Assembly (NCBI RefSeq): GCF_036492635.1
Contig: NZ_AP025305.1
Coordinates: forward strand, 3,798,000 to 3,861,999
Reading direction: 5' to 3'
From: Aureibacter tunicatorum
GTDB taxonomy: Bacteria; Bacteroidota; Bacteroidia; Cytophagales; Cyclobacteriaceae
Length of the DNA: 64,000 bases
Shown: piece by piece, positions 1 through 64,000 of the stretch
How the letters are laid out: the number at the start of each line of letters is the position of its first letter
How positions within the stretch are numbered: the first letter of the stretch is position 1
Notes under the pieces: model-generated
Told to the model about the DNA's origin: nothing
What the model saw: only the letters and a program-made list of their open reading frames with translations
Database searches by the model: none
Translations under genes and position numbers: made by a program

Positions 1-1
1 G

Positions 2-862
2 CCTGCTGTTATCATCACTGGCATTTTCGCCTATTTGTATGTCAAATTCAGCCAAGTGCCTCAAGTGGAACCCTTCATTTACGGAATACAACCAGCTGTA
101 ATCGCCATTATTTTCTCTGCGGTAATGAAACTGGCGCCAAAAGCATTCAAAAATCGTGAACTTTGGATTCTTGGAGCAGCGGCAATGACGGCCAGTTTGC
201 TTGGCGTCAATGAGATTGTATGTCTTCTATCTTCAGGAATCATAGGAGCAATTTATTTCTGGATCAAGGAAAATAAGATAACAGCATTGAATTCTATCGC
301 GCCTTTAGTGCTCATGCCATTGGCAAGCGAGGAAAACAGGCTATCGATGATGTCAATATTCGGAATGTTTATCAAAATAGCCATGGTGCTTTACGGCAGT
401 GGTTATTTGCTATTCGCTTATCTTGATGCAGAATTTGTTGCAAGCGGCTGGATGACCAAACAAGAATTAATGGACGCAATCGCTGTTGGGCAGTTCACGC
501 CAGGGCCAGTGCTTTCGTCAGCGACATTTGTTGGCTATCAATTAGGAAGTGTACAAGGCGCTATATTCGCGACACTAGGTATGTTTTTGCCGTCTTTTTT
601 ATTGATTCTGGTCCTGAATCCTATCATTCCCAAAATGAGAAAGTCCAAACCGTTCGCGCTCTTTCTAAACAGCGTTAACGCTGCCGCTGTGGCCTTGATC
701 GCCGCCGTATTGATCGACATGGGCTTGGAAACACTCACTGATTGGAAAACGATCGCATTGGCAGCTATGGGCATAGGACTTAGCCTAACATTAAAAAACA
801 TCAACTCCATGTGGCTGGTGCTGGCAGGCAGTCTGGGTGGCTATGTTTTAAGTTTTCTATAG
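2..862 (+). CDS. chrA: Chromate transporter ChrA-family membrane protein (5' partial, open frame continues to the window start)
   Basis: Hydrophobic multi-TM protein with the ChrA-type motif '...AIAVGQFTPGPVLSSATFVGYQLG'. No stop codon between position 2 and the annotated ATG. Confidence 0.6.
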   Translation, partial: PAVIITGIFAYLYVKFSQVPQVEPFIYGIQPAVIAIIFSAVMKLAPKAFKNRELWILGAAAMTASLLGVNEIVCLLSSGIIGAIYFWIKENKITALNSIAPLVLMPLASEENRLSMMSIFGMFIKIAMVLYGSGYLLFAYLDAEFVASGWMTKQELMDAIAVGQFTPGPVLSSATFVGYQLGSVQGAIFATLGMFLPSFLLILVLNPIIPKMRKSKPFALFLNSVNAAAVALIAAVLIDMGLETLTDWKTIALAAMGIGLSLTLKNINSMWLVLAGSLGGYVLSFL

Positions 863-1075
863 CCTGCCATCCCGCTTTTTGAGCCATAGCGTATTGCGAA
901 AGCTCAATTCATTCGCTTAAAAAACTTCCAAGCATTCATTATCAAAAGAATGAATATTGCGCCGGGAATGACCAATAAAAACAACAGCATATTGAACTCC
1001 ACATAAGTCAAACCCAATAGATTAGCCGCATTGAGGCAAAAATCCGTCAAATACCAATACAGCCAGTCAATAGTT

Positions 1076-1414
1076 TCATCCATAATTTTTTCTCAATAAA
1101 TTAATCAGCAATAACAAAGCAATCGCAGGAACGATGATCACATAGACCAAAAGGTTCATTTGCTCATAAGTCAGGCCTAAGGGATTCTCTCTTAACATCA
1201 AAATATTCTTCCGATATAAGCTAAACATCACTTTCCAAAAGAGATTGCCGTGCTCCGCATCGCCATGTTTGATTAATTGATGCTTGCAAACCACATTATG
1301 GCAATATCTTGTGCATTTTGATTCTTCAAAAGCTGAGATTTGAGGAGCAGCAATCTCATTAACCAAGATCAATACGCTAAAAACACATGCTAATAATATC
1401 AGAATCACCCTCAT
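1076..1414 (-). CDS. Hypothetical small membrane protein with two terminal TM segments and Cys/His-rich middle
   Basis: 112-aa ORF with hydrophobic N and C termini. No recognisable family. Confidence 0.3.
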   Translation of the reverse strand: MRVILILLACVFSVLILVNEIAAPQISAFEESKCTRYCHNVVCKHQLIKHGDAEHGNLFWKVMFSLYRKNILMLRENPLGLTYEQMNLLVYVIIVPAIALLLLINLLRKNYG

Positions 1415-1597
1415 TTGAATTTCCAGTTCAGTTATGGATTCGCAATATATGCAAAAGGCATCATAGGAGATAAATTTTCCGAAAGATCAAACGCGCAAAC
1501 AAGCAATCATATCATTAGCATATAATTTTCCACATTCAACATCGTTTTATCTATTAGTTTATTTTCAGAAGGCCTTTGGCTTATGTAAATTTGTGAC

Positions 1598-2650
1598 ATG
1601 ACAAGCATTACCACAAAAAAAGATATTCGTAAACTGACTGCTGCGCAGATCAAAAAATTCTTTACAGAGAATGGAGACAAAGCATTCCGCGCCAAGCAGG
1701 TGCATGAGTGGCTTTGGAAAAAAAGCGCCAAGTCGTTTGACGAAATGACCAATCTTTCGCTTAAAACCAGAGAATTACTTAAGGAGAATTTTGAAATACT
1801 GCCTGTTCAAGTGCATAACTATCAAGTAAGCAGCGATCGCACGATCAAGTCGGCCTTCAAACTGCATGACACGCACTTGGTGGAAGGCGTATTGATTCCT
1901 ACAGAAGATCGTATGACAGCTTGTGTGTCTTCTCAGGTAGGTTGTTCATTATCCTGCAAATTTTGCGCGACCGGATATATGGACAGGCTTCGTAATCTCG
2001 ACGCGGGAGAAATCTACGACCAAGTAGTGCGCATCAAAGAACAAGCGGAAGAAAATTATAACCACCCTTTGACAAACATAGTGTACATGGGAATGGGAGA
2101 GCCATTGCTTAACTATGCCAATGTGTTGAAGTCGGTGGAATATATTACTTCTGAAAAAGGCTTGAACATGTCGCCTAAGCGTATCACGGTGAGCACAGCC
2201 GGCATCGCTAAGATGATCAAAAAGCTGGCTGACGACGAGGTAAAATTCAACTTGGCGCTATCGCTTCATGCTGCTAACGACGAGAAGCGCGACAAGATCA
2301 TGCCTATCAACGAAACCAATACTTTGTCGGCGCTATCAGAAGCGCTTCAATATTTCTATAAAAAGACTAAGAATAAGATCACTTTAGAATATATTGTATT
2401 TTATGATGTAAATGACTCGTTGCAAGATGCCCAAGAGTTGTTCGACTTTGCTAAACGCATTCCTTGCAAGATCAATATCATTGAGTACAACCCTATAGCA
2501 GAAGCAGATTTTGTAAATACTGAACAGGACAGACTGGATAAATTTGCTGCATTTTTGGAAAAGAAAAACCTTACTGTCAATGTAAGACGAAGCCGTGGAA
2601 AAGATATCGATGCGGCATGCGGCCAGTTGGCAAACAAGGAATCAAAATAG
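1598..2650 (+). CDS. rlmN: 23S rRNA (adenine2503-C2)-methyltransferase RlmN (radical SAM)
   Basis: CxxxCxxC radical-SAM motif 'CSLSCKFCATG', conserved 'MGMGEPLLN', and a terminal Cys-containing region typical of RlmN/Cfr. Confidence 0.9.
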   Translation: MTSITTKKDIRKLTAAQIKKFFTENGDKAFRAKQVHEWLWKKSAKSFDEMTNLSLKTRELLKENFEILPVQVHNYQVSSDRTIKSAFKLHDTHLVEGVLIPTEDRMTACVSSQVGCSLSCKFCATGYMDRLRNLDAGEIYDQVVRIKEQAEENYNHPLTNIVYMGMGEPLLNYANVLKSVEYITSEKGLNMSPKRITVSTAGIAKMIKKLADDEVKFNLALSLHAANDEKRDKIMPINETNTLSALSEALQYFYKKTKNKITLEYIVFYDVNDSLQDAQELFDFAKRIPCKINIIEYNPIAEADFVNTEQDRLDKFAAFLEKKNLTVNVRRSRGKDIDAACGQLANKESK

Positions 2651-2659
2651 ACTAAGACT

Positions 2660-3619
2660 GTGGAGACAATAACATCAAATATAGTTCAATACGCCGAAAA
2701 GGTATTTGAAATAGAAGCAAAAGCAATCGCTGACTTGAAGAAGAATCTCACGGAGGATTTTGAAAAGGCAGTGAAGGAGATATTGGCCGGAGACGGCAAG
2801 CTGGTGATCTCAGGAATGGGAAAATCAGGAATCATCGGTAAGAAAATCGCCGCTACGCTGGCAAGCACAGGCACGCCGTCGTTTTTTATGCATCCCGGAG
2901 AAGCATTTCATGGAGACTTGGGCATGGTGACTCCTGAAGATGTTGTGATCGTGATTTCCAACTCAGGGGAAACGAATGAGATGTTGAACATCATTCCTTT
3001 CTTCAAGGACAATGGCAATACGCTTATCGCCATGACCGGCAATCCTGAGTCTACTTTAGCAAAAAATTCGAATTATCACCTGAATATAGCGGTGGAAGAA
3101 GAAGCTTGTCCGCTTTCATTGGCGCCAACGTCGTCTACTACGGCGACTTTGGTGATGGGAGATGCTTTGGCTGTTGCTTTGATGTATGAAAGAGGCTTCA
3201 AAGCGGAGAATTTTGCTAGATTCCACCCTGGAGGAAGTCTTGGAAAAAGATTGCTTACCAATGCTTCTACCTTGATGAAAAGTGAAAACTTGCCGATCAT
3301 CAGTAAAGAAGACAACACGAAGACGATTATCGCCAAGATTACAGAAGGCAGACTTGGTCTGGCTATTGTGATGCAGGAAGAATCTATCGCAGGAATTATC
3401 ACTGACGGAGACATTCGTCGCGCGATGGAATCCAAGGAAGAAAACTTCTTTCAGTTAACGGCTGAAGAGCTGATGACTCCAAATCCTAAAACGATTGCTT
3501 CTCAGGCTAAGATCGCTGAGGCTGAAGAACTGATGAATCATTATAAGATAAACTCTCTGTTAGTCGCTGAGGACAACAAGCTTCTAGGCGTATTGCAGAT
3601 TTATGATATTAACGTTTAA
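2660..3619 (+). CDS. kdsD: Arabinose-5-phosphate isomerase (KpsF/GutQ family; SIS plus tandem CBS domains)
   Basis: SIS motif 'VISGMGKSGIIGKKIAATLASTGTPSFF' and C-terminal CBS pair. Immediately precedes kdsB and kdsA. Confidence 0.85.
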   Translation: METITSNIVQYAEKVFEIEAKAIADLKKNLTEDFEKAVKEILAGDGKLVISGMGKSGIIGKKIAATLASTGTPSFFMHPGEAFHGDLGMVTPEDVVIVISNSGETNEMLNIIPFFKDNGNTLIAMTGNPESTLAKNSNYHLNIAVEEEACPLSLAPTSSTTATLVMGDALAVALMYERGFKAENFARFHPGGSLGKRLLTNASTLMKSENLPIISKEDNTKTIIAKITEGRLGLAIVMQEESIAGIITDGDIRRAMESKEENFFQLTAEELMTPNPKTIASQAKIAEAEELMNHYKINSLLVAEDNKLLGVLQIYDINV

Positions 3620-3624
3620 ATCCA

Positions 3625-4398
3625 TTGACTGAAATGAAAAAAATCGTAGTCATACCAGCTCGCTTGGGATCATCGCGTTTGCCGGAAAAAGTCATCCTTG
3701 ACCTTGCCGGCAAGCCTGTAGTGCAGTGGGTTTACGAAAGAGCCTTGTCAGCGAATTATATTGACGAAGTATACATCGCTACAGACAGCGAAAGAGTCAA
3801 AGAAATCTGCCTTGAGTTTACTGAAAATGTTATCATGACTTCAGAAGCCCATCAATCCGGCACAGATCGCATTGCTGAAGCAGTGCAAAGCATTGAAGCT
3901 GATGTGATCATCAATGTGCAGGGAGATGAGCCTTTGATCAGTCCGGAGGTGATTGATCAGTTGGCAGGGCAGTTTGACGAAAACCCTGACTTGCAAATGG
4001 GAAGCGTCAAGACTCCGATCAGCAAAGTCCATGATGCTTTGGATCCGAATGTGGTCAAAGTTGTCACTAATGCCGAAGGCTACGCTATTTATTTCTCCAG
4101 AAGCCCGATACCTTATCCAAGAGATCTATTTGACAGCCTGCAAGGTGTAGAGCTTCTTCCTGAAGACCTTAAATACTTCAAGCATCTGGGAATATATGGC
4201 TACACCAAAGATTTTATTCAGAAATACAGTCAACTGACACCAACGTATCTGGAAACGACGGAAAAACTGGAACAGTTGAGAGTCTTGGAAAATGGATACG
4301 CTATCAAAATGGTTGAAACCGATTACAGTCCTGTGGGAATTGATACGGCTGAAGACCTTGAGAAAGCTCGAAAAATCATGGAAACGTTGGAAGTCTAG
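3625..4398 (+). CDS. kdsB: 3-deoxy-manno-octulosonate cytidylyltransferase (CMP-Kdo synthetase)
   Basis: N-terminal 'VVIPARLGSSRLPEKV' nucleotidyltransferase signature. Sits in the Kdo operon context. Confidence 0.9.
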   Translation: MTEMKKIVVIPARLGSSRLPEKVILDLAGKPVVQWVYERALSANYIDEVYIATDSERVKEICLEFTENVIMTSEAHQSGTDRIAEAVQSIEADVIINVQGDEPLISPEVIDQLAGQFDENPDLQMGSVKTPISKVHDALDPNVVKVVTNAEGYAIYFSRSPIPYPRDLFDSLQGVELLPEDLKYFKHLGIYGYTKDFIQKYSQLTPTYLETTEKLEQLRVLENGYAIKMVETDYSPVGIDTAEDLEKARKIMETLEV

Positions 4399-4404
4399 TC
4401 AATT

Positions 4405-4442
4405 TCCTGTTTTCAAGTATTAAATTACCACTTGAAAACAGC
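4405..4442. repeat. Perfect inverted repeat (ctgttttcaagt...cttgaaaacag) just after the kdsB stop. Hairpin without a T-tract.
   Basis: 11-12 bp arms around a 12-nt loop, read directly from the sequence. Confidence 0.5.
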
Positions 4443-4446
4443 GAAG

Positions 4447-4620
4447 TCCCCCTTAGAAGGGGGTAGGGGGATGTTCTGTCAAATATCTCTGAGATTAAAT
4501 ATATATAAAAATCTGTAAAAGGTTTATAAAGTATTAATTAGGTTATTCTCCCTTTAAAGGGAGTTAGAGGGATGTTCATCATTACGCACTACATCCCCCT
4601 TCGCCCCCTTCAAAGGGGGA
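4447..4620. repeat. Three short G/C-rich palindromic hairpin units in the kdsB-kdsA intergenic region
   Basis: Copies: cccccttagaagggggtagggggatgttc, ctccctttaaagggagttagagggatgttc, cccccttcgcccccttcaaaggggga. Units 1 and 2 share roughly 30 bp including the 'gatgttc' tail. Confidence 0.5.
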
Positions 4621-4666
4621 TTATACTTCATCGTCACTTTTATAAAAGCAAAAAACATAAGCATCA

Positions 4667-5473
4667 ATGGATAGCAATACACTTTACAATAAACTTAAAG
4701 AAGGCAATTTCCTTATCTCAGGACCATGTGTCATCGAAGGAGAAGACATGATCTTGCGTTTGGCTGAAAAGATCAAGAAGATTTCTGAGGATTTTGATCT
4801 GACTTATATCTTCAAAGCATCATTTGACAAGGCTAATCGTACTTCCATCACTTCATTCAGAGGTCCGGGCATGGAAGAAGGATTGAAGATATTGCAAAAA
4901 GTCAAGGATCAGTTTGACCTGCCGATTTGCACGGATATTCATGAGTCATACCAAGCTTCGCCGGTAAGTGAAGTAGCTGATATCCTTCAGATCCCTGCAT
5001 TTCTTTGCCGCCAGACAGACCTTTTGGTAGCTTCAGCAGAGACAGGTCGCATCATTAATATCAAAAAAGGCCAGTTCTTGTCTGGAAATGATATGAAATA
5101 CCCTGCTCAGAAAGTTGTGGATGCAGGCAACGACAAAGTAGTATTGACTGAACGTGGCAATATGATGGGCTATGGAAACCTAGTCGTTGACTATCGCAAT
5201 ATCGTTGACATGAAGCAATTCGGATTTCCTGTCGTGATGGATGTGACTCATTCGACACAAAAGCCGGGTGGTCTGGATGGAAAAAGTGGAGGAAACAGAG
5301 CATACGCCCCATACCTTACAGCCGCAGCCGCTGCCGTAGGTGCCAATGGCTTCTTCTTTGAAGTGCATGAAAACCCAGACGAAGCTCTATGCGACGGACC
5401 AAACATGGTGAAGCTGGAAGACTTCAAAAACATCCTTGAGATCGCATTTGAAGGAAAAAGAATCAACGGATAA
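4667..5473 (+). CDS. kdsA: 3-deoxy-8-phosphooctulonate synthase (Kdo-8-P synthase)
   Basis: Typical KdsA length and motifs ('DVTHSTQ', 'GGNRAY'). Sits in the Kdo operon context. Confidence 0.9.
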   Translation: MDSNTLYNKLKEGNFLISGPCVIEGEDMILRLAEKIKKISEDFDLTYIFKASFDKANRTSITSFRGPGMEEGLKILQKVKDQFDLPICTDIHESYQASPVSEVADILQIPAFLCRQTDLLVASAETGRIINIKKGQFLSGNDMKYPAQKVVDAGNDKVVLTERGNMMGYGNLVVDYRNIVDMKQFGFPVVMDVTHSTQKPGGLDGKSGGNRAYAPYLTAAAAAVGANGFFFEVHENPDEALCDGPNMVKLEDFKNILEIAFEGKRING

Positions 5474-5495
5474 GATATTCTGAATATAAATGTGA

Positions 5496-5527
5496 AAAGC
5501 CGGCTTAGAGATGAGCCGGCTTTTTTG
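5496..5527 (+). terminator. Rho-independent terminator after kdsA
   Basis: aagccggct-tagagatg-agccggctt followed by TTTTTT. Confidence 0.8.
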
Positions 5528-5602
5528 ATTATAGTATCTTGTCTTGAAAAAATCAGCTGGTTCGTCATCTTTGAAGCTTACTCATGAAAGTTTAGAGTGG
5601 CT

Positions 5603-6133
5603 TTATAATCCTTCTTGAATTATTTTCAATGTTTCAATCGGATATTTTTCTTTGCGTCTGATAAGTTTTCGAACACTTGTTTTTTCATGCTCCTCTAACA
5701 GTACTATCACTTTTAGGTTTTGGCCATATTCATCATGCTCAAGGGCAACTTCCAAAAATATTTCTATTAGTGTATTAAAGTCCTTAAAGTTGTTAAAATA
5801 CATGTATTGGGCATCATGGAGTATAAAGAACTTATGTTGGGGTAAACCTTCGCCTCGAATAACATCTTTAACAGCATTCCAATTTATACCCATTTCGAAC
5901 CCCCAAGGAGTGGAATGACAAAGTTGATAGCAAAAGTCCTCAAAATTTACTGCCAATTTTCCATAAATGGGGCTGGTTTGTGAATTAGGCTGATGATTTA
6001 ACGCTTGAATTAATGTGGTTCCGAACCATTGTAAGTCAGATCGTTTCCCTGAACAAATTAAGTGATTTGACAATGCCAACTCAACACACTCTTTTACCCA
6101 ATCATTAGTATATACATTAATTGTTTTGCTCAT
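5603..6133 (-). CDS. Barstar-like (barnase-inhibitor family) immunity-type protein with an extra N-terminal domain
   Basis: C-terminal half 'TPWGFEMGINWNAVKDVIRGEGLPQHKFFILHDAQ' resembles the barstar 'PEYYGENLDALWDCLTG...PLVLEW' core. Assignment from memory, not searched. Confidence 0.4.
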   Translation of the reverse strand: MSKTINVYTNDWVKECVELALSNHLICSGKRSDLQWFGTTLIQALNHQPNSQTSPIYGKLAVNFEDFCYQLCHSTPWGFEMGINWNAVKDVIRGEGLPQHKFFILHDAQYMYFNNFKDFNTLIEIFLEVALEHDEYGQNLKVIVLLEEHEKTSVRKLIRRKEKYPIETLKIIQEGL

Positions 6134-6172
6134 TTTTAATTTACTCCTATGATCATTTCACTTAAAAAGGTA

Positions 6173-6475
6173 TTATTTCTTATTATAATTACCATTACGA
6201 AACTCTAATTCCATTTTATCAGTACTCCATCCTTGAGTTAATGCATATGCGATTGATTTACTTACAAACTTTGGAGTAATGCTTTTAGGTTCAAAGCCAT
6301 GGGGCTTGCTTTCTTGATCATTCGCATAAAGCCAAATGTCATAGCATCCCAAATCTATTATCAACAAACTATTTTACGATTCTTGAGCTATCACGAATAC
6401 TTTTTCGTTGAATCTCCAGTAAAACTCACGATTGTCAACAATTATTTGTCTTAGTCCTTTTTTAGAAATAGCCAT
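6173..6475 (-). pseudogene. Roughly 100-aa ORF interrupted by a single in-frame TAA (minus-strand codon at 6374-6376). Unknown family.
   Basis: Reading frame from ATG 6475 runs 33 codons, then TAA, then continues in the same frame into the 64-aa ORF 6173..6367 (MAISKK...VIAQES*NSLLIIDLG...). Confidence 0.45.
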
Positions 6476-6684
6476 TTAATCTTCTCCATATTACCACAGG
6501 CTCATCATATCCAATGTGAACCTGTTTTTATTGGCATCTCTGATGCTTATTTTAATCTTGCATCGGAGATACGAATTAGCAGGAGAACTTCATCAATAAT
6601 TGCGATTTCTTTCTAATCAAAATCAAGCCTTCATATTGGACTCTGCTAGCCAAGCGAAGACTTAGCTCTTGATTCAAATTTTCT

Positions 6685-7053
6685 TTAGATCCATTCGGTT
6701 TTTTCTTGAGTGAGATCGGACTTTTCGTTTTGTCCGGTATTAATTGTATTAGCAGGTTCAAATAACATTACCTGAACCTCGTTTTCCACTACCGGTCTAT
6801 GTTCTACCCCACGCGGAATAATAATGAACTCGCCCTTTTTGATAGTAATCGTTTTGTCCCTCAACTCCATGTCAAACTCTCCTTCGATAACCAAAAACAT
6901 TTCATCCTCATTGTCATGCTTGTGCCATTCAAATTCCCCTTGCGCTTTAACAAGCTTAACATGCTGTCCATTAAGCTCCCCAACAATGCGAGGATTCCAA
7001 TGATCATCAAAAAGGGACATTTTATCAGCTATAGATATTTTTTTAATTTCCAT
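6685..7053 (-). CDS. Cupin-domain protein
   Basis: Cupin motifs 'GEFEWHKHDNEDEMFLVIEG' and 'GEFIIIPRGVEHRP'. Confidence 0.7.
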   Translation of the reverse strand: MEIKKISIADKMSLFDDHWNPRIVGELNGQHVKLVKAQGEFEWHKHDNEDEMFLVIEGEFDMELRDKTITIKKGEFIIIPRGVEHRPVVENEVQVMLFEPANTINTGQNEKSDLTQEKTEWI

Positions 7054-7370
7054 TTGAATAAAGTTTAATGTGATTATAGCTTTTTAGCTTAAATAATAGT
7101 GTAGGAATATTGTCTTTTGCCATGCAAACCCATCATGTTTTCATCATAAATCAAAAATATGCTTAGGGCATTAAGCACACAATAACTGTCAACATTGACA
7201 GTATTAAATATTTAATAAAAATCATTGATAAAAACCAAAAATAAACTATAAATATATTTGAAAATTCCTACTTTCAACATTCAGCTTCACTCCCGTTTGA
7301 AATGAAGTACAACGGTGTAGAAAATCAAAGGGCATATATTTTAGCTCTAGTTATAGCCAGTCTTATCGTT

Positions 7371-8111
7371 TCAATATTCATCAAGAGCTATTCCTAATTG
7401 GTAGCCATCAATAAGTATGGGTAAAGTATCATTTGCCAATTCAAAAAAAGGCAACTCTCCTGTCTTAATTTTTATACCCAATTCTTCCTTAGGTAATAAA
7501 TGATTAGCATGATCTAAATATGTTCCTTTCATCAAGTGCCTGAACTCATGTTGAAATATTACTGCCGCAAACCCTTCCAACTTTCCACGTTGTATTTCAC
7601 CTTTTTGATTTTGACATTCATACTCAATCCATTCAAAACTTGCCACATTCCCTCTTTTTTCTCCATGAGCGCTTAGACATCCATGCCAAAAATTTTTACG
7701 CGCCTTAGAGACATTGATGATTTTGGGATTAATAAAAACCTGTTTTTCAACAGATCCTAATACTTTGTATCTTGGATTATCAGCTTTAGCTTCAATGATA
7801 AATATTTGCAAACTTTTCCCTATTTGGTTGGCAGCAATCCCCACACCAGCCTTTCTAAGCATTACAGTGTACATGCTATCTATAAGTGTATTAAGTTCAG
7901 AAGAATTGAACTCATCGGATTTAATTCTCCTTGGATTTAAGTAAAGCGTATTTTGACTTCTTCCTTCTGCATTCACAGGAATATGTTGAACCACTTCAAA
8001 CCCTTCCTTAGGTACTTTCAATGTAAGTGCATCATCTACCGAGCAAGCTGTTTGCAATAATACTGTCATTATTATCACTGCACAAGTTAAATAACTACGA
8101 ATCATAGCCAA
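7371..8111 (-). CDS. Peptide deformylase-like metallohydrolase with lipoprotein signal peptide
   Basis: All three PDF motifs present: 'GVGIAANQIG', 'HGCLS', 'QHEFRHL'. N-terminus 'MAMIRSYLTCAVIIMTVLLQTAC' is a lipobox signal. Confidence 0.6.
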   Translation of the reverse strand: MAMIRSYLTCAVIIMTVLLQTACSVDDALTLKVPKEGFEVVQHIPVNAEGRSQNTLYLNPRRIKSDEFNSSELNTLIDSMYTVMLRKAGVGIAANQIGKSLQIFIIEAKADNPRYKVLGSVEKQVFINPKIINVSKARKNFWHGCLSAHGEKRGNVASFEWIEYECQNQKGEIQRGKLEGFAAVIFQHEFRHLMKGTYLDHANHLLPKEELGIKIKTGELPFFELANDTLPILIDGYQLGIALDEY

Positions 8112-8449
8112 TTACATGCGTTTTAAATTTTGATTGATTTTCACCTCCAAAATAGATGATGAAATATTCATTTTCATCACCTTTTCAAGATAAAATATAT
8201 TTTATTAATTAAAATAGAGCTAAAGGAAATTCATAAAATATTATCGATACCAATAATCAATATAAGCCAAAATTTTAGACCAAGCTATTGAATACCTCCA
8301 CCTTATCTCCCCACAATTTTTCGGTAGAAGACAACTGTTAGTAATATTACTAAGCTGATTATTATATTCGTCGTTATGGCCTCTTATCTTTTCAATTTAA
8401 TGCATACTCTAATTATGCCTATGTGTATTATATAAAGCTACAAACTCGC

Positions 8450-9076
8450 TTAAAATTTATATCCTATTCTCAACTGAAAGTTTATTTCAGTAAATTTGGA
8501 TTCATCTTGACTATATGCAACATTACTTAGTTCAGGCAATATAATTTCACAATAAAATTTACTTTGATCAGGATTATATTTTATCCCAGCCATGATATTA
8601 TACATGACAAATATGTTACTTTCTCCAAATTCATCAATTCGATAAAAACTATTATGGTATTCTGAATTTAAACTTAAATCATAAGACTTGTAACAAGCTC
8701 CGACACCAAGACCTAATAGGAATTTGAAATTATTCACCTTAAATAATTCATATTGAAAATTAGATTTCAAATGAAAGACAAGGCTTTTATATTCATAGTC
8801 ATTAGTATTTTCTTTAGATAAATTGACACTTGCATTTTTATATATACCAACACTAGCATTTGGAACAAAATAGAGCTTATCTATAAATATTTGTTTTTTA
8901 TATCCAGTTTCGATTTCTATTCCATCTGCTTCGACTTCACTATTTATATTAGAATTATAATTAATATTGTTCATTAATTTTCCATAACCAACTCCGAGAA
9001 AAATTGATTGATCTTGTGAAAATGCTTTGGTAAGGCTCAATAAAATCAACAAAGTGAATAAAAATGTATTTTTCAT
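8450..9076 (-). CDS. Outer-membrane beta-barrel (porin-family) protein
   Basis: Signal peptide 'MKNTFLFTLLILLSLTKAFSQ', alternating beta-strand pattern, aromatic C-terminus '...IGYKF'. Confidence 0.55.
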   Translation of the reverse strand: MKNTFLFTLLILLSLTKAFSQDQSIFLGVGYGKLMNNINYNSNINSEVEADGIEIETGYKKQIFIDKLYFVPNASVGIYKNASVNLSKENTNDYEYKSLVFHLKSNFQYELFKVNNFKFLLGLGVGACYKSYDLSLNSEYHNSFYRIDEFGESNIFVMYNIMAGIKYNPDQSKFYCEIILPELSNVAYSQDESKFTEINFQLRIGYKF

Positions 9077-9303
9077 ATTAAATTTTAGTTTTTATATGTT
9101 TTGAATACAAATCTAATATTTTTCACCTTACTCAATATTATTATTTATTTAAATCATTAAAATAAAATGGCTTTTGATATCATCGACGTATATTTTTCTT
9201 TCCAAATGACCTTATTTTTTTAAAAAATTTATTGCTGGTTCACAACACTGTTATAAATCACAATTTAAACAGCACTTCCAGTGCAAACATAGAACTTTGC
9301 ACC

Positions 9304-9357
9304 AAAGATGACAGATCATATTAGGTTCGCATTTATCTAAATTGCAGAACCAGCAAA
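9304..9357 (+). repeat. Roughly 52-bp conserved motif, copy 1 (gatgacagatca...ttcgcat...gcagaaccagcaaa)
   Basis: About 75% identical to 10213..10265 in the same orientation. Lies in the 5' region of a minus-strand gene. Confidence 0.5.
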
Positions 9358-9429
9358 AGACATAGCATACCTTTCGTCCCCACAGTGAAAAGGCATACTA
9401 GACTTGAGCCATTATTAACGGTTTGCGCT

Positions 9430-10068
9430 TTATTCTTTTTCTTTATCGACCCAAAACCTCAAAACAGTTTTTAGTTTCTCTGGAGCTACTTTTCTCGCAT
9501 CATTGAGATAAATCTCTCTATGAGTTTTACTCTTTCGGTTAAACCCTTTTGTTTTTGCAAATAATTCCATTTTTGCAAATGATTCAGGTTCATTGTCATA
9601 ACTACCATAATGCATCATTTGAATACAAACTCCATCTGTAATTTGCTCATATTTAACTTTTTCCAAGAGCAGGTGTGGCTTTTTCCTCTTAGTTTCTTCA
9701 ATAATAAATTTGGCATATTCCTCATCTACGAAATTCGGCTGACGAATCATTAGTTTAAAGACTAATTCATCTTTATTCAACTTCGTAATATTTTGCTCTT
9801 TTGCTTTTTCGCTAATATCCCAAATTCCTTCAAGCGGATATACAGTATAATCGAAAAAACCCTGAGGCTCAATTTCTTTCTTTACACTCATCTTAACTGC
9901 ATAAGATATTGAATATAACACTCCAATATATTCCGCAAAACTTTCACTATTCGGATTCCCGCAACCTTCTATTGTGAAAAACTTAAATTTTGGAATATTT
10001 ATTAACTCTGGCTTCTGATTTGGCAGGTATAGCTCTTTTTCTGCTTTTCTCCATTCGTGTTTCATCAC
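9430..10068 (-). CDS. GyrI-like (AraC effector-binding / small-molecule-binding) domain protein
   Basis: 212 aa. N-terminal 'YLPNQKPELINIPKFKFFTIEGCGNPNSESFAEYIGVLYSISYAV' matches GyrI-like family pattern (from memory). Confidence 0.5.
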   Translation of the reverse strand: MMKHEWRKAEKELYLPNQKPELINIPKFKFFTIEGCGNPNSESFAEYIGVLYSISYAVKMSVKKEIEPQGFFDYTVYPLEGIWDISEKAKEQNITKLNKDELVFKLMIRQPNFVDEEYAKFIIEETKRKKPHLLLEKVKYEQITDGVCIQMMHYGSYDNEPESFAKMELFAKTKGFNRKSKTHREIYLNDARKVAPEKLKTVLRFWVDKEKE

Positions 10069-10212
10069 TCGTCTAGTTTTAATTAATAACTATTGTAAAA
10101 GTAAATTGACTTTGTGACAACCCTATGTCAGCATATTTGAATAATTACTTCAACTGTTGAATGTATTTATTAACAATATTGTATCCTTCTTTTATAACTC
10201 AAGTCCTCGTTT

Positions 10213-10265
10213 CAAGATGCCAGATCAAATAATGTTCGCATGTAAGAAGCAGAACCAGCAAAGGT
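10213..10265 (+). repeat. Roughly 52-bp conserved motif, copy 2
   Basis: gatgccagatcaaataatgttcgcatgtaagaagcagaaccagcaaagg. See copy 1. Confidence 0.5.
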
Positions 10266-10505
10266 TCAATTCTATTTCGTTATTCCTGTAACCCAATAGA
10301 TAGAAATGTGATAGCTACTACACCAATTAATTTTCGATACTATTAATCATGCCCTAGACATGATTTTTCAAAATTAACTACTCTTCATCTGTTGTGAATT
10401 GCAATTTACATTTCCAATACAAATTTCAACTATGCATCAACAAGCTTAATTAATCATTTTTTATTCATATTCTCATTTTGTATATTATAATAGAGCTCAA
10501 TTGCA

Positions 10506-11312
10506 ATGCATTATATTTTTAATATGAAAAAAGTCCTTACACTTATTCTCGTAACCTTTTACTGTTTGAGTGCTTATTCACAAACCAAAACCATCCATGT
10601 ATTTGTCGCATTGTGTGATAATATTCATCAAGGAATAGTGCCGGTGCCTGAGAAAATAGGCAATGGCAAAGACCCTAGGCTCAATCTGTATTGGGGAGCA
10701 GGCTATGGCGTCAAATCATTTTTTAAGTTAAAGACCAAAGAATGGAATTTGGTAAAGCAAATTGAATCTGATAATCCTATTATTCTTGATCGATTGCTAT
10801 TCAAGCATGCAACAGAAGACATATATATGTTGGCAGACGCGTATGATGGTGAACAAATACAAACTTGCATTGAGCAGTTTCTTTTAGCTTCCAATGCTCA
10901 AAACCCAGTTGAAATTGAGAATAAAAATAAAAATTTAAGCTTTGGTGGAGATTCAGACTTAGTCGCTTATATAGGTCATGATGGATTGATGGAGTTTGAT
11001 GTGTATTTGACATACCAAGAAGTGAAGGCTAAGAAAAAAGACGCAATCATGCTCGCTTGTTTTAGCAGATACTATTTTTCTCCCGAGATAGAAAAAGCAC
11101 AAGCAAACCCTATATTATGGACCACTCACTTGATGGCTCCAGAGGCTTACACGCTCAAAGCCGCAATTGACGGGTGGATTAAAAACGAAACGGGGAGCCA
11201 AATAGAAGAAAGAGCTGCTCAAGCTTACCATAAATATCAAAAATGCGGAATTCGAGGCGCCAGAAACTTATTTGCCACGGGATTCAAAAAGAAAACGGCT
11301 GATGACTGGTAA
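10506..11312 (+). CDS. Hypothetical secreted protein
   Basis: Signal peptide 'MKKVLTLILVTFYCLSAYSQ'. No recognised domain. Confidence 0.5.
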   Translation: MHYIFNMKKVLTLILVTFYCLSAYSQTKTIHVFVALCDNIHQGIVPVPEKIGNGKDPRLNLYWGAGYGVKSFFKLKTKEWNLVKQIESDNPIILDRLLFKHATEDIYMLADAYDGEQIQTCIEQFLLASNAQNPVEIENKNKNLSFGGDSDLVAYIGHDGLMEFDVYLTYQEVKAKKKDAIMLACFSRYYFSPEIEKAQANPILWTTHLMAPEAYTLKAAIDGWIKNETGSQIEERAAQAYHKYQKCGIRGARNLFATGFKKKTADDW

Positions 11313-11464
11313 GCTAAAGTTCAGCAATAAAAAACCGACTTTTGCGTCGATTTTTTATTGCATTACATATTTATATTTTTCACGATACATTTTAAACATC
11401 ATATCTGATTGGCACTCCAACTTTGTATTGCCAACTAAGAAAAGTAAATAAGCTTAGAGGGAGT

Positions 11465-12265
11465 TTACTGTCTATTCAATTTTTCTCTCATAAGCTCCAA
11501 TTCAGTCTTTGGCCTGCTTGCTCGAGGATTAACACTTGCTTCTTTTGGTTCCACAGGCAAAGGTTCAACTGACTTAGGTCGCGAAGTTGGCTCAGGCTCG
11601 CTATTATTATTGCTGTTATTAGTAGCTAGCGCTTGATCAATCTCATTGTCAATACTGTCCTTTTCATTGATTAACGACTCATATGACTCTGCCAAAAGCT
11701 CCTGCTCCTCCACACTCTCGCGCATTCGGTTGATACGCTTGGAAGTGGAATCCACATCGATACTGCTTAATTGCTTATTAATATCCGTAGACAACTTGCT
11801 TACCCTAGAGCGCGTTTTAAGCGTTTTCAAGTCTTTCTCCCAAGTGGTTATTTCTGATTTTATATTGGAGATGTTCGCATTTAGCTTATCAGCCATCTGA
11901 GCATATTTATCCACATTGGATTCGAGCGATTGGACATTTTTGTCTACTTCCATTTTTTCAGTCATCGCCTCCAAGCCTACTCTTTCGGCATCTCTAGCCC
12001 TCATCTGTCCACTTTCAGCTCTCTTTATCGCACTGGCAGCCCTGTCTTCAAGGCTTCTGGACTTTTTGCGAGCCTGGTTAAGCTCTTTTCTCTCCTCGAT
12101 CAAAAACGAATTAACCTCCTGAAGAGCAAGCATACTTTCATTAAGGTCTTTTTTCAACTCCGCTATTCCCTCTTCTATTCGTTTTTCGGGATCTTCATGT
12201 TTTTGAATCGCTGAATCTCCTTCAGCTTTTAGAACATTAAAAAGTCTTTTCAAGCTATTAAACAT
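11465..12265 (-). CDS. PspA/IM30 (phage-shock protein A / Vipp1) family coiled-coil protein with low-complexity C-terminal tail
   Basis: N-terminus 'MFNSLKRLFNVLKAEGDSAIQKHEDPEKRIEEGIAELKKDL' matches the PspA 'MGIFSRF...DKAEDPQK...' pattern. Long coiled-coil, Asn/Pro/Ser-rich tail. Confidence 0.55.
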   Translation of the reverse strand: MFNSLKRLFNVLKAEGDSAIQKHEDPEKRIEEGIAELKKDLNESMLALQEVNSFLIEERKELNQARKKSRSLEDRAASAIKRAESGQMRARDAERVGLEAMTEKMEVDKNVQSLESNVDKYAQMADKLNANISNIKSEITTWEKDLKTLKTRSRVSKLSTDINKQLSSIDVDSTSKRINRMRESVEEQELLAESYESLINEKDSIDNEIDQALATNNSNNNSEPEPTSRPKSVEPLPVEPKEASVNPRASRPKTELELMREKLNRQ

Positions 12266-12331
12266 ACCTTATATAAATTAAAAAAATCGAATCGATAGAA
12301 ATGCCTATGATTCGATTTTCATTATTCAAAT

Positions 12332-12365
12332 ACTATTATTTCTACGTATAATTAATATACGTAGA
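12332..12365. promoter_or_regulatory. Perfect 13-bp-arm palindrome (atttctacgtata-attaa-tatacgtagaaat) between the CaCA gene stop and pspA-like start
   Basis: Read directly. Position suits an operator or an intra-operon attenuator/terminator. Confidence 0.45.
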
Positions 12366-12368
12366 AAT

Positions 12369-13697
12369 TTAATTTAGGATATTAAACTGAGAGAAAAAGT
12401 CGTTGGAAGAAGCTAAAAACGAACGTATTCCGCTCACAGAATCCGGCGCGTAAACATAAGCCAAAGTATACAGCAAGAATGCTCCATAAAGGCCAAATAG
12501 CATAAACGCTTTGCTTTTACCCATTTTATTACCAAAGTAATAGATAAAAAATGCAAGTACGGTAAATATCAACAATAAGACACGAAACTCCCCTACAAAG
12601 CTCGAAGCTTCGCCTGTTCCCATTGGGATATTTCCATTGAAAAAGCAATAAATCGCCAATGGAAAGCCAAGCGCGAAACAAATGTCAAAAATATTGCTAC
12701 CTAAAGCATTAGCTACAGCATCATTGTAATTACCCTTTTTAGCATCTTTAATCGAAATAAACGTATCAGGCACGCTTGTAGCGGCAGCGGCGAAAATAAT
12801 AGCGATAATAAACGGAGCTACATTAAGTGCTTCTCCAAGCATCACACAAGCTTCAGCCAGTAAGTGACAAGCTAATCCAATAATCACAGTCGCAACAGCC
12901 AATAGAGACCAAGCCAATCCCTTTGACATCGCTTTGCCGCCAAGCACCGCGTTTTCAATATTTAAAACCATGAAAGACTTCAATCTTCCAACAATACTTC
13001 CGTCAACATACTCGTCCTCTTCCTCCTCTTCTTCTTCGGAATCACCGTCAGCATTGGATATTTTGAAAAACTTAAGTATGGCAATATAACCACCATAGAT
13101 TAACATCAAGATCACACCGTGCAACCATGTCATCTCCGTGGAATTCAGTAAAACAACCAGAAGAAGCTCAGCAAAAATCAAGAATAAACCATCTCTCAAA
13201 ATAACTCTCTTATCAACAGTAACCCCTCTCTTAAGCGAGTAAGAAACAGAAAGAATCACCGCCGCAGGAATAATCATGGCATTAAACACAGCACTGCCGG
13301 CAGTAGTTCCAATACCTCCAGCAAAGCCCGTCGCATCCTTTTGCACAACTAGAAAAAAGAAAGTAGTGAACAACTCAGGCAAAGAACTACCAATTGCATT
13401 GATTGTCGCCCCTTTAACTCCAGCTTCCATGCCCAATTGATCTCCAATATAATCTGAAGCTGTTTCGAACCCATCCGAAGCTTTCCAGATTATCAAGCAA
13501 CAAGCAACGATCACAATGATACTTTGAGCCAAATGAGGAACTCCATGCGTCCAAAAATCAACCATGCCCGGAGCATAAAAATTTATGACTGTAGGTAAAG
13601 CCAACAGCACTATTAAAAAACCTAGAATAAGCCCAACGCTTATTCCTTTTTTCTCACCCGGCTTGGGGGAGACCTCTTTTTCTGTTGTTTGTAACAT
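12369..13697 (-). CDS. Ca2+/cation antiporter (CaCA / Na+-Ca2+ exchanger YrbG-like) with central acidic loop
   Basis: Both alpha-repeat signatures present ('GSSLPELFTT' and 'ALGSNIFDI'). Cytoplasmic loop 'DSEEEEEEEDEY'. Confidence 0.8.
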   Translation of the reverse strand: MLQTTEKEVSPKPGEKKGISVGLILGFLIVLLALPTVINFYAPGMVDFWTHGVPHLAQSIIVIVACCLIIWKASDGFETASDYIGDQLGMEAGVKGATINAIGSSLPELFTTFFFLVVQKDATGFAGGIGTTAGSAVFNAMIIPAAVILSVSYSLKRGVTVDKRVILRDGLFLIFAELLLVVLLNSTEMTWLHGVILMLIYGGYIAILKFFKISNADGDSEEEEEEEDEYVDGSIVGRLKSFMVLNIENAVLGGKAMSKGLAWSLLAVATVIIGLACHLLAEACVMLGEALNVAPFIIAIIFAAAATSVPDTFISIKDAKKGNYNDAVANALGSNIFDICFALGFPLAIYCFFNGNIPMGTGEASSFVGEFRVLLLIFTVLAFFIYYFGNKMGKSKAFMLFGLYGAFLLYTLAYVYAPDSVSGIRSFLASSNDFFSQFNILN

Positions 13698-13716
13698 TTC
13701 TCAATATTTAGTAAAG

Positions 13717-15213
13717 TTATTTTTTATTTGCTATCTGCACATATGCAAGCCTTCCTCCTGTTTCTTCCGAAAGCAAAAGCCTCTGGCCATCCTTCAAATA
13801 TACGCCTTCTCCTTTTTTTATTACCTTTTTTTCATCAATATCTTTTAAAAATCCTATGGATTGATTAACCATCATCCATTTTCCATTATGCAATGAGAAA
13901 TACGCCAAAGGGGCTTTATCATCATCTGACAACTTTTCATTGGGACTTACCAACCGATTCACATGCCATTTATACAAATATTGATTATGATAAATCATGA
14001 GTCGATGCTTATCGTCGGTAAAACTCTCTCCATCCCTTGATGAATAAAATGTAAACACGGGCAATTCTCCCTCATAATGAGTGCCGCAATAATGGCAAAC
14101 AGGCTTGAACTTGTTGTCAAATACAAACCAATGATGCGAGCAATTTTGATTGGAACAAGGTTGAATAAAATCCACTGTTTTGACAAGCGCTTGTTCCCAT
14201 TCATCAGCGGTAGGCCTTTTTTCAGGATCATGAAGTCCTGTTATGAATGCTTTATCAAAGAGTTCTTTTAGATAAGGCCCCGCTATAGTATAAGGAAGCG
14301 CGCCAACATCCGCATAAGGCAACTCTGATTTTTTTATTTGATCAAGCTTTGGCCTGTTCGTCTTATCCATTGGATGCTCTATGAATAAAGCTTTGTTTCC
14401 CATTGTCATCTCCTCATCCAAAGCTGCATCCATATCGTGAACCTTTCCGCCTCTCAAAGGATGCCTGAAAAACAAATACATATATATTAAAACGGCCAAT
14501 GCATGACGATCCGTATAGATAGATGGCAACACTCTCTGCTCCATAGGAAGGTGCTTGCTTATGATAACTTCAGGAGCTATAAAATCAGGAGTTCCGATAA
14601 CATCCGGAGGATATTTCCCCGGAACAACAAGTCCATCGATATCTATTATGCAAGCATTTCGTCCTTTAGGGTCAATCAACACATTCTTATATGAAAGGTC
14701 AGAATGCGCCAAACCAGCCGCGTGAAGTCTTCTAACAGCTCTGCTTATCAATAGGCAAATTCGCAAATAACTAAGTAGATCCCCTTTTTCTCTAGGGTCC
14801 AAAAACCGGTTTTGATGACTGCCTGACGCAAACCATTTTCCTTCTTTTTCTTTGCCTCGTATACCCAGCATATCCTCATTGACAGATCCATGGTCAAAAA
14901 AGAAATGCGATTGAAATACCGGCGTCACAACCCCCCACAATCCATCACTTTCAACGATATCATACGGCCAACAAAATACAGACTTCCAATATTCCCCTCC
15001 GGGTTGATTAAAAATTCGATCCCGATAAGGTCCAACGATATCCAAAAGTCTATTTTGAGAGGCCTCATCCAGCTTTGTCCGAAAGAAACCCACGACATAA
15101 GATTTGTCTTTTGAAAAGTACACATCTTTCATCGCTCCCTGTCCAATGATTTCGTCTATATAAGTAACGGCTTCACCGCTGATTATGGACTTAACACTGC
15201 ATTCTCTAGCCAT
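13717..15213 (-). CDS. Ser/Thr protein kinase-like protein (TerY-P triad kinase) with Cys-rich C-terminal region
   Basis: Gly-loop 'IIGQGAMKDVY'. Catalytic-loop-like 'HSDLSYKNVLID', 'IIDIDG', 'GTPDFIAPE'. C-terminal 'CSNQNCSHH...CHYCG' zinc-ribbon-like. ATG overlaps the upstream gene's TGA (ATGA). Confidence 0.7.
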   Translation of the reverse strand: MARECSVKSIISGEAVTYIDEIIGQGAMKDVYFSKDKSYVVGFFRTKLDEASQNRLLDIVGPYRDRIFNQPGGEYWKSVFCWPYDIVESDGLWGVVTPVFQSHFFFDHGSVNEDMLGIRGKEKEGKWFASGSHQNRFLDPREKGDLLSYLRICLLISRAVRRLHAAGLAHSDLSYKNVLIDPKGRNACIIDIDGLVVPGKYPPDVIGTPDFIAPEVIISKHLPMEQRVLPSIYTDRHALAVLIYMYLFFRHPLRGGKVHDMDAALDEEMTMGNKALFIEHPMDKTNRPKLDQIKKSELPYADVGALPYTIAGPYLKELFDKAFITGLHDPEKRPTADEWEQALVKTVDFIQPCSNQNCSHHWFVFDNKFKPVCHYCGTHYEGELPVFTFYSSRDGESFTDDKHRLMIYHNQYLYKWHVNRLVSPNEKLSDDDKAPLAYFSLHNGKWMMVNQSIGFLKDIDEKKVIKKGEGVYLKDGQRLLLSEETGGRLAYVQIANKK

Positions 15214-16697
15214 CAGTCTTTCCTTTTTAATACCACCATGGTTCTGTCATCATGCTCTCCTGTTGACCAGAAATTCATCCATTCCAATATTTTAGCTTCT
15301 CTCTCCTCTGTTGGTATATCTTCAGCAATGCAATTTCCCTCAAGCTCTTTCATAAACTCACCCCATTGCGTAAAATCATTTAGATTGTCATCAGAGCCAA
15401 ACTTAGGATCTGTAACACCGTCAGTGGCTAAAAATATATATTTCGGTATTTTTTCATAAAACTTAAATCGAACACGCTTGCTAAATTCAGAAACTTGAAA
15501 AATAGAAGGCATATTGATAAACTTAGTCTGTCCGGCAAACTCCCCTCCATCAGGCTCGCCCAACATCTCAAAAGAATCGTCCTCAATCACCGCAATCACA
15601 CCATCGCCTACCCAAAAAGACATGACAACCATGCCGTATTCATACACTTTGGAAATCGTGAATAACAAAGTCGTGGAATAATCTTTAATTGACTCATTTC
15701 TTTCTTCGCTAATGCCTAAGACCGATTTATAAGCTTCCACAGCAGCATTATAAATAAGATTGCTTATCAATCCATTCAAGTCTGCTTTTTTGCTTTCATC
15801 TTGTTGATGGTATACTTTGCCAAAGTGATCGTCCAGATCGGACAATTGCCCCTCGCTCGCAGCATTAGCAATATATTCAACGACAGCATTGCAAGCTATT
15901 TTGGATCCTTTGCGAGAATATTTCGCAGACCCCGCACCATCGGCAACTGTCGAAACCATCCAACCGGACTCTTTGATCTGTCTTATGGAAAAATCGTCAT
16001 CTCTGAATGTGCCCTTATGCGCATGAGATCTTCCTCTTACTGACGCGCCGAATATCTTATAAGCATCAGTTTCTTGGTAATCGTAGTCGGTGTGCGCTTT
16101 TCTAAAAATCTCATTTTCTCCAGGCTCAACTTCAGTCCACAAGCTTTTAGGATCGGGATTAACCGTAAGTCTTATCATTGCATCCTTAGTAACTACGTTC
16201 CCTTCGTGAGAAAGATCAAATTGCAAAAGAGCCACAAAATCTCCGGCTCCATTTAATACTCCAGAAAATGTGATCGAGTGACGATCTACAGAAAGCGCAA
16301 GAACATGCTCAACATTTTCCGAATTTGCTCCAGTCCAGAATAACTTAGGATTGTCAATTTTAGACCCTTCCGCAAAATTTTCAAATGACAATGTGCATTG
16401 ATAATCTGATTGATCCATGCCATTTTTCATTCTCAAAAAATTATTTTCAACCCAATCGAAACTCACCTCGTCGCTTTCAGGTTGAATATCCACTTTTTCC
16501 AAATCGCTTTTATCAATACTCATTTTGACTTCAATATCTCGTTTATCAGTATCATGCAGGCATGCTTGGCTCATTATCAAGCTATGCTTATGTTCATCCA
16601 ATGCCTTGTAAAGATCTTTTTTCTTCAGATCAATCTGTTCAAACAAGCTTTCGAGCTCAAACCTTAATTTTTCTATTCTCTCAACCACTAACTTCAA
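15213..16697 (-). CDS. PP2C-family Ser/Thr phosphatase with roughly 230-aa N-terminal domain of unknown function
   Basis: C-terminal 'STVADGAGSAKYSRKGSKIA', 'GDGVIAV', 'FLATDGVTD' PP2C metal-binding motifs. 4-nt overlap with the kinase gene. Confidence 0.7.
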   Translation of the reverse strand: MKLVVERIEKLRFELESLFEQIDLKKKDLYKALDEHKHSLIMSQACLHDTDKRDIEVKMSIDKSDLEKVDIQPESDEVSFDWVENNFLRMKNGMDQSDYQCTLSFENFAEGSKIDNPKLFWTGANSENVEHVLALSVDRHSITFSGVLNGAGDFVALLQFDLSHEGNVVTKDAMIRLTVNPDPKSLWTEVEPGENEIFRKAHTDYDYQETDAYKIFGASVRGRSHAHKGTFRDDDFSIRQIKESGWMVSTVADGAGSAKYSRKGSKIACNAVVEYIANAASEGQLSDLDDHFGKVYHQQDESKKADLNGLISNLIYNAAVEAYKSVLGISEERNESIKDYSTTLLFTISKVYEYGMVVMSFWVGDGVIAVIEDDSFEMLGEPDGGEFAGQTKFINMPSIFQVSEFSKRVRFKFYEKIPKYIFLATDGVTDPKFGSDDNLNDFTQWGEFMKELEGNCIAEDIPTEEREAKILEWMNFWSTGEHDDRTMVVLKRKD

Positions 16698-16737
16698 ATA
16701 AAAAGTGTACAGGATTTCGTCAATTGACTACGAATCC

Positions 16738-17379
16738 CTACAAAACAATATTCACTTCCTTTGGAGGAGGAGGAAGTTCCAATGACTCAGCTGTTACTCC
16801 CGCGCTTCTGCTACCTTCTTGTATTGTATCCGATACCCATTTAAAATAAGTCTGAAATGTCGAGCTATCACAATTATCCAGCATGGCTACGTTTTCAGTA
16901 AGCTCTCTTAAGTACTCCGATCTTGCTTTAGGTCCAGCGCCACAAGCAATAATGTTACCGAATCGTTGATTTTTCAATACAGGAATCATCTCTCTGTATT
17001 TCATCAAATCGGAAGGCTTCCCATCCGTCATTATGAATAATAAAGGAGCCCAGTCGCCTTTTTGCGAAGCAGTTGTCTTGATGATATCTCTTTTAAGAAT
17101 ATCATTCAGTTTTTCCAAAGCCATTCCAAGATGAGTTGGACCGGAATCAGGTGTGCCAATTGTAGGCAAATGCAACATGGGGAGCTCCGTCAGAGGCATC
17201 ACTTCATTGACTTCCCTATCGAAAGTTACGATGGCTATATGCACTGAATCCAGCGCATAAGGATCTTGCCTTAGTGAAGAAACCAAAGATTGCAAGCCCA
17301 CATTCACAGCTTGAATGGGCTCTCCCTTCATTGACCCTGAAGTGTCCAAGAGTAAGTAAACAGGAAGTCGTCTATTCAT
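16738..17379 (-). CDS. TerY-like von Willebrand factor A (vWA) domain protein
   Basis: MIDAS 'DTSGSM', 'IMTDG', roughly 210 aa, adjacent to TerD genes. Confidence 0.75.
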   Translation of the reverse strand: MNRRLPVYLLLDTSGSMKGEPIQAVNVGLQSLVSSLRQDPYALDSVHIAIVTFDREVNEVMPLTELPMLHLPTIGTPDSGPTHLGMALEKLNDILKRDIIKTTASQKGDWAPLLFIMTDGKPSDLMKYREMIPVLKNQRFGNIIACGAGPKARSEYLRELTENVAMLDNCDSSTFQTYFKWVSDTIQEGSRSAGVTAESLELPPPPKEVNIVL

Positions 17380-17484
17380 GATCTTTTTCTGAAAAATTTA
17401 TGGGAATTCAATCGCTCTATAAAATACGATAAAGCAAAAACGCTAGTTGAATTTCCCAATTACTATAAACAAAATAAAACAGAG

Positions 17485-18123
17485 TTACTTTACAAGATTA
17501 ATGCCTTTGGGAGGGGCAGGAAGCTCACCCAAATCACTTACTTCTTGACCTGTCGACTCTACTTTGGTGCTTGAAACTCCGATAGAAGATGATACCCATT
17601 TAAAAAAGTCTCCGATTGTATCTTCATCAGCAGTCTCAAGACTGACAACATTTGGCGTAATTTGCGAAAGCACGCTTAGATCGGCATTAGGTCCAGCTCC
17701 ACAAGCGACCACAACTCCCCAGCTCTGTGCCTGAAACTCGGCAAGTCCCTTTTTCCAATCATCGGTTGGAACGCCATCAGTCATGATAAACACCAAAGGT
17801 TTCCAATCACCTTTGGCGTCATAACTGGACTTCTTAACTTCCAACTGTGATTTTACCGCCACTAATTCCAATGCCTCACCCAATGAGGTAGCACCTGTAG
17901 TCTTAAGCACCGGCAACTGAATATCCATTAGCTCAGTCAATGGTATCAAGGTTTCGGCATTGGAGCTAAAGCTTATTAAACTCAAATAAGCTGTCTCCAA
18001 CGCATAAGGATTTCTTCTAAGCTCTGCGACTAAATTCTCCAACCCATTTTGAACTGCACTTAAAGCTTGGCCTTCCATCGAATAGGAAGTATCTACCAAC
18101 AAATATACAGGAAGTCTTCTCAT
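17485..18123 (-). CDS. TerY-like vWA domain protein (second paralogue)
   Basis: MIDAS 'DTSYSM', 'IMTDG'. Paralogous to 16738..17379. Confidence 0.75.
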   Translation of the reverse strand: MRRLPVYLLVDTSYSMEGQALSAVQNGLENLVAELRRNPYALETAYLSLISFSSNAETLIPLTELMDIQLPVLKTTGATSLGEALELVAVKSQLEVKKSSYDAKGDWKPLVFIMTDGVPTDDWKKGLAEFQAQSWGVVVACGAGPNADLSVLSQITPNVVSLETADEDTIGDFFKWVSSSIGVSSTKVESTGQEVSDLGELPAPPKGINLVK

Positions 18124-18125
18124 AT

Positions 18126-18740
18126 TTAAATATAGCTTTCTTTAATTCTCAAAATAGTAGAGTCAAGATCGCGATCTTTGATTGCCTCGCCTATTGCATG
18201 AAATTTCCACTCACCATTTCTTTTATACAACTTGCCCATAATCATAGATACATGGCCTGCGTATTGAGGTTCAGAAGAAACATCAAACTTAGCGAAAACT
18301 TTCTCAACACTTTTGGCTGTGCCTTCATACATGCGAATACGCGCATAAGGAATGCTTGCAAAATCTTGCTTCTTATAGCTGTTCAACACAAAATATATTT
18401 GCGTTACATTCGGGTTCACTATGGACAAATCTACAGAGATCACTTCATTATCAAGTCCATCGTCTCCTCCTATATCTCCAGTCAAATCATCTCCACTATG
18501 CGCTATTGACCTGTCATTGGACTTAAGGTGGCCATAATACACGCAATCAAAATCATTTCCTTCGTCATCGAACTGTATGCAACTACCGTCCAAATCCACG
18601 CTTGACGTCGTCGACATCAAGCCAAAAAAAGCTTTACCTTCTATCGCTCCCCAATTAAGACCAACGCAAAAAGAGTCCAAAGACTTTCCCGAGTCTTTCT
18701 TTAGATTGATCTTTTGTCCTTTACTTAAATTTATTGCCAT
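18126..18740 (-). CDS. TerD-domain protein (type A: 'GDDLTGDIGGDDGLDNE')
   Basis: N-terminal 'MAINLSKGQKINL' and the Ca-binding TerD signature. Roughly 200 aa. Confidence 0.85.
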   Translation of the reverse strand: MAINLSKGQKINLKKDSGKSLDSFCVGLNWGAIEGKAFFGLMSTTSSVDLDGSCIQFDDEGNDFDCVYYGHLKSNDRSIAHSGDDLTGDIGGDDGLDNEVISVDLSIVNPNVTQIYFVLNSYKKQDFASIPYARIRMYEGTAKSVEKVFAKFDVSSEPQYAGHVSMIMGKLYKRNGEWKFHAIGEAIKDRDLDSTILRIKESYI

Positions 18741-18766
18741 TGTTGTTAACTAAAAAGGTTAAATTA

Positions 18767-19321
18767 CTATCGTTGATAACGATCTACAAAGTGCTGAAGG
18801 TCCTTCATATAGCCGGTTCCCATAGCTTCAAACTTCCACTGACCTGATCGCTTATACAATCTGCCGAACTCTATCGAAGTTTCTACAGAATAATCCTCAT
18901 CAAGCTCATAAATCATCATTTCTTCCTTGGATGACGAGTCAACTATTCGAATATATGAATTTCTAACCTGTCCAAAATTTTGATTTTTTTCCTCTCCTTC
19001 ATGGATAGTCACAGTGAATATAATTTGCTGAACACGCGAATCAATATTGCCCAAATCAATCATGATCGTCTCATCGTCTCCATCTCCGTCTCCCGTCAGG
19101 TTATCACCTGAATGCGTCACAGCTCCATCAGGCGATTTTAATTGATTATAAAAAATCATGAAGTCATCAGAAATAAGCTTTTCTTCCTCATCGATCATGA
19201 AAGCCACAACATCTAAGTCAGCGCTTGCAGCCGCACCGCGACTTACATCCCAACCTAGACCGACATTAAACTTCTGAGCTTCAATATTAGCCCTTTGTCC
19301 TTTTTTAAGATTGATAGCCAT
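18767..19321 (-). CDS. TerD-domain protein (type B: 'GDNLTGDGDGDDE')
   Basis: Internal ATG at 19321 gives 'MAINLKKGQRANIE...'. The ORF-track 5' extension (to 19459) is non-homologous and overlaps the upstream gene's end. Confidence 0.85.
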   Translation of the reverse strand: MAINLKKGQRANIEAQKFNVGLGWDVSRGAAASADLDVVAFMIDEEEKLISDDFMIFYNQLKSPDGAVTHSGDNLTGDGDGDDETIMIDLGNIDSRVQQIIFTVTIHEGEEKNQNFGQVRNSYIRIVDSSSKEEMMIYELDEDYSVETSIEFGRLYKRSGQWKFEAMGTGYMKDLQHFVDRYQR

Positions 19322-19458
19322 TGTTAATTGTTTAGTTATTGAATGTCTAAAATTATTTACTATCCGATTAATGTTTCTATACGATATTGAGCCAGTCGCT
19401 CTAAATGAAATATGACCGCCTGAAACTGAAAAATCAACAAGCGGCCATATCTCATGCA

Positions 19459-20124
19459 TTATACATAGTCTTTAAGAATCTTATTAATCGTCTGTTTATA
19501 ATCACGCTCTTTGATAGGATCTCCAATTGCATGGAATTTCCATTCTCCATTGCGTCGATAGAGTTTGCCCATGATCATCGATACATACCCCGCATATGAA
19601 CTATCCCCAGCCACATCGAATGTCGCAAAAACCTTATTAACCTTGGAAGGTGTGCCTTCGTACATGCGAATCTTTGCAAAAGGGATTTCAGCAAAATCCT
19701 GCTTTTTATAACTATTTAAGAAAAAGAAAACCTGCTCGGTGGCGGGATTGATCTTAGGCAAATTAACAGTGATAACTTCATTGTCCAAGCCATCATCTCC
19801 ATCCATATCACCTGTCAAGTCATCTCCACTGTGTATTATGGCTCTGTCTTTACTTTTCAAGTCTCCATAAAATACAAAGTCTACGACTTTGCCATTTTTA
19901 TCAACCATCAGACAACTGGCATCCAAGTCAACTTCAACCTTTTTGCCTGTCATTCCAACTGCTTTTTTCACTATTCCAAAAAATGAGCTCTCGTCCGCAG
20001 GGATTTCTATAGCTCCCCAGTTAAGTCCCACGCAAAAAGATTTCAGAGCCGTGCTAGTATTCGCTCCGCTTGTTCCGGGCTTGACCAAATTGATCTTTTG
20101 CCCTTTTACTAATGTAACTGCCAT
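19459..20124 (-). CDS. TerD-domain protein (type A paralogue)
   Basis: 'MAVTLVKGQKINL', 'HSGDDLTGDMDGDDGLDNE'. Confidence 0.85.
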   Translation of the reverse strand: MAVTLVKGQKINLVKPGTSGANTSTALKSFCVGLNWGAIEIPADESSFFGIVKKAVGMTGKKVEVDLDASCLMVDKNGKVVDFVFYGDLKSKDRAIIHSGDDLTGDMDGDDGLDNEVITVNLPKINPATEQVFFFLNSYKKQDFAEIPFAKIRMYEGTPSKVNKVFATFDVAGDSSYAGYVSMIMGKLYRRNGEWKFHAIGDPIKERDYKQTINKILKDYV

Positions 20125-20139
20125 ATTTGTTAGTCAAAA

Positions 20140-20781
20140 TTACGCCAACCAGCTTGGGTCGCAATATTTATAAAAAAAGTGATCTATCTCCTCGTTGTAA
20201 CTCATGCCCATAGCATCAAACTTCCACTCAGAACCTCTACGATACAGTCGAGCAACCTCTATCGAAGTCTCAGTGGAGTAATCTTCATCAAGGTCGTATT
20301 GCAATTCCTCTCTGCCTGTGTTCTCATCATATATGCGAATGTATGAATTTCGAACTTGCCCGAAATTTTGTCCTCTAGATTCCGCATCATATATCGTAAC
20401 CACAATTATGATTTCTTGAGTATCCGAGCTAACCTTTTGAAGATCAATATTGATCGTCTCGTCGTCGCCTCCATCGCTTTCGTTTCCTGAAGTATCATCA
20501 AATGACCCCAAGACAGCTCCGTCTGAAGACATCGGCCTTGTCTTCGCTTTCCAATCATCATCGCTGGCGAATTTACTGCTGAATGGCTCCGTTCTTAATT
20601 CACTTTGATAAAAAACAAAATCGGATTGCTTGCCGCACTTCCCATTGGACCCAATCAAAAAAGCCGAAACATCCAAATCAAAGTCTTCACCAGAAGAAGT
20701 GTTTGGGTCCCAACCCAGACCTACGCCCAGCTTGTTAAGACCCATCGTTACGCGTTGTCCTTTTTTTAACTTTATTCCCAT
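20140..20781 (-). CDS. TerD-domain protein (divergent type C, with inserted acidic/Ser-rich loop)
   Basis: 'MGIKLKKGQRVTM', '...SGNESDGGDDETINIDL', C-terminal 'WKFDAMG'. Confidence 0.8.
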   Translation of the reverse strand: MGIKLKKGQRVTMGLNKLGVGLGWDPNTSSGEDFDLDVSAFLIGSNGKCGKQSDFVFYQSELRTEPFSSKFASDDDWKAKTRPMSSDGAVLGSFDDTSGNESDGGDDETINIDLQKVSSDTQEIIIVVTIYDAESRGQNFGQVRNSYIRIYDENTGREELQYDLDEDYSTETSIEVARLYRRGSEWKFDAMGMSYNEEIDHFFYKYCDPSWLA

Positions 20782-20799
20782 TATACTTAAAAATACTCC

Positions 20800-21354
20800 T
20801 TAAACCTCTAATCCATATTTTTGAACAAAGAAACCTAAATCTTCCATGTATCCAATTCCCATAGCTTCAAACTTCCATTGGCCTGAACGCTTATACAGCC
20901 TTCCGAACTCTATCGATTTTTCAACGGAATAATCTTCATCCAATTCATAAATCATAATTTCTTCATTGGACTTTTTATCTGTGATACGAATGTAAGAGTT
21001 TCTTACCTGACCAAAATTTTGACCTCGTTCTTCGGCTTCATGTATCGTCACCACAAACACTATCTGATCGACTCTAGAATCAAGTTTCGAGATATCAACG
21101 CTGATCACTTCATCATCGCCATCGCCATCGCCGGTTCTGTTATCTCCGGTATGAACGACTGCCTTGTCAGCCGATTCAAGTTGATTATAAAAAACAATAA
21201 ATGATTCAGAAATCGTATTGCCAGACTCATCCAACATAAATGCTGTCACATCAAGGTCTGACTCTCCTCTTGAATTAATATCCCAACCCAAGCCTACGTT
21301 GAAGCTATTCGTCTCGATATTAGATCTTTGCCCTTTTACTAAATTTACTGCCAT
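20800..21354 (-). CDS. TerD-domain protein (type B paralogue)
   Basis: Internal ATG at 21354 gives 'MAVNLVKGQRSNIE...GDNRTGDGDGDDE'. Upstream ORF-track extension is AT-rich junk. Confidence 0.85.
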   Translation of the reverse strand: MAVNLVKGQRSNIETNSFNVGLGWDINSRGESDLDVTAFMLDESGNTISESFIVFYNQLESADKAVVHTGDNRTGDGDGDDEVISVDISKLDSRVDQIVFVVTIHEAEERGQNFGQVRNSYIRITDKKSNEEIMIYELDEDYSVEKSIEFGRLYKRSGQWKFEAMGIGYMEDLGFFVQKYGLEV

Positions 21355-22160
21355 GAATTCCTTCCAAAAAAATGAATCTGATTTATAAAATAATACAAAT
21401 AATCGATGTTCATATCGTAAGCATCTAATATTTAGTTCTAATGAAATTGATAATTCATTCTCATCACAAGTAACTAAAAATATCAATTTATATACTTTTT
21501 TGTTAAAAACAATAAAGCTAACCATGATTTTAAAAAAGTTAAAAAAAATATTCTTATATAACTATAACTAAAAACTATTTCACACTCTTATTATCAATGC
21601 TTTAATCATTGCTAGAATGAATTAAAGAGTTAAATATCAAATTAAATTGAAATAAAAGTCATAATTCATCAATAAAAATCATATCATAAAAAACAATTAA
21701 AACATCTAAAATCACAATAAATTTATCTGAAAAAATAAATATTAAACCCATTAAACACTCAATAATTTAACTGAAAATCAATATAAGTACAAATTAAAAA
21801 AGACTGAAGCAGGTAAAAACACTGCGACAGCCTCCGTTAATAGACACAATCAATCAACAAGCTATTGCCTATAATAATAACTTGTCATTCATAAACATCT
21901 ATTATCTTTAATTATTATATTAAATATTAAAAAATGAATTTATTCAACTACAGTTAATCAAAAGTATTGCTCTGTTCCAAAAATTCTAACCCTTTTACAT
22001 TTGAAGCTGATTTTATTCTACCAGCAATTCGAAAAAAAACAAGCTTACAGCTTTTTCAAAAAATGCCTTTTTTACCAAAATGAATAAATAATTACCCAAA
22101 AATGTCGGATAACAACTGTAAAATTTGCTCTGAATCAGATTGACAACAAAATTCAAAAAA

Positions 22161-22529
22161 ATGGGAGCAACAAACAGCATTATCAGAATTCTTTATGGAG
22201 CTTTTTTAACATTCTTCGGCGCCAACGGTATTAACCAGTCCAAGCTTATACTCAACTAGGTTTCAGACCTTGGACTCTTCACCGAAACAACAGGCTATCT
22301 TTTCATGGGAATCGCCATCTTTGAGATTATTATTGGAACCTTGCTAATCTCTAATATCGCAGTGCCTTTAGCTACACTTGCCATTTTTCCAGTAGCCATA
22401 TTCGCATTCTTCTATCATCTATCAATTGATATCCACGGAATTAGCGGAGCCGCATTCGCTTTAGTATTCAACATCATTCTGTTTATCCAGCATTTCGATT
22501 CTTATAAGATGCTTTTAGTTTCCAAATAA
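22161..22529 (+). pseudogene. DoxX-like small membrane protein interrupted by an in-frame TAG (22257-22259)
   Basis: ATG 22161 gives 'MGATNSIIRILYGAFLTFFGANGINQSKLILN', then TAG, then 'VSDLGLFTETTGYLFMGIAIFEII...' in the same frame. DoxX-like hydrophobic pattern. Confidence 0.45.
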
Positions 22530-22587
22530 CTATACTTCAAAGGCATAAGTCATATTGATCAGACAACTTATACCATCATCCTTTAAG

Positions 22588-23214
22588 CTAATTGGGAAAA
22601 TACTTCATATAGTATACGCTTAAACTTCCTTGGTCTATTCTTTCTGTCAATACAAAGCCTTTTTTCTTGTATATCTCCACATTCATGGCGTTGCCCGTCT
22701 CTAGGAAAACCGGCAAGTTTCTAACTGCGCATTCTTCAAGCATAGGGTTCATCAAACGACTAGCCAAGCCTCTCCCCTGTGCTTCTGGAGAAACTGCGAT
22801 CGAATACAAATAATAAAACGCTTGATTTTTGGGGAACTGCTTTGCGGTATTGGTTTTGTTATTCAAATTCCGAATCACGCAATCCAAGCCCATATTCCAT
22901 AAAAACGAAAAATCTCTCTTCAAGCCTCCAATCGTTAATGCCGATTTTTTTTCCGTTTTCCATAAAGCGACCGCCATGTTATCATTTGTAAGATAAATCT
23001 CTCCTTCTTCGAAAGCATCTTCTATAAGATAATCCATTATAAGCTCAAGCTTATTTTGCTTAGGAGATTGCTCAATCAACCACATTATATGGGGATCATG
23101 CCTGAATGAGTCTATTAAGATATTTTTGATGATCGGCTTATCATTTCTATTTGCTAACTTCAAGCCAGGGCTTTGAATCATAGATTTCATACTTCTGATG
23201 TTATTGAAGCACAA
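22588..23214 (-). CDS. GNAT-family N-acetyltransferase
   Basis: 'YSIAVSPEAQGRGLASRLM' acetyl-CoA-binding motif. Confidence 0.75.
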   Translation of the reverse strand: MCFNNIRSMKSMIQSPGLKLANRNDKPIIKNILIDSFRHDPHIMWLIEQSPKQNKLELIMDYLIEDAFEEGEIYLTNDNMAVALWKTEKKSALTIGGLKRDFSFLWNMGLDCVIRNLNNKTNTAKQFPKNQAFYYLYSIAVSPEAQGRGLASRLMNPMLEECAVRNLPVFLETGNAMNVEIYKKKGFVLTERIDQGSLSVYYMKYFPN

Positions 23215-23264
23215 AGCTAACGCTCATAAAAGTGAATTCATTTGACAATTATCAAATAATCAGA

Positions 23265-23834
23265 TCAACGAGCATTTGCTCTTATTCGGCTCAATGTCTC
23301 CAGCGTAACCCCCAAATAAGAAGCGATATAAGTCAGTGGAATTTGCTTTAAAATGTATGAATTATTCTCCAGCAAAAAACGATACCGCTCAGCCGCGGTG
23401 CAAAACTGTATGGAGTGCAATCGCTCTTCAAGCAATAAAACGTAGGCGGAAGTCAACGTCTCTCGAATCTCCCTCAATTCAGGATACTTGTCTTTAATCA
23501 TCTCAAAATCTTGAATGCTCATCCTATACACCTTGCTATCCACAACCGCTTGAATTGTCTCATCACTTTCCTTTTTGAGCAAAGAACTTCGAAAATTCGT
23601 CGCTACGTCATTGGGAAACGTAAAGCCTGTAGTTACCTCTATTCCTTTTTTAGTATAAAAATTCCTCAAGATGCCTTCCTCAACAAAGTAGTAATAATTG
23701 CAAACACTGCCTTCCTTAAGCAAGCAATCGCTTTTACTTATCGAAAGGAGCTCCAGGTACTTCTCCGCCTCCGTCATCATCAGCTTTTTTAGCTTGGGTA
23801 TCGCATGACTATTTATGTAAGTCAAGTAATCCAT
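23265..23834 (-). CDS. Crp/Fnr-family transcriptional regulator
   Basis: cNMP-binding-like N-terminus and C-terminal HTH 'IASYLGVTLETLSRIR'. Confidence 0.75.
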   Translation of the reverse strand: MDYLTYINSHAIPKLKKLMMTEAEKYLELLSISKSDCLLKEGSVCNYYYFVEEGILRNFYTKKGIEVTTGFTFPNDVATNFRSSLLKKESDETIQAVVDSKVYRMSIQDFEMIKDKYPELREIRETLTSAYVLLLEERLHSIQFCTAAERYRFLLENNSYILKQIPLTYIASYLGVTLETLSRIRANAR

Positions 23835-23948
23835 GAAAATATATTAATTGATTTGCTCTCAAAATAAATGCTTGCTCAAAGGTAAGTTGAACAATAGGTT
23901 TACATTTCCTTTGTCTCATTTGTTTGATATCTTATCAAAATAGTTCAT

Positions 23949-24851
23949 TTACTTAATCGGTATGCACAAATCCACTATCGCTTTCTTCTCTGGATGGCTA
24001 TTGAAGTCGTTGTAATAAATTCCAAAAGGCTCTCGATCCGCTTTTTGATATTCATTTTCATTCATCCATAAAAATAATCCAGTCCACGCCTGCTCAAACT
24101 CCTGCATGCCTAATTCAAAACTTCCGACGATAAATTTTCCTTCAGGGATAAATTTTAGTCTGACCTCCTCTTTTGCTTGCTTTAGCTCTTTTTGAAGAAG
24201 CAAACAAGCATCCATTCTCACTTTATGAGGTTCAGTAACCTTGAAGCTGTCATGATAGATTGTGATCATTTGGCTTTGATCATTCATTAAGCCTTCTGAC
24301 ATTCCCCATTGCACAAGTTTTTGATAATTACGTCCCAACTCTTCCAACCCCATACTGTGGATATAAGCGACTTGCATCGCTGGCAAATTCTTAATGCCTA
24401 CCTTTTTCGCATTTTTCATAATCCATTGTTTTAGTTCATTGATAAAACAAATGTATTGTTCCGAATCAGGATAGACTTGGCCATTCTTGCTATTTATCAT
24501 TTTAATCCTTAAGAACTTATTGGGATGCTCAAGTCTGAAAGCTGTAGGACTCATGCCGTAATACTTTTTGAAAGATCGGGTAAATGAAGAATTATCCTGA
24601 AAACCAAACATCAAAGCAATCTCAGTAATACTCGTCAAATGATGAACAAGCTCAGATGCCGACTTCTCAATTTTTCGTCTAACAATATACCCATTGGGAG
24701 TTTCACTTGTAATCATCTTAAAAATACGATGAAAGTGATAAGGCGACATGCTAGCTTGGTTTGCCAATACTTCCAATGACAAATCCTCATTCAAATTACG
24801 ATCTATGTACTCAAAAACATCATGGATTTTGATACGATGATAGCTTTTCAC
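23949..24851 (-). CDS. AraC-family transcriptional regulator with C-terminal GyrI-like effector-binding domain
   Basis: N-terminal AraC HTH ('SPYHFHRIFKMITSETPNGYIVRRKIEKSASEL'). C-terminal roughly 150-aa GyrI-like fold pattern. Confidence 0.7.
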   Translation of the reverse strand: MKSYHRIKIHDVFEYIDRNLNEDLSLEVLANQASMSPYHFHRIFKMITSETPNGYIVRRKIEKSASELVHHLTSITEIALMFGFQDNSSFTRSFKKYYGMSPTAFRLEHPNKFLRIKMINSKNGQVYPDSEQYICFINELKQWIMKNAKKVGIKNLPAMQVAYIHSMGLEELGRNYQKLVQWGMSEGLMNDQSQMITIYHDSFKVTEPHKVRMDACLLLQKELKQAKEEVRLKFIPEGKFIVGSFELGMQEFEQAWTGLFLWMNENEYQKADREPFGIYYNDFNSHPEKKAIVDLCIPIK

Positions 24852-24860
24852 TGCTTTTTC

Positions 24861-25631
24861 CTAATTAACCTTCAACTTCTGCCCGATGCTGATGGTATTA
24901 GACTTCAAGCCATTCAGGCGTTTTATCTGATCCACGGACATGCCGTATTTTCTCGACAACGAATAAAGCGTATCTCCTTTGGCTACTGTATGCGTTTTAG
25001 CACTGCTGTTCGACTTTGTCTTCTTAGGAGTTTCTTGTTTAGGCGCCTTGCTTTTTCCTTTCAATACCAGTTGATCATATTTATGAAGATCATAACGCTC
25101 GATAAGATCGATTAGCTTTTGCGGATATCTACTATCAGTCGCATAACCTGCCTTTTTCAATCCATGCGCCCAAGATTTGTAATCATGAGGCTTGTATTTA
25201 TACAGAAACTGGTATCGACTTTTCTTCAAGAACAAGGAATGATCATTGAAGGACTCTCTTGGATGATTGTACTTTCTGAAACATTCACCCTTGCGATTAT
25301 CGTCATGATATACTTTCTTACCCTTCCAGTCCGAATGGCATTTGATTCCAAAGTGGTTATTGGAACGCTTGGCTAGATCACTCTCTCCACTGCCTGACTC
25401 TAATATCCCTTGAGCCAGAGTGATACTCGCCGGAATCTTGTGGGTTTTCATCTGGCTCATCGCAATATCAGAATATGTATCGATATACCTGTGTACTTTA
25501 TTATTATAACTGCCTGAGCTTGCTTTTCTTTGTACTGTAGGCTTTGATGTTACTTGAACTTTTTTGCTCGTGCTGCACCCAATCATAGCGCATGCAGAAA
25601 ATAACATGAGTAATGATAAAAATCTATTCAT
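24861..25631 (-). CDS. Peptidoglycan hydrolase lipoprotein: glucosaminidase (FlgJ-like) domain plus C-terminal LysM
   Basis: Lipobox 'SACAMIGCS'. 'SITLAQGILESGSGESDLAKRSNNHFGIK' glucosaminidase motif. LysM 'HTVAKGDTLYSLSRKYGMSVDQIKRLNGL'. Confidence 0.75.
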   Translation of the reverse strand: MNRFLSLLMLFSACAMIGCSTSKKVQVTSKPTVQRKASSGSYNNKVHRYIDTYSDIAMSQMKTHKIPASITLAQGILESGSGESDLAKRSNNHFGIKCHSDWKGKKVYHDDNRKGECFRKYNHPRESFNDHSLFLKKSRYQFLYKYKPHDYKSWAHGLKKAGYATDSRYPQKLIDLIERYDLHKYDQLVLKGKSKAPKQETPKKTKSNSSAKTHTVAKGDTLYSLSRKYGMSVDQIKRLNGLKSNTISIGQKLKVN

Positions 25632-25893
25632 ATTTAAAAATAGGAGTAATTAACAATCTATTCTAGGATAAAGCCTTGTATCAATATGCTATAACTATCC
25701 CTTGGAACTATTTCCTTAAATGAAAAATACGAATATTTTCTAACTGATTACTTATTCAATGACTGGAATAAACACAATATCCACAAAATAATTAGTCATC
25801 AGGACTGTACCATGAACTATTTGGAGTTTAATAAAACTAATTGAAGCCATATCATAAATATAAATTGCTAACAAACCTTTTACCGTTAACTTA

Positions 25894-26676
25894 TCACTCT
25901 TTGTTAAACAATCTACTAAGTTGAAATTTACACCAATCAGTCTCTTGTATAATAATTTCATTTAATTTTCTTTCCCAATCTATTTCAGGTAATAGAATAT
26001 GACAATAATAACTATCTTCAAAAAATAATTGCATCGATTTTAATAACGCTCCATGTACCTGTTTTGATAATACTTGTATATCGTAATAAACTTCTCCTCT
26101 TTCTAAACCATTAATTAAATTTTTGAACTTATAAAATACATGTGTATAATCTTCAAGTGAAACAAAATCAACACCTTCAATTTCTAAATTCCCACTCCTA
26201 CTCACTTCTTGCATACTTTTTCTCTGTAGTTTTTTAGAGGAAATTCTTAATATTTCCTGAAAGCACCCAGTCCAACCCAATCCAGATTCTGGATCATACC
26301 ATAACAATGATCTATCTAGCACCAGTTGAATAAAAATAAGTAAACTCTTGTTATTGGCTTTATCAATTAGAGAATCAATATCATCTTGAATATTAATTTT
26401 TGGACAGCAATAATGATCCAACAAAGAAAGATGAATAGCATCTAAGTTATAAATGGATTTAGTTTTCATCCAAATCACAGCATCCTCTTTAGACAGAAAT
26501 GTTCTACTTATAATAAATAATCTAATAATATTATGTTCATGAGCCCATGAATGCTCATTATCTACGATTGGAAGTGATACATTAACCCATTTATACCTAC
26601 TATTAATAAGTTCATCAGTTATCCTTAAGTAATTCCAGTTTGTATTATTAAACGATTCAGATATTGTACTATACAT
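25894..26676 (-). CDS. Hypothetical protein in AT-rich segment
   Basis: 260-aa ORF, no recognised motif. Markedly lower GC than neighbours. Confidence 0.4.
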   Translation of the reverse strand: MYSTISESFNNTNWNYLRITDELINSRYKWVNVSLPIVDNEHSWAHEHNIIRLFIISRTFLSKEDAVIWMKTKSIYNLDAIHLSLLDHYCCPKINIQDDIDSLIDKANNKSLLIFIQLVLDRSLLWYDPESGLGWTGCFQEILRISSKKLQRKSMQEVSRSGNLEIEGVDFVSLEDYTHVFYKFKNLINGLERGEVYYDIQVLSKQVHGALLKSMQLFFEDSYYCHILLPEIDWERKLNEIIIQETDWCKFQLSRLFNKE

Positions 26677-26688
26677 TACACTCTTCTC

Positions 26689-27147
26689 TTAATTATTAAA
26701 AAATATGTACCCATTTAAGGAGGAAGCAATAAGAAGCCAAATGAAATAAGGAAGAATCAGCGCGAATTTCACTTTTGTCTCTGGCCAATACAAAAAGAGA
26801 ATGCAACCAATTAAAACTGTAAGCGCAACAATTAAAATCAGAGCTAATAATACATTATGATAATAAAAGAAAGTAGGATTCCATGCGACATTCAGCAACC
26901 ATTGCAAACTAAAAAGAGCAATCAAAACATTTTTACTTTTCACACTTGGCCACAGATAAGCTAGATAAATGCTGAAACAAACCATGATTATAGTCCAAGC
27001 AAGCCCAAACATCCAACCGGGAGGCGTCCAAGGAGCCTTAAGCAAATCCGAATACCAATCGGAAGAGACTCCTTTGCCAGTAAAATAACTGCCTAATGCC
27101 AAAGCTCCGAAATTAAAGGACAGAAATACGATTAATCTAAGTATCAT
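26689..27147 (-). CDS. tspO: TspO/MBR (tryptophan-rich sensory protein) family membrane protein
   Basis: Trp-rich five-TM protein with 'WYSDLLKAPWTPPGWMFGLAWTIIM'. Confidence 0.75.
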   Translation of the reverse strand: MILRLIVFLSFNFGALALGSYFTGKGVSSDWYSDLLKAPWTPPGWMFGLAWTIIMVCFSIYLAYLWPSVKSKNVLIALFSLQWLLNVAWNPTFFYYHNVLLALILIVALTVLIGCILFLYWPETKVKFALILPYFIWLLIASSLNGYIFFNN

Positions 27148-27322
27148 ATGTTGATTTAATTTAGTTCAGATACATCATTCTTTTTCAAATAAGAACATAG
27201 TTTATATTGAATTTCAAATTTATTTTAATAAAAAACAAACTTAAAAAATGAGAAAAAATCATAGCTAAAAGACGAGTTGTCATAATAATTTTACAATCTC
27301 AAATACGTTCTTTCGACAACAA

Positions 27323-28144
27323 ATGAATAAATTAAACTTCCATATCGACAAAGACTTGGATGGTGTTGAGATAATGTCCGCTAATATATTATCGCAAAAC
27401 ACTCACGCCCATACACACCAAGAATACGCTATTGGTGTAATGGAAAGAGGCGTTCAATCCTATGATCCCAAACGTAAAAAAGACAAATACATGGTGTCAG
27501 GCGATATACCTGTTGTCAATCCATTTACAGTGCACAATAGTCAAAATCTTGATGAAGATGGATTTAGCTACCGCATGTTTTACATTGACAGCAAGGTTAT
27601 AGAGCATATATCTTCGCAAGTATTTGAAATTCCTGATGCTGCCCGTATTTTTGATCGGTTTTTTATACGTGATCATTATGTTGAAAGAAACTTAATCCAT
27701 TTGCATCACATTCTGGAGAACAATGCTTTTGATATTATACAGAAGCAAAACTATTTTTATGAAGTCATAGCTTATTTGCTCAAAACACATTCAATACTCA
27801 AAGCTCATAGCCCTAGCATCATCAATGCGCATTCTGCAATTCAAAGAGTTGAGGAATATATTCATGCGCGCTATTCTCAAAAAATCGAATTGAAAGACCT
27901 GTCAAAAGTCGCATGCATGAGCCCCTATCACCTAAACAGGCTATTTGCGAAAAAAAAAGGCTTAAGTCCTCATCAATACTTAATCAACTTGCGGTTGAAT
28001 AAAGCCCGAGAGCTCTTAAAGAGCAATTATAGCGCTACTGAAATAAGCCATCAAGTAGGCTTTTATGATCAAGCTCACTTTACACGAAACTTCAAGCTAT
28101 ACATCGGAATTACCCCAAAGCAATACCAAAAACAGATTATATAG
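27323..28144 (+). CDS. AraC-family transcriptional regulator (cupin-type sensor plus HTH)
   Basis: C-terminal 'SPYHLNRLFAKKKGLSPHQYLINLRLNKARELL'. Confidence 0.75.
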   Translation: MNKLNFHIDKDLDGVEIMSANILSQNTHAHTHQEYAIGVMERGVQSYDPKRKKDKYMVSGDIPVVNPFTVHNSQNLDEDGFSYRMFYIDSKVIEHISSQVFEIPDAARIFDRFFIRDHYVERNLIHLHHILENNAFDIIQKQNYFYEVIAYLLKTHSILKAHSPSIINAHSAIQRVEEYIHARYSQKIELKDLSKVACMSPYHLNRLFAKKKGLSPHQYLINLRLNKARELLKSNYSATEISHQVGFYDQAHFTRNFKLYIGITPKQYQKQII

Positions 28145-28246
28145 CAAGAATATACAAGTTTTAAAATATCCTCTTATCTAGTTTTGCTTATATGAACAAT
28201 TCCGATAATATCAGTTATAAAACTGAGATACTTAGACAAGAACAAT

Positions 28247-28579
28247 ATGATAAATGAAAATCCATTACTTTCGAAATTCCCCTCTGCTGACATCGCTGTG
28301 GCAGGAGTCTTTTCAAAGCTTATTCAAGCTGGAGAACAACAATTTATCTTCATGGAGTTTGAATCAGACGCAGTGATTCCTCCTCACTCCCATAATGCTC
28401 AATGGGGCATTGTACTGGATGGAGAAATGGAGTTAACGATCAATAGCAGAGTACTTAGACTTAAAAAAGGCGACTCATATTTTATCAAAAAAGGGGAAAT
28501 TCATTCGGCTAAAATCAAAGCTGGCTACAAAGATCTCACATTGTTTGATCAAAAAGATCGCTACACTCCTATGAAATAA
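28247..28579 (+). CDS. Cupin-domain protein
   Basis: 'PPHSHNAQWGIVLDGEMEL...GDSYFIKKGEIHSA'. Confidence 0.6.
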   Translation: MINENPLLSKFPSADIAVAGVFSKLIQAGEQQFIFMEFESDAVIPPHSHNAQWGIVLDGEMELTINSRVLRLKKGDSYFIKKGEIHSAKIKAGYKDLTLFDQKDRYTPMK

Positions 28580-28700
28580 AACTAAACCTTTCAAAAACGA
28601 ATCAGTCGGACTGCATGTTCTGATTCGTTCTTTTCAAATTTTAAGCACACTACAAAAACTTTCGAAAATGCACATAAAATAAGGCCATCACTCACTTCGT

Positions 28701-29216
28701 CTAAAAAAACACTAATTGGCAATCAGGAAGAAGCTTAATCTGATCACAGCCGCCAATATATTTTGTGATTTTTTCAAATACTTTCCTTAATCTCTTCGCA
28801 TTAACTTCATTCGACTCTGAGTGAACTCTCCAATCAATAATAGACGTGTCATTTTTAAACCTATATTCAAGGTAATAATCAGTATGCGGAGTTATATATA
28901 ATGTAGTAGTCGGAGCATAACTATGTGGATACTTACAAATATCAATATCAACAAGATCTTGATAAATTTCTTTTTTAAAATCCAGACCAATGACGAAACT
29001 TATCGTGGTATCTTGATCCCAATCAAATTTATATGTTAAAGAATCGGTAAACGTATCAATCTTGTAAATTCCGAAATTAACTTCAGCCTTGAAGTCAAAT
29101 GTTACAGGCATTTCTTTGTCATAACGACAAGAAGAAACTTTTCGAATACATCCATGTAAAATAAATACAACAAATAACACACTTATAAATTTCATAAGAT
29201 TGCAACTCATCATCAT
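28701..29216 (-). CDS. Hypothetical lipoprotein
   Basis: Signal plus lipobox 'FILHGCIRK'. Start overlaps the upstream gene's stop by 4 nt. Confidence 0.5.
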   Translation of the reverse strand: MMMSCNLMKFISVLFVVFILHGCIRKVSSCRYDKEMPVTFDFKAEVNFGIYKIDTFTDSLTYKFDWDQDTTISFVIGLDFKKEIYQDLVDIDICKYPHSYAPTTTLYITPHTDYYLEYRFKNDTSIIDWRVHSESNEVNAKRLRKVFEKITKYIGGCDQIKLLPDCQLVFF

Positions 29217-30820
29217 ATCAAATACAACCTAACAGCTCTAAATTCCCTCTCTTCGTCTTCCAGATGATATTTAAACGTCGTCTTGGCATGCTGTATATGC
29301 ACTCCGCCGGGACGCATCGCGCAAACCACTGTCTTGTCATCTAACTCTTCCTCCTCTTGATCCCAATGGCTTCTAGGCTTCACATGTATGGCTCCCGTGC
29401 TTTCATCCACATGATCAAAGAAAATCGTCAATACATGAAGCTTTCTGTATTCTTCATCGGTAACATCTCTCCAGATAATCTCTTCCTCTTCCATACGGTC
29501 CGGTATCTGATGATGCTTTTGCCACTGGTGATGATCGTCTCTAAGAGCATTCTGATAGAACAAGGCTGCAATAATCTCTGTCGAATTCCCTAAACCAACA
29601 TCTATAAATCGTTGCAGATTATCATTGAACAAAATCGCCAGCGACTCTGGCCGGTCAATATGCAAAAGCACTGGCTTCTCCCATTCTACCCGACAGTTGA
29701 CAAATGTGCGAATTTGCTGGATTTCCTGTATGGTATAAAACTCGTCAATACTGGCATAACCTTTTCGCTGAACACGCTTGAAAGCTTCATTGATAACTTC
29801 TCCATTAATATTAAACTGGTAGTGCCTGTTGGCAAGCATCAATCGCTTCTGGATGCTCTTCTGCAATCTCGCCGGCCTTAAGACTTTTATCGCCTCTCCA
29901 AAACCCAATATCTCTTTTTCTAATTCATAGTTAAGTTGTAAATACATTGAAACTACAATTCCTCCAGGAAGATCTCGAACCTTCTTTTGCGAATGATGAA
30001 TTGGTTTGGTCAATACATAAGGAGCGTGTTTCTTTTCCACAAACAGTTCTATACGCTCAATCTTCGGCTCATATTCGACACTCACTCCGATCGCGTGTTT
30101 GAAGTAATCAACCAAATCCCAACGCGTATTGCCTATATAATCACATTCACTATTATCCAAATTGATAATCCTGTCAAATGCCAACAGCATGGGGTTTTGC
30201 TTTGCATTCTTGAACCCAAGCACAAACCAACGATTCCTGAACTCTTTCAATAACTGCGGATGAAAGTCAAAAGTGCTTTCCTCTCTGGCTTTGAATGATT
30301 TATAAGTCAGCTTTATGGATCTTTTATGCAATACAGATTCATACAAGGGTTCTAGATACTCCAAGCCCTTCAATTCATTATTGGTCTCAAACTGAATAAT
30401 CGGCATTTGATTATCTCGCTTGGACTGAACAGAATCTTCCAGCTTCTGTATCATGCCCGACAATTCTTGCACTTGCGTAAACCCTTTGAACTGCTTCAAT
30501 ATATCCACCGCATCGGATAGCTTGCGCAAATCCTGATCTGTCAGCGGAATATTTGTAATCGAATAATTCGGATCCTCATAAGTATAGTACTTTCTGTCTT
30601 TGACAATGATCGGAGCATTGTACCCCAGCTTGTCACTTCGCATCATCTGAATGTCAAGCTGTACTGTTCGTTTGCTCACTCCTTTGTCTATTCCTTCATA
30701 TTCGTACAATGCTTCCGAACAAGCTTCCACCAAGTCATCCAAGGTCCATTGCCTGAAGCGATTTTTCAAACATTGATCAATAGTCTTATAGCGCACTAGT
30801 GCGTTTCTATTTGCCGGCAT
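29213..30820 (-). CDS. HTH plus WYL domain regulator fused to a C-terminal PhyH-like Fe(II)/2-oxoglutarate dioxygenase domain
   Basis: N-terminal 'GVSKRTVQLDIQMMRSDKLGYNAPII' (HTH_11-like). WYL core 'IKLTYKSF...NRWFVLGF...MLLAFDRIINLD'. C-terminal 'FFDHVDESTGAIHVKPRSH...GGVHIQHAKTTF' resembles the PhyH 'NGxLxVIPGSH' region. Confidence 0.6.
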   Translation of the reverse strand: MPANRNALVRYKTIDQCLKNRFRQWTLDDLVEACSEALYEYEGIDKGVSKRTVQLDIQMMRSDKLGYNAPIIVKDRKYYTYEDPNYSITNIPLTDQDLRKLSDAVDILKQFKGFTQVQELSGMIQKLEDSVQSKRDNQMPIIQFETNNELKGLEYLEPLYESVLHKRSIKLTYKSFKAREESTFDFHPQLLKEFRNRWFVLGFKNAKQNPMLLAFDRIINLDNSECDYIGNTRWDLVDYFKHAIGVSVEYEPKIERIELFVEKKHAPYVLTKPIHHSQKKVRDLPGGIVVSMYLQLNYELEKEILGFGEAIKVLRPARLQKSIQKRLMLANRHYQFNINGEVINEAFKRVQRKGYASIDEFYTIQEIQQIRTFVNCRVEWEKPVLLHIDRPESLAILFNDNLQRFIDVGLGNSTEIIAALFYQNALRDDHHQWQKHHQIPDRMEEEEIIWRDVTDEEYRKLHVLTIFFDHVDESTGAIHVKPRSHWDQEEEELDDKTVVCAMRPGGVHIQHAKTTFKYHLEDEEREFRAVRLYLI

Positions 30821-30905
30821 AAATATTTTTTTTACAAAAAATCAGCTCTGAGACATGAATGAAAGCTGTTTAAAATGAAAATTTAAAGAAATTACATATT
30901 TTTTT

Positions 30906-30950
30906 TTACTGCGCAAAAAGATTGCGCATTGGCTTTTCAACTTTGTAATG
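30906..30950 (+). promoter_or_regulatory. Palindrome-containing promoter/operator motif, copy A (upstream of the tRNA-like RNA locus)
   Basis: ttactGCGCAAaaagaTTGCGCAtt...ctttgtaa. About 85% identical to 35210..35250. Confidence 0.55.
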
Positions 30951-31034
30951 AATCAAGGAAACAATCGGATGTTTCTGTACAGCATCAAGGAATCCGCCGG
31001 TAGGTTAGGATTTTCCTGATTGTGGAAGTTGGTT

Positions 31035-31215
31035 CTCTGGCTTAGCAGGTCGGAGGTTCGAATCCTCCCTTTGACTTATGGTCAAGGTAGTTCAGCAGGT
31101 TAGAACAGCTAAATTTATAGTCGTGTGGGTTCAAATCCCACCTCCTCTCGAAGGAGTGGTGGAATTGGTAGACACCTCAAATTGCAAATTTGATGACTCG
31201 GAAGTCTATGACTTC
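31035..31215 (+). ncRNA. Structured RNA built from tRNA-like modules in permuted order (tRNA-mimic / Y-RNA-like, or permuted tRNA halves)
   Basis: T-arm-acceptor hairpin-D-arm order repeated twice, followed by a type-II-like anticodon arm. Elements detailed in the first finding. Confidence 0.45.
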
Positions 31216-31450
31216 AATTTATTGACCTAAAGAACAAGGCTTTGCATTATCGGCTTTAAGCAAACGGCTCAAAGCAATTTTTAATTCGTCAGAAAATAGC
31301 GGATACCGTCTAAAGAAATTTTATTCTCTTTTGATTCGATTCATACAGACAATAAAATGAGCTTTTTTCTTAAGCCTTTTTCCATGAATTGAAAATGATA
31401 ATGCACCGTTTTGTTCTTTTTAATGTGTAACAACATAATACTTATATAAA

Positions 31451-32551
31451 ATGAAACCAATAAAAATCAATGAAGGAAACATAGGAATGATCTTCAAAAG
31501 TGGAGATTTCAATAAACTTTTGAAAGCAGGAAAGCACTGGATTAGCTTTAATGATTCAGTGGAAATCCATAATATGGCGAAGCCTTTCCAAAGCGACATT
31601 CCTCTAAATGTATTGCTAAAGCATGACGATTTCAAAAACGCTATAGAAGTAATTGAAGTCAATGACGACCAACTTGTTCTTCGATATGAAGACGGTGCCT
31701 TCAGCGAAGTATTGAGAGCTGGAAAATACGCATATTGGAAAGGTATTGCCAACCATTCATTTCAATATTGTGATTTGAAAGAAGCTAGAGTTCCAGCCGA
31801 GATCAGCTTGAACGTATTAAAAACCATGGCATTAAAGCTTTTGACTAAAGAAATTGAAATTCAACCCTTTGAAAAGGCATTGCTTTACATTGATGGAAAA
31901 TTGGATTCAGAATTAAAACAAGGAGCTCATTATTTTTGGTCTAACAGCAAAAATATTCAAATCCAACGCATAGATACCAGAACTCAAACATTGGAGATTT
32001 CAGGACAAGAGATTTTGACACAAGACAAGGTAAATCTGAGGATTAACTTTTCGGCGCAATATCAAGTATATGATATTTATCTTGCGAGAGAAAAGACCAA
32101 GGAATTTGAAACTCAATTATATCAAATGTTTCAGCTTGCTCTGAGAGAATATGTCGGTACCTTGCCTTTGGACGAACTATTGGCAAAAAAAGAATCGGTC
32201 TCTGAATTTATCATCAACCATCTTTCTGCGAAGACCAAAGAAATCGGCGTAAGAATTCTTGATTGCGGAGTAAGAGATCTGATATTGCCGGGAGAAGTAA
32301 AGGAAATAATGAATCAGGTGTTGATCGCTCAGAAAAAAGCTCAAGCGAATATCATCACCCGAAGAGAAGAAACAGCATCCACTAGAAGCTTGCTCAACAC
32401 CGCCAAGCTAATGGAAGACAACCCGATGCTATTCAAGCTCAAAGAAATGGAATACGTGGAAAAAATCTCTGAGAAAATCAGCGAAATTACACTATCCAAC
32501 GGAGGCCAGATCATCGACCAGCTTAGAGGAATGTTTGGCACTGCAAAGTAA
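31451..32551 (+). CDS. SPFH/band-7 (stomatin/prohibitin/flotillin/HflKC) domain protein
   Basis: 'ILTQDKVNLRINFSAQYQVYD...LREYVGTLPLDELLAKKES...IGVRILDCGVRDLILPGEV' band-7 core. Confidence 0.65.
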   Translation: MKPIKINEGNIGMIFKSGDFNKLLKAGKHWISFNDSVEIHNMAKPFQSDIPLNVLLKHDDFKNAIEVIEVNDDQLVLRYEDGAFSEVLRAGKYAYWKGIANHSFQYCDLKEARVPAEISLNVLKTMALKLLTKEIEIQPFEKALLYIDGKLDSELKQGAHYFWSNSKNIQIQRIDTRTQTLEISGQEILTQDKVNLRINFSAQYQVYDIYLAREKTKEFETQLYQMFQLALREYVGTLPLDELLAKKESVSEFIINHLSAKTKEIGVRILDCGVRDLILPGEVKEIMNQVLIAQKKAQANIITRREETASTRSLLNTAKLMEDNPMLFKLKEMEYVEKISEKISEITLSNGGQIIDQLRGMFGTAK

Positions 32552-32593
32552 AAAACCAGAAACCTAAAATTATAAAAAACTACAAACCCAATA

Positions 32594-33217
32594 TTGCCTT
32601 TGAATATAGAAACAACACTCAACATAGACCATAACCTTAAGGAAATGATCTTCAGCACTGCTGTTGGAGATCTTTCCTTCACCTACTTTGAGCATTGGCT
32701 GCTTAACCAAAGCCAATACCACAACCTTATTGCTGAGGATTTATTTTTCTTGAATCTTTACAGCATGGATTACCAAGACAAAGGAATTCAAGAAGAATTT
32801 GAAAAGACTATTCTAGAACACCTTGACCAAAATGAATTTGAATTATTCAAAATCAAACACATACTCAATAAAATCACTGAAGATGAAAGTCAGATAGAAC
32901 GTTTGCTTCAAGTTTGCTTGGATTGGAAAAATAACGATATGGAATGGATCAAACGATTTGGGTATCATTTATATGATTTTAGCGAATATGAATTCTATGG
33001 GTATTCGAAAAAAGAATTAATCAATAAGATTCAACGAGAAGCAAAAGATTTGCTCTCCGCATTGCAAGACGATAACCACATTCATAAAAACATAGAATTT
33101 CGGCCGAATCGATTCACTACAATTCGTCCAAAAAGTATAAAAATCAAAATCCTCAACCGGAGAAGAAAAAGAAGAAAATCAGTATTAGAGAGACTAAGAA
33201 ACATGTTAAATAGATGA
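32594..33217 (+). CDS. Hypothetical protein with strongly basic C-terminal tail (KILNRRRKRRKSVLERLRNMLNR)
   Basis: 207-aa ORF following the SPFH gene. No recognised domain. Confidence 0.45.
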   Translation: MPLNIETTLNIDHNLKEMIFSTAVGDLSFTYFEHWLLNQSQYHNLIAEDLFFLNLYSMDYQDKGIQEEFEKTILEHLDQNEFELFKIKHILNKITEDESQIERLLQVCLDWKNNDMEWIKRFGYHLYDFSEYEFYGYSKKELINKIQREAKDLLSALQDDNHIHKNIEFRPNRFTTIRPKSIKIKILNRRRKRRKSVLERLRNMLNR

Positions 33218-33223
33218 TATTTA

Positions 33224-34297
33224 TTAATTATTTTGATAAAAATATGGGTAAATTATTTTTTCCCATGTTTTTCCTCCGTCTTTTGTCATCATTAAAACAT
33301 TTCCTGAATTCACAATTCCTATTTCTTTGTTAATAAAAGATACGTTTAAAATATTTTGCAAATAAAAAAAATGCTCCCATGTTGCCCCGGAATCATTAGA
33401 AATGTAAATATCATTCGCAGCATAAGCCATTAAATAGTTAGAATCTAATTGAATTACTTTGCTTATATTCTTTCCATCAATGATTTTAATATTTATTTCT
33501 TCAAATTCATTTCCAACCTTTCTATATATTGCAGCCCCATCTGTTAAAAACAATTGTTCTCCATCGCTATTCACAAAAATAATCTCTCTTTTTTCAGGAT
33601 TAGCAAATAAACTCTGTTCCCATGTTCTTCCAAAATCTAGAGAATAATAAATAGTATTATCCTCTTCAAAACTACTATGACTTTTATTAATCAAGCTTAT
33701 ATAAATAGCGCCTGATGAGTTTGCATGAACATCAATTCCCAAATGATTCTCAAAATAATTTATTAATCTCTTTTCTTTTTTAACAAAATCATATTCATAA
33801 ATTCTACTGTCCTCTTTATTCTCACTAACAAGCAAATAAACTCTATCTTTTACAAGTTTGTAAGACTTGAGACTTTCTCCTACATTTAAACGAAACTCTA
33901 TATCCTCCCAACTATCACCTCCATCTACAGTGTAAATAAAGCTAAGGTATTTAGTTTTATAGTTTTGATTAATTAGAAAAAAAGCATATTCCTCATCCAT
34001 ATAAATTAATGGATAATCATTAAGTATAATTTCATCGTCCAAAGTTTGTGTGTCAAAACTTTCAAACCAATTATTAGTGGTAAAGAAATATCCATTTGCA
34101 TACCCATAAATTATTGAATCATTAGTTAATCGAGCGTAAAGATCTTGACCTTCTGTTAACAATTCAATTTCTGGATTAATAGTAACTGTTTCATACAAAG
34201 AATTTACTTTATCAAAAACTAAATCTTCTGAATCTCCACATGAGCAACATAACAAACATAAAAAAACAACAATATTTAAATTAATACCTCTATGCAT
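33224..34297 (-). CDS. Secreted BNR/Asp-box repeat protein
   Basis: Signal peptide. Four S-x-D-x-G-x-T-W boxes ('TVDGGDSWE', 'SLDFGRTWE', 'SNDSGATWE', 'TKDGGKTWE'). Confidence 0.65.
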   Translation of the reverse strand: MHRGINLNIVVFLCLLCCSCGDSEDLVFDKVNSLYETVTINPEIELLTEGQDLYARLTNDSIIYGYANGYFFTTNNWFESFDTQTLDDEIILNDYPLIYMDEEYAFFLINQNYKTKYLSFIYTVDGGDSWEDIEFRLNVGESLKSYKLVKDRVYLLVSENKEDSRIYEYDFVKKEKRLINYFENHLGIDVHANSSGAIYISLINKSHSSFEEDNTIYYSLDFGRTWEQSLFANPEKREIIFVNSDGEQLFLTDGAAIYRKVGNEFEEINIKIIDGKNISKVIQLDSNYLMAYAANDIYISNDSGATWEHFFYLQNILNVSFINKEIGIVNSGNVLMMTKDGGKTWEKIIYPYFYQNN

Positions 34298-34316
34298 TTA
34301 TCCTCTTTTAAGTGCT

Positions 34317-35051
34317 TCAATTATTGTATCTCGCATCATTTTTTATAATTGGCGGTCTTTTTTTAATAGGCGAAGAATATCCTAAAGTCAAAGAAATATT
34401 ATCTATATTATACCTTACTTTACTCTTCTCTTCATATACTTGCCTATGTTCCAAATTATAAATAGCATCATAATCTATTTCTAAATATGGTCGAAAAATC
34501 TCATAATTAACTTTCAAAAATAAACGACCATATCTCACTTTCACACCTGATACCATTGAAAGTCCCATACCATCCAAAAGGTGTTTCGACTTCGCTGTTT
34601 TTTTACCAGTTATTCCAATAGTTTTCAATTCATCAGAATAATAGGTATAGGTAAAATAATTTTTCACATAATTATGCTTTAATGATAATGTTGGTCGTAT
34701 TTCAAATGAGTTTCTTTTAAAAATATTATAGCTCATTTCTGCTCCTAAATTCCAATGAGTCAATACCTCATAAAGAGTCCCTGAGCTTCTTGTATAAATT
34801 GAATTAACTTTCTTTGAAGATCTTTTTATTCCGAACTCTGGTTTAATGAACAACTTCCTTTTCAATACATTTATATCCAATCCAACTGTGCCATTAAATG
34901 CCAAATTCATAGACTGATTTATATCCTTATGTTGTGGAAGAGAAATACCAAAATCAGCTTCAAAACTCTGATTCACCTCTTGAGCATATACATTTTCACA
35001 AAAACTAAACAATAATACAATACAAAGTATTGTCATTTTTATTAATCTCAT
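34317..35051 (-). CDS. Outer-membrane beta-barrel (porin-family) protein
   Basis: Signal 'MRLIKMTILCIVLLFSFCENVYAQ' with beta-strand periodicity. Similar class to 8450..9076. Confidence 0.5.
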   Translation of the reverse strand: MRLIKMTILCIVLLFSFCENVYAQEVNQSFEADFGISLPQHKDINQSMNLAFNGTVGLDINVLKRKLFIKPEFGIKRSSKKVNSIYTRSSGTLYEVLTHWNLGAEMSYNIFKRNSFEIRPTLSLKHNYVKNYFTYTYYSDELKTIGITGKKTAKSKHLLDGMGLSMVSGVKVRYGRLFLKVNYEIFRPYLEIDYDAIYNLEHRQVYEEKSKVRYNIDNISLTLGYSSPIKKRPPIIKNDARYNN

Positions 35052-35209
35052 ATCACCATCTTACATTCAAGACGTAATAATAAAACAATAAAATATAATT
35101 TTACTTCATTTATCAAACATATCATTAATCTTGTAAAAATAAGTCAAAAACCAACATGATTATATTCAATTTTCAATTCTATTTTTAAAAGGAGTTCATT
35201 TTTTTCTTA

Positions 35210-35250
35210 CTACGCAAAAAGATTGCGCAATAATGCTTCTATTTTGTAAA
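35210..35250 (+). promoter_or_regulatory. Palindrome-containing promoter/operator motif, copy B (immediately upstream of rtcB)
   Basis: ttactaCGCAAaaagaTTGCGCAat...ttttgtaa. ATG of rtcB lies 25 bp downstream. Confidence 0.55.
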
Positions 35251-35274
35251 AGACATTTTATTTAAACAAAGTAC

Positions 35275-36435
35275 ATGAAAAAAGTAATCAGCACGGAAAA
35301 ACGGCCAATCAAACTTTGGCTGGATGATATAGAAAACGGCGCCTTAGAGCAAGCCAAAAACCTTGCGAACCTTCCCTTTGCATTCAAACATATTCCATTG
35401 ATGCCGGACAGTCATCAAGGCTATGGCATGCCTATAGGCTCGGTATTAGCGACCAAGGAAGTAGTAGTGCCCAATGCTGTCGGCGTTGATATCGGTTGCG
35501 GGATGTGCGCATTGCCAACGAGCCTTAAAAATATAGAAAAAGACAATCTTAAAGCGATCTTGGGTGAAGCTCGTAAACGAATTCCTGTTGGAATGAATTG
35601 GCATAAAGAATCTCAAGGAGAAGAGCGAATGCCAGAAGGAGCTGACAGCTTGGAAATCGTCTCGCAAGGCTACAACAAAGCTTTGAAGCAAATCGGAACT
35701 TTGGGAGGAGGCAACCATTTTGTGGAAATCCAGCAAGGCTCTGACGGACATATTTGGCTGATGATTCACTCTGGAAGCCGTAACCTTGGCGCTAAAGTAG
35801 CAGACCATTATAACAAGCTGGCAAAGCGTCTGAATGAAAGGTACTTTTCAGTAGTGGACAAGAAAACGGATTTGGCATTTTTACCCATTGAAACTCCCGA
35901 AGCCAAAAACTATCTTAAAGAAATGAACTATTGCATCGAGTTTGCGCTTGCCAATAGAAAATTAATGATGGAGCGTCTAGTAGAAGCTATGCAAGCTGTC
36001 TTGGGAGAATTTGAAACAGGAGAAATGATCAATAAATCGCACAATCTGGCGACTTGGGAAAACCATTTTGGCGAAAATGTGCTCGTGCATCGTAAAGGAG
36101 CAACTCCTGCCTTTGAGGGCGAACTAGGCATGATACCAGGATCCCAGGGGACGAGTTCATATATCGTCAAAGGATTGGGAAATCCTGAAAGTTTCAAATC
36201 TTGTTCTCACGGTGCAGGAAGAAAGCTGGGCAGAAAGCAAGCTCAGCGTACTTTGGATCTGAAAGAAGAAATTCAATACCTGAATGACAAAGGCATCGTA
36301 CATGCCGTAAGAAACAAAAGCGATCTTGACGAGGCGGTAAGCGCCTACAAAAACATCGACGAAGTCATGGAAAATCAAAAGGACCTTGCCGAAATTGTTG
36401 TACAACTTTCGCCATTAGCTGTATTGAAGGGATAA
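35275..36435 (+). CDS. rtcB: RNA-splicing ligase RtcB (3'-phosphate/5'-OH RNA ligase)
   Basis: 'MPDSHQGYGMPIGSVL', 'VGVDIGCGMC', 'GGGNHFVEIQ', 'SHGAGR' RtcB metal- and GMP-binding motifs. Confidence 0.85.
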   Translation: MKKVISTEKRPIKLWLDDIENGALEQAKNLANLPFAFKHIPLMPDSHQGYGMPIGSVLATKEVVVPNAVGVDIGCGMCALPTSLKNIEKDNLKAILGEARKRIPVGMNWHKESQGEERMPEGADSLEIVSQGYNKALKQIGTLGGGNHFVEIQQGSDGHIWLMIHSGSRNLGAKVADHYNKLAKRLNERYFSVVDKKTDLAFLPIETPEAKNYLKEMNYCIEFALANRKLMMERLVEAMQAVLGEFETGEMINKSHNLATWENHFGENVLVHRKGATPAFEGELGMIPGSQGTSSYIVKGLGNPESFKSCSHGAGRKLGRKQAQRTLDLKEEIQYLNDKGIVHAVRNKSDLDEAVSAYKNIDEVMENQKDLAEIVVQLSPLAVLKG

Positions 36436-36476
36436 TAATCGGCTGTCAATAAGATCATTTATTGATGGCTGATTTT

Positions 36477-36761
36477 TTAATTTAATCCTAACTCAAACCT
36501 CAAAAATAAATACATGCCCAATAAAATCAACCCAATGAATGCAACATCAATTCTTTTCTTAGAGTAAGCTAAATATCCAAGAATACAAATCTGACTTATG
36601 GATGTCAAATCAATATTAAACTCCGGAGCATTAGCACTCGCTCCCCAGCCAAGAACCAAAAATTCGAAAAATATAGAAGCATATGCCAACCCTATAAATA
36701 TCAAGATATTTAGCGTTGCTAGCAAAATTATTCTTATGTATATATTTTTAGACAAGTTCAT
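36477..36761 (-). CDS. Hypothetical small membrane protein
   Basis: 94 aa with three hydrophobic segments, in an AT-rich region. Confidence 0.3.
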   Translation of the reverse strand: MNLSKNIYIRIILLATLNILIFIGLAYASIFFEFLVLGWGASANAPEFNIDLTSISQICILGYLAYSKKRIDVAFIGLILLGMYLFLRFELGLN

Positions 36762-37629
36762 AGTGATTAATCAAATTATAAAAGTAGTTTAAAAAGCTAT
36801 GCATTTGCATTAATTCCCAAATGCACCTTAAAAATATCATGCAACTGATCTATTTCAATATTCTCAAATTCAGCGATTGTGTTATAATTGTCAGTATTTA
36901 TATTTCCACCTTCTACAGAAACAAAAAAGTTTTATCACTTTTTAATGTGGACACATATATCATTTTTGAATCATCCAAATTCAAGAAACCAATCGTTTCC
37001 AAATCTGCTTCCCAAAAATCTTTGACTTTAAAATGACTTGCAAACTTGAAATCCAAATAGTTAATCAAGTTTAATATTTTCCAGCTTTTATTCATATTCA
37101 CAATACTAGCTAATAAAGTTAAAGCATTTATAATAAGTCCCTCCTTCTATAAATTCGCTTTTCAAAAGAGTTGCATAAATATTAAACCCTAACTAATCCA
37201 TCAAATGAACACATTAAATATAGTTTCAGGCTCATCATAGCAAACCACCCTCAAAAAAATCTTGCTCCTAAAAAATCTTATATGGGGAAACCAGCTTTAA
37301 AACTTTATTATCAAAACTTTTACTCCAAATCAACCATTATCGCCAAACAAAATTTCACAAAATGTCATGATTTTTCTTTAATAAAACAATTAATATTACA
37401 TACTTGAAATAAAAAAATAGAGGTAACATAGTGCAATTCCAATGAATAAAAGCCTCTATATAATAGACTATCAATCAATACAATAGAATTTCTTCAATAT
37501 TCTTACATCTTGGCTAATTAAAGTTTTTTTTTCAAAACAAAAAATCAATAATATTTGCATCAGCATGCAAACAAGGAAAATATTATCGATAATTTTTTTA
37601 ATTACTTTACAACTTTTCAAACAAAACCA

Positions 37630-38856
37630 ATGAAAACGCTTAAATTTCTAAGTTATCTGACAGTATTGTTGTTTTTCACAAACTGCCAGAATCAGATAGA
37701 GGAACAAGCCGCTACTACTAAAAATCAAAACACCCTTTTCGAAATCGTAGTCAATCAACCTGATATTGCTAAGATAAGCGGAAGATCAGCCAATGAATCT
37801 CCATTTATCAAGCCCGTATACAATGAGGTTACTTATATCGGCTACAATATTTTTCATGACGGCGTGCAAGTAGTTGCTCAAACTCTAATCGCGAAAGTAG
37901 ATAATGACGGTATTTGTAGAATCACAGATCCTAATTTCAGTTTGAAATTGGATGCGCCTAAGGATTATGAGCTTATCAGACTAGAGCTTCTCAATGAAAA
38001 TCTTGAGCCGCTTTATTACTTGAAAGACGCTAAACCTGTTTCGTTCAGCACAGAAGTTGACCAACCAACAGTGATACAAGCTGAAGTAGTGAAGTATCAA
38101 GGCGATATGCCAAGAGAGGACGTGGACACGGTAAGCGCAGAGGTTGAAGCGAAAATCACTGGAGATATCCCTGTATATGTTGACTTCTTCGTTGATGATG
38201 TAATTCACTACGGTGAAGTGACTGTTGAAATCTTCGACTTGAACGACCAATTGATCAGCGAGCAAACGATTGTAACTAAGGCCGACGAGAAGGTTTACAT
38301 TACATTCCCTTCTATCGAAAACCATGAGGGCTACAATGTAAGATTCACTTCAAAGAGAAGCAAAGAAAGATCTGGAGAACTATCAAGAAAGCTAATCGTC
38401 AATGTAGATGGAATCGAAGTATACGCGGAAGGTCTGTTCGAGCATAAAATCTTGGAGCATGATTCTTTAACAGCGCATAACATCTATAATGGCTACAATC
38501 AAATGATCGACGAAGTGCCTTACAAAGCGATCAAGTTCGAAAGACATCCAACTGAGGATTCTACAGTCGTGCTTAACGACTACTCGGGACGTTTCACTCA
38601 AATCTTGACACCATGGTGGAAACCAAACGAGCCTTTGGAAATCAAGAAAATCAAGATTCTTGGCGAGCCTTATCCAAATGGTGGCGGAGTAATGAGAACC
38701 AACATTCTTATCACTATAGGCCGAGTTGGCATGGAAGACAAGAATTTCGCATTGGATGGATTCTATGAAAATGTGCCGGGAACGGAATTGATGGACATCA
38801 ACTTCGCTCAAAAGAACCCGAATATAAATTACACAAAAAGCTTAAGACTTTTGTAA
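37630..38856 (+). CDS. Hypothetical lipoprotein
   Basis: Internal ATG gives signal and lipobox 'MKTLKFLSYLTVLLFFTNCQ'. The ORF-track start 37555 lies upstream of the signal peptide. Confidence 0.5.
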   Translation: MKTLKFLSYLTVLLFFTNCQNQIEEQAATTKNQNTLFEIVVNQPDIAKISGRSANESPFIKPVYNEVTYIGYNIFHDGVQVVAQTLIAKVDNDGICRITDPNFSLKLDAPKDYELIRLELLNENLEPLYYLKDAKPVSFSTEVDQPTVIQAEVVKYQGDMPREDVDTVSAEVEAKITGDIPVYVDFFVDDVIHYGEVTVEIFDLNDQLISEQTIVTKADEKVYITFPSIENHEGYNVRFTSKRSKERSGELSRKLIVNVDGIEVYAEGLFEHKILEHDSLTAHNIYNGYNQMIDEVPYKAIKFERHPTEDSTVVLNDYSGRFTQILTPWWKPNEPLEIKKIKILGEPYPNGGGVMRTNILITIGRVGMEDKNFALDGFYENVPGTELMDINFAQKNPNINYTKSLRLL

Positions 38857-38861
38857 AACAA

Positions 38862-38889
38862 AAAGGCTTGCCAAATGGCAAGCCTTTTA
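38862..38889 (+). terminator. Rho-independent terminator
   Basis: aaggcttgcca-aat-ggcaagcctt followed by TTT. Confidence 0.75.
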
Positions 38890-38906
38890 CGATCTTATAT
38901 TACTTT

Positions 38907-40406
38907 TTAATTAATATCCCACCAAACTTTTCCATCTAAACGATCACCAGTCCACCCATTTGAAGAACTTTGGTCTTGAATAGCGTTTGTCCAATTTATT
39001 CTATTAAGGGTCTGTTCATTTGTTGGGTAAGTAACCCTAACAGGGATCATATCATCAGATAGCGCTCCTTCATGAATGCCTCCTACTGGCAAAATCAATA
39101 TACCAAAATCCAATCGCCTCCATTCTATCCATCCTTGCTGGCCTTGACCATATAATGCAACCCACTTTTCATAACCTAAATCATTCTTCCAAGTTGATTG
39201 ATTTAAAGAAACAGCATCAACATAAACATCTGCTTCACTTACATCAACACCCCAAAACTCCATAGAAGACCTAACACCACTTTTCATATAAGTCAATGCA
39301 TCTCCTGCAATGAAGCCTCTAAGAACTGCTTCTGCCAAAATAAATTGTTGTTCCGAATATGAAATATAAACTCCTGGCAATGCTCCAACCCAACCTGGTC
39401 CAGGTTGAGAAACAGAAGTTTTAGCCATCTGAGCAGCTTCATCATCGGTTTGACCATAAGGTCTTCCTACAAATTGATCTGAATCTACAGCAGGGTTTGC
39501 ATATATTGGCAACCTTGGATCCATTTTTGGCAACATTTCATTTACCATAGTTTCTGAAAGTGAAAAATCAGAACGCCCCCCTAAATACTGACTTAATGGG
39601 TTATTATTTGGCTGGCTATCCATATAAGGAAATGAAGCTTCATCTGAAACACCAGAAAATAAAACACCCGACTGTAACACATCTTGAATTTCAGCTCTTG
39701 CAGTAGCTTCATCAACATCAGCCATCCTAATTGCAACTCTTAACCTTAGTGCATTAGCAAATTTTTGCCAACTACTTGGATCCCCAGAATATACTACATC
39801 TCCATCAATTAATTTTCCAGCAGGGTCTAATTGAGCAAAAGACTCTTTTAATTCCTTCAAAAGATCTGCATAAATTAATTCTTGAGAATCATAAACAGGA
39901 TTGCTTATTCCACTTTCAGCTTGAAAAGCTTCAGAATATGGTACATTTCCCCAAATATCAGTAATGTTTTGCATCATCCAAACCTTAAGGATACGAGCAG
40001 CTGCTATCATATTCTCATTTCTACCTTCTTCTGGTTTTGCATTTTCTTGCTCCATTATTTTCACAAGATCCATCACACCTCCAAGTTTTACAGTAGAGCC
40101 ATCAAGACCTGCATAATATTCAGACCACATATTATTAATAGATCCATCCCTTAGCTTAAACCTTGATTCTGCAGTATACTCTTGTTGTGCCCAATATTGT
40201 GACCAAAGCATACCAAATCTACCATTATTCCATTCATCTAATGTTCCATCCATCAATCCTTTTTGAGCTGATGTAAGCAAATATGCTGATGGTACTTCTT
40301 CTGGTCTATCAGGGTCTGTATTCAAGGCATCAAAATCATCATTGCAGGCAGTTAATGTTAAAGCCGAAAACAATACCAAAGACCACTTTTTATATATTCT
40401 TTTCAT
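38907..40406 (-). CDS. susD: SusD/RagB-family outer-membrane nutrient-binding lipoprotein
   Basis: Lipoprotein signal 'LTLTACNDDFD'. Roughly 500 aa with SusD-like composition (aromatic/Trp-rich). Immediately downstream of the SusC-like gene. Confidence 0.75.
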   Translation of the reverse strand: MKRIYKKWSLVLFSALTLTACNDDFDALNTDPDRPEEVPSAYLLTSAQKGLMDGTLDEWNNGRFGMLWSQYWAQQEYTAESRFKLRDGSINNMWSEYYAGLDGSTVKLGGVMDLVKIMEQENAKPEEGRNENMIAAARILKVWMMQNITDIWGNVPYSEAFQAESGISNPVYDSQELIYADLLKELKESFAQLDPAGKLIDGDVVYSGDPSSWQKFANALRLRVAIRMADVDEATARAEIQDVLQSGVLFSGVSDEASFPYMDSQPNNNPLSQYLGGRSDFSLSETMVNEMLPKMDPRLPIYANPAVDSDQFVGRPYGQTDDEAAQMAKTSVSQPGPGWVGALPGVYISYSEQQFILAEAVLRGFIAGDALTYMKSGVRSSMEFWGVDVSEADVYVDAVSLNQSTWKNDLGYEKWVALYGQGQQGWIEWRRLDFGILILPVGGIHEGALSDDMIPVRVTYPTNEQTLNRINWTNAIQDQSSSNGWTGDRLDGKVWWDIN

Positions 40407-40484
40407 AATTATTTCTAATATTAATGAGACAACTTTAAGTCAATCAAGCGTTTTCAATCCACAAAACGCTTGATCTTTGCAATC

Positions 40485-43400
40485 TTAAAATTTAAAATTC
40501 AAGTTAAATCCCCAAGAAGCTGTCATCGGTGTAGCAGCACCCTCCAAACCTTGAACATTACCTGAAGAAACTGCGTACTCAGGATCAATATGAGGCACTT
40601 CACTATAAAGCAATGCTAAATTCCTACCTACAACAGAGAATACCATATCCTGAATTCCAACCTTAGAAATCAACTTATTTGGTATTTTATATGCCAAACT
40701 AACTTCTCTCAATTTGATATAGCTTGCATCATAAACATCAGCTTCTGCAATATTATATCCATTATCATGTTGAAAGTATCTTTTTGCATCAACATTAATA
40801 TCATTAACAGAACCATCTCGCTTTACACCAGCAGCCACAATCCCTGTTTCTCTAATGTTATTCGCAGTCGTTTCTTCAAACATACCAGAATACCTACCCC
40901 ACATATTAGTTGTTGAGAAGATCTTTCCTCCAAATGAACCGTCAATTACAGCAGTTAATGTAAACCCTTTATATGATACGCTATTAGTTATACCACCTGT
41001 CCAGTCAGCCATAGCAGACCCTAAAGCAACTTTTTCTTCAGTAGCTAAATACAAACCATCATCGCCAACTATCTTATTACCATTTTCATCTCTTTGATAA
41101 GCTGTTCCATAAATAGTCGCATATGATTCTCCTTCTACAGCTTCAATTGTAACAGCAAATGGTGCTGTTCCCAACCTAAGAGTTTCTAAATTATCTTCAA
41201 GCTCAACTACTTTATTTCTATTCATTGCCCAGTTTACAACAACATCCCATTGGAAGCCTCCAGATGATTTTATCGGAGTCCCTGACAACATTAATTCAAC
41301 ACCTTTATTTGTCATCAAACCAGCATTGATATACTTATAGACGAATCCTGAAGCAGCAGATGTTTGAACTGGTATAATTTGATCATAAGATCTTGAGCTA
41401 TAAACTGTCGCATCCAATCCAATTCGATCTTGTAGAAATCTTAAGTCTAAACCTAATTCGAAAGATTCAGTAGTTTCAGGTTTCAGCTCAGAATTATTCA
41501 TTGTATTAGGTGTCGTGTAAATTGGGTTTCCACCAAAACCACCTTGAGGATTTGCAGGATAAGTTTGAGCTAATCTATAAGGGTCTGTGTCATTACCAAC
41601 ACTTGCCCAACCAAATCTCAATTTACCAAATGACAGCAAATTTGAATTTGCCAAAGAGCCTAACTCACTAAATACAAATGAAGTAGTTACAGATGGATAA
41701 AAGAATGAATTTTGTCCCCCTTCAGTTGGCAATGTTGAAGACCAATCGTTTCTAAAAGTTGCATCAACGAAAACCATATTTCTCCAACCAACGGAAGCAC
41801 TTCCAAATACACTATTCACAATCTTATCATATCCATCATCTATCGGAATTACAGAACCAACCGAATTTGTTAAAGTATATAAACCAGGAACACTTAAACC
41901 ATCTTGTGTTTCAGCATAGTTTCTTCTGTAAGACTTTGTTCTTCTATTCACACCCACAAATGCATTCAATGAAATCTCATTATCAAATGTTTTATTGTAA
42001 TTAGTTAAGAACTCATAATTATCTTCTTTAACTCTAATGACATCTTCAGAGTAATATCCTCTACCTTGTGCTTGATCTGTTCGAATCGATCCAACAGCTA
42101 ACCTCTCTCTTCTAGAATCTGTATAAAAATCTGTCATTGCTTTAGCTGAAACAGAAATTTCTTCAGTAATCTTATAATTCATTCCAACATTACCGAAAAA
42201 GCGCTCTCTATCATCATCTTGAAAATTTTCATAACGAACCCAATATGGGTTATTTGAATAAACTAGGTCTGGGTTATCAATACTACTTCTATTCCAACTT
42301 CTTTGACTACCGTCTGGGTTTTTATAGTTCTTATGCAAATCATTGCTCCACTGTCTTTGTCCCCACTGATTAAACTGCTGCATTACGTTACCATCATCAT
42401 AACCAGTACCTGGTCTTCCTTTCGCTCTGCTTGACACATAACTACCATTGGCATTTACTGTCAATTTATCATTTAGCTTCGTTGAACCTGCAAAATTAAA
42501 AGTATTTCTACTCATATGGCTATTTGGAAATATTCCAGTAATATCCTTATTAGTATAAGACAATCTAAAGTTAGCTTCATCATTACCTCCCTGAACAGCT
42601 ACATTATTTGTTAATGTTACACCTGTTTGAAAAAAATCTTTAACATTATCTGGATTAGCAACCCAAGGACTAGTAGTAAGTTGGCTTGTCAAACCTTGTT
42701 CATAATCATATATATTATGCCATTGAACTACTTGTTGACCTTGTAATTTAGGTCCCCAAGATTGATCCGCGTAAAAATTCACAACAGGTAAACCTGATTC
42801 AGGATCAATTGCAAACTCTTCAGAAGTACCACCTCCATACTCATTTTGATAACTTGGCAATAAGTTTACTTTTTCAAATGTCACACCTGAATTCACTGAA
42901 ACTCCAATTCCTTTCTTTCCTTTACCTGACTTTGTAGTAATAACAATTACACCATTTGAAGCTCTAGATCCATATAAGGCAGCCGCTGCCGCACCTTTAA
43001 GTACAGTCATTGAGGCAATATCATCAGGGTTTATATCTTGAGCAGCATTACCATAATCATACCCTCCAGCTCCTCTAGCCTGATTGGAAGTTCCAAAATT
43101 AGAGTTATCCAATGGCACTCCATCAACCACAAATAACGGTTGGTTATTACCTGTAATAGAACTCGCCCCTCTTATCAAGATTCTTGAGGACCCTCCCATA
43201 TTACTATTGCTGTTAATCTGAACACCTGCAACTTTACCAGACAAAGAATTGACAATATTTGTTTCTCTAACCTGTGTCAGATCTTCACTTTTAAGCTGTT
43301 GAGCGGAATATCCAAGAGACCTTTCATCTCTCTCAACTCCAAGGGCTGTTACTACAACTTCATCCAACTGTTTCACATCTGACGTCATTTCAACATCGAA

Positions 43401-43691
43401 CTTCGTCTGATTTCCAACTGTCACTTCTTGCGTTGTCAAACCGATGAATGAAAAAACCAATACTGCGGTTTCCGGTTCATCAATACTAATTGAAAACGCC
43501 CCCTCAAGGTCTGTGATAGTACCATTGGTTGTTCCTTTTACAACCACACTAACTCCTGGCAACGGCTCTCCGGAAGTCTCCTTCACCGTTCCCGTAACTG
43601 TTCTTCCCTGAGCCCATGTAGACCCAACTGTTAGAAGAACAAAAATCCAACTTAATAGTAGATTTTTACTCATTTTACGTGCTTTACTCAT
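40485..43691 (-). CDS. susC: SusC/RagA-family TonB-dependent outer-membrane transporter
   Basis: N-terminal carboxypeptidase-regulatory-like domain 'GTVKETSGEPLPGVSVVVKGTTNGTITDLEGAFSI'. TonB-plug region. 1068 aa. Terminal '...NFKF'. Confidence 0.85.
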   Translation of the reverse strand: MSKARKMSKNLLLSWIFVLLTVGSTWAQGRTVTGTVKETSGEPLPGVSVVVKGTTNGTITDLEGAFSISIDEPETAVLVFSFIGLTTQEVTVGNQTKFDVEMTSDVKQLDEVVVTALGVERDERSLGYSAQQLKSEDLTQVRETNIVNSLSGKVAGVQINSNSNMGGSSRILIRGASSITGNNQPLFVVDGVPLDNSNFGTSNQARGAGGYDYGNAAQDINPDDIASMTVLKGAAAAALYGSRASNGVIVITTKSGKGKKGIGVSVNSGVTFEKVNLLPSYQNEYGGGTSEEFAIDPESGLPVVNFYADQSWGPKLQGQQVVQWHNIYDYEQGLTSQLTTSPWVANPDNVKDFFQTGVTLTNNVAVQGGNDEANFRLSYTNKDITGIFPNSHMSRNTFNFAGSTKLNDKLTVNANGSYVSSRAKGRPGTGYDDGNVMQQFNQWGQRQWSNDLHKNYKNPDGSQRSWNRSSIDNPDLVYSNNPYWVRYENFQDDDRERFFGNVGMNYKITEEISVSAKAMTDFYTDSRRERLAVGSIRTDQAQGRGYYSEDVIRVKEDNYEFLTNYNKTFDNEISLNAFVGVNRRTKSYRRNYAETQDGLSVPGLYTLTNSVGSVIPIDDGYDKIVNSVFGSASVGWRNMVFVDATFRNDWSSTLPTEGGQNSFFYPSVTTSFVFSELGSLANSNLLSFGKLRFGWASVGNDTDPYRLAQTYPANPQGGFGGNPIYTTPNTMNNSELKPETTESFELGLDLRFLQDRIGLDATVYSSRSYDQIIPVQTSAASGFVYKYINAGLMTNKGVELMLSGTPIKSSGGFQWDVVVNWAMNRNKVVELEDNLETLRLGTAPFAVTIEAVEGESYATIYGTAYQRDENGNKIVGDDGLYLATEEKVALGSAMADWTGGITNSVSYKGFTLTAVIDGSFGGKIFSTTNMWGRYSGMFEETTANNIRETGIVAAGVKRDGSVNDINVDAKRYFQHDNGYNIAEADVYDASYIKLREVSLAYKIPNKLISKVGIQDMVFSVVGRNLALLYSEVPHIDPEYAVSSGNVQGLEGAATPMTASWGFNLNFKF

Positions 43692-44142
43692 AAATAATGG
43701 ACTAAAAATTGTTTGTTAAGTATCTCAAACTTAAGATAAAATATTATCAATCACAACTTTTACAATATTTTATTATCACTCAAATGAATAATTTTATCAC
43801 TTTTCAGGCTTTAATGACCTGCGTCATTTTATCTATATTCTAATAAAATCGCCTTTTTCAAGGCTTTTTTTAAAATATATTTAAGAATTGGTTAATTTTG
43901 TAAAAATTTAACAACTAAACTATCTGTCGAATGAAACAAAAAAATAAATACATAATTGACATTAATAAAAAATAAAATTATCAATAGTTGCTAAAAAAAT
44001 ACTTCAAATTGGTTTCAAAAATAAAAAAACCACCTTTTATGGTGGCTTAAAATTCTGATTAAAGAAGATGAACGAAACAAAATTCTTTACTTAAAGTAAA
44101 AAAGCAAAATAATATCACCATAAAAAAGCTTCAAGCGCAATA

Positions 44143-45183
44143 TTATTCTTCCTTCACAGCCTCGATTTTTTGCTTAGGCTTGGAACCGAACACTGGAACG
44201 AAAACTTTAAGTTGTGTATAGAATCCCAACTGAGAAACTCCCGGCCTATAACCAATTTCACCTCCATATCCCCAAGAAAATTTTCTATTAAACTTTCCAG
44301 CCACTCCAACTCTGAAACCAATCTTATTTCTTTCTATTGGTTCCAAATCCATTTCAACTCCTTTGTAAAATATAGGATCAATTTGAATTGAAGGCATCAC
44401 AATCAAATCGATAAACAAATCAAAAATCAAATCATCCACCAGCATATCGTAATTTCGAGAAGGCTTCATGATCACATTTTTGATCCATGACAATTGGACC
44501 CCTGCGTAAAATCCTGACGCAGCCATATTGGCAAACGCAGACGAGTTTCCATCCAACACTATCTCAGGAGCGCCTTCTTGCTGCACAGGCCCCAAAACCA
44601 AATTTTGTTTCGTCAAGACTTGATCCAACCTTATCCCTGTGTTATAATACATACCTCCCAAATGCAAGCCTATTACCTGCCTTACATCAGCAGGGACCTC
44701 CACATAATCGGGAACTCTTGATTTCCATTTAACTGATTTCAAATAATTGCGGCGATGAAGCACCATCTTAGCTTTCCCCTTTTCCAACCCATCAATCAAA
44801 TGAATATTAAAGCCAGCTTCCGCATATAAAAAAGGCTTTACATTAGAATCTACTTTATTGTTTTTAGCCGCCAAGTCCTTTACCATATCCGTTTGCTGAG
44901 CGTAAGCGGTCCTAACTGAAGCCATGAAATCCACTTTGTTTTTCCAAAAATACTCAATCTCCCCGCCATATCCCGCAGTGAAATTGGTCAGAAAGACTTC
45001 AGCGTATAAAGGCTGCAGCTTTAAATAGAAATTGTTGATATCATATGGATTATCATATATATCCTTGTAAGTTAGTTTTCTAGAACCTTGGCCATGGAGC
45101 TGATTAACAGCGAAAATGCTCGCAAACAAAGCCCAAAGAAAAACGACTTTGACAGGACCTTTAAAAGTAAAAATATGTTTCAT
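44143..45183 (-). CDS. Hypothetical outer-membrane protein
   Basis: Signal peptide from the internal ATG at 45183 ('MKHIFTFKGPVKVVFLWALFASIFAVNQLHGQ'). Beta-rich composition. Confidence 0.45.
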   Translation of the reverse strand: MKHIFTFKGPVKVVFLWALFASIFAVNQLHGQGSRKLTYKDIYDNPYDINNFYLKLQPLYAEVFLTNFTAGYGGEIEYFWKNKVDFMASVRTAYAQQTDMVKDLAAKNNKVDSNVKPFLYAEAGFNIHLIDGLEKGKAKMVLHRRNYLKSVKWKSRVPDYVEVPADVRQVIGLHLGGMYYNTGIRLDQVLTKQNLVLGPVQQEGAPEIVLDGNSSAFANMAASGFYAGVQLSWIKNVIMKPSRNYDMLVDDLIFDLFIDLIVMPSIQIDPIFYKGVEMDLEPIERNKIGFRVGVAGKFNRKFSWGYGGEIGYRPGVSQLGFYTQLKVFVPVFGSKPKQKIEAVKEE

Positions 45184-45321
45184 AAATTTCTCTTTTTCAT
45201 GACATTGCATTGTTATAAACAAATATAAAAATAAAATACACTTTTTATCGCTTATATTAATCCAATAGGTCAAATTCAATCATAAGGAATAAAAGACAAT
45301 ATATAAAAAGCAACATCTACA

Positions 45322-46614
45322 ATGAATGACAAAACAACTATCAACGCATGGTGCGCATACGATTGGGCAAATTCCGCATACATGCTTACAATCACATCAG
45401 CAATTTTTCCCATTTACTACAATGCCTCGACAAGATCGGCTTTCAATGGAGATACCATTCCATTCATGGGGCTTGAAATCAGCAACACAGTGCTATACTC
45501 CTATGCCTTGTCATTTTCATTTTTAGTTATCGTGCTGATTTCACCTATTCTGTCAGGAATTGCCGATTATGGCAATCTGAGAAAACCTCTTATGAAGACT
45601 TTTACTTATTTGGGTGCTTTTTCATGCATGGGCTTGTTTTTCTTTGAAGGCCATAATATCAACTATGGAATCACTCTAAGCATATTAGCCAGCATCGGCT
45701 ATGCTGGTTCATTAGTGTTTTATAATGCATATCTCCCGGAGATTTGCTCAAGAGATATGATTGACAAAGTTAGCGCAAAGGGCTATAGTTGGGGCTACAT
45801 CGGGGGAGTCATTCAATTAACTCTTAGCTTGATTGTTGTTCTCAGTCCGAAAACTTTCGGTATCACCAACGACTCTCTGCCCGCCCAAATCTCTTTCTTG
45901 TCTGTTGGTCTATGGTGGATTATTTTTTCGCAATATTCTTTCCGAAAACTTCCCGAAAACAATCATTCCGTGGAACCACAAAAAGCAAGCACTTTACTGA
46001 AAGGATATCAAAATATACATCGTGTATGGCAAGAAATTAAAGCGAAACCTTATATCAAAAAATACTTAACTGCTTTCTTCTGTTATAACATGGGAGTGCA
46101 GACTATTATGCTGCTTGCCGCTACCTTCGGCGAAAAGACACTTTCATTAAGCACTGGTGAACTTATTGGAACAATTCTAGCGATCCAATTCATCGCTGTT
46201 CCCGGGTCATACCTCTTCGCTAATATCTCTCGACGAAAATCCAACACTTACTCTATTATTATCATGCTCTTTCTGTGGATTATCGTATGCATAAACGCTT
46301 ATTTTGTCAATTCAGCGATACAATTCTTTATGCTCGCTTCACTTGTTGGTCTGATCATGGGAGGAATTCAATCATTGTCAAGAGCCACTTACTCCAAGTT
46401 AATCCCAAATGAAAACTCCAACAACACCTCTTATTTCAGCTTTTATGAAATTACCGAAAAGCTCTCCATTGTCGGCGGAACATTCAGCTTTGGCTTCATA
46501 GAAAGCTTAACAGGCAACATGAGGCATAGCACATTGCTATTAATGTTCTACTTTATCGTAGGCATCATATTGATGTTTAGGTTTAAGAGAAACGCGAGAG
46601 CTCACCAAGTTTAA
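45322..46614 (+). CDS. MFS transporter, UMF1 (Atg22-like) family
   Basis: 'INAWCAYDWANSAYMLTITSAIFPIYY' N-terminal signature and 12-TM organisation. Confidence 0.6.
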   Translation: MNDKTTINAWCAYDWANSAYMLTITSAIFPIYYNASTRSAFNGDTIPFMGLEISNTVLYSYALSFSFLVIVLISPILSGIADYGNLRKPLMKTFTYLGAFSCMGLFFFEGHNINYGITLSILASIGYAGSLVFYNAYLPEICSRDMIDKVSAKGYSWGYIGGVIQLTLSLIVVLSPKTFGITNDSLPAQISFLSVGLWWIIFSQYSFRKLPENNHSVEPQKASTLLKGYQNIHRVWQEIKAKPYIKKYLTAFFCYNMGVQTIMLLAATFGEKTLSLSTGELIGTILAIQFIAVPGSYLFANISRRKSNTYSIIIMLFLWIIVCINAYFVNSAIQFFMLASLVGLIMGGIQSLSRATYSKLIPNENSNNTSYFSFYEITEKLSIVGGTFSFGFIESLTGNMRHSTLLLMFYFIVGIILMFRFKRNARAHQV

Positions 46615-46616
46615 AT

Positions 46617-46645
46617 AAAAAGGAGGCCAAATGGCCTCCTTTTTA
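46617..46645. terminator. Bidirectional rho-independent terminator
   Basis: aaaaggaggcc-aaat-ggcctccttttt. Confidence 0.8.
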
Positions 46646-46670
46646 TTTTACAACTCTTCCCTAACACCTT

Positions 46671-47015
46671 TTAAGGCTGTTCAAAAAACAAATACTCTGT
46701 GGAATAATCACTGACTTCAAAGTATACCTTTTTCTTCTCATCCGCATCAATCTGCCCATTAAGATTCTGATCTAAATATCCATACCCATACCTATAAGGT
46801 CTATAAGTACCATCTTGAGTACCCGAGGCAGTGGACATTTTATCTATCTTCATAAATCTTTTCATTAGCTTGCCCCCACTGTACACTTCCAACACGCCAT
46901 TTGTACCTGTCCAATTCTGTATGGACCTTCCTATTCTGTTTTGAGTCTCTTGGGTACAGGCGCTAGCGACTAGCAAGCCTGCAAACAACAGCATTGACTT
47001 AAATTTTGCTTTCAT
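46671..47015 (-). CDS. Small secreted lipoprotein
   Basis: 'MKAKFKSMLLFAGLLVASACTQ' lipobox. 114 aa. Confidence 0.45.
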   Translation of the reverse strand: MKAKFKSMLLFAGLLVASACTQETQNRIGRSIQNWTGTNGVLEVYSGGKLMKRFMKIDKMSTASGTQDGTYRPYRYGYGYLDQNLNGQIDADEKKKVYFEVSDYSTEYLFFEQP

Positions 47016-47112
47016 TTTTTATAAAGAAAAATTAAAAATATTCTTATTTAAAAATCTATTATATCATAAAGAGACTCAATTACATAAAAATAAAACCAAT
47101 TTCAAAAACTTA

Positions 47113-47793
47113 TCAATAGTCTTGACTCATCGGGTGAATCATCAACTCATCCACGACCACGTGTTTTGGAGAGGAAAGAATATAATTTACAGCGTCAGCT
47201 ACATCATAGGGAGACAACCAGCCTTGCTTATGTTCCTCTCCAGGAGTTGATGCGGCAAAATGCGTATCAGTAAGACCTGGGTATATTGATGAAACTTTAA
47301 CATTGAATTCACGAACCTCGGCTCTTAAACTGGAAGTCATTGCATCTTGAGCATATTTACTGGCGCAATAGACGCTCCCCTCCGCAAACGTTCTTTTTGA
47401 AACATCAGAAGCTATCTGCACTATATGCCCCACCCTAGCAGCCTTCATGTGAGGCACCACATACTTGTTCATAAGAAAAGTTCCCTGAACGTTCACATCC
47501 ATCATTTGCTTGAAAACATCGCTTTCAATTTGCTCCAAAACACCAAAAGCGCCAATGCCCGCATTATTCACCAAAACATCCACTTGCCCAAAATCTTCAA
47601 TAATTTCGGCTATACGCTTTTTCACTTGTTGTTCATCAGAGATGTCGCAAGCGATCATTTTGAAATAATCCAAGCCAAGATCAACAACAGTTCTGGACAA
47701 ACCAACCACAAAATACTTTTCAGTCAACTTTTCAACAATCGCTCTCCCAATACCTTTGCCACAACCTGTAACCAATGCCACTTTCCTTCTCAT
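47113..47793 (-). CDS. Short-chain dehydrogenase/reductase (SDR) family oxidoreductase
   Basis: 'VALVTGCGKGIGRAI' Rossmann motif, 'NNAG', 'YCASK' catalytic motif. Confidence 0.8.
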   Translation of the reverse strand: MRRKVALVTGCGKGIGRAIVEKLTEKYFVVGLSRTVVDLGLDYFKMIACDISDEQQVKKRIAEIIEDFGQVDVLVNNAGIGAFGVLEQIESDVFKQMMDVNVQGTFLMNKYVVPHMKAARVGHIVQIASDVSKRTFAEGSVYCASKYAQDAMTSSLRAEVREFNVKVSSIYPGLTDTHFAASTPGEEHKQGWLSPYDVADAVNYILSSPKHVVVDELMIHPMSQDY

Positions 47794-47816
47794 CCTTTTA
47801 AAAATTTATGTTAACT

Positions 47817-47842
47817 AAAAAAGCCGGCTACCCGGCTTTTAT
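47817..47842 (-). terminator. Rho-independent terminator downstream of the M13 peptidase gene
   Basis: aagccggcta-cccggctttt, reverse strand gives the stem plus a T-run. Confidence 0.7.
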
Positions 47843-47875
47843 ATATTTCAATATCAATTCAGCATGTCAATTATA

Positions 47876-49936
47876 TTACCAAATCTTAGCTCTTTCCGAT
47901 GCAGGTCTAACCATCGGGTCCCCATCTTTCAAATGGAAAGCCTCCTTAAAGGACTCCAAGTTGGACAATGGAGCAAAAGCTCTAATCATACCCGGAGAAT
48001 GAACATCAGTAAGCAAGGTCTGCTCCAGTGCTTTTGGTCTATATTTTGTCCTCCAGATTGTCGCCCAAGAAATAAAAAGCCTTTCCTCAGGAGTAAACCC
48101 TTGAATCTTTTCTTTCAATTGCTCATCAGACATTTTATTAATCAAAGCTTGATGAGCCAGTGTCACTCCGCCCAAATCGGCAATATTCTCACCCAAAGTC
48201 AACTTGCCATTCACATGCAAAGAATCCAACACAACATAAGCGTCAAACTGCTTTACAAGCACTTCCGCCTTCTTGTTGAATTTCTCCAAATCTTCTTCAG
48301 TCCACCAATTTTTCAGATTTCCTTGGGCATCGTACCTTCTCCCTTGGTCATCAAAGCCGTGTGTCATTTCATGACCGATCACTGCTCCAATACCTCCGTA
48401 ATTCACAGCGTCGTCCGCTTGGTAATCATAAAAAGGAGGTTGCAAAATAGCCGCAGGAAACACGATCTCATTGTTAATCGGACTATAATAAGCATTAACC
48501 GTCTGCGGAGTCATATGCCACTTTGTCTTATCAACCGGCTTATACAACTCTGCCACATTCTTTTCATGCGCTAATTTTGCGCTTTTAAGCACCATATCCA
48601 AATAGGAGTCCGCAGAATCAAGCTTCAACTTATGATAGTTTTCCCATTTATCTGGATAGCCTATCTTCACTCTAAATGAAGCGAGCTTATGCAAAGCCTT
48701 TTGTTTGGTGCTGTCCCCCATCCAATCCAACTGCTTAATCCTTTCCTTGAAAGCTTCTTCGATGTTCTCAACCATTTCCAAAGCTTTCTGCTTCGCTTCA
48801 GGAGGAAAAACCTCTTCCACATACACTTTGCCTATAGCGAAGCCAACGCTGCCATTAACAGTACCCAAAACTCTTTTCCATCGAGGCCTCATCTCTTTCG
48901 CACCTCTCATAGTCTTGCTGTAAAACTCCCAATTCTGATAAACCAACTCTTCAGTTAGAAATGGCGCAGCGGCGCTGATCGCATTCCACAACAAATAATC
49001 CTGCACATGATTCAAGTCGGTTTCTCTCAATATCTGATCGAAGGCAGCCATATATTTCGGTTGCTCTACTATATAATAAGGTATATCATCAAATCCACTG
49101 GTTTTAAAATACTCATTAAAGTTAAATGATTCCGCCAATGCCTGAAGCTCTTTTTCAGACATCTTATGGTATGTCTTTGTTGGATCTCTTCTTTCAACCC
49201 TGCTTAGCATAGACTCAGCCAAGCTAGTCTCCAATTTCACAATCCCATTTGCCGCTAACTGAGCTTTCTGAGTATTGTATCCACTCAACTCAAACATCTT
49301 CACAATATGCTCCTTATACTGATCCAATACGTCTGCATACTTCGGCAACAAATAGTAATCTCGATCAGGAAGTCCTAAACCACCTCCAGCAACATAGACT
49401 GTCATCTCACTACTGTTCTTTTTGTCTTGATAGACATAGTCTCCAAAAAAGCCAGACACCCCCTCGCTATGCAATTCCGCCAAAACTTTAGGCAAATCTT
49501 CCTTGCCTTTGATAGTTTCAATCTGCTTCAATAACTTTTGCAAAGGCATCAAACCTTCTTTTTGAATTCGCGTTGTATCCAAACCTGTTTGGTACATCAA
49601 CAAAGCTTTGCCTTGATCAGTATCCAAAGCATATGACTTAGAATCTATGGCAGTCTCTATCACATGTTTGAGTTTGTCATTATTGGACTCTATCAATTCA
49701 TTGAAACTTCCCCATCTCGACATATCCGCGGGAATCTGAGTTTCTTCATCCCACTTGCCATTAACAAACTTATAAAAGTTTTCTCCTGGATATACCTTTT
49801 TATCCATGTATTGGGTTTCGATCCCATGCTCAGACTGTTGCTCCATTTGATTCTTATTTTCACCGCCTTGACAGCCCGCTAGCATTGAAACACTCACAGA
49901 ACAACCTAAAGCGACAAGTAAGTACTTTGATTTCAT
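47876..49936 (-). CDS. pepO: M13-family zinc metalloendopeptidase (neprilysin/PepO-like), secreted
   Basis: 'VIGHEMTHGFD' HExxH, 'GENIADLGG', lipoprotein-type signal 'LAGCQG'. Confidence 0.85.
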   Translation of the reverse strand: MKSKYLLVALGCSVSVSMLAGCQGGENKNQMEQQSEHGIETQYMDKKVYPGENFYKFVNGKWDEETQIPADMSRWGSFNELIESNNDKLKHVIETAIDSKSYALDTDQGKALLMYQTGLDTTRIQKEGLMPLQKLLKQIETIKGKEDLPKVLAELHSEGVSGFFGDYVYQDKKNSSEMTVYVAGGGLGLPDRDYYLLPKYADVLDQYKEHIVKMFELSGYNTQKAQLAANGIVKLETSLAESMLSRVERRDPTKTYHKMSEKELQALAESFNFNEYFKTSGFDDIPYYIVEQPKYMAAFDQILRETDLNHVQDYLLWNAISAAAPFLTEELVYQNWEFYSKTMRGAKEMRPRWKRVLGTVNGSVGFAIGKVYVEEVFPPEAKQKALEMVENIEEAFKERIKQLDWMGDSTKQKALHKLASFRVKIGYPDKWENYHKLKLDSADSYLDMVLKSAKLAHEKNVAELYKPVDKTKWHMTPQTVNAYYSPINNEIVFPAAILQPPFYDYQADDAVNYGGIGAVIGHEMTHGFDDQGRRYDAQGNLKNWWTEEDLEKFNKKAEVLVKQFDAYVVLDSLHVNGKLTLGENIADLGGVTLAHQALINKMSDEQLKEKIQGFTPEERLFISWATIWRTKYRPKALEQTLLTDVHSPGMIRAFAPLSNLESFKEAFHLKDGDPMVRPASERAKIW

Positions 49937-50049
49937 AATAAAAATTCTGATTCTTGATTCTATTTAAATCTTCTAAAAACGCTCCAAAAATTTTATCCCG
50001 TCAATAATCCCTCTAAACCAATAATTCCTCTTGTAAAAAAAATAAAAAA

Positions 50050-50241
50050 TTGGCAATAAAATTGATACAGTTCCTTTGCAAACAAATCTACAACAAAATA
50101 GTCATGGAATCCAACAACGAATCCCTTTCACTAACAATTCTCGACGATTCAGAAGATTTTGTCGGAGAATACCAAATAGAAGATGATTTCAATGAATTTG
50201 ATCAGTTCTTAGACGTTTTCTTTTTTGAATATGACAATTAA
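50050..50241 (+). CDS. Hypothetical small acidic protein
   Basis: 63-aa ORF rich in D/E/F. No support beyond ORF and context. Confidence 0.25.
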   Translation: MAIKLIQFLCKQIYNKIVMESNNESLSLTILDDSEDFVGEYQIEDDFNEFDQFLDVFFFEYDN

Positions 50242-50278
50242 TACTGTTATTTGCCTCCACATTTGAATTAACAGATCT

Positions 50279-50515
50279 ATGGATGCAAAAAACATCATAC
50301 ACAAATACTTTAAAAAAGATTTTTCAGGTTACACTGTTCTAGTGCAAGTCAACCCTGTAGACTATACAGGACTGGAACTTATCGTTCATCCTGACGGAAA
50401 AGTAGAAAAAACCAAGATGGAGTTTGACGAAGACATCTACGAAGACCTAGAAGTAGATGAATTCGAAGAAACAACTAGTCTGGTATTCAATCTGTATCTC
50501 AAAGGATTAGCATAG
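50279..50515 (+). CDS. Hypothetical small acidic protein
   Basis: 78-aa ORF. Acidic C-terminal half. Confidence 0.3.
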   Translation: MDAKNIIHKYFKKDFSGYTVLVQVNPVDYTGLELIVHPDGKVEKTKMEFDEDIYEDLEVDEFEETTSLVFNLYLKGLA

Positions 50516-50582
50516 ACAGAGTATATTATACCTAAAATATATTATGCAAATATTTGCCTAATGTAAAAAAAGCGTTACATTT

Positions 50583-50680
50583 GCGTAGCGATTCGGGACT
50601 ACCAGCTCCTTATGAACTCCCCCAGGGCCGGAAGGCAGCAAGGGTAGTAAGTTGTAGCGGTGAGATCTTGAATCGCTACT
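50583..50680 (+). ncRNA. ffs: Signal recognition particle RNA (small/4.5S type), copy 1
   Basis: Domain-IV signature 'cccccagggccggaaggcagcaagggtag'. Closing helix gtagcgattc/gaatcgctac. Preceded by TAcaTTTG (-7-like box), followed by a T-run. Confidence 0.7.
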
Positions 50681-50791
50681 TTTATTTATAGCCATTTAGA
50701 ATTAACACGCCTCTCTTCTCTAAATCGGTTTTTCGACTTATATTTACTCCACAACCGAAACCGACACCACACAGCAACCGAATTCCACTGA

Positions 50792-51445
50792 ATGAAAATA
50801 TTCAAGCTCTTTATCTATGCATTGATCACAAGCCTGATATCAGCATTGCTTATTTGCATACTATCGTATGAATACATTGCAAGCTATTCAAAGCCCTATA
50901 TCTTTCACAATCAAAACAACATCCCCAAAGGCAAAGTAGGCCTGCTTCTTGGCACATCCAAATACCTTCGCAGAGGCACGTTGAACTACTACTACAAATA
51001 CCGCATAGACCAAACAGCCAGTCTCTATAAAAACGGAATCATCAAATGCATCGTTGTCAGCGGAGACAACAGCGATCATAGATACAACGAACCCATTCAA
51101 ATGAGGAACGATCTGATAAAAAAAGGGATTCCAGAAGACGCAATCACAATGGACTATGCGGGATTCAGAACACTAGACTCTGTGGTAAGAATGAAGAAAG
51201 TATTTGGCGCAGGAGACAATGTCCTTATCATCTCCCAGAACTTCCATGATGAGAGAGCTATTTTTTTAGCGAGAAAAAATGATTTGAATGCCACAGCCAT
51301 AGCCTGCAAAGACGTTCCGGAAAGATACGGCATCAAAACCCAAATTAGAGAGTACTTCGCTCGTGTTAAAGCAATTCTTGACATATACATACTAAAAACC
51401 AAGCCCAAATTTTTAGGAAAAAGAGAAAAAATAAACGGTTGCTGA
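50792..51445 (+). CDS. sanA: SanA/YdcF (DUF218) family membrane-anchored protein
   Basis: N-terminal TM. 'VGLLLGTSKY...IIKCIVVSGDNSDHRYNEPIQMRNDLIKKGIPEDAI' DUF218 pattern. Confidence 0.6.
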   Translation: MKIFKLFIYALITSLISALLICILSYEYIASYSKPYIFHNQNNIPKGKVGLLLGTSKYLRRGTLNYYYKYRIDQTASLYKNGIIKCIVVSGDNSDHRYNEPIQMRNDLIKKGIPEDAITMDYAGFRTLDSVVRMKKVFGAGDNVLIISQNFHDERAIFLARKNDLNATAIACKDVPERYGIKTQIREYFARVKAILDIYILKTKPKFLGKREKINGC

Positions 51446-51483
51446 TAAAAGTGTTTGCAATTACAATTAATTCAACTATATTT

Positions 51484-51577
51484 GCATCGCAATTCGGGAC
51501 TACTAGCTCCTTATGAACTCCCCCAGGGCCGGAAGGCAGCAAGGGTAGTAAGTCGTAGCAGTGAGATCTTGGATTGC
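51484..51577 (+). ncRNA. ffs: Signal recognition particle RNA (small/4.5S type), copy 2 (diverged paralogue)
   Basis: Same domain-IV core. Closing helix gcaattc/ggattgc with compensatory changes relative to copy 1. Preceded by TAtaTTTG, followed by TTTTTTT. Confidence 0.65.
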
Positions 51578-51686
51578 TTTTTTTATGCTCAAATTTTATT
51601 ACCCCCCAGTCCCTTTCAACACTCAATATCAAACAATAGATAGATCTAGAGGTTTAAGTTTAAGATTCTTTCTTTTCCCTCAAACC

Positions 51687-52772
51687 ATGTACGACACCCC
51701 TTATTTTTCACCTCTTAGTAGAAAAACAAAGAACACTCCAACAACAAATCCGCATAAAATCCCACAACCACGCATTATTCAAAGAGCATTAATTGATTGG
51801 GCCCAAATATCAACCATCATCAAACCATCACAAGGTCTCAGCTCACATGTATTTTTCGTTAAATTAAATGACAAACAAGAATATGTCCTTAAGTTTCCTT
51901 TTGAAAACTCTGTAGGAGAAAACGAAAGAATGGCCTCTAGCTTTATTGCGAAAAACACCAACTCCCTACTTAGTCCAAGAACACGGTTAATATCCATGCA
52001 AAGCACCGAAGTAGAACAACTGGAAGCAGGAATCAAAAGACATTCAACACCAGCAGCCAGAGAACTTTTAGATGTCTTGCTATCCCACCCTACCGGAGAG
52101 TTCATCTGCATGGAAAAAATGAGCGGACGATCTCTAGATTTCATGGAATCCACTTCTGACAGAAAACTTCTTGCAGACCCATCCTTTCAGTCTAGATTAG
52201 GGGAAGTATTAGCATTCGACTTATTAATGGGAAATATCGACAGGCTACTCTTACTAAACCCAGACAATCTTATTTACGACTTAAAAAAAAGAAGCCTCAG
52301 CCTTATAGACCAAAAAGTATCTATATACGACCTATCAGGAGTAATACCTCATGGAGCGATGGATACAGAAGTCTTGAACACTCCCCACGCCAGTGAAGAC
52401 GAAAAAATGGAAGCAATGCTTCAAGTAAACGCTCATCTAAAAGAATATCTCGAAATACAACTAGCCCCGCTAAAAAATGGCGAATTCGGCAAAAGCAGCA
52501 TATCCGAGAAACTAGCTTTCATGTTTGAAACTCAATATCAAGCCAGAATCGACAGAAGATTGATTGATATCGGCTTATACGAAGGTCTACTAAAAATCGC
52601 GCAAAACTTTCATTGGGCTGGAGCTGAAGCCATGACAGAATGGAGTAAAACAGGAGTTGAAGGCATGGGACTTTTTCACAATTGGCTCACCGTATCCGAT
52701 CTACTGCCTGACGCTCAACAAAGCCTGGCCTCCTTGGAAAAAAACCGAAAAAGACTACTTAAAAAAAGGTAA
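51687..52772 (+). CDS. Hypothetical protein with possible atypical-kinase-like motif
   Basis: Start moved to the first ATG outside the SRP RNA ('MYDTPYFSPL...'). 'FDLLMGNIDRLLLLNPDN' resembles a D-x-x-x-x-N-x-D-R catalytic loop. Weak. Confidence 0.4.
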   Translation: MYDTPYFSPLSRKTKNTPTTNPHKIPQPRIIQRALIDWAQISTIIKPSQGLSSHVFFVKLNDKQEYVLKFPFENSVGENERMASSFIAKNTNSLLSPRTRLISMQSTEVEQLEAGIKRHSTPAARELLDVLLSHPTGEFICMEKMSGRSLDFMESTSDRKLLADPSFQSRLGEVLAFDLLMGNIDRLLLLNPDNLIYDLKKRSLSLIDQKVSIYDLSGVIPHGAMDTEVLNTPHASEDEKMEAMLQVNAHLKEYLEIQLAPLKNGEFGKSSISEKLAFMFETQYQARIDRRLIDIGLYEGLLKIAQNFHWAGAEAMTEWSKTGVEGMGLFHNWLTVSDLLPDAQQSLASLEKNRKRLLKKR

Positions 52773-52842
52773 TCCATATTAATCAAAAACAAAAAAGCGA
52801 AACGCAATAATACGTTTCGCTTAAAATCAAAAGAAAATCTCG

Positions 52843-52915
52843 AGCGGGTGATCAGGTTCGAACTGACGACTTACAGCTTGGAAGGCTGTCGCTCTACCAA
52901 CTGAGCTACACCCGC
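52843..52915 (-). tRNA. tRNA-Gly (anticodon UCC)
   Basis: Reverse complement folds as GCGGGTG-TA-GCTCAGTTGGTAGAGC-G-ACAGC-CTTCCAA-GCTGT-AAGTC-GTCAGTTCGAACCTGAT-CACCCGC-T. Confidence 0.9.
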
Positions 52916-52952
52916 AATAAAAGAGTAACAACCGACAAATATCGGAAAATAG

Positions 52953-53025
52953 AGCGGGTGATCAGGTTCGAACTGACGACTTACAGCTTGGAAGGCTGTC
53001 GCTCTACCAACTGAGCTACACCCGC
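52953..53025 (-). tRNA. tRNA-Gly (anticodon UCC)
   Basis: Identical copy of 52843..52915. Confidence 0.9.
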
Positions 53026-53041
53026 GATTTTCAATTCTATG

Positions 53042-53124
53042 TGGGGAGAGCAGGATTCGAACCTGCGAAGTCGAAAGACAACGGATTTACAGTCCGTCCC
53101 AGTTGGCCGCTTTGGTATCTCCCC
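53042..53124 (-). tRNA. tRNA-Tyr (anticodon GUA), type II with long variable arm
   Basis: Reverse complement GGGGAGA-TA-CCAAAGCGGCCAACTGGG-...-CTGTAAA-...-GCAGGTTCGAATCCTGC-TCTCCCC-A. Confidence 0.85.
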
Positions 53125-53169
53125 AACTAAATATTTTAAATTTATTCAAACCTATTATTTGAATACTGG

Positions 53170-53242
53170 AGCGGGTGATCAGGTTCGAACTGACGACTTA
53201 CAGCTTGGAAGGCTGTCGCTCTACCAACTGAGCTACACCCGC
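53170..53242 (-). tRNA. tRNA-Gly (anticodon UCC)
   Basis: Identical repeat copy. Confidence 0.9.
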
Positions 53243-53258
53243 GATTTTCAATTCTATG

Positions 53259-53341
53259 TGGGGAGAGCAGGATTCGAACCTGCGAAGTCGAAAGACAACG
53301 GATTTACAGTCCGTCCCAGTTGGCCGCTTTGGTATCTCCCC
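53259..53341 (-). tRNA. tRNA-Tyr (anticodon GUA)
   Basis: Identical repeat copy. Confidence 0.85.
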
Positions 53342-53387
53342 AACTAAATATTTTAAAATTTATTCAAACCTATTATTTGAATGCTGG

Positions 53388-53460
53388 AGCGGGTGATCAG
53401 GTTCGAACTGACGACTTACAGCTTGGAAGGCTGTCGCTCTACCAACTGAGCTACACCCGC
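53388..53460 (-). tRNA. tRNA-Gly (anticodon UCC)
   Basis: Identical repeat copy. Confidence 0.9.
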
Positions 53461-53476
53461 GATTTTCAATTCTATG

Positions 53477-53559
53477 TGGGGAGAGCAGGATTCGAACCTG
53501 CGAAGTCGAAAGACAACGGATTTACAGTCCGTCCCAGTTGGCCGCTTTGGTATCTCCCC
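53477..53559 (-). tRNA. tRNA-Tyr (anticodon GUA)
   Basis: Identical repeat copy. Confidence 0.85.
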
Positions 53560-53605
53560 AACTAAATATTTTAAAATTTATTCAAACCTATTATTTGAAT
53601 GCTGG

Positions 53606-53678
53606 AGCGGGTGATCAGGTTCGAACTGACGACTTACAGCTTGGAAGGCTGTCGCTCTACCAACTGAGCTACACCCGC
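53606..53678 (-). tRNA. tRNA-Gly (anticodon UCC)
   Basis: Identical repeat copy. Confidence 0.9.
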
Positions 53679-53694
53679 GATTTTCAATTCTATG

Positions 53695-53777
53695 TGGGGA
53701 GAGCAGGATTCGAACCTGCGAAGTCGAAAGACAACGGATTTACAGTCCGTCCCAGTTGGCCGCTTTGGTATCTCCCC
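53695..53777 (-). tRNA. tRNA-Tyr (anticodon GUA)
   Basis: Identical repeat copy. Confidence 0.85.
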
Positions 53778-53823
53778 AACTAAATATTTTAAAATTTATT
53801 CAAATCTATTATTTGAATGCTGG

Positions 53824-53896
53824 AGCGGGTGATCAGGTTCGAACTGACGACTTACAGCTTGGAAGGCTGTCGCTCTACCAACTGAGCTACACCCGC
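53824..53896 (-). tRNA. tRNA-Gly (anticodon UCC)
   Basis: Identical repeat copy. Confidence 0.9.
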
Positions 53897-53912
53897 GATT
53901 TTCAATTCTGTG

Positions 53913-53995
53913 TGGGGAGAGCAGGATTCGAACCTGCGAAGTCGAAAGACAACGGATTTACAGTCCGTCCCAGTTGGCCGCTTTGGTATCTCCCC
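53913..53995 (-). tRNA. tRNA-Tyr (anticodon GUA)
   Basis: Repeat copy with a single substitution in the flank. Confidence 0.85.
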
Positions 53996-54254
53996 ATTCC
54001 TTAAAATCTCTTTCGCTTAAGGGACTGCAAATGTGCACGTTTTTTTTTAATTCTCAAACTATGAAATGGAAAAAAAATCCATTCCAACTCATTTTATGAG
54101 GAGTCAAACGGTTTGCTTGAACCTAAGCATCTCATTTAGAGATATTAATATTTATGATCCTCTAGTATTTTTTTTATCAAAAAATTCTCTTTACTCTTCA
54201 CCAAAAAATAATTTTTAGTATTATTGGCCTCTCAACCAAGTATCAGGGTAAAGC

Positions 54255-56615
54255 ATGAAAGTTTGCATCGCGGAAAAGCCATCGGTGGCAAAAGAAATTG
54301 CGCAAATCATAGGCGCCAAACAACGTAATGATGGATATTTTGAAGGAAATGGATATCAAGTCACATGGACTTTTGGACACCTATGCACATTAAAAGAACC
54401 ACACGACTACTTGCCCATACTCAAAAGCTGGAGTTTGCAGATGCTCCCCATCCTTCCCGAAAGGTTCGGAATCAAACTTATCGACGATGGAGGAATCAAA
54501 AAACAATTTAAAACCATAGAAAAACTTCTCTCCACAGCCAAACTTGTCATCAACTGCGGTGATGCTGGACAAGAAGGGGAACTGATACAACAATGGGTCA
54601 TAAAAAAAGCCAAATACAAAGGAGAAATCAAAAGGCTTTGGATCTCATCGCTAACGAAAGAAGCAATACAAAACGGTTTCAACAAGTTGTACAGCAACTC
54701 TGATTTTGCCAACCTTTATGCAGCTGGCAGCACCAGGGCTATTGGAGACTGGTTGCTAGGCATCAACGCTACTCGAGCGTATACGCTCAAATACGGCGAT
54801 GGCAAAGGAGTCCTTTCCATTGGAAGAGTGCAAACCCCTACACTAGCTCTAATTGTCAAAAGACAAAAAGAAATCGAGAATTTCACACCCGAGCCGTACT
54901 GGGAATTAAAGACAAAATACAGAGATGTCGCTTTTTCAAGCGAAACCAAACGATACTCCTCAAAAGAAAGTGTTGAATCAATTGTAAACGAGATTAAAAA
55001 TAGCGAATTAACCATTGTTAGCTTTAAGAAGCAAAATGGCAAAGAATTGCCCCCAAGCCTTTTTGATCTCACCTCCCTGCAAGTCGAATGCAATAAGAAA
55101 CTTTCTTTCTCTGCGGATCAAACATTGAAAATCGTTCAATCTCTATATGAAAAAAAGTTTGTAACATACCCTAGAGTGGATACAACCTTTCTTCCTGATG
55201 ATATTTATCCTCAGGTAAGCTATATCTTGAAATCAATGGAAAGGTTTCAACATTTAACCCAACCTCTGCTTGGAAAAAAAATTAGAAAATCAAAAAAGGT
55301 CTTCAACAACCAAAAAGTAACAGACCACCATGCCATCATACCGACGCAAGTAACTGCTCGAGGACTAAACAATCAAGAACAGAGCGTTTACGATATCATT
55401 GCCAAAAGATTCATCGCTGTATTTTATGATGATTGCCTCGTTTCAAAAACAGAAGTCAAAAGCGAAGTTGAAAAGCATAAATTCAAAGCTACGGGAAAAC
55501 AGATATTATCCATGGGCTGGAGAGAAGTATATGCGGATGAAAAAAATTGGAAAAGCGCATCAAAAGAAGACGAACAAGTAATGCCTGTGTTCAAAGAAGG
55601 TGAATCTGGCCCTCATCTGCCTTATTTCGAAGAAAAGATGACCAAGCCTCCCAAGTATTATACTGAAGCTTCCCTTCTAAGAGCTATGGAAACTGCAGAC
55701 AAGGAAGTTGATGACGAAGAATTAAGAAATGTGCTAAAGCAAAACGGCATTGGCAGACCTTCAACCAGGGCCAGCATTATTGAAACTCTGCACAAGAGAA
55801 GATATATAACTAAACAGAAAAAAAGGCTTGAAGCAACAAGTGTCGGCACTCAACTAATTGACACAATAAATTCCGACCTGCTGAAGTCAGTGGAATTAAC
55901 CGGGCAGTGGGAACACAAGCTCAGACAAATTGAAGATGGCAAATTATCACCAAATTCTTTTTTGAAAGAAATGAAAGAAATGGTTTCAAACATCATTGGT
56001 GATGTGAAAAATGCCAGTTCTCAAAAAATACTCCAAAGTCAACACAACAACTCTCCTAAAAAACCGTCAAAAGCTCCGGAAAAAAAAGCTAATCTTTGCC
56101 CAAAATGCGGAAAAGGAAAAGTTCTTACTGGAAAGTCGGCTTATGGTTGCTCAGAATGGAAACAAGGTTGCGACTTCAGATTACCTCTTTCATGGAATGA
56201 AATAAAAATAAGTCAATCCATGATGGAAGCGTTAGTCAAAAAAGGAAAATCTAGACTAATCAAGAATGCATCGATTAACGGCAAAAAGCAAAACGGCCAT
56301 CTAATCATAGACAAGAACACAAACTTAAGCTTTGAAACCGTTGAAGAAAAAAAGATGACCTGTCCGAAATGCAGCTCCGAACTATTAAAAGGCAAAAATG
56401 CTTTTGGTTGCTCATCTTGGAAGCAAGGCTGTCATTTCAAAATCCCTTTTGAATGGAATGGAAAGAAGTTCACCCAAGCCCAAATCTACCGACTTATCGA
56501 AAAGAGAGAAACTACTCTTATAAAAGGGTTCACAGATCCTGTCTCATCGGAAAAATACAATGCTGTTATCCAGCTAAATGCCACTAACCAAATCGGCGAA
56601 GTTAGAAAAAAATAG
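54255..56615 (+). CDS. topB: DNA topoisomerase III with C-terminal tandem zinc-ribbon modules
   Basis: TOPRIM N-terminus 'MKVCIAEKPSVAKEIAQII', type IA core. Two C-terminal 'CPKC...GC' zinc ribbons. Confidence 0.85.
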   Translation: MKVCIAEKPSVAKEIAQIIGAKQRNDGYFEGNGYQVTWTFGHLCTLKEPHDYLPILKSWSLQMLPILPERFGIKLIDDGGIKKQFKTIEKLLSTAKLVINCGDAGQEGELIQQWVIKKAKYKGEIKRLWISSLTKEAIQNGFNKLYSNSDFANLYAAGSTRAIGDWLLGINATRAYTLKYGDGKGVLSIGRVQTPTLALIVKRQKEIENFTPEPYWELKTKYRDVAFSSETKRYSSKESVESIVNEIKNSELTIVSFKKQNGKELPPSLFDLTSLQVECNKKLSFSADQTLKIVQSLYEKKFVTYPRVDTTFLPDDIYPQVSYILKSMERFQHLTQPLLGKKIRKSKKVFNNQKVTDHHAIIPTQVTARGLNNQEQSVYDIIAKRFIAVFYDDCLVSKTEVKSEVEKHKFKATGKQILSMGWREVYADEKNWKSASKEDEQVMPVFKEGESGPHLPYFEEKMTKPPKYYTEASLLRAMETADKEVDDEELRNVLKQNGIGRPSTRASIIETLHKRRYITKQKKRLEATSVGTQLIDTINSDLLKSVELTGQWEHKLRQIEDGKLSPNSFLKEMKEMVSNIIGDVKNASSQKILQSQHNNSPKKPSKAPEKKANLCPKCGKGKVLTGKSAYGCSEWKQGCDFRLPLSWNEIKISQSMMEALVKKGKSRLIKNASINGKKQNGHLIIDKNTNLSFETVEEKKMTCPKCSSELLKGKNAFGCSSWKQGCHFKIPFEWNGKKFTQAQIYRLIEKRETTLIKGFTDPVSSEKYNAVIQLNATNQIGEVRKK

Positions 56616-56627
56616 ACAAAAAGGGCT

Positions 56628-57491
56628 TCATAATAATGAAGCCCTTTTCATAGCCAAACTTTCTTTATAAGTCAACCATCTATATCCAAATAATTTTCTT
56701 GCAAAGTTATCAGCTTGACGTAGCACAAAAAGATTATACAAGCCCTCCAAACGGGTAAGCCAAGAACTGGACATTGACCTCTGACTCAAAGCGAAGCCCC
56801 CCTCTTGATACTTCATCATGTGCCACCAACCAGAAGGAATAAACAGTGTATCGCCTGGCTCTAAATCGTAAGTCAATCCTCTCACTCCTTTCAGCGCAGG
56901 ATAATTTTCAAAATCGGGATTTTCCAGATCGATTTCTTCCAAATTATGGACGCCAAAAGGAACATGATACAAATTTCTTGAATACTCCGGATCAAACAAC
57001 AAGACTTTTTTTCTCCCTTGAAACTGCGTGTGAAAAACATGCGACATGTCAATGTCAAAATGAAGAAATACATTGGAGCCTCCTCCGCCAAAAAACATCA
57101 TCGGGTAATTTTCCAAAAAACCATCCGAAATATCCGGCACGCTAAAGTCTTGACACAACTCAGGCACGTGACTCAAAATATTGAATAAAAAAATTCTTAA
57201 ATCTGTAGGTTGATTTTGAATAAGATCCAAATAATCATTGAATGGCATTTTCGCCACTGGATCATTCACTTTCTTTGTCGGACTTACTTTGGAATTATCA
57301 TATAGTGGAACAATTCTATTGCCTACTTTTGACTTTATATAGTCAAAAGTCCACTTCTCCCGAGCAGGCCACTTTTCACTTAAGCCTTTTACAACCAAAG
57401 GCTTGCTTGCTCTTAAATATTCTGACTGAAAATCCTCACGACTAATATTGTCAACCGCATCAATAGACTTGTAATGTATAGACATAAGCAA
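56628..57491 (-). CDS. JmjC/cupin-like domain protein (putative 2-oxoglutarate-dependent hydroxylase)
   Basis: 'FGGGGSNVFLHFDIDMSHVFHTQFQGRKKVLLFDP' H-x-D...H cupin core. Confidence 0.55.
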   Translation of the reverse strand: MLMSIHYKSIDAVDNISREDFQSEYLRASKPLVVKGLSEKWPAREKWTFDYIKSKVGNRIVPLYDNSKVSPTKKVNDPVAKMPFNDYLDLIQNQPTDLRIFLFNILSHVPELCQDFSVPDISDGFLENYPMMFFGGGGSNVFLHFDIDMSHVFHTQFQGRKKVLLFDPEYSRNLYHVPFGVHNLEEIDLENPDFENYPALKGVRGLTYDLEPGDTLFIPSGWWHMMKYQEGGFALSQRSMSSSWLTRLEGLYNLFVLRQADNFARKLFGYRWLTYKESLAMKRASLL

Positions 57492-57578
57492 TCAAATTAG
57501 AATTCAACTTTAGCCATTATTATAAATAGCTAAAATCTAGAACTAATTTGATTGCAAATTGTGTTATATTTCTATAAT

Positions 57579-58943
57579 TTAAATTGACTTGCTAAATAAA
57601 TTTCCTCGTTCTCTTTGGCTATCCTTCAATCTTTGATCGAAAACCATGCATACATTTCGAATAAATGTCATTCCCATTTCAGTCATGCTGACTTTATCAT
57701 CATGAATAGCTAAAACTTCCTCCGCCTGAAAATCTTTCAACTTATTCCAATCATCATCCGTGAGCGTTGATTTGATTTCATTCGTCAACACAAGCTCTTC
57801 CTTGCATATCAAATCCAAAATAGCCTGCTTCAACAATAAGTCAGAATCATTTAACAAGTGTCCCTTTGTCAATGCATGACTGTCTGCCTCTATTGCTTTT
57901 TGATAATCCTCCACTTTCTTGATATTCTGAGCGTAAGCGATTTTAGCATCGCTAATGGATGAACATCCCAAACCTACCAACAACTCAGTGTTATTTGTTG
58001 TGTAGCCCATGAAGTTACGGTGAATCGTTCTATCTTTATGAGCTTGCAACAACTTATCTCCATCCAAAGCAAAATGATCCATGCCGATTTCTTCATACCC
58101 TAGTTCCAACAGCATGCTTTTGCCTCTTTCATAAAGCGCTCTCTTATAATCATCACTAGGCAAATCAGCTTCAGTGTAAGCTCTCTGTCCAGGGCTCACC
58201 CAAGGCACATGCGCATAGCTATAGAAAGCGATCCTGTCCGGCATCAATTCCGACACTTTGCGTATCGTATTTTCAATCACTTCAATGCTTTGGAAAGGCA
58301 ATCCATAAACCAAATCAAAATTAACAGATGTAAACCCTAAGCTTCTCGCATCCTCTGTCGCTCTTTTGACATTTTCATAAGGCTGAATCCTGTTAATAGT
58401 CTGCTGAACTTTGAGATCAAAATCCTGAACGCCATAACTTACTCTCGTGAACCCAAGCTCTTTAAAAGCTTTCAAATGCTCATACGTCGTATTGTTCGGG
58501 TGGCCTTCGAAACTAAAATCAAAGCCTTCCATATAATTGGATGTTGACTGGATATATCCAAACAACTTCATATAATTCTCAGGCGAAAAGAACGTAGGCG
58601 TTCCCCCTCCGATATGCACTTCTTTAATATTCGGCTTGGAGCCAAACACTTTCAAATACGTATCCCACTCCTTCATCAAAGCCTCAATATACGGCTCTTC
58701 CACTCGATGGTTAACCGTAATTCTTTTGTTGCAACCGCAATATGTACACAGTTTCTCGCAAAATGGCATATGCAGATACAAACTTACCCCTTCAGTATCA
58801 TTTGAAATATCAAATGTCTTCTTAACGGCCTCAAACCAATCATTTGAAGCAATTTGCTCTTGCTGCCAAAAAGGCACTGTAGGATAACTTGTATATCTGG
58901 GAGCTGGAATGTTATATTTTTTGATAAGCTTATTCGTATCCAT
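57579..58943 (-). CDS. hemN: Oxygen-independent coproporphyrinogen-III oxidase (radical SAM, HemN)
   Basis: 'YLHMPFCEKLCTYCGCNK' CxxxCxxC and N-terminal 'YNIPAPRYTSYPTVPFW'. Confidence 0.85.
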   Translation of the reverse strand: MDTNKLIKKYNIPAPRYTSYPTVPFWQQEQIASNDWFEAVKKTFDISNDTEGVSLYLHMPFCEKLCTYCGCNKRITVNHRVEEPYIEALMKEWDTYLKVFGSKPNIKEVHIGGGTPTFFSPENYMKLFGYIQSTSNYMEGFDFSFEGHPNNTTYEHLKAFKELGFTRVSYGVQDFDLKVQQTINRIQPYENVKRATEDARSLGFTSVNFDLVYGLPFQSIEVIENTIRKVSELMPDRIAFYSYAHVPWVSPGQRAYTEADLPSDDYKRALYERGKSMLLELGYEEIGMDHFALDGDKLLQAHKDRTIHRNFMGYTTNNTELLVGLGCSSISDAKIAYAQNIKKVEDYQKAIEADSHALTKGHLLNDSDLLLKQAILDLICKEELVLTNEIKSTLTDDDWNKLKDFQAEEVLAIHDDKVSMTEMGMTFIRNVCMVFDQRLKDSQRERGNLFSKSI

Positions 58944-59093
58944 CTATTTTTTCTGTTTAACTAGAAACGCATAAATTTGCGTCTTGATATTTCATTTGGC
59001 AGAGTACTTCGCAAATTTCTCGAAAAGAAATCAAAATTGCTACTTAGCCGTACATTAAGTGAATCCACTTGGACACATAGCAACTCTTGAACC

Positions 59094-60086
59094 ATGGAAA
59101 CAAAAAAAATCATAAATGAATTCAAATATCTTGTATCTAATATCAAAAACCACGATTTTGATAAAGTAGCGCTTGAGCTATTTCGATTTCAAGCAAAACA
59201 CAATCCTGTCTACAGCGAATATCTTCAATTCCTAAAGACCAATCCTGAAGATGTTAAAAGCATTTATGAAATACCATTTCTTCCTATTTCATTTTTCAAA
59301 ACGCATCAAGTCAAAACAGGTGAATGGCCAACTCAAAAAATCTTCGAAAGCAGTGGCACAACCGGAACCACAACAAGCAAGCATTACGTAGAAGACATTG
59401 AATTTTACCATAAAATTGCCACGCAAATATTCACCGACTTTTACAGCGCTCCAAACGACTATATCATATTAGCCTTGTTGCCTTCCTATTTAGAAAGAGA
59501 CAACTCGTCTTTAGTATCCATGGCTAAGCATTTCATTGATTTAACCCAAGATCATCGCTCCGGGTTTTATTTAAATGAATTCGAATCTTTGAAAGAAGCC
59601 TGCGTAAGCGCCGAGTCAACCAATAAAAATGTTCTGCTCATGGGAGTTACATTCGGGCTACTGGATTTTGCCGAGCTTCATACTTTTTCCAGCTCCAACA
59701 TAACCATTATGGAAACGGGAGGCATGAAGGGGCGTAGAAAAGAAATGATCAGAGCCGAAGTCCATGAGGAGCTTGGCAATTCATTTGGCCAGACAAAAAT
59801 CCATTCAGAATACGGCATGACGGAATTGCTCTCACAAGCTTATTCTCATGGAGATGGTATATTTGAAATGCCTAGCACTATGCGTATATTATTAAGGGAT
59901 GTGAACGACCCCTTCTCTGTAAGCAAAAGAACAAGCGGAGGCATCAATGTTATCGATCTGGCAAACATTCATTCTTGCAGCTTTATAGAAACTCAGGATC
60001 TTGGCAAATTGCATGATAATAAATTCGAGGTTTTGGGACGCTTCGACAACAGCGATATTCGAGGATGCAACTTAATGACAATTTGA
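59094..60086 (+). CDS. LuxE-family acyl-protein synthetase / adenylate-forming enzyme homologue
   Basis: 330 aa. 'FESSGTTGTTTSKHY' AMP-binding-like Ser/Thr/Gly-rich motif and 'HSEYGMTELLSQAY'. Family call from memory. Confidence 0.45.
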   Translation: METKKIINEFKYLVSNIKNHDFDKVALELFRFQAKHNPVYSEYLQFLKTNPEDVKSIYEIPFLPISFFKTHQVKTGEWPTQKIFESSGTTGTTTSKHYVEDIEFYHKIATQIFTDFYSAPNDYIILALLPSYLERDNSSLVSMAKHFIDLTQDHRSGFYLNEFESLKEACVSAESTNKNVLLMGVTFGLLDFAELHTFSSSNITIMETGGMKGRRKEMIRAEVHEELGNSFGQTKIHSEYGMTELLSQAYSHGDGIFEMPSTMRILLRDVNDPFSVSKRTSGGINVIDLANIHSCSFIETQDLGKLHDNKFEVLGRFDNSDIRGCNLMTI

Positions 60087-60313
60087 TTTTTTCAATAAAT
60101 TTTCTTTTTTCATGATTTTTATTTATTTTAAAGAAATAATTTGGCACAAGATGGTTGCATAATATTCCAACTTGAATTTTCATTTTCTTTCATTAAGTTT
60201 ATTTCAAGTTTAAAAGGTGTTGTGTAAATGGCTCGCAGAGCTACGAACAAATTGAGGTTAATTTAATTATAGGAAATAGTGTATGTATAAATGTAAAACT
60301 AAATAAATTGAAA

Positions 60314-60460
60314 ATGAAAAAGGTATTGATACTAGCGGTGTTTTTCGGGTTTGGTATGGCGTCATGCGCACAGTACACTTGCCCAACTTATACTAAAAAA
60401 GACGTGAAGCAAGAAAAAGAACTTAAAGTAAAAAATAACGATAAAGAGGCTCTAGTATAG
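60314..60460 (+). CDS. Small (48-aa) putative lipoprotein, not in the ORF track (<60 aa)
   Basis: 'MKKVLILAVFFGFGMASCAQ' signal plus lipobox. Stop codon embedded in the terminator hairpin. Confidence 0.35.
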   Translation: MKKVLILAVFFGFGMASCAQYTCPTYTKKDVKQEKELKVKNNDKEALV

Positions 60461-60472
60461 AGCCTTTTTTTA
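60445..60472. terminator. Bidirectional rho-independent terminator (aggctct-agtat-agagcct plus TTTTTTT)
   Basis: Lies between the small ORF (+) and the histidine kinase stop (-). Confidence 0.7.
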
Positions 60473-60476
60473 TTCC

Positions 60477-62636
60477 CTATTTTTCTGCACTTTCCAAAGA
60501 ACTTGTCAAACGGCTTGGCGAATTACTTTCTTCCCTACTATATGGCAAACATATGGCAAACGCACTGCCTTTGGAGACTTTGCTTTCCACCTTGATTTCA
60601 CCTTCCAGTCTTTCCACAGCTTTTTTCACTATAAACAAACCGATACCGCTACCTGTGGAGCTTTGATTACCTCTGTAGTACATATTAAAAATTTTCTTTT
60701 GACAATTATCGATAATCCCTACGCCATTGTCGGCAACACGTATGCATAGCTTATCATCATTCTGATCGATTGAAATAACAATCTTGCCATTAGACGGCTT
60801 GGAGAATTTGATAGCATTATCCAAAAGATTGTGAAGAATCGTAAAAAACATCTCTCGATAACACACAAAAGGCTCTTCAACATCGACATTGTAATCAACT
60901 ACAATACCCTTGCTTTCCAAGCTTTCGCTGAACGTAAGTATCAATGCCTGAATTCCTCCCTCAAAATCTATTTCTTCCAAGTCTTGATTTTTCATATCAA
61001 GTTGACTGATCATCTGAAGCTTATGCAGCATTTCATCCATATGCTCCACAGTCACATTCACTTTTTCAAACAACTGAAGCAAGGAATCGCTGTCTTTATC
61101 CAATTGGGCTACTTGCGACAATCCCATCAAAGTCGTCAAAGGTCGTCTAAAATCATGAGAGGTTCTATATAAAAAAGTGTCCATCTCATCATTGCTTTTC
61201 TGCAACTGAGCTGTCCTATGATCCACCAAGGCTTCCAAGTTTTGATTCACCATTTCTACATGTTGATACGCAACCTTCAACTCTTCCGCCTGCAATCTCA
61301 TCTCCTCTTTTTGCGAAGTGATTTCTTGATTCAAAACACTCAGCTTCTTATTCGTTACATCCTTGGCTTTATTGTACTTGAATAAAAGGTAAATCAAGCC
61401 CAACATTAAAAACAAAAATGAGCTTATCCCAAGTATTATAATAAACTGGGTTTGAAGCACATCATCTTTTCTCGCAATTACCTGAGCATTTTGAACATCT
61501 TCATAATTGCTCTCTATCAACTTCAACTCTTGAAGCAAATAATTATTATTCATGGAGATCCGCTTCTCCTTCGCAAGTTTATAATAACTTAAAGCCTTGT
61601 AATAGTCTCCCTTTTCCTCATAAAGTTGAGAAAGTTGCAAAATCGTTTCATTCATTTGCGACAAACTCGGGATTGCTCTGGCAAGCTTCAACGCATTCTG
61701 ATATGTCTTTTCAGCCGTTTCATACTTTTTCAATGCTTTATATATATTGGCTTGTTGCGTTGTAATATCGGCAATCATCTTTTTGTTATCTGCCCGCTTC
61801 CCCGCTTTCAATGCCATATTATAATAGCCCAAGGATTTTTTCCAATCGCCTCTTGCAATGCTCACATCCTTCACAATACTCATCTTCGCCAACCCTTCGT
61901 AGCTATCCACCATTCCCAATTTGTTATTGCTGGTTTGATTTCTTTCGATAGCCTGTTCGTAATAGTCCTTGGCAAGTTTCTGATTTTTGTAAGGATTGGA
62001 TGGGTTGGAGTACATTTTTGCCAATAAATTATAAGCGGTAGCTTGAAAAAAGAAATTCTTCGACCTATAACCGTAATCCAACAATTTTTGAAAACTTTCT
62101 TTTGCTTTAATGAACCTATTTTGCTCTAGCTGAATCTCTCCTATTCCAGCCAATGTATAATGATCTCCTTCCTTGTCTCCAATTTCTCTATACAACGACT
62201 GGCTTTTGAGAAAATAATTCATCGCATCGGAATAATGCTCGAATTCCAAGTGAATCGCCCCAAGCGTCTGATAGTTTCTAGCCTTCAAGCTAGTATTGTT
62301 TTTATCCAAAGCATTGATAAAGGATTTCCTGAGATATACTAAAGCATTGTCATGCTTTCCCAACACTCTATTAACCTCGCCTATTCTCCAGTAAGTCTCA
62401 TGCATAAGACTATCCATATCATTTATTTTGCATATTCTTAATGCTTTAAATAAATAATCCTCTGAATGCTCTGAATTTCGATAAAGATATTGATGAGAAG
62501 AGTAAAACAAATCCTCAACCTCCCTTTCCAATCTTACCATAGAGGAAGGCTTCTCTGTCTCCGCATACGCACAATATGGTATGCATATAAAGCAAAATAG
62601 TAGAGATAGAAGGAGCGACTTGTAATTCATACTCAA
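60477..62636 (-). CDS. Sensor histidine kinase with periplasmic/extracytoplasmic TPR repeats
   Basis: Signal peptide and multiple TPR-like 34-aa repeats. TM. HisKA 'LYRTSHDFRRPLTTL'. HATPase 'DNGVGI...GSGIGLFI'. Confidence 0.75.
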   Translation of the reverse strand: MSMNYKSLLLSLLFCFICIPYCAYAETEKPSSMVRLEREVEDLFYSSHQYLYRNSEHSEDYLFKALRICKINDMDSLMHETYWRIGEVNRVLGKHDNALVYLRKSFINALDKNNTSLKARNYQTLGAIHLEFEHYSDAMNYFLKSQSLYREIGDKEGDHYTLAGIGEIQLEQNRFIKAKESFQKLLDYGYRSKNFFFQATAYNLLAKMYSNPSNPYKNQKLAKDYYEQAIERNQTSNNKLGMVDSYEGLAKMSIVKDVSIARGDWKKSLGYYNMALKAGKRADNKKMIADITTQQANIYKALKKYETAEKTYQNALKLARAIPSLSQMNETILQLSQLYEEKGDYYKALSYYKLAKEKRISMNNNYLLQELKLIESNYEDVQNAQVIARKDDVLQTQFIIILGISSFLFLMLGLIYLLFKYNKAKDVTNKKLSVLNQEITSQKEEMRLQAEELKVAYQHVEMVNQNLEALVDHRTAQLQKSNDEMDTFLYRTSHDFRRPLTTLMGLSQVAQLDKDSDSLLQLFEKVNVTVEHMDEMLHKLQMISQLDMKNQDLEEIDFEGGIQALILTFSESLESKGIVVDYNVDVEEPFVCYREMFFTILHNLLDNAIKFSKPSNGKIVISIDQNDDKLCIRVADNGVGIIDNCQKKIFNMYYRGNQSSTGSGIGLFIVKKAVERLEGEIKVESKVSKGSAFAICLPYSREESNSPSRLTSSLESAEK

Positions 62637-62925
62637 ATATATAAAAAATAATTGTTTTAATTATAAACACATATTAATTTTTGACTTTAAAGTATAACAA
62701 AACATAGCCCAATTTGTTTGAATGCAAAATCAAACAATTCTTTCATTATTGAGGCATAATTAATTAATTTTGCGAATTGATTTAAAAGGCAAGAATCACA
62801 ACGCAACATTCGTTTAACTCTCTGGAAATTAACCTATAAGCGACAAGCGTTACAAACTTCCTTTAGTCGAGTTAAGACTTACTCAAAGAAAAAACGGTAC
62901 AATTCCATAAAACAAGATTGATTAC

Positions 62926-64000
62926 ATGTCATTCGAGCAAGAAATAAACAAAAGAAGAACTTTCGGCATCATTAGCCACCCCGATGCGGGAAAAACAACG
63001 CTAACAGAAAAGCTCCTGCTATTTGGAGGCGCAATCAAAACCGCTGGCGCTGTCAAGTCAAATAAAATCAAGGATCACGCCAAGTCCGATTTCATGGAAA
63101 TCGAAAAGCAAAGAGGTATATCCGTAGCGACTTCCGTCATGGGATTTGAATACAAGGATGTCAAAATCAACTTGCTCGACACGCCAGGACACAAAGATTT
63201 TGCGGAAGACACATACCGTACTTTAACCGCTGTTGACAGTGTGGTAATGGTTATTGACTGTGTAAAAGGTGTTGAGGAACAAACTCAAAAACTTATGGAA
63301 GTGTGCCGTATGCGTAACACTCCTGTAATTTGCTTTATCAACAAGCTTGACCGCGAAGGACAAGACCCTTACGACCTGCTGGATGAAGTAGAAAGCAAAC
63401 TAAACATCAAAGTTCGCCCTTTAAGCTGGCCTATAAATATGGGAAAAAGCTTCAAAGGAGTTTACAGCTTGTATGACAAGGATTTGATTCTGTTTCAAGC
63501 TAGTCGACGAGAACTGAACAACGATACCCTAAAAGTTGAAGATATCAATGATCCTGAATTGGAAAACATTATTGGAGAAAATGACGCGGACCAACTAAGA
63601 GAAGATGTTGATTTGATCGAATCCGTTTACTCCGACTTTAATGTTCAAGATTATCTTGACGGTAAGGTCGCTCCTGTTTTCTTTGGCAGTGCTGTGAACA
63701 ATTTCGGAGTTAGAGAGCTGTTGGATACTTTCATCAGAATTGCGCCGAATCCAAAGCCAAGAGAAACCGATTTAAGAGAAGTTTCTCCTTTTGAAAGCAA
63801 ATTCACAGGTTTCGTTTTCAAAATTCACGCAAACATGGACCCCAAGCATAGAAACCGTATCGCCTTCTTGAGAATTTGCTCTGGGAAGTTTGAGCGTACA
63901 AAAGCTTACACCCATGTTAGACAAGACAAGAAATTCAAATTCTCCAACGCGACAGCTTTCATGGCTCAACAAAAAGAAACCATTGACGAAGCTTTCCCTG
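62926..64000 (+). CDS. prfC: Peptide chain release factor 3 (3' partial)
   Basis: '[28 protein letters not shown]', 'DTPGHKDF', 'NKLDREG' GTPase motifs. Runs off the window end. Confidence 0.9.

Follow-up and report, generated by a model that had tools for sequence, protein, structure and literature searches.

A chromosomal ter operon of the Bacteroidota type in Aureibacter tunicatorum, with a CaCA antiporter in its transporter slot and a probable role in Ca2+ handling

Eleven co-directional minus-strand open reading frames occupy positions 11465-21354 of the 64-kb stretch of A. tunicatorum DNA analysed here (the window). We consider that they probably constitute a chromosomal Bacteroidota-type ter operon, in which a TerD set, a TerY-P switch and a transporter slot holding a CaCA-superfamily antiporter act together in Ca2+ handling at the membrane. 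The core, TerD(n)-TerY vWA(n)-PP2C-kinase, is a widespread and already described type of stress or defence operon; the novelty of the locus is the CaCA antiporter in the slot usually held by TerC, followed by PspA, an arrangement that points to Ca2+ handling at a damaged membrane. An earlier sequence-only reading had proposed envelope- and Ca2+-linked stress signalling; its families, triad and Ca2+-transporter link held up, whereas the distinctiveness of the array was overstated and the PspA link is weak. Our literature search found no experimental paper on any Bacteroidota member of the system.

Gene content and domain architecture

The genes run in the order five TerD, two vWA, PP2C, kinase, CaCA and PspA. 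The kinase shows 100% identity to an A. tunicatorum protein, and GCA_031454105.1 contains the same locus. In HMM searches, all eleven family assignments (TerD, VWA, PP2C_2, Pkinase, Na_Ca_ex and PspA_IM30) exceeded the curated Pfam gathering scores, bearing out the gene number, orientation and families proposed at the outset. The intergenic gaps from TerD_a to PspA measure 18, 15, 137, 26, 2, 105, 40, -1, 19 and 103 bp; the short gaps and overlaps described earlier are accurate for most junctions (2-40 bp, with one overlap) but not for those of 103, 105 and 137 bp. The overlap itself, between the PP2C stop and the kinase start, is not the ATGA first reported but TGATG, with one shared base. 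By Pfam, the neighbouring genes in the window are regulators, a GNAT, a lysozyme-like gene and a peptide deformylase. The features, in operon order, are:

21355..22010, minus strand: AT-rich non-coding stretch preceding TerD_a, a leader or promoter region, with no Rfam family match
20800..21354, minus strand: TerD_a, 184 aa, subtype 1, canonical Ca2+ motif HTGDNRTGDGDGDDE (Pfam TerD, 1.7e-64)
20140..20781, minus strand: TerD_b, 213 aa, subtype 2, divergent acidic loop DDTSGNESDGGDDE (Pfam TerD, 3.2e-56)
19459..20124, minus strand: TerD_c, 221 aa, subtype 3, variant motif GDDLTGDMDGDDGLDNE (Pfam TerD, 1.4e-36)
18767..19321, minus strand: TerD_d, 184 aa from its probable start, subtype 1 duplicate, canonical motif HSGDNLTGDGDGDDE (Pfam TerD, 1.3e-68)
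18126..18740, minus strand: TerD_e, 204 aa, subtype 3 duplicate (Pfam TerD, 8.4e-38)
17485..18123, minus strand: TerY-type vWA protein 1, 212 aa, MIDAS DTSYS (Pfam VWA, 1.1e-12)
16738..17379, minus strand: TerY-type vWA protein 2, 213 aa, MIDAS DTSGS (Pfam VWA, 9.3e-13)
15213..16697, minus strand: PP2C phosphatase, 494 aa (Pfam PP2C_2, 5.1e-36, residues 221-449)
13717..15213, minus strand: Ser/Thr kinase, 498 aa (Pfam Pkinase, 1e-10)
12369..13697, minus strand: CaCA-superfamily cation antiporter, 442 aa (Pfam Na_Ca_ex, 1.4e-36, two repeats)
12266..12368, minus strand: CaCA-PspA spacer with two strong hairpins
11465..12265, minus strand: PspA/IM30 homologue, 266 aa, coiled coil and low-complexity tail ending TELELMREKLN (Pfam PspA_IM30, 2.2e-25)

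The first module comprises five single-domain TerD proteins (184-221 aa; Pfam E-values 1e-36 to 1e-68) of three subtypes, two of them with canonical Ca2+-binding loops. The canonical motif, GDN(R/L)TGDGDGDDE, occurs only in TerD_a and TerD_d, and the GDxxTGxGDGDDE signature earlier ascribed to the TerDs in general is valid for these two but not for TerD_b, TerD_c and TerD_e, whose metal loops are non-canonical; the loop of TerD_c and TerD_e reads GDDLTGD(M/I)(D/G)GDDGLDNE. TerD_a aligns with Klebsiella TerD 2KXT (5e-47), the Ca2+-loop motif included, and we take this structure to be the Ca2+-bound form; the match, made in sequence, weighs against the detoxification reading taken up below. In the nearest relative with full flanks (ENA ERZ25059145 contig_13, hereafter L087), the first, second and third TerDs are 74%, 76% and 56% identical to TerD_a, TerD_b and TerD_c, respectively, while TerD_d is 70% identical to TerD_a and TerD_e 63% to TerD_c. 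The TerD_d frame is open back to 19459, and the Pfam TerD domain begins at residue 47 of this long ORF; the start is most likely at 19321 (MAINLKKGQ), because the TerD model match begins there, and 19459 is disfavoured on the same ground. Since all five TerDs are single-domain, the locus encodes no TerZ/TerA-type protein, and tblastn (E<0.01) detected no TerC, TerB, P-type ATPase, HAD or PRTase in the 64-kb window, in agreement with the original statement that TerZ, TerA, TerB and TerC are missing.

The second module consists of two MIDAS vWAs, a PP2C phosphatase and a translationally coupled Zn-ribbon/FHA-fold kinase. The vWA proteins are 71% (protein 1) and 79% (protein 2) identical to the first and second vWAs of L087; against the first and second TerY vWAs of Budvicia the figures are 55% and 53%. 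The PP2C protein is built of a variable N-terminus, a region that we read as Ig-like from a sequence motif alone, an NPDPxSLW linker and a PP2C_2 catalytic domain with conserved metal-binding Asp; RGRSHAH, DGAGS, GDG, TDG and DDRT are invariant in 10 orthologues, and the protein has no PDB relative by sequence. In the kinase, the catalytic domain is followed by a CxxxxC...CxxC Zn ribbon and a C-terminal FHA-fold domain. The relationship to Budvicia TerY, together with this Zn ribbon, supports the original assignment to the TerY-P triad, described computationally in 2012 (Anantharaman, Iyer and Aravind, as credited in PMC11090510). As in the summary of the triad given there, vWA, PP2C and Zn-ribbon Ser/Thr kinase genes are contiguous and co-directional; A. 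tunicatorum differs in having two vWA genes, and the FHA-fold domain is not mentioned in that summary.

Conservation of the core and the 3' transporter slot

TerD(n)-vWA(n)-[vWA with TerY_C]-PP2C-kinase was recovered in most of 83 kinase-anchored loci, drawn from Bacteroidota, Acidobacteriota, Planctomycetota and Proteobacteria. The TerD-vWA-PP2C-kinase order put forward earlier as worth tracing in relatives recurs in dozens of genomes from Bacteroidota and other groups, whereas the placement of PspA is rare. Most relatives have a third vWA gene, carrying a TerY_C domain, that is missing from the A. tunicatorum locus.

The classical enterobacterial ter cluster (terZABCDEF with terY/terX/terW), exemplified by Budvicia aquatica (L001/L044), shares with A. 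tunicatorum the TerD paralogues, the TerY vWAs (53-55% identity), the vWA..PP2C-kinase order and a kinase of ~60% identity, with a Zn ribbon in both and PP2C placed before it. Budvicia has the order vWA-TerD-vWA-vWA(TerY_C)-PP2C-kinase beside a divergent cluster of TerD, TerC, TerB and ATP-grasp/PRTase genes; in A. tunicatorum, by contrast, the TerD genes stand at the head of the same operon, CaCA and PspA follow the kinase, and TerC, TerB, two-domain TerZ/TerA, the TerY_C-bearing third vWA and the ATP-grasp/PRTase/HAD/C-C lyase biosynthetic genes are lacking. The Bacteroidales-type operon, TerD(n)-vWA(n)-vWA(TerY_C)-PP2C-kinase-HAD-PRTase_3-PMCA-type Ca2+ ATPase (for example in Dysgonomonas L010 and L043 and Mariniphaga L018), matches A. 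tunicatorum in core and order, in 60-63% kinase identity and in a Ca2+ exporter at the 3' end. Its exporter, however, is a pump driven by ATP where A. tunicatorum has an antiporter, and the operon carries HAD and ComF-like PRTase genes absent from A. tunicatorum, and no PspA. L087 reads TerDx3-vWAx2-vWA(TerY_C)-PP2C-kinase-CaCA-PspA, with identities of 71% (kinase), 62% (CaCA) and 38% (PspA); it has three TerD genes against five, retains the TerY_C vWA and adds after PspA a 133-aa gene that appears TerB-like through homology to a protein of locus L035 with a sub-threshold Pfam TerB match. Its flanks, a Type I restriction HsdR gene on one side and a resolvase on the other, are unrelated to the A. 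tunicatorum context.

The third module is the 3' membrane-transport slot, which here holds CaCA, not TerC or a PMCA-type ATPase, and is followed by a lineage-specific PspA. The antiporter lies 19 bp after the kinase and has alpha-repeats GSSLPE and ATSVPD, motifs invariant in 8 Ter-linked orthologues, and an acidic cytoplasmic loop; it matches TIGR00367 at 1.3e-37, under the YrbG equivalog cut-off. We surveyed 71 informative kinase-anchored loci for a transporter after the kinase or within 10 kb: 10 have CaCA, 16 a PMCA-type Ca2+ P-type ATPase, 11 TerC (confirmed by Pfam) and 34 none, and the three types are mutually exclusive (0/71 loci with two). The ATPases tested scored 683 and 699 bits against an NCBIfam equivalog cut-off of 507 for PMCA-type Ca2+ ATPases. 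As for TerC, the TerC-TerD pair has been reported to be the minimal unit of tellurite resistance (PMC12054061). In the reverse search, TerD was present in 32 of 80 CaCA-anchored metagenome loci; of the 24 flanked by 4 kb or more on each side, 15 had TerD next to CaCA. TerD is not a neighbour of CaCA in ~40% of the well-flanked relatives, nor are the closest genome-derived CaCAs outside the cluster (Algivirga, Flammeovirga pacifica) Ter-linked. A marine Bacteroidota operon, TerD-TerD-[TSP3-repeat OmpA protein]-CaCA (L091, L095, L097, L106, L108 and L123), links TerD directly with a CaCA of the same branch (~50% identity), with an OmpA-domain protein bearing bacterial TSP3 repeats between them and without vWA, PP2C, kinase or PspA. 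The slot counts and the reverse search together therefore indicate a conserved Ca2+-exporter link, as had been claimed, and lend support to the system having a divalent-cation (Ca2+) role; a transporter alongside is optional, given the 34 loci with none of the three in 10 kb. The array earlier called distinctive is accordingly genuine in its Ca2+ link, but its core is widespread and CaCA is one of three alternative transporters.

PspA and the CaCA-PspA spacer

Whether PspA belongs to the operon is uncertain. It is co-directional, as the original proposal of a single operon-like array held, and also follows CaCA in L087 (44-bp gap, co-directional), but none of the other 160 related loci, whether anchored on kinase or CaCA, has it, and a terminator-like hairpin intervenes. 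It is conceivable, and we hold it tentatively, that the core operon ends at CaCA and that PspA is an independently regulated neighbour, a lineage-specific juxtaposition without functional coupling. The 103-bp spacer, which folds at -33.5 kcal/mol (z = -5.96; 0/200 shuffles as stable), fits such an end: a 13-bp perfect palindrome stands directly 3' of the CaCA stop, followed by the terminator-like hairpin and U7. The closest homologues of PspA (40-43% identity), found in Flammeovirga, in Rapidithrix and on a metagenome contig, are likewise encoded downstream of DnaJ or YbjN/CesT genes, and Flammeovirga aprica has its Ter-CaCA operon and PspA on separate contigs. Against this, the L087 spacer, amid other flanks, is hairpin-free, and the A. 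tunicatorum and L087 PspAs pair in an NJ tree. The terminator-like element stands about 20 nt before the PspA ATG, and the ~17 nt between U-run and start could hardly accommodate a promoter of its own for PspA. Coupling is also favoured by the jumbo gut (Jug) phages of Bacteroides/Phocaeicola: they carry TerD, a PspA-like protein and a Ca2+ P-type ATPase together, with terD and the pspA-like gene adjacent and co-transcribed, in a phage-encoded system for which no TerY-P triad is reported (PMC12880540). Searches of phage and viral collections gave no sequence relative of A. tunicatorum PspA.

Proposed mechanism and alternative roles

What the sequences show is the set of genes, their domain make-up, the conservation of catalytic and metal-binding residues and the conserved gene order; beyond this we infer a co-transcribed unit and a physical complex whose ligand would be Ca2+ and whose trigger would be envelope damage. 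The TerD paralogues may form a membrane-proximal assembly binding Ca2+ (or a divalent cation) and working with the exporter. Envelope damage by phage, pore-formers or toxic oxyanions would admit Ca2+; the vWAs, kinase and PP2C would read this entry and use phosphorylation to switch the complex from one state to another, with the FHA-fold domain of the kinase putatively docking on the phosphothreonine sites so created. CaCA would then export the cation, and PspA, where present, could stabilise or repair the membrane.

The locus could instead be primarily anti-phage, of the abortive-infection type, with TerY-P sensing infection, the TerDs and CaCA blocking the phage through changes in membrane and ion state, and cation homeostasis only the means. 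We regard this as somewhat unlikely, even though the classical ter operon inhibits phages and protects against colicins, cells deleted for terC are less resistant to phage (PMC12054061), and TerY-P-like triads serve as defence systems in their own right and also occur with CoCoNuT restriction systems (PMC11090510). The HsdR and resolvase genes beside L087, the carriage of TerD by phages and the ~60% kinase identity across phyla, which suggests horizontal spread, point the same way. However, PADLOC TerY-P models match none of the vWA, PP2C or kinase proteins, the kinase giving weak matches to other systems only; the kinase has a Zn ribbon and FHA domain where tested defence triads have an OB fold (PMC11090510); and the window neighbours form no defence island. 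An anti-phage role and the preferred Ca2+-handling reading are compatible and not mutually exclusive.

Metal(loid) detoxification as in plasmid ter (tellurite or other oxyanions, Zn/Mn), with CaCA exporting, for example, Mn2+ and Ca2+ not the ligand, seems to us quite improbable. In its favour, Te(IV), Zn(II) and Mn(II) all induce the ter operon, Zn resistance depends in part on terC, and TerC-family proteins are named as Mn2+ transporters in reference titles of the same paper (PMC12054061); a Borrelia Na+/Ca2+ antiporter homologue is also reported to act in Mn2+ homeostasis (preprint 10.64898/2026.06.16.732666). Against it, the window lacks TerC and TerB, the carriers of the tellurite phenotype in the classical cluster, and the alternative slot occupant passes the curated equivalog threshold for a PMCA-type Ca2+ ATPase.

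Gene content of the array and its recurrent core

All eleven minus-strand ORFs proposed from the sequence alone are present, filling one interval in a single direction; the same locus was found in assembly GCA_031454105.1 and in one Logan assembly. Its kinase matches an Aureibacter tunicatorum protein at 100% identity.

11465-21354, minus strand: in transcription order, five TerD genes (TerD_a to TerD_e), two vWA genes (vWA_1 and vWA_2), a PP2C phosphatase, a Ser/Thr kinase, a CaCA-family Ca2+/cation antiporter, and PspA

Read in the direction of transcription, neighboring genes are separated by 18, 15, 137, 26, 2, 105, 40, -1, 19, and 103 bp. PP2C, kinase, and CaCA are tightly coupled (-1 and 19 bp), with the first junction formed by a 1-nt overlap, TGATG, and not by the ATGA originally read there. 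Pfam gathering thresholds served as the acceptance bar for family assignments, and every family proposed by the sequence-only reading scored above its threshold.

Pfam assignments of the eleven proteins
Family; copies; E-value; score
TerD; 5; 1e-36 to 1e-68; 126-231 bits (cut-off 25.3)
VWA; 2; ~1e-12; ~49 bits (cut-off 23.8)
PP2C_2; 1; 5e-36; 124.6 bits
Pkinase; 1; 1e-10; 41.7 bits (cut-off 31.7)
Na_Ca_ex, two repeats; 1; 1e-36; 126 bits, two stretches
PspA_IM30; 1; 2e-25; 90 bits (cut-off 33.9), residues 5-217

The five TerD proteins, of 184-221 aa, each have one domain, with no two-domain TerZ/TerA type among them, and tblastn across the whole 64-kb window (E<0.01; TerC queries from enterobacteria and Bacteroidota) returned no TerC, TerB or TerB-like protein, P-type ATPase, HAD, or PRTase, in agreement with the proposed lack of TerZ, TerA, TerB, and TerC. 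The fourth gene, TerD_d, probably starts at 19321. The paralogues fall into three subtypes, namely TerD_a with TerD_d (70% identical), TerD_b alone, and TerD_c with TerD_e (63% identical). The nearest relative with full flanks, the metagenomic ENA ERZ25059145 contig_13 (hereafter L087), has one TerD of each subtype; subtypes 1 and 3 were therefore duplicated in the A. tunicatorum genome in an older event. TerD_a matches Klebsiella TerD (PDB 2KXT; 5e-47), and the alignment brings the acidic loops into register. The Ca2+-binding motif attributed to the TerD proteins holds for TerD_a and TerD_d, the only two with the canonical GDN(R/L)TGDGDGDDE loop, but not for TerD_b, TerD_c, and TerD_e, whose loops are variants.

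Both vWA proteins carry a DxSxS MIDAS (DTSYS and DTSGS), and the first and second TerY vWA genes of Budvicia aquatica encode proteins 55% and 53% identical to vWA_1 and vWA_2, respectively. Whereas most ter-linked triads of TerY-like vWA, PP2C, and kinase (TerY-P triads) include a third vWA bearing a TerY_C domain, as in Budvicia, Halosquirtibacter (L003), L087, and most other loci compared, that of A. tunicatorum does not: only 40 bp separate vWA_2 from PP2C.

Kinase homologues are detectable in numbers exceeding 4,000, the best 120 being ~58% identical or more. The Budvicia orthologue (60% identical) sits in a textbook ter cluster with the order vWA-TerD-vWA-vWA(TerY_C)-PP2C-kinase, together with a divergent TerD/TerC/TerB cluster (terZABCDEF-type) and ATP-grasp, PRTase, HAD, and C-C lyase genes. 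The classical cluster and the A. tunicatorum locus thus have several TerD paralogues in common, but the TerC, TerB, and two-domain TerZ/TerA of the former are missing from the 64-kb window. A GTDB-wide scan with the kinase alignment yielded 80 loci, and their genes were mapped by tblastn, using the window's own proteins together with reference Ter proteins as queries. Many Bacteroidota genomes and four further groups share the order TerD(n)-vWA(n)-[vWA with TerY_C]-PP2C-kinase.

Taxa with the core gene order
Bacteroidota: Dysgonomonas, Prevotellaceae, Tannerella, Phocaeicola, Chitinophaga, Hymenobacter, Marinilabiliales, Cytophagales
Other groups: Acidobacteriota, Planctomycetota, Desulfuromonadaceae, Alphaproteobacteria

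The core gene order is thus conserved across Bacteroidetes, the check that the sequence-only reading had called for, and the same distribution makes the array a common operon type instead of the non-canonical one it was taken for.

Two features lie upstream of the operon.

22170-22529, plus strand: short membrane-protein ORF, called at 74 aa, with a frame that appears to extend upstream
23265-24851, minus strand: cNMP-binding (Crp-like) and AraC/GyrI-like regulators, just upstream of the operon

The short ORF occupies an otherwise non-coding stretch between a GNAT gene and the operon leader and may be a gene that has decayed or whose start is miscalled. A cNMP-binding gene also lies a few kb upstream of the TerD genes in Halosquirtibacter (L003:1-102), and a link between such a regulator and the operon is possible. 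Rfam gave no match across the cluster or its 650-bp AT-rich leader, including yybP-ykoY or any other riboswitch.

The phosphatase-kinase pair and the TerY-P defence system

According to the summary in PMC11090510, the computational description of the TerY-P triad dates from 2012. Its recognition at this locus is upheld by the presence of MIDAS-bearing vWA proteins, an adjoining PP2C with intact catalytic residues, and a kinase with a C-terminal Zn ribbon; domain content, catalytic and metal-binding motifs, and gene order are all retained. Among orthologues, the PP2C metal-binding motifs DGAGS, GDG, TDG, and DDRT are invariant. The N-terminal region of PP2C carries an NGxVGxxY...GLxFD...GTP..GDF motif followed by an invariant NPDPxSLW linker, and we read this region as putatively Ig-like; a search of the PP2C sequence against the PDB gave no match. 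In the kinase, the HSD..N, DIDG, and APE motifs are invariant across orthologues, as are the Zn-ribbon cysteines C353, C358, C373, and C376. Neither the kinase C-terminus nor the PP2C N-terminus matched Pfam, even at E<=10. The AlphaFold model of the last 110 kinase residues (pLDDT 84) gives a predicted architecture of kinase domain, Zn ribbon, and FHA-fold domain.

13717-14199, minus strand: C-terminus of the kinase, with an FHA-fold domain following the Zn ribbon

By alignment (A3), this domain is common to the Ter-cluster kinase family, the classical enterobacterial kinase included. It has no Pfam model in these kinases, which NCBI labels 'helix-hairpin-helix domain-containing'.

An alternative is that the locus serves anti-phage defence, a role that would be compatible with a cation- or membrane-based mechanism. 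Against it, a PADLOC scan gave no match for the vWA proteins or PP2C and only weak kinase matches to mad6, PD-T4-6, and MkoA, and the window is no defence island. The OB fold that lies C-terminal to the kinase domain in the PADLOC TerY-P defence kinase is likewise absent here. Since no protein matched any PADLOC TerY-P model, we do not file the A. tunicatorum locus under the TerY-P anti-phage system as catalogued there (type of Gao et al. 2020).

Exchangeable cation transporters downstream of the kinase

When genes 3' of the kinase were clustered and identified with Pfam and NCBIfam, four kinds of module emerged.

Modules at the position following the kinase
HAD, ComF-like PRTase_3, and P-type ATPase of ~970 aa
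TerC
CaCA
Small TerB-like proteins and PrsW protease

The two ATPases tested from this position scored 683 and 699 bits against the PMCA-type Ca2+ ATPase equivalog (cut-off 507). Counting transporters anywhere within the ~20-kb locus, and for TerC including the divergent enterobacterial position, we found CaCA in 10, a PMCA-type Ca2+ ATPase in 16, TerC in 11, and none in 34 of the 71 loci with enough sequence; two or more types occurred together in 0 of the 71. A single operon slot thus has three fillers, never two at once, and the simplest reading of these gene neighborhoods is that three kinds of putative divalent-cation exporter replace one another beside TerD. The smallest unit reported to be functional in tellurite resistance is TerC-TerD. 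TerC-family proteins appear as Mn2+ transporters in reference titles of PMC12054061. The exchange of CaCA for TerC and its mutual exclusivity with the Ca2+ ATPase were not found in the searchable literature but may already be contained in Anantharaman et al. 2012; searches for TerD with an antiporter, or for experiments on the Bacteroidota operon, gave nothing relevant.

For the reverse search, metagenomes were scanned with aligned CaCA proteins; TerD was present in 32 of the 80 CaCA-anchored loci recovered and in 15 of the 24 with 4 kb or more on each side, and 8 loci had the full triad. CaCA is therefore genuinely and widely linked to TerD, as the suggested coupling of a Ca2+ exchanger to the TerD array implied, though not universally. 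A frequent marine form in metagenome contigs is TerD-TerD-[TSP3-repeat OmpA protein]-CaCA (L091, L095, L097, L106, L108, and L123; e.g. L097:1648-11155). This operon opens with two unannotated genes, for a protein of ~1290 aa and one of ~500 aa that has a proline-rich tail. Two TerD genes come next, then the gene of a membrane protein that combines bacterial TSP3 repeats with an OmpA domain, and lastly CaCA.

The protein itself is a member of the CaCA superfamily and a predicted cation antiporter: eight Ter-linked orthologues keep the alpha-repeat signatures GSSLPE and ATSVPD and the acidic cytoplasmic loop. It scores below the YrbG equivalog models (TIGR00367, 129.6 bits vs 179.65; PRK10734, 70.5 vs 432). 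This CaCA branch also occurs away from Ter operons: the closest isolate-genome homologues outside the cluster, those of Algivirga pacifica and Flammeovirga pacifica, have no Ter linkage. Downstream of the Algivirga gene, the closest of them (L170:10001-12546; 52% identity), and overlapping it, is a gene for a SpoIIE/PP2C-type phosphatase, so that the branch is paired with a PP2C-family phosphatase a second time, independently.

PspA and a possible role at the stressed membrane

The sequence-only reading had counted PspA as part of the array. In favor of this, L087 (kinase 71% and CaCA 62% identical) also has CaCA followed by PspA, across a 44-bp hairpin-free spacer, with a TerB-like gene after it, in flanks that differ from those of the window (a Type I restriction gene and a resolvase). 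The two PspA proteins are only 38% identical, yet they pair in a neighbor-joining tree. Against it, PspA was absent from the first 83 loci, and across 169 loci (tblastn and a custom HMM over all ORFs) it was confined to the window's own genome and L087, setting aside three PspA-encoding loci that had been fetched because they encode it. Moreover, the 103-bp CaCA-PspA spacer of the window contains a 13-bp perfect palindrome and then a hairpin with U7 (dG -33.5 kcal/mol, z -5.96), which suggests termination or attenuation ahead of PspA.

A further point against membership is that the PspA homologues nearest in sequence (40-43% identity), that of Flammeovirga aprica among them, are found outside Ter clusters, behind DnaJ-domain or YbjN/CesT-like genes (L084:7551-8828, L086:7429-8852, and L085:7598-8750). 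A small DnaJ-domain gene consistently precedes the Cytophagales homologues, its place being taken in Rapidithrix by a YbjN/CesT-like chaperone. In Flammeovirga aprica, the Ter-CaCA operon and PspA are on separate contigs. A C-terminal TELELxRExLN tail was considered as orthology evidence for the two Ter-linked PspAs and rejected because DnaJ-linked homologues have a similar tail. The protein scores 26.8 bits against the proteobacterial PspA equivalog TIGR02977 (cut-off 242.95), no Psp partner family of the PspB/PspC/PspF type occurs among the flanking genes scanned by Pfam, and the PSP comparative-genomics paper makes no mention of TerD, vWA, PP2C, or antiporters. PspA is a probable but unproven lineage-specific accessory gene of the system.

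In jumbo gut phages of Bacteroides, terD independently adjoins a pspA-like gene and a Ca2+ P-type ATPase is also encoded (PMC12880540), a further point in favor of PspA as a member. No relative of the window's PspA was found in 50,697 phage records or in IMG/VR contigs, and no direct homology link to that phage gene could therefore be drawn. The rare PspA addition, mirrored in these phages, hints at a connection with membrane repair.

The TerD/TerY-P core is already known, and the kinase FHA-fold domain and the PspA tail are small additions to it. The occupation of one slot by TerC, a Ca2+ pump, or CaCA leads to the testable hypothesis that the system may serve to expel divalent cations (Ca2+) at a membrane under stress. 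In this view the TerD paralogues would bind Ca2+ near the membrane as partners of the exporter; a phosphorylation switch made up of the vWA proteins, PP2C, the kinase, and its FHA-fold domain would read out or set the state of the complex; CaCA would extrude the incoming cation, and PspA would stabilize the membrane. Being cultured, A. tunicatorum could offer this locus as a compact model without TerC and TerB.

PspA is the homologue of ESCRT-III, and in eukaryotes Ca2+ triggers ESCRT-III membrane repair. Tellurite, phage, and colicin resistance and virulence are well-documented ter phenotypes, with no agreement on mechanism. A bolder scheme, which we consider improbable, would have TerD proteins sense Ca2+ in a bacterial response to membrane wounding, in which Ca2+ entering through a damaged envelope binds TerD and vWA proteins, the kinase/PP2C/FHA switch is set, an interchangeable exporter (CaCA, PMCA-type ATPase, or TerC) clears the ion, and PspA reseals the membrane in some lineages and in jumbo phages. 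Were it true, the response would be a prokaryotic counterpart of the eukaryotic repair pathway and would explain the puzzling combination of phage, colicin, and tellurite phenotypes.

The window also holds two repeated RNA features.

50579-50682 and 51480-51583, plus strand: Bacteroidales-type small SRP RNA (RF04183; 72.9 and 62.7 bits), two copies 900 bp apart
52842-53995, minus strand: tandem array of tRNA-Tyr(GTA) alternating with tRNA-Gly(TCC), 5 Tyr and 6 Gly

To our knowledge, duplication of the SRP RNA gene is unusual. The tRNA array has a period of ~218 bp, with identical scores within each tRNA type.

Follow-up and report, generated by a model that had tools for sequence, protein, structure and literature searches.

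A DriD-like WYL regulator with a degenerate PhyH-derived domain as a candidate regulator of an RNA-repair module in Aureibacter tunicatorum

The 64,000-nucleotide stretch of Aureibacter tunicatorum DNA analyzed here (referred to below as the window) contains, on the minus strand, a gene (29213..30820) encoding a regulator of 535 amino acids (aa) in which a winged helix-turn-helix (wHTH) domain, linker helices, a WYL domain, a WCX domain, and a degenerate PhyH-like domain follow one another. A comparison with NCBI showed the open reading frame to be 100% identical to an annotated protein of A. tunicatorum. Divergently oriented, on the plus strand, are a YrlA-like or tRNA-like noncoding RNA (30950..31225, with approximate ends), called on the basis of Rfam matches and conservation, and the genes for an SPFH/Band-7 protein of 366 aa (31451..32551; PF01145, E = 1.4e-31) and for a conserved operon protein of 207 aa without a Pfam match (32594..33217). 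Further along the same strand, an RtcB RNA ligase of 386 aa is encoded (35275..36435; PF01139, E = 1e-110), split from the rest of the operon by a two-gene insertion. The operon of the nearest relative, Fulvitalea, is unsplit and consists of genes for Band_7, a 212-aa protein, RtcB, RlaP, and a second RlaP; the SPFH and RtcB proteins of the window are 63% and 77% identical to their Fulvitalea counterparts, and RlaP and the other Fulvitalea operon genes are absent downstream of the window rtcB. RtcB, SPFH/Band-7, and a tRNA-like noncoding RNA are thus encoded together in the window, in the manner of an RNA-repair module.

This association recurs in related loci. RtcB was found on the strand opposite the regulator in 55 of 81 loci, and the other neighbors in the same set included SPFH (22 loci), RlaP (15), Ro60 (11), the 207-aa family (11), PrfH-like proteins (8), Tpt1 (5), and PNKP (4). 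Homologs of the 207-aa protein were encoded on the operon strand in those 11 loci, and also in Fulvitalea.

The putative RNA contains two tandem modules, each made up of a T arm, a closed-acceptor hairpin, and a D arm. Rfam models matched it at 31044-31112 (YrlA; 34 bits, E = 2e-4) and at 31087-31142 (tRNA; 27.2 bits), in both cases below the Rfam threshold. The RNA is conserved in Fulvitalea, where the tRNA model, with its cut-off of 29 bits, scores 38.2. The window, Fulvitalea, and five of the five other SPFH loci tested have a YrlA-like RNA between operator and SPFH gene. The minimum-free-energy fold of the entire putative RNA (z = -1.44) is not significant alone, and our call is based on the covariance-model matches and conservation, not on that fold.

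Two copies of a palindrome, predicted to be the binding site of the regulator, were identified at promoters of the module. Operator 1 (TGCGCAAAAAGATTGCGCA; 30910..30928, plus strand) falls at position -33 in the promoter serving the tRNA-like RNA, SPFH, and 207-aa genes and lies 90 nucleotides upstream of the regulator's own ATG. It is followed by a promoter box of the -7 type (CAACTTTG; 30938..30945, plus strand), which is conserved in Fulvitalea and whose G lies 17 nucleotides past the end of the operator; we take TAnnTTTG to be the Bacteroidota -7 element. Operator 2 (TACGCAAAAAGATTGCGCA; 35211..35229, plus strand) is located upstream of rtcB, with its TTTG box (35243-35246) again at +17. 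Transcription from the two promoters is predicted to start near 30951 and 35252, the predicted RNA being roughly 275 nucleotides long. Across related loci, a shared 19-bp palindrome with the consensus T(G/A)CGCAA-N5-TTGCGCA was found, and TTTG stands at exactly +17 in 50 of the 61 operator sites, always on the operon strand; by background alone, TTTG would be expected with a frequency of 0.008 at any given position. The operator-bearing promoters have no separate -33 element, and many of the operator sites in related loci are only some 50 to 60 nucleotides upstream of the regulator ATG. We also note that a palindrome overlapping the -33 position would suit repression, as by CapW or BrxR, equally well. 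A third palindrome-like match in the window, at 54300, was rejected, as it contained two mismatches and was at chance level (three matches compared with 1.7 expected).

An earlier note on this DNA had placed the regulator next to a shared operator motif and a tRNA-like RNA and had named it a candidate regulator or sensor for that module. Its position stands, the regulator gene being divergent and 90 nucleotides from a palindrome that is followed by the tRNA-like RNA, and comparative genomics (recurrent neighbors and phased operators) strongly supports its candidacy. Judging from these sequence comparisons, the regulator most likely controls the neighboring RtcB, Band-7, and tRNA-like RNA genes.

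The first two-thirds of the protein are those of a known type of transcription factor. In the full-length AlphaFold2 (AF2) model (pLDDT 82.4), residues ~1-95 (30536..30820, minus strand) show the helix-helix-helix-strand-strand pattern of a wHTH (H5-19, H27-42, H50-61, E71-74, and E78-81) and, in fold comparison, align with the wHTH of DriD in 8tp8. This domain is 82 to 90% identical across the regulator family, and searches of Pfam and NCBIfam returned no HTH model for it. The WYL domain (residues 154-220; 30161..30361, minus strand) was found directly (PF13280; E = 1.6e-10, 41.3 bits against a Pfam cut-off of 21.8), and CRISPR-associated WYL models of PADLOC match the regulator as well. Within it, K192, E193, N196, R197, W198, F199, G202, D216, and R217 are invariant among 61 sequences, and at least 90% of them share R195; the domain, with these conserved basic and aromatic residues, is presumed to be the ligand sensor. 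A WCX domain (residues 255-327; 29840..30058, minus strand) matches PF25583 (E = 7.2e-7, 29.9 bits against a Pfam cut-off of 23.9) and separates the WYL domain from the extra C-terminal domain. With the N-terminal 335 aa as the sole query, no match among PDB sequences was obtained. By fold, residues ~1-340 match DriD (8tp8; E = 1.2e-13 over ~342 columns), PafBC (9fnd), and CapW (9c5g and 7tb6); for the DriD/PafBC type, Foldseek E values over ~340 columns lay between 1e-13 and 1e-10. The best matches were DriD and PafBC, among them their complexes with RNA polymerase (RNAP). The regulator is, in short, a wHTH-WYL-WCX transcription factor of the DriD/PafBC/CapW kind. The N-terminal HTH that the earlier note had proposed is borne out by this fold match, and the strings that it had quoted for the WYL domain, NRWFVLGF and LAFDRIINLD, are residues 196-203 and 213-222, within or at the edge of the PF13280 match.

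Beyond the WCX domain, the protein continues for another ~200 aa (residues 336-535; 29216..29815, minus strand), a region recognized as a degenerate PhyH-like double-stranded beta-helix domain from a family hidden Markov model (HMM), profiles, and fold. A suggestion that it might simply be the WCX domain usual in WYL proteins can be set aside because it lies beyond that domain. Direct searches were uninformative: PhyH (PF05721) did not match the window protein in Pfam or NCBIfam, even at E ≤ 10, and the window C terminus as sole query against the PDB gave nothing significant (best E = 0.22). A Pfam search, as had been proposed, thus recovers WYL but neither HTH nor PhyH, and the significant Pfam match to PhyH that had been expected of this copy is lacking; the assignment draws instead on profiles of the family and on comparison of folds. 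An HMM of the intact family domains matches the window C terminus at 48.8 bits (E ~3e-17), and the family profile in turn finds AviO1 (4xaa; 6e-6), PAHX (2a1x), MysH, and FtmOx1 in the PDB, with alignment at the level of the metal ligands. The AF2 model of the C terminus (pLDDT 79.8, pTM 0.82) has PhyH-type dioxygenases as its sole fold matches (TlxI, OkaE, FtmOx1, AviO1, and AsqJ; E = 3e-10 to 1e-8, TMq 0.62 to 0.67) and shows the double-stranded beta-helix, a fold that is partly inherited from intact family members, which dominate the alignment underlying the model. On the basis of the family profile, the PDB profile, and the fold search, the extra domain is a homolog of the PhyH-type Fe(II)/2-oxoglutarate (2OG) dioxygenases.

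The iron site of these enzymes, on the other hand, has been lost. Profile alignment to PAHX 2a1x and MysH fixes the family ligand positions in the motifs W-H-Q-D, L-H-A-S, and R-R-V. In the window copy, W-H-Q-D reads W433-Q434-K435-H436 and the distal histidine is F516. In so diverged a copy, the assignment of ligand residues depends on the alignment, and the HxD column falls at different places in the two alignments made, but neither restores HxD. The 2-His-1-carboxylate triad (HxD...H) is absent. The strings quoted earlier as the iron-binding region are indeed present, at residues 467-485 and 505-516, but the first of them ('FFDHVDESTG...') aligns not with the HxD motif but with a conserved family strand, H-L-D-D-T-D-x-x-N-G. 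Of the proposal of a PhyH-like C terminus, the ancestry and the modeled fold hold, and the named ligands and the triad sought in the AlphaFold model do not. What is retained is R528, which aligns with the family R-R-V arginine and with the arginine of PAHX 'FRKA', at the position that binds the 2OG C5 carboxylate, together with the family-invariant Y334, G354, D469, G476, and G505. The domain is ~45 aa shorter than intact forms, through a deletion in the barrel region, and has a net charge of -14, whereas intact domains average +3.8. Between the window and Fulvitalea, which shares the PhyH-like domain, the PhyH region is only 27% identical, compared with 61 to 91% for the HTH, linker, WYL, and WCX regions. 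The window domain is probably catalytically dead, and because the triad is absent, catalysis or Fe/2OG binding by this protein is unlikely, contrary to the catalytic or metabolite-binding oxygenase role first proposed for it. Since the domain contains 12 histidines and an uninterrupted 200-codon frame, it may still have some function, such as metal binding at a new site. We regard it as a degenerate remnant for which annotation as an active dioxygenase is unwarranted.

The joining of a WYL regulator to an oxygenase fold had been taken to be uncommon, an expectation overturned by the 98 of the 120 best homolog clusters that carry the WYL+WCX+PhyH (PF05721) architecture; the fusion is widespread in Bacteroidota. 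In 111 of 149 long forms (~75%), the two histidines, the aspartate, and the arginine are all intact; homologs from Catalinimonas and Pontibacter are examples of the intact form. Short forms of 333 to 360 aa, without the PhyH domain, are encoded at RtcB loci of the same type and share the operator, and on a tree of the N-terminal part, with ~10 inferred gain/loss events and ~16 switches between intact and degenerate states, the domain appears to have been lost and to have degenerated repeatedly. No separate PhyH gene, as a sign of fission or fusion, was present within 10 kb of short-form regulators at 44 loci. Stand-alone Bacteroidota PhyH proteins of ~240 aa share 46 to 50% identity with the intact fused domain; their loci in Kordia, Chryseobacterium, and Sphingobacterium have no WYL, RtcB, or RNA-repair neighbors, and the unannotated genes upstream of them do not encode WYL proteins. 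These contexts yielded no clue to a substrate. A search of the full-text literature, the scope of which did not extend to Burroughs and Aravind 2016, returned no description of a WYL-PhyH fusion or of a WYL regulator of RtcB, PrfH, Ro60, or RlaP.

The long form is associated with SPFH (odds ratio 5.6, P = 0.002, phylogeny not being accounted for). A reading that we entertain only tentatively, and would call unlikely, is that the members with an intact domain are hybrids of enzyme and transcription factor that couple Fe(II)/2OG/O2 chemistry to the induction of RNA repair, with the Aureibacter copy as an allosteric or scaffolding pseudoenzyme. If so, this chemistry could be self-hydroxylation as in PerR, could sense iron, oxygen, or 2OG status, or could oxidatively process damaged RNA or a nucleotide signal, and would supplement nucleic-acid sensing by the WYL domain with a second input, one that seems to go preferentially with Band-7/tRNA-like-RNA modules.

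Taken as a whole, we consider it probable that the protein is a Bacteroidota-type regulator of an RNA-repair module with a degenerate, noncatalytic PhyH-derived domain. A dimer would bind the 19-bp palindrome through the near-invariant wHTH. Promoter 1 would drive the YrlA-like RNA, SPFH/Band-7, and 207-aa genes and promoter 2 would drive rtcB; the regulator probably acts on its own, divergently oriented gene as well. What follows on the ligand, on activation or repression, and on the part played by the PhyH-derived domain is inferred. The WYL domain might sense single-stranded nucleic acid, most plausibly damaged RNA or tRNA fragments, a proposal made by analogy with the sensing of single-stranded DNA (ssDNA) by DriD, PafBC, and CapW and of tRNA fragments by RtcR. 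In the solved WYL regulators, the ligands known so far are ssDNA rather than RNA, which counts against damaged RNA. Ligand binding would switch the promoters on, and direct activation, as in DriD and PafBC, is favored because the phasing is rigid and there is no separate -33 element. A PhyH-type Fe(II)/2OG dioxygenase would have become fused to this regulator family, with catalytic residues still intact in most relatives; the window domain, with its triad gone, part of the barrel deleted, strongly acidic, and fast evolving, would be at most a structural or allosteric appendage.

One rival account concerns the sign of regulation. Because operator and core promoter overlap, both in the window and in 50 related promoters, the regulator might be a repressor of the CapW/BrxR kind, sitting on the -33-overlapping palindrome and blocking RNA polymerase until the WYL ligand releases it. 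CapW, one of its fold matches, is a WYL repressor, and the many sites ~50 to 60 nucleotides upstream of the regulator ATG would suit autorepression. However, an invariant 17-nucleotide spacing without a separate -33 element is more typical of an activator that replaces -33 recognition, and the best fold matches, RNAP complexes included, are the activators DriD and PafBC. Neither argument is decisive, and repression seems to us possible, if on the unlikely side. To a regulator of defence or DNA-damage genes that merely happens to lie near RNA-repair genes, the kind of target that the earlier note called common for WYL regulators, we give almost no credence: CRISPR-associated WYL models do match it, and its closest solved relatives control DNA-damage regulons, but RNA-repair genes are its conserved neighbors in most loci, the operator is found at their promoters, and no defence system genes recur among the neighbor clusters. 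The locus that it is predicted to regulate is an RNA-repair module.

Two further readings concern the C-terminal domain, one assigning it more and the other less than the appendage that we propose. It could be a working, or at least Fe/2OG-binding, oxygenase with a relocated site made up of H470-x-D472 and H508 or H511, given the PhyH-like fold of the model, the arginine retained at the 2OG-binding position, the H-x-D with several histidines nearby, and the apparent competence of most relatives. Yet the strand with H470-V-D472, which reads H-L-D-D-T-D in active relatives, does not bear ligands in the PAHX and MysH alignments, in which the canonical positions are Q434/H436 and F516; with ~45 residues of the barrel region deleted, no Pfam PhyH match, and a domain identity of 27% to the closest relative pointing to relaxed constraint, we think this very improbable. 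Conversely, the last 200 residues might be a functionless remnant nearing loss, in a protein that works exactly as the short forms do. The latter share both the type of RtcB locus and the operator, and the repeated gains, losses, and switches on the tree, like the fast divergence and deletions in the Aureibacter/Fulvitalea lineage, are also in keeping with this. Still, a 200-codon frame has stayed open in both genera despite 27% identity and in a genome whose GC content of 37% lets stop codons arise easily, the fold is modeled with confidence, and family-invariant residues such as the five named above are kept, which leads us to rate a mere remnant as somewhat unlikely.

To our knowledge, thorough studies of RNA-repair operons are confined to Proteobacteria, in which damaged tRNA is sensed by RtcR. 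What looks like its counterpart in Bacteroidota is the DriD-like WYL regulator described here, which is unrelated to RtcR and is carried by hundreds of genomes (~600 or more); it is marked by a near-invariant DNA-binding domain, a precise 19-bp predicted operator, and a fixed promoter geometry, and its family is located upstream of RtcB, Band-7, Ro60, RlaP, PrfH, and tRNA-like RNAs. Operator DNA, regulator, and candidate RNA ligands together offer an entry to an RNA-repair signal outside the RtcR paradigm. We know of no validation of the Band-7-associated tRNA-like RNAs, and the same system also opens the question of their role. The recurrent PhyH fusion, in turn, hints that RNA-damage signaling might receive an oxidative or metabolic input.

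With the WYL activators DriD (Caulobacter) and PafBC (actinobacteria), the regulator shares the wHTH-linker-WYL-WCX architecture and fold, a palindromic site in the upstream half of target promoters, and, presumably, control via a WYL-bound ligand. It differs from them in sequence (~15% identity, with no PDB match by sequence), in having RNA-repair rather than DNA-damage genes as neighbors, and in the Bacteroidota -33/-7 type of its promoters, and we know of no solved WYL regulator with a C-terminal PhyH-like domain. That domain has the double-stranded beta-helix fold in common with the PhyH dioxygenases PAHX, AviO1/EvdO1, FtmOx1, MysH, TlxI, and OkaE, whose HxD...H triad and arginine are found in intact family members; the window copy differs in lacking the triad and part of the barrel and in being fused to a transcription factor.

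RtcR is an activator of rtcBA or rsr-yrlBA-rtcBA composed of a CARF domain, a sigma54 AAA+ domain, and an HTH. Both it and the present regulator are encoded divergently beside an RtcB RNA-repair operon that sometimes includes a Y-RNA or tRNA-like RNA. Pfam and NCBIfam searches found no CARF, sigma54-interacting AAA+, or RtcR-type HTH domain on the regulator, which, with an unrelated architecture and no sigma54 dependence, is a functional analogue and not a family member. RtcR is induced by tRNA fragments that terminate in a 2',3'-cyclic phosphate (PMC7790460). As far as it is outlined in bioRxiv 10.1101/312249, the RNA-repair system of RtcB, Band-7, and 'b7a-tRNA' that was predicted by Burroughs and Aravind in 2016 resembles the present locus in bringing together RtcB, SPFH/Band-7, and a tRNA-like noncoding RNA, with RlaP, Ro60, and PrfH in relatives; by the same outline, the window differs from it in that its operon is split by an insertion and in that its RNA is more YrlA-like, with tandem modules in place of a single authentic-looking tRNA.

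The 535-aa open reading frame at 29213 to 30820 (minus strand) was confirmed by translation of the window, and a database search showed its product to be 100% identical to an A. tunicatorum (Persicobacteraceae, Cytophagales) protein annotated as a "helix-turn-helix transcriptional regulator." Pfam recovered a WYL domain at residues 154 to 220 (E = 1.6e-10), in keeping with the WYL strings quoted in the earlier note, which lie at residues 196 to 203 and 213 to 222, and a standard WCX domain at residues 255 to 327 (29.9 bits; cutoff, 23.9), which that note had not foreseen. Neither an HTH nor a PhyH model matched the regulator at E ≤ 10 in Pfam, NCBIfam yielded zero matches, and PADLOC WYL models covered residues 16 to 327, leaving approximately 200 residues past the WCX domain (336 to 535) without assignment by direct search. 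The full-length AF2 model had a pLDDT of 82.4 and a pTM of 0.53, the latter suggesting that the predicted inter-domain geometry is flexible. Residues ~1 to 340 of this model align structurally with DriD, a WYL activator of Caulobacter, in its complex with ssDNA and operator DNA (8tp8, E = 1.2e-13) and also match PafBC (9fnd and 6sj9) and CapW (9c5g and 7tb6), and the C terminus matches dioxygenases. The N terminus, 82 to 90% identical across the homolog family, has the helix-helix-helix-strand-strand pattern of a winged HTH, and every feature tested for membership among WYL transcription factors was found.

The proposed fusion of a WYL regulator to a PhyH-like domain proved to be real, since profile, HMM, and fold evidence all tie the residues beyond the WCX domain, which include the quoted C-terminal strings (residues 467 to 485 and 505 to 516), to PhyH dioxygenases. 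A database search with the regulator returned more than 7,000 relatives; of the top 120 clusters, almost all of them bacteroidotal, 98 combine WYL, WCX, and PhyH (PF05721) in precomputed annotation, at lengths of ~575 to 585 aa. Both the window protein and, among the matches listed, its nearest relative, from Fulvitalea axinellae (57% identity), are shorter and lack a PF05721 match. A profile of intact C-terminal domains matched AviO1 (4xaa, E = 6e-6) and human PAHX (2a1x, E = 5.6e-4) in the PDB, as well as MysH and FtmOx1, PhyH-type Fe(II)/2OG dioxygenases; in these alignments, the His of the family "LLHAS" corresponds to that of PAHX "LIHGS," the second Arg of "RRVIHLEF" to that of PAHX "FRKA," and "WHQD" to MysH "WHND." An HMM built from 109 intact domains gave the window C terminus 48.8 bits (E ~3e-17, as a single comparison) and ranked it as the second most diverged of 40 sequences scored; judged by sequence, it is homologous to the intact PhyH domains of the family. 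The AF2 model of residues 331 to 535 (pLDDT, 79.8; pTM, 0.82), its fold partly inherited from the mostly intact homologs in the input alignment, had no PDB matches other than PhyH-type dioxygenases (TlxI, OkaE, FtmOx1, EvdMO1, AviO1, and AsqJ; E = 3e-10 to 1e-8, TMq = 0.62 to 0.67). The PhyH-like domain is additional to the WCX domain.

The suggestion of an oxygenase-bearing sensor in the window keeps its PhyH ancestry but is weakened, because the domain is a remnant in this copy. The motif named as the iron site, F467-F-D469-H470-V-D472-E-S-T-G476, aligns with the H-L-D-D-T-D-x-x-N-G strand of the family, a conserved PhyH signature without iron ligands. The family W-H-Q-D is replaced by W433-Q434-K435-H436 (an alternative alignment places the HxD column a few residues away, still without an HxD), and the distal His position is occupied by F516; the 2OG-binding Arg is kept (R528). 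The window domain shows the PhyH fold and Arg and lacks two defining PhyH features, the model match and the triad. The stretch linking the HxD region to the "HLDD" strand lacks some 45 residues, the net charge is −14 versus +3.8 on average in intact domains, and identity to Fulvitalea drops to 27%, compared with 90% in the HTH, 91% in the linker, 68% in the WYL domain, and 61% in the WCX domain. Among 149 nonredundant regulators carrying the domain (long forms), H, D, H, and R are intact in 111, and at least one is lost in 38; short forms (333 to 360 aa) lack the whole domain and occupy the same type of locus, with RtcB adjoining and the same operator. Parsimony on a neighbor-joining tree of the N-terminal 335 aa gave ~10 short/long and ~16 intact/degenerate switches, rough counts inflated by tree error. 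Given the lost ligands, the signs of decay, the repeated switches, and the domainless short forms, we consider the PhyH-type domain an evolutionarily labile accessory of the regulator family and the window copy most likely catalytically dead.

SPFH genes were found in 16 of 35 long-form loci versus 6 of 46 short-form loci (odds ratio, 5.6; P = 0.002, ignoring phylogeny). No separate PhyH gene was found within 10 kb of short-form regulators (44 loci). Stand-alone Bacteroidota PhyH proteins of ~240 aa are 46 to 50% identical to the fused domain, and no RNA-repair context was seen around those examined in Kordia, Chryseobacterium, and Sphingobacterium. One of them, in Chryseobacterium bernardetii (L083, 6747 to 8723; 46% identity), follows a sodium:dicarboxylate symporter gene by ~3 nucleotides, a possible hint of dicarboxylate (2OG-like) substrate or cosubstrate supply for this PhyH subfamily. 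A 370-aa protein, P0202, has WCX and PhyH together with CarboxypepD_reg-like domains, lacks WYL and HTH, and represents an unusual rearranged form related to the C-terminal half.

Relatives of the regulator are encoded in at least 587 genomes. All neighboring open reading frames were clustered for 80 related loci from species-representative genomes plus the window, and the recurrent families, identified by Pfam, lie mostly or wholly on the strand opposite the regulator: RtcB (55/81 loci), SPFH/Band-7 (22), RlaP nucleotidyltransferase (15), Ro60 (TROVE plus vWA; 11), an ~200-aa family including window gene 32594 to 33217 (11), PrfH-like RF-1 (8), Tpt1/KptA (5), and PNKP (4). This set is an RNA-repair toolkit, whose genes were reportedly catalogued by Burroughs and Aravind in 2016. 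Two later texts cite that work, for RlaP (PMC12776372) and for a Band-7/"b7a-tRNA"/RtcB association (bioRxiv 10.1101/312249). In Fulvitalea, the order is intact: regulator, 990-nucleotide spacer, Band_7, 212-aa gene, RtcB, RlaP, RlaP. In the window, where RlaP is absent, an inserted opposite-strand pair (33224 to 35051, minus strand), encoding a BNR/Sortilin-repeat protein and an OMP beta-barrel protein, splits the ancestral operon after the 207-aa gene and before rtcB. The 207-aa protein (32594 to 33217, plus strand) had zero Pfam matches; its family, present on the operon strand of 11 loci and placed in Fulvitalea between Band_7 and RtcB, is a conserved, uncharacterized component of the Band-7/RtcB module. 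On the other side, a 171-aa putative lipoprotein gene (28701 to 29216, minus strand) overlaps the regulator stop codon with its start (ATGA), suggesting possible translational coupling; it had zero Pfam matches and no homolog in the 80 related loci. Just past this gene, 27323 to 28579 (plus strand) encodes an AraC-family regulator (273 aa) and, after it, a small cupin protein (110 aa); similar AraC genes in five related loci are probably a coincidence.

Operator 1, TGCGCAAAAAGATTGCGCA (30910 to 30928), lies 90 nucleotides upstream of the regulator ATG, and operator 2, TACGCAAAAAGATTGCGCA (35211 to 35229), lies upstream of rtcB and gives that gene its own operator and promoter; the two are near identical over ~30 nucleotides including flanks (first copy, 30900 to 30930). 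Most related loci have the same palindrome adjoining their regulator gene, for long and short forms alike, often ~50 to 60 nucleotides from the ATG, with extra copies near RtcB or SPFH. In 50 of 61 sites, and always on the operon strand, a TTTG follows with its G exactly 17 nucleotides past the operator end (background, 0.008 per position), a spacing that also holds in Fulvitalea; the consensus is TTTnAC-TACGCAAAAAGATTGCGCA-N9-nAnnTTTG-TAT. Bacteroidota promoters have a −7 element, TAnnTTTG, and a TTTG near −33. With the TTTG box read as the −7 element, the operator would occupy the −33 position, and a separate −33 element would be absent. A repressor overlapping −33, in the manner of CapW, is a serious, if less likely, alternative; the rigid phasing and the absent −33 element point instead to activation, which we favor.

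Directly after operator 1 and the −7 box begins an RNA (approximately 30950 to 31225, plus strand) with subthreshold Rfam matches to YrlA, the bacterial Y RNA that includes a tRNA-like domain (31044 to 31112; 34 bits, E = 2e-4), and to tRNA (31087 to 31142; 27.2 bits); ARAGORN called zero tRNAs in this region. Its apparent structure is a tandem series of permuted tRNA-like modules, with one T-arm, one closed acceptor-like hairpin, and one D-arm per unit; Aureibacter has two such units and Fulvitalea three, and the Fulvitalea RNA passes the tRNA threshold (38.2 bits). By score (34 to 41 bits in the window and in Fulvitalea L081, 9500 to 9700, minus strand; gathering score, 69), the RNA would be a divergent YrlA rather than a normal tRNA. 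Of five further SPFH loci, all five show an operon-strand YrlA-like match in the interval from the regulator gene to SPFH, and the RNA may represent the never-validated Band-7-associated tRNA-like RNA class. Other loci carry in its position genuine-looking tRNA genes, upstream of SPFH/RtcB on the operon strand and mostly between these and the regulator gene: frequently tRNA-Tyr(GTA), alone in L014, L021, L022, and L025, or sometimes arrays of 5 to 18 different tRNAs (L005, 9061 to 9861; L039, 8256 to 9449; L073, 4986 to 6503; L079, 243 to 1333). These could form a damage-inducible spare tRNA set coregulated with RNA repair. In L040, an odd tRNA was called with a 4-nucleotide anticodon. Elsewhere in the window, 52842 to 53995 (minus strand) holds an array of 11 tRNAs, six tRNA-Gly(TCC) and five tRNA-Tyr(GTA), mostly in a regular ~218-nucleotide Gly-Tyr repeat unit; tRNA-Tyr(GTA) is also the commonest tRNA beside SPFH/RtcB operons in other genomes.

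A dimer would bind the palindrome through the conserved winged HTH, and under activation the ligand-bound regulator would switch on the RNA/SPFH and rtcB promoters. A literature search, with Burroughs and Aravind 2016 outside its coverage, found no papers on the WYL-PhyH fusion, the operator, or the regulator-operon pairing; proteins with this architecture appear in public annotation under such names as "WYL domain-containing protein" or "phytanoyl-CoA dioxygenase family protein." Because DriD, PafBC, and CapW sense ssDNA and RtcR senses tRNA fragments (PMC7790460), the WYL domain may by analogy sense single-stranded nucleic acid, with tRNA fragments or damaged RNA as plausible candidates; the genomic role resembles that of RtcR, but the regulator lies outside the RtcR family.

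Follow-up and report, generated by a model that had tools for sequence, protein, structure and literature searches.

Organization of the locus

The window, the whole 64-kb stretch of Aureibacter tunicatorum DNA that was analysed (contig NZ_AP025305.1), carries a putative regulator gene facing away from a structured RNA, followed by an SPFH/Band-7 gene, a conserved gene designated here as p207, two genes on the opposite strand, and rtcB. The features are listed below in window coordinates.

29213..30820 (-): putative regulator gene, 535 aa, with winged HTH, 3-helix linker, WYL, WCX, and C-terminal Fe(II)/2OG-dioxygenase-like domain
30895..30907 (+): T-rich tract of copy 1, immediately 5' of operator copy 1 and found also in copy 2 (flank alignment)
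30908..30930 (+): operator copy 1, 23-bp pseudo-palindrome ACTGCGCA-AAAAGAT-TGCGCATT, predicted at -42 to -20
30938..30945 (+): putative -7 box of promoter 1, CAACTTTG, with TTTG starting 11 nt past the operator
30950..31225 (+): structured tRNA-like RNA (covariance models and alignment; ends putative)
30950-31040 (+): 5' domain of the tRNA-like RNA, aligning with Fulvitalea axinellae
31041-31145 (+): circularly permuted tRNA-like cloverleaf with a second T-arm, 94.8 bits with covariance model (CM) R1
31201-31215 (+): weak hairpin at which the acceptor/D-arm/anticodon-arm-like 3' part of the RNA closes
31451..32551 (+): SPFH/Band-7 protein gene (Pfam Band_7, 1.4e-31), conserved partner of the tRNA-like RNA
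32594..33217 (+): p207, 207-aa protein, conserved member of the module according to the contexts of its homologues
33224..35051 (-): two genes, for a BNR/sortilin-repeat protein and a 244-aa OMP-like protein, which probably split an ancestral operon; context, outside the system
35196..35208 (+): T-rich tract of copy 2, 5' of operator copy 2 (flank alignment)
35209..35231 (+): operator copy 2, 23-bp pseudo-palindrome ACTACGCA-AAAAGAT-TGCGCAAT
35239..35246 (+): putative -7 box of promoter 2, CTATTTTG, with TTTG 11 nt past the operator
35275..36435 (+): rtcB, 386 aa, RNA 3'-P/5'-OH ligase (Pfam RtcB, 1e-110)
36437..36474 (+): terminator-like hairpin immediately 3' of rtcB, with a 17-bp stem and a T-run behind it

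A block of about 55 bp is present twice on the same strand, at 30895-30950 and 35196-35250. Its cores are GCGCAAAAAGATTGCGC at 30911-30927 (+) and ACGCAAAAAGATTGCGC at 35212-35228 (+), and with at most one mismatch allowed these are the only matches in the 64-kb window. The chance expectation is 0.08 and none of 100 shuffled sequences contained two, which bears out the earlier note of a motif occurring twice in one orientation. The coordinates given there needed adjustment, as the 'ttact' of copy 2 begins at 35207 and not at 35210, and the 'ctttgtaa' of copy 1 stops at 30948. The distances given there are roughly correct: some 90 nt separate the end of copy 1 from the strongest tRNA-like module (31041), and 25 nt separate the end of copy 2 from the rtcB start codon (ATG, 35275). 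The WYL regulator gene (-) and the tRNA-like RNA, with the SPFH gene behind it, diverge from the intergenic region that holds copy 1.

Operator and promoter geometry

Aligned with their flanks, both copies share the block CAT-T(7-9)-ACT[G/A]CGCAAAAAGATTGCGCA[T/A]T-N8-TTC-A-TTTGTAA. In the family consensus the tract 5' of the operator is A/T-rich, aaaataattttt, and the operator consensus of 89 strict sites is ACTRCGCAAAAAGAYTGCGYAGT. The core had been described as 6-bp arms with a 5-nt spacer; about 220 related sites instead keep 8-bp arms and a 7-nt spacer, with the symmetry ACTRCGCA-N7-TGCGYAGT, which corresponds to 30908-30930 and 35209-35231 in the window. A. tunicatorum has a symmetric inner AA/TT pair; most relatives do not, and read ...AAAAAGAC-TGCG. 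A single consensus describes the sites adjacent to WYL genes and the internal second and third copies.

Of 104 sites, 89 have exactly 11 nt between operator and TTTG. The sigma-A consensus of Bacteroidota, TAnnTTTG, occupies -12 to -5 (PMC9723704), and positions of the operator relative to the transcription start site (TSS) are predicted from this rule (PMC9723704). By it, transcription from promoter 1 would start at about 30950 and from promoter 2 at about 35251, the latter giving a 24-nt leader. Compared with a sigma-A promoter, TTTG is invariant (by selection) and at fixed distance, A at -11 is common, and T at -12 is unconserved. The consensus has no TTTG at the -33 position, and thus no -33 box. 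Across Bacteroidota generally, -33 boxes are weakly conserved, and the missing box is for this reason weak evidence. From the sequences, each copy appears to be a composite operator-promoter, in which the binding site is built into the promoter.

The half-sites vary independently, with A-C at the symmetric positions 4/20 in 36 of 89 sites. Such variation fits a pseudo-palindrome bound by protein and speaks against a nucleic-acid hairpin acting as terminator, attenuator, or RNA stability element. A consensus scan did list a terminator-like element at 30910-30928, with a 7-bp stem and a T-rich tail. The stem pairing is nevertheless without covariation, mismatches are frequent at positions 1/23 and 2/22, and the asymmetric A-rich spacer of the operator itself is conserved. 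Moreover, the element is situated 5' of the predicted TSS at fixed distance to the -7 box, and upstream of copy 1 there is no gene on the same strand to terminate. An intrinsic terminator or RNA hairpin was rejected on the lack of covariation and of this upstream gene, and a hairpin function in general is extremely improbable. The view that the core is the site of a dimeric regulator gains from the independent variation of the half-sites and from the gene of a wHTH-WYL-WCX protein lying divergently next to copy 1.

Putative WYL regulator

The product of 29213..30820, which matches an Aureibacter tunicatorum protein with 100% identity, comprises a winged HTH, a helical linker, a WYL domain, and a WCX dimerisation domain. 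WYL (1.6e-10) and WCX (7.2e-7) were matched in Pfam, and the PADLOC WYL profile spans residues 15-317. In the AF2 model (pLDDT 78.5), the secondary structure fits the order wHTH-linker-WYL-WCX. The best Foldseek matches were DriD (8tp8, E 9e-14) and PafBC-RNAP (9fnd, 3e-11). The C-terminus resembles the dioxygenases FtmOx1, EvdMO1, and GriE (about 1e-7 in Foldseek), and orthologues of the regulator carry Pfam PhyH. A phmmer search against PDB sequences gave no match, so the kinship is seen through Pfam domain profiles and fold, not through pairwise similarity to solved regulators. Most likely, judging from sequence and gene order, the operator is the binding site of this neighbouring regulator.

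The tRNA-like RNA

The RNA at 30950..31225 scored below the Rfam gathering thresholds (GA) for YrlA (RF02553; 34 bits, GA 69) and for tRNA (RF00005; 27.2 and 18.6 bits, GA 29). The YrlA match covers model positions 23-87 only, and none of nine related loci reached the YrlA threshold. ARAGORN predicted no tRNA at 30950-31250. A conserved structure is nonetheless evident, as 20 of 24 pairs show compensatory changes in an alignment of 14 sequences, and CM R1 matched 25 related loci with at least 50 bits, each match running in the direction of the promoter.

With YrlA the RNA shares the same permuted order of closing anticodon-like stem, T-arm, capped acceptor-like hairpin, and D-arm. It differs in that no Ro-binding stem was identified in it, in the concatenation of modules with further T-arms and tRNA-like parts, and in its partner, which is SPFH and not Ro. 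In other loci, real-scoring tRNAs, tRNA arrays included, take the equivalent place behind the motif.

Distribution across Bacteroidota

A search of 80 related loci of Bacteroidota gave 87 strict sites. All fall within the 622 kb on the divergent flank of the WYL gene; the 618 kb of the opposite flank contained none, and neither did 20 shuffles. Two strict sites are present in 15 loci and three in four. In most genome loci, the WYL gene is about 35 nt from the palindrome. These 80 loci were chosen through the WYL protein, and WYL adjacency among them is partly by construction, which a motif-first scan of metagenomes corrects in part.

When the window with its two copies is counted together with the 80 loci, the first ORF behind the motif encodes RtcB in 37 cases, SPFH preceded by the RNA in 17, and Ro/TROVE in 12; rarer first ORFs encode a T4-type RNA ligase (three), RlaP (two), and Hen1 (one). 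The RNA precedes SPFH in all 16 genome-locus sites with SPFH as first ORF, and nearly all metagenome loci with SPFH behind the motif have an R1 match of at least 57 bits. The product of p207 has no Pfam or NCBIfam match, and its homologues are coded directly behind the motif in two genome loci (L054 and L066) and four metagenome loci.

The motif-first scan yielded 91 sites with enough sequence. In 70 of them, a reference family, defined in the WYL-selected loci as RNA repair or the WYL regulator itself, is among the first four ORFs. The families adjoining the motif are mostly RtcB, SPFH with the RNA, Ro/TROVE (13 sites), Pnkp-Hen1 (with Hen1 first and Pnkp behind it), RlaP, and divergent WYL. 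About 20% of the sites precede unrelated or unknown genes, such as PIF1 helicase (twice) and an ECF sigma factor. On sequence evidence, the motif is conserved across Bacteroidota before RNA-repair genes (RtcB, Ro, Pnkp/Hen1), tRNA-like RNAs, and tRNA arrays.

The palindrome might be bound by a different, unlinked transcription factor, with the WYL gene a co-regulated passenger: no WYL gene is present within 2.5 kb of 43 of the 91 sites, and binding by the WYL protein is deduced. However, sites without WYL are expected of secondary members of a regulon, and no DNA-binding protein other than WYL is consistently linked to the motif, from which WYL diverges at 48 of the 91 sites. In addition, lineage-specific variants of the spacer, such as AAATAC in Mucilaginibacter (L068-L080), are found at WYL-adjacent and internal sites alike. 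Control by an unlinked factor is therefore improbable, and the divergently encoded WYL protein remains the preferred regulator.

Fulvitalea axinellae is the closest relative. There, one motif heads a single operon RNA-SPFH-p207-RtcB-RlaP, whose RtcB is 77% identical to that of the window and from which both genes of 33224..35051 are missing. The arrangement with two copies would thus represent a split of that operon, and the statement that a shared operator, not one operon, links the genes in the window agrees with this. Co-regulation of rtcB and the tRNA-like RNA, suggested earlier, is strengthened as a deduction from sequence by the same motif, orientation, and 11-nt spacing at the RtcB and RNA+SPFH sites and again in the metagenome scan. 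The analysis adds to the earlier note a probable regulator, the likelihood that the 3' half of the motif belongs to a promoter, and a regulon that apparently extends over the phylum.

Comparison with known systems

DriD of Caulobacter crescentus is a homodimeric wHTH-3HB-WYL-WCX activator (PMC13004042, PMC10853764). Its site ATACGAC(X)7GTCGTAT overlaps -35 and is at identical distance to -10 in all regulated promoters, which have no -35, and one site is in a bidirectional promoter shared with driD (PMC13004042). The system described here resembles it in the fold of the regulator, in a pseudo-palindrome with 7-nt spacer over the -35/-33 position, and in an identical distance to -10/-7 in every promoter, each being without -35/-33 (TSS-relative positions are here predicted). 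Also shared are one site in a bidirectional promoter with the regulator gene and several promoters per regulon. The half-site is TRCGCA and not ACGAC, and the regulator would act on a Bacteroidota sigma-A promoter with -7 box. DriD targets DNA-damage genes (didA, bapE, recJ, dnaG), whereas RNA-repair and tRNA-like or tRNA genes stand behind the motif here. Many orthologues, and the window regulator itself, have the extra C-terminal 2OG-dioxygenase-like domain.

In the rsr-yrlBA-rtcBA operon of Salmonella, the RtcB ligase is co-expressed with a non-coding RNA mimicking tRNA (PMC7790460), as is predicted here from sequence. The parallel drawn in the earlier note holds further in that the motif precedes Ro/TROVE in other Bacteroidota, which places it in the same regulon there, and in that the RNA has a permuted tRNA-like module of YrlA type; the presumed logic in both is induction by damaged RNA. 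The differences are a WYL protein at a sigma-A promoter in place of the CARF-AAA+ sigma-54 enhancer-binding RtcR, SPFH/Band-7 as the partner of the RNA, and genes spread over several promoters with one common operator. No TROVE homologue was found in the 64-kb window by tblastn, and no Sigma54_activat domain in the ten ORFs around both motif copies (27323-38856). An Rtc operon under RtcR and sigma-54 was rejected, since the adjacent regulator is a WYL protein and the promoter is of sigma-A type with a TTTG -7 box; RtcB alone agrees with such an operon.

Burroughs and Aravind 2016 (NAR 44:8525) reportedly linked SPFH/Band-7 to a 'novel tRNA-like molecule' in repair systems of RtcB type, and are said to have linked WYL domains to RNA-repair systems. 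Our literature search found no account of the operator sequence, the fixed promoter geometry, a multi-promoter regulon, or real tRNA genes behind the operator, and we know of no such description, Burroughs and Aravind 2016 included. PMC7824862 cites Burroughs and Aravind 2016 and Makarova et al. 2014 where it discusses 2'-3' cyclic RNA ends and the recognition of cyclic nucleotides by WYL domains.

Proposed mechanism

The motif is very probably an operator shared through the WYL regulator and co-regulating an RNA-repair regulon. Within this, ligand-dependent activation, by which a homodimer at the operator-promoter would switch the RNA-repair genes together, is the reading we moderately favour, because the geometry matches that of the WYL activator DriD. 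The 23-bp palindrome, predicted at -42 to -20 and at rigid distance to the sigma-A -7 box, would replace the missing -33 element and be bound by the homodimer of the divergently encoded wHTH-WYL-WCX protein. By analogy to DriD and PafBC, the wHTH domains would be released once single-stranded nucleic acid occupies the WYL domain, after which the dimer, bound to DNA, would bring RNA polymerase to promoters without -33 box. Fragments of damaged RNA or tRNA are the most plausible ligand by analogy. To our knowledge, the solved WYL regulators all bind ssDNA, not RNA.

With its centre near -31, the site might just as well obstruct the polymerase. The same regulator might thus be a repressor of CapW/BrxR type, its dimer blocking RNA polymerase over the -33 region until a damage signal bound by WYL releases it. 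The position of the operator within the promoter and the divergent autoregulated layout, which is typical of repressors, are in line with this. According to PMC11662680, ssDNA-sensing wHTH-WYL-WCX repressors are documented, and CapW/BrxR are WYL repressors of defence systems that bind promoter-overlapping palindromes. They have the same domain architecture, a palindromic operator in a divergent intergenic region, and nucleic-acid damage signals, but repress phage-defence operons, usually from a single site (PMC11662680). Rigid operator-to-promoter spacing across a regulon is not known to have been reported for CapW/BrxR. Drift in the position of the operator would be tolerated by a repressor. 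An 11-nt spacing that does not vary among families across the phylum, combined with the lack of a -33 box, is what has been reported as characteristic of the activator DriD. Activators also head the structural matches, though fold cannot separate both classes. Repression is for these reasons a possible but rather unlikely mode.

Under ligand-dependent activation, copy 1, in the bidirectional region between regulator and target, would drive the tRNA-like RNA and probably SPFH and p207 as well, and copy 2 would drive rtcB. With both copies under one regulator, RtcB would be switched on together with the tRNA mimic and the SPFH protein that partners it. The ancestral state would have been one operon with one site; after the two inserted genes had split it, rtcB would have kept its control through the second site.

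Two copies of the motif in the window

The regulator encoded in the window is 100% identical to a protein of Aureibacter tunicatorum (Bacteroidota, Cytophagales), from which the window comes. The motif, a 23-bp pseudo-palindrome with a predicted -7 box, is present in two copies on the + strand, and the presence of a repeated motif, as described in the earlier note, is borne out. Only 0.08 sites were expected; no third match to the motif core was found in the 64-kb window at up to one mismatch, and two matches were reached in none of the shuffles of the window sequence. When the flanks of both copies were aligned, the similarity extended over about 55 bp, comprising a T-rich tract, ACT[G/A]CGCAAAAAGATTGCGCA, eight variable bases, and TTC-A-TTTGTAA. 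The T-tract flank CAT-T7-9 is common to both copies and unlike the family consensus at this place, aaaataattttt, which weakly suggests that the promoter was duplicated within the genome.

Features around the two motif copies (positions in the window)
29213-30820, - strand: regulator gene, 535 aa, Pfam WYL and WCX; divergent from copy 1, which is 87 nt upstream
30911-30927, + strand: motif core copy 1, GCGCAAAAAGATTGCGC, sequence match
Between copy 1 and the SPFH gene: tRNA-like RNA region, downstream of copy 1
31451-32551: SPFH/Band-7 gene, downstream of copy 1
32594-33217: 207-aa ORF (p207), downstream of copy 1
33224-35051, - strand: two genes between p207 and copy 2
35212-35228, + strand: motif core copy 2, ACGCAAAAAGATTGCGC, sequence match
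35275-36435: rtcB, start 25 nt past copy 2

A strong terminator-like hairpin lies directly behind rtcB. On the other side of the region, a 171-aa ORF with lipoprotein-like N-terminus (28701-29216, - strand) and the stop of the regulator gene share 4 bp, and because of this overlap both are probably co-transcribed. This ORF had no match in Pfam, NCBIfam, or PADLOC and no homologue among the related loci.

Conservation and geometry of the motif

Eighty loci encoding relatives of the WYL protein were taken from GTDB species genomes of Cytophagales, Flavobacteriales, Sphingobacteriales, Saprospiraceae, Balneolaceae, and others. About 47 of the 80 loci have an rtcB homologue in divergent orientation upstream of the regulator gene, and in about 26 an SPFH homologue stands between the two genes. 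Most loci carry the motif in the region upstream of the regulator gene, with its start usually about 35 nt from the regulator ATG and its orientation always away from this gene. Scanning of entire loci gave 104 oriented sites, the two of the window included, with the consensus (A/T-rich)-ACTRCGCAAAAAGAYTGCGYAGT-N11-TTTGtatcatcaa. At 89 of these sites TTTG starts exactly 11 nt past the palindrome, 87 of them being in related loci.

The earlier note had made its claim depend on positional bias of the motif and on its conservation upstream of rtcB, and both were found in the related loci. The 87 related-locus sites without exception lie upstream of the regulator gene and on the strand divergent from it (622 kb scanned), versus no strict site on the other side of it in 618 kb and zero in 20 shuffles of all loci; in the 80 loci and the window together, RtcB is the gene preceded at 37 sites. 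Two strict sites are present in 15 loci and three in four loci, and internal and regulator-adjacent copies have one identical consensus; therefore, judging from these sequences, two copies as in the window are a normal state of the system. At many sites ATCATCAA is kept 3-12 nt past the -7 box (e.g., L039 6091, L042 4314, L057 9682, and L069 9831 of the genome loci), regardless of whether RtcB, TROVE, or RNA comes next. It is weak in window copy 1 (30949-30957, TGAATCAAG) and absent from copy 2, and may reflect a preference in the initiation region or act as a second regulatory element.

The 3' part of the motif is probably the Bacteroidota sigma-A -7 box, for which the consensus TAnnTTTG at -12 to -5 is reported (PMC9723704). 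As TAnnTTTG occupies these positions, transcription starts are predicted near 30950 and 35251, which would put the palindrome at about -42 to -20, where the -33 TTTG would stand. A canonical -33 TTTG was sought in the motif consensus 19-21 nt upstream of the -7 box and was not found, because the palindrome takes up that place. In the symmetric core, two 8-bp arms flank a 7-nt spacer that is A-rich, conserved, and asymmetric, and positions paired by symmetry change independently of each other (A-C at 4/20 in 36 of 89 sites). All this agrees with a pseudo-palindrome that is bound by protein and lies within a directional promoter. A hairpin or terminator reading of the palindrome, flagged by a consensus scanner, was rejected, as no covariation was found across sites. 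No convincing mirror-image counterpart of the -7 box was found for the regulator gene: on the other side of the palindrome, some loci have TTTG-like T-rich strings, but at variable offsets. Rfam at gathering thresholds placed no curated family on the motif or the RNA in the window and nine related loci.

The regulator and its probable mode of action

The AlphaFold model of the regulator (pLDDT 78.5) has a winged HTH (residues 1-81), a helical linker, a WYL beta-barrel, WCX, and a C-terminal beta-rich domain. The top Foldseek match in PDB was DriD, the WYL activator of Caulobacter crescentus (E 9e-14), including DriD-ssDNA-RNAP-promoter complexes, followed by the related activator PafBC bound to RNAP; phmmer against PDB sequences gave no match, so the fold search alone succeeded. 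The C-terminal third was matched by Foldseek to PhyH-type Fe(II)/2OG dioxygenases. Searched alone, neither end of the window regulator (N-terminal 138 aa, C-terminal 199 aa) gave a Pfam match to HTH or PhyH, while PhyH reached 9e-14 in orthologues and the Pfam domain is present in most close ones. The window copy is shorter than these and stays below the Pfam PhyH threshold, so its dioxygenase-like C-terminus is proposed on the basis of alignment and fold. Along this third (29213-29800), the orthologues P0003-P0120 show a WYL-PhyH fusion in most close members, with HxD...H kept in the alignment. Distant orthologues align with the window regulator over residues 1 to about 335 only and, since the match ends there, appear to be without the dioxygenase domain; despite the shorter match, they adjoin the same motif. 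We found no WYL transcription factor with a fused dioxygenase described in the literature searched.

A WYL regulator with a palindromic site embedded in the promoter belongs to a known class. DriD binds ATACGAC(X)7GTCGTAT overlapping -35 (PMC13004042). Its promoters are without -35, the distance from site to -10 is identical in all those regulated, and one site lies in the bidirectional promoter shared with driD (PMC13004042). All these features match those of the present motif, and mainly because of this geometry activation is preferred, by analogy, over repression. A WYL regulator at a palindrome could instead act as a repressor, as is described for CapW, with its promoter-overlapping palindrome (PMC11662680); given the match with DriD, we regard this as less likely here, but as a realistic alternative.

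Under activation, a dimer of the WYL regulator would sit on the palindrome of each promoter. A damage signal would bind the WYL domain and render the dimer active; by analogy this would be single-stranded nucleic acid, here plausibly fragments of cleaved RNA. The dimer over the -33 position would then recruit RNAP-sigma-A, leading to joint production of RtcB, p207, and the tRNA mimic plus its SPFH partner; in other genomes, Ro, Pnkp-Hen1, Rnl, RlaP, and spare tRNAs would be added to these. The sequence features with their statistics, their conservation, the genes associated with the motif, the protein fold, and the covariation in the RNA are shown by the data. We infer that the regulator binds the palindrome, that RNA and SPFH are co-transcribed, where transcription starts, in which direction regulation runs, and what the ligand would be.

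Genes behind the motif

In the 80 loci and the window, its own copies included, the first ORF after the motif was RtcB at 37 sites, with short leaders, and SPFH at 17, past a non-coding gap of 0.5-1.5 kb. It was Ro/TROVE with vWA domain at 12 sites, T4-type RNA ligase at three, RlaP nucleotidyltransferase at two, Hen1 at one, and the p207 family at about five, besides assorted others. As these loci had been selected through the regulator, a motif-first scan of metagenome contigs was added using the pattern CGCAAAAAGAYTGCGYA-N13-TTTG, and it gave at least 124 sites in at least 120 contigs. Among the metagenome matches listed, 91 sites had 1.2 kb or more of sequence downstream, and at 70 of them one of these families was within the first four ORFs; a divergent WYL homologue was present at 48 of 91 sites with enough sequence on the other side. 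The first recognised family among these listed matches was RtcB (25), SPFH (14), TROVE (13), same-strand WYL (7), p207 (4), Hen1 (4), RlaP (1), Rnl (1), or an unnamed 743-aa family (1), and a minority of the sites precede unrelated or unknown genes. The ORF next after Hen1 is Pnkp (PF16542, 1.5e-178).

A perfect motif precedes a PIF1-like helicase in L125 (1919, + strand) and L148 (3466, + strand) and an ECF sigma factor in L106 (4393, - strand); these sites possibly extend the regulon beyond RNA repair or are unrelated look-alikes. In metagenome loci L086, L118, L130, L138, L147, L159, L173, and L180, the motif is followed by a same-strand ORF of 135-204 aa matching the WYL regulator, which by its layout is a different, directly autoregulated arrangement, the short ORF being possibly a truncated paralogue. 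A family of 720-760-aa proteins is found behind the motif in genome loci L007 (2606) and L060 (8644) and metagenome loci L093 and L108. Its sole Pfam signal is a sub-threshold prokaryotic RING-finger (E 0.0046, 17.3 bits, cut-off 27), and this uncharacterised family is a candidate member of the RNA-repair regulon.

tRNA-like RNA and tRNA genes

Rfam gave only sub-threshold matches for the tRNA-like RNA, to YrlA (34 bits, GA 69) and tRNA (27.2 bits, GA 29), and ARAGORN found nothing in its region. Each non-coding gap before SPFH contains two to eight T-loop motifs (16/16 loci). An alignment of 14 sequences folds as a circularly permuted cloverleaf, with a closing anticodon-like stem, T-arm, capped acceptor-like hairpin, D-arm, and then another T-arm, and compensatory changes are present in 20 of 24 pairs. 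The covariance model built from this alignment, R1, scores 94.8 bits at 31041-31145; a score of at least 50 bits is reached by 25 of the 81 related genome loci and, among the 100 metagenome loci listed, by about 20. Matches of at least 50 bits are always oriented as the promoter, and they lie before the SPFH genes, in the metagenome loci before nearly all of them. Weaker matches fall on junctions of real tandem tRNAs, which is expected of such a model and hints at the origin of the RNA. The permuted module has YrlA architecture, but by score the RNA is not a member of YrlA RF02553, and its partner is SPFH, not Ro. Association of a tRNA-like RNA with SPFH was reportedly already noted by Burroughs and Aravind (2016).

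In other genomes, the motif is followed first by a tRNA that scores normally, most commonly tRNA-Tyr(GTA), which is first at 9 of 19 sites with forward tRNAs. Three contigs carry 8-11 tRNA genes between motif and SPFH (L006 9061-9861, - strand; L102 about 4040-5150, + strand; L131), apparently normal and comprising Asn, Leu, Arg, Pro, Lys, Gln, Asp, Tyr, and others. Seven more loci (L021, L028, L029, L032, L034, L153, and L172) have a lone tRNA-Tyr(GTA) in place of the array. The tRNAs behind the operator-promoter may be damage-inducible spares. The 5' domain of the window RNA (30950-31040) aligns loosely to the motif-linked tRNA-Tyr genes, with anticodon and T-loops lost.

Elsewhere in the window, a tandem array at 52842-53995 (- strand) consists of five tRNA-Tyr(GTA) and tRNA-Gly(TCC) units, recurring about every 218 bp, and one further tRNA-Gly, i.e., 11 tRNA genes within 1.15 kb; R1 cross-matches the junctions of these genes at about 37 bits. 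Bacteroidales_small_SRP was found twice on the + strand, at 50579-50682 (72.9 bits) and 51480-51583 (62.7 bits), both exceeding the GA of 55.2. The two matches are 900 bp apart, on either side of a 217-aa ORF, and such a duplicate of SRP RNA genes would be unusual.

The proposed RNA-repair regulon and its split arrangement in the window

RtcB, Pnkp-Hen1, and Ro are widespread RNA-repair enzymes, and to our knowledge control of their expression in bacteria is understood solely for enterobacterial sigma-54/RtcR. A neighbourhood link of WYL, SPFH, and tRNA-like RNA to RNA repair is said to have been predicted in 2016. Neither the operator and its rigid promoter geometry, nor an RNA-repair regulon with several promoters, nor tRNA genes controlled in this way were found described in the full-text literature search. 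The motif offers a concrete, easily tested cis-element and a candidate regulator for the entire phylum, from which the RNA-repair regulon can be read straight from genome sequence, and it turns control of RNA repair outside the RtcR paradigm into simple experiments, although a specialist would not be astonished. It would tie the WYL activator mechanism, known from DriD/PafBC and DNA damage, to RNA damage. The YrlA-like tRNA mimic and its SPFH partner, along with real tRNA arrays in certain genomes, would come under one switch, which suggests that tRNA-cleaving toxins are countered with decoys or replacements. The 23-bp site with its -7 box could also serve as a damage-inducible promoter in Bacteroidota genetics.

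Tentatively, and with more doubt than confidence, Bacteroidota could be regarded as having a phylum-wide "RNA-damage SOS response" run by a DriD-like WYL activator. This activator, often fused to a 2OG-dioxygenase, may sense broken or chemically damaged RNA and may then activate a scattered regulon whose operator-promoters are identical. The regulon may comprise all major RNA-repair systems (RtcB, Pnkp-Hen1, Rnl, RlaP, and Ro), the SPFH-bound concatenated tRNA mimic, and spare tRNA genes or whole tRNA arrays, which may replace tRNAs cut by anticodon nucleases. If true, the activator would be the first of the WYL regulators to have an RNA ligand, and the tRNAs would be the first chromosomal reserve that is damage-inducible and tied to RNA repair.

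The regulator and RtcB of Fulvitalea axinellae are 57% and 77% identical, respectively, to the window proteins. In this species, a single motif, also with TTTG at +11, stands before an uninterrupted unit of RNA, SPFH, p207-like, RtcB, RlaP, and RlaP, and no second copy was found at the unit. In the window, two opposite-strand genes separate p207 from rtcB, which is preceded by a motif of its own. What the earlier note calls a shared operator rather than one operon is, according to the contiguous unit of Fulvitalea axinellae, a derived state of an ancestral operon.
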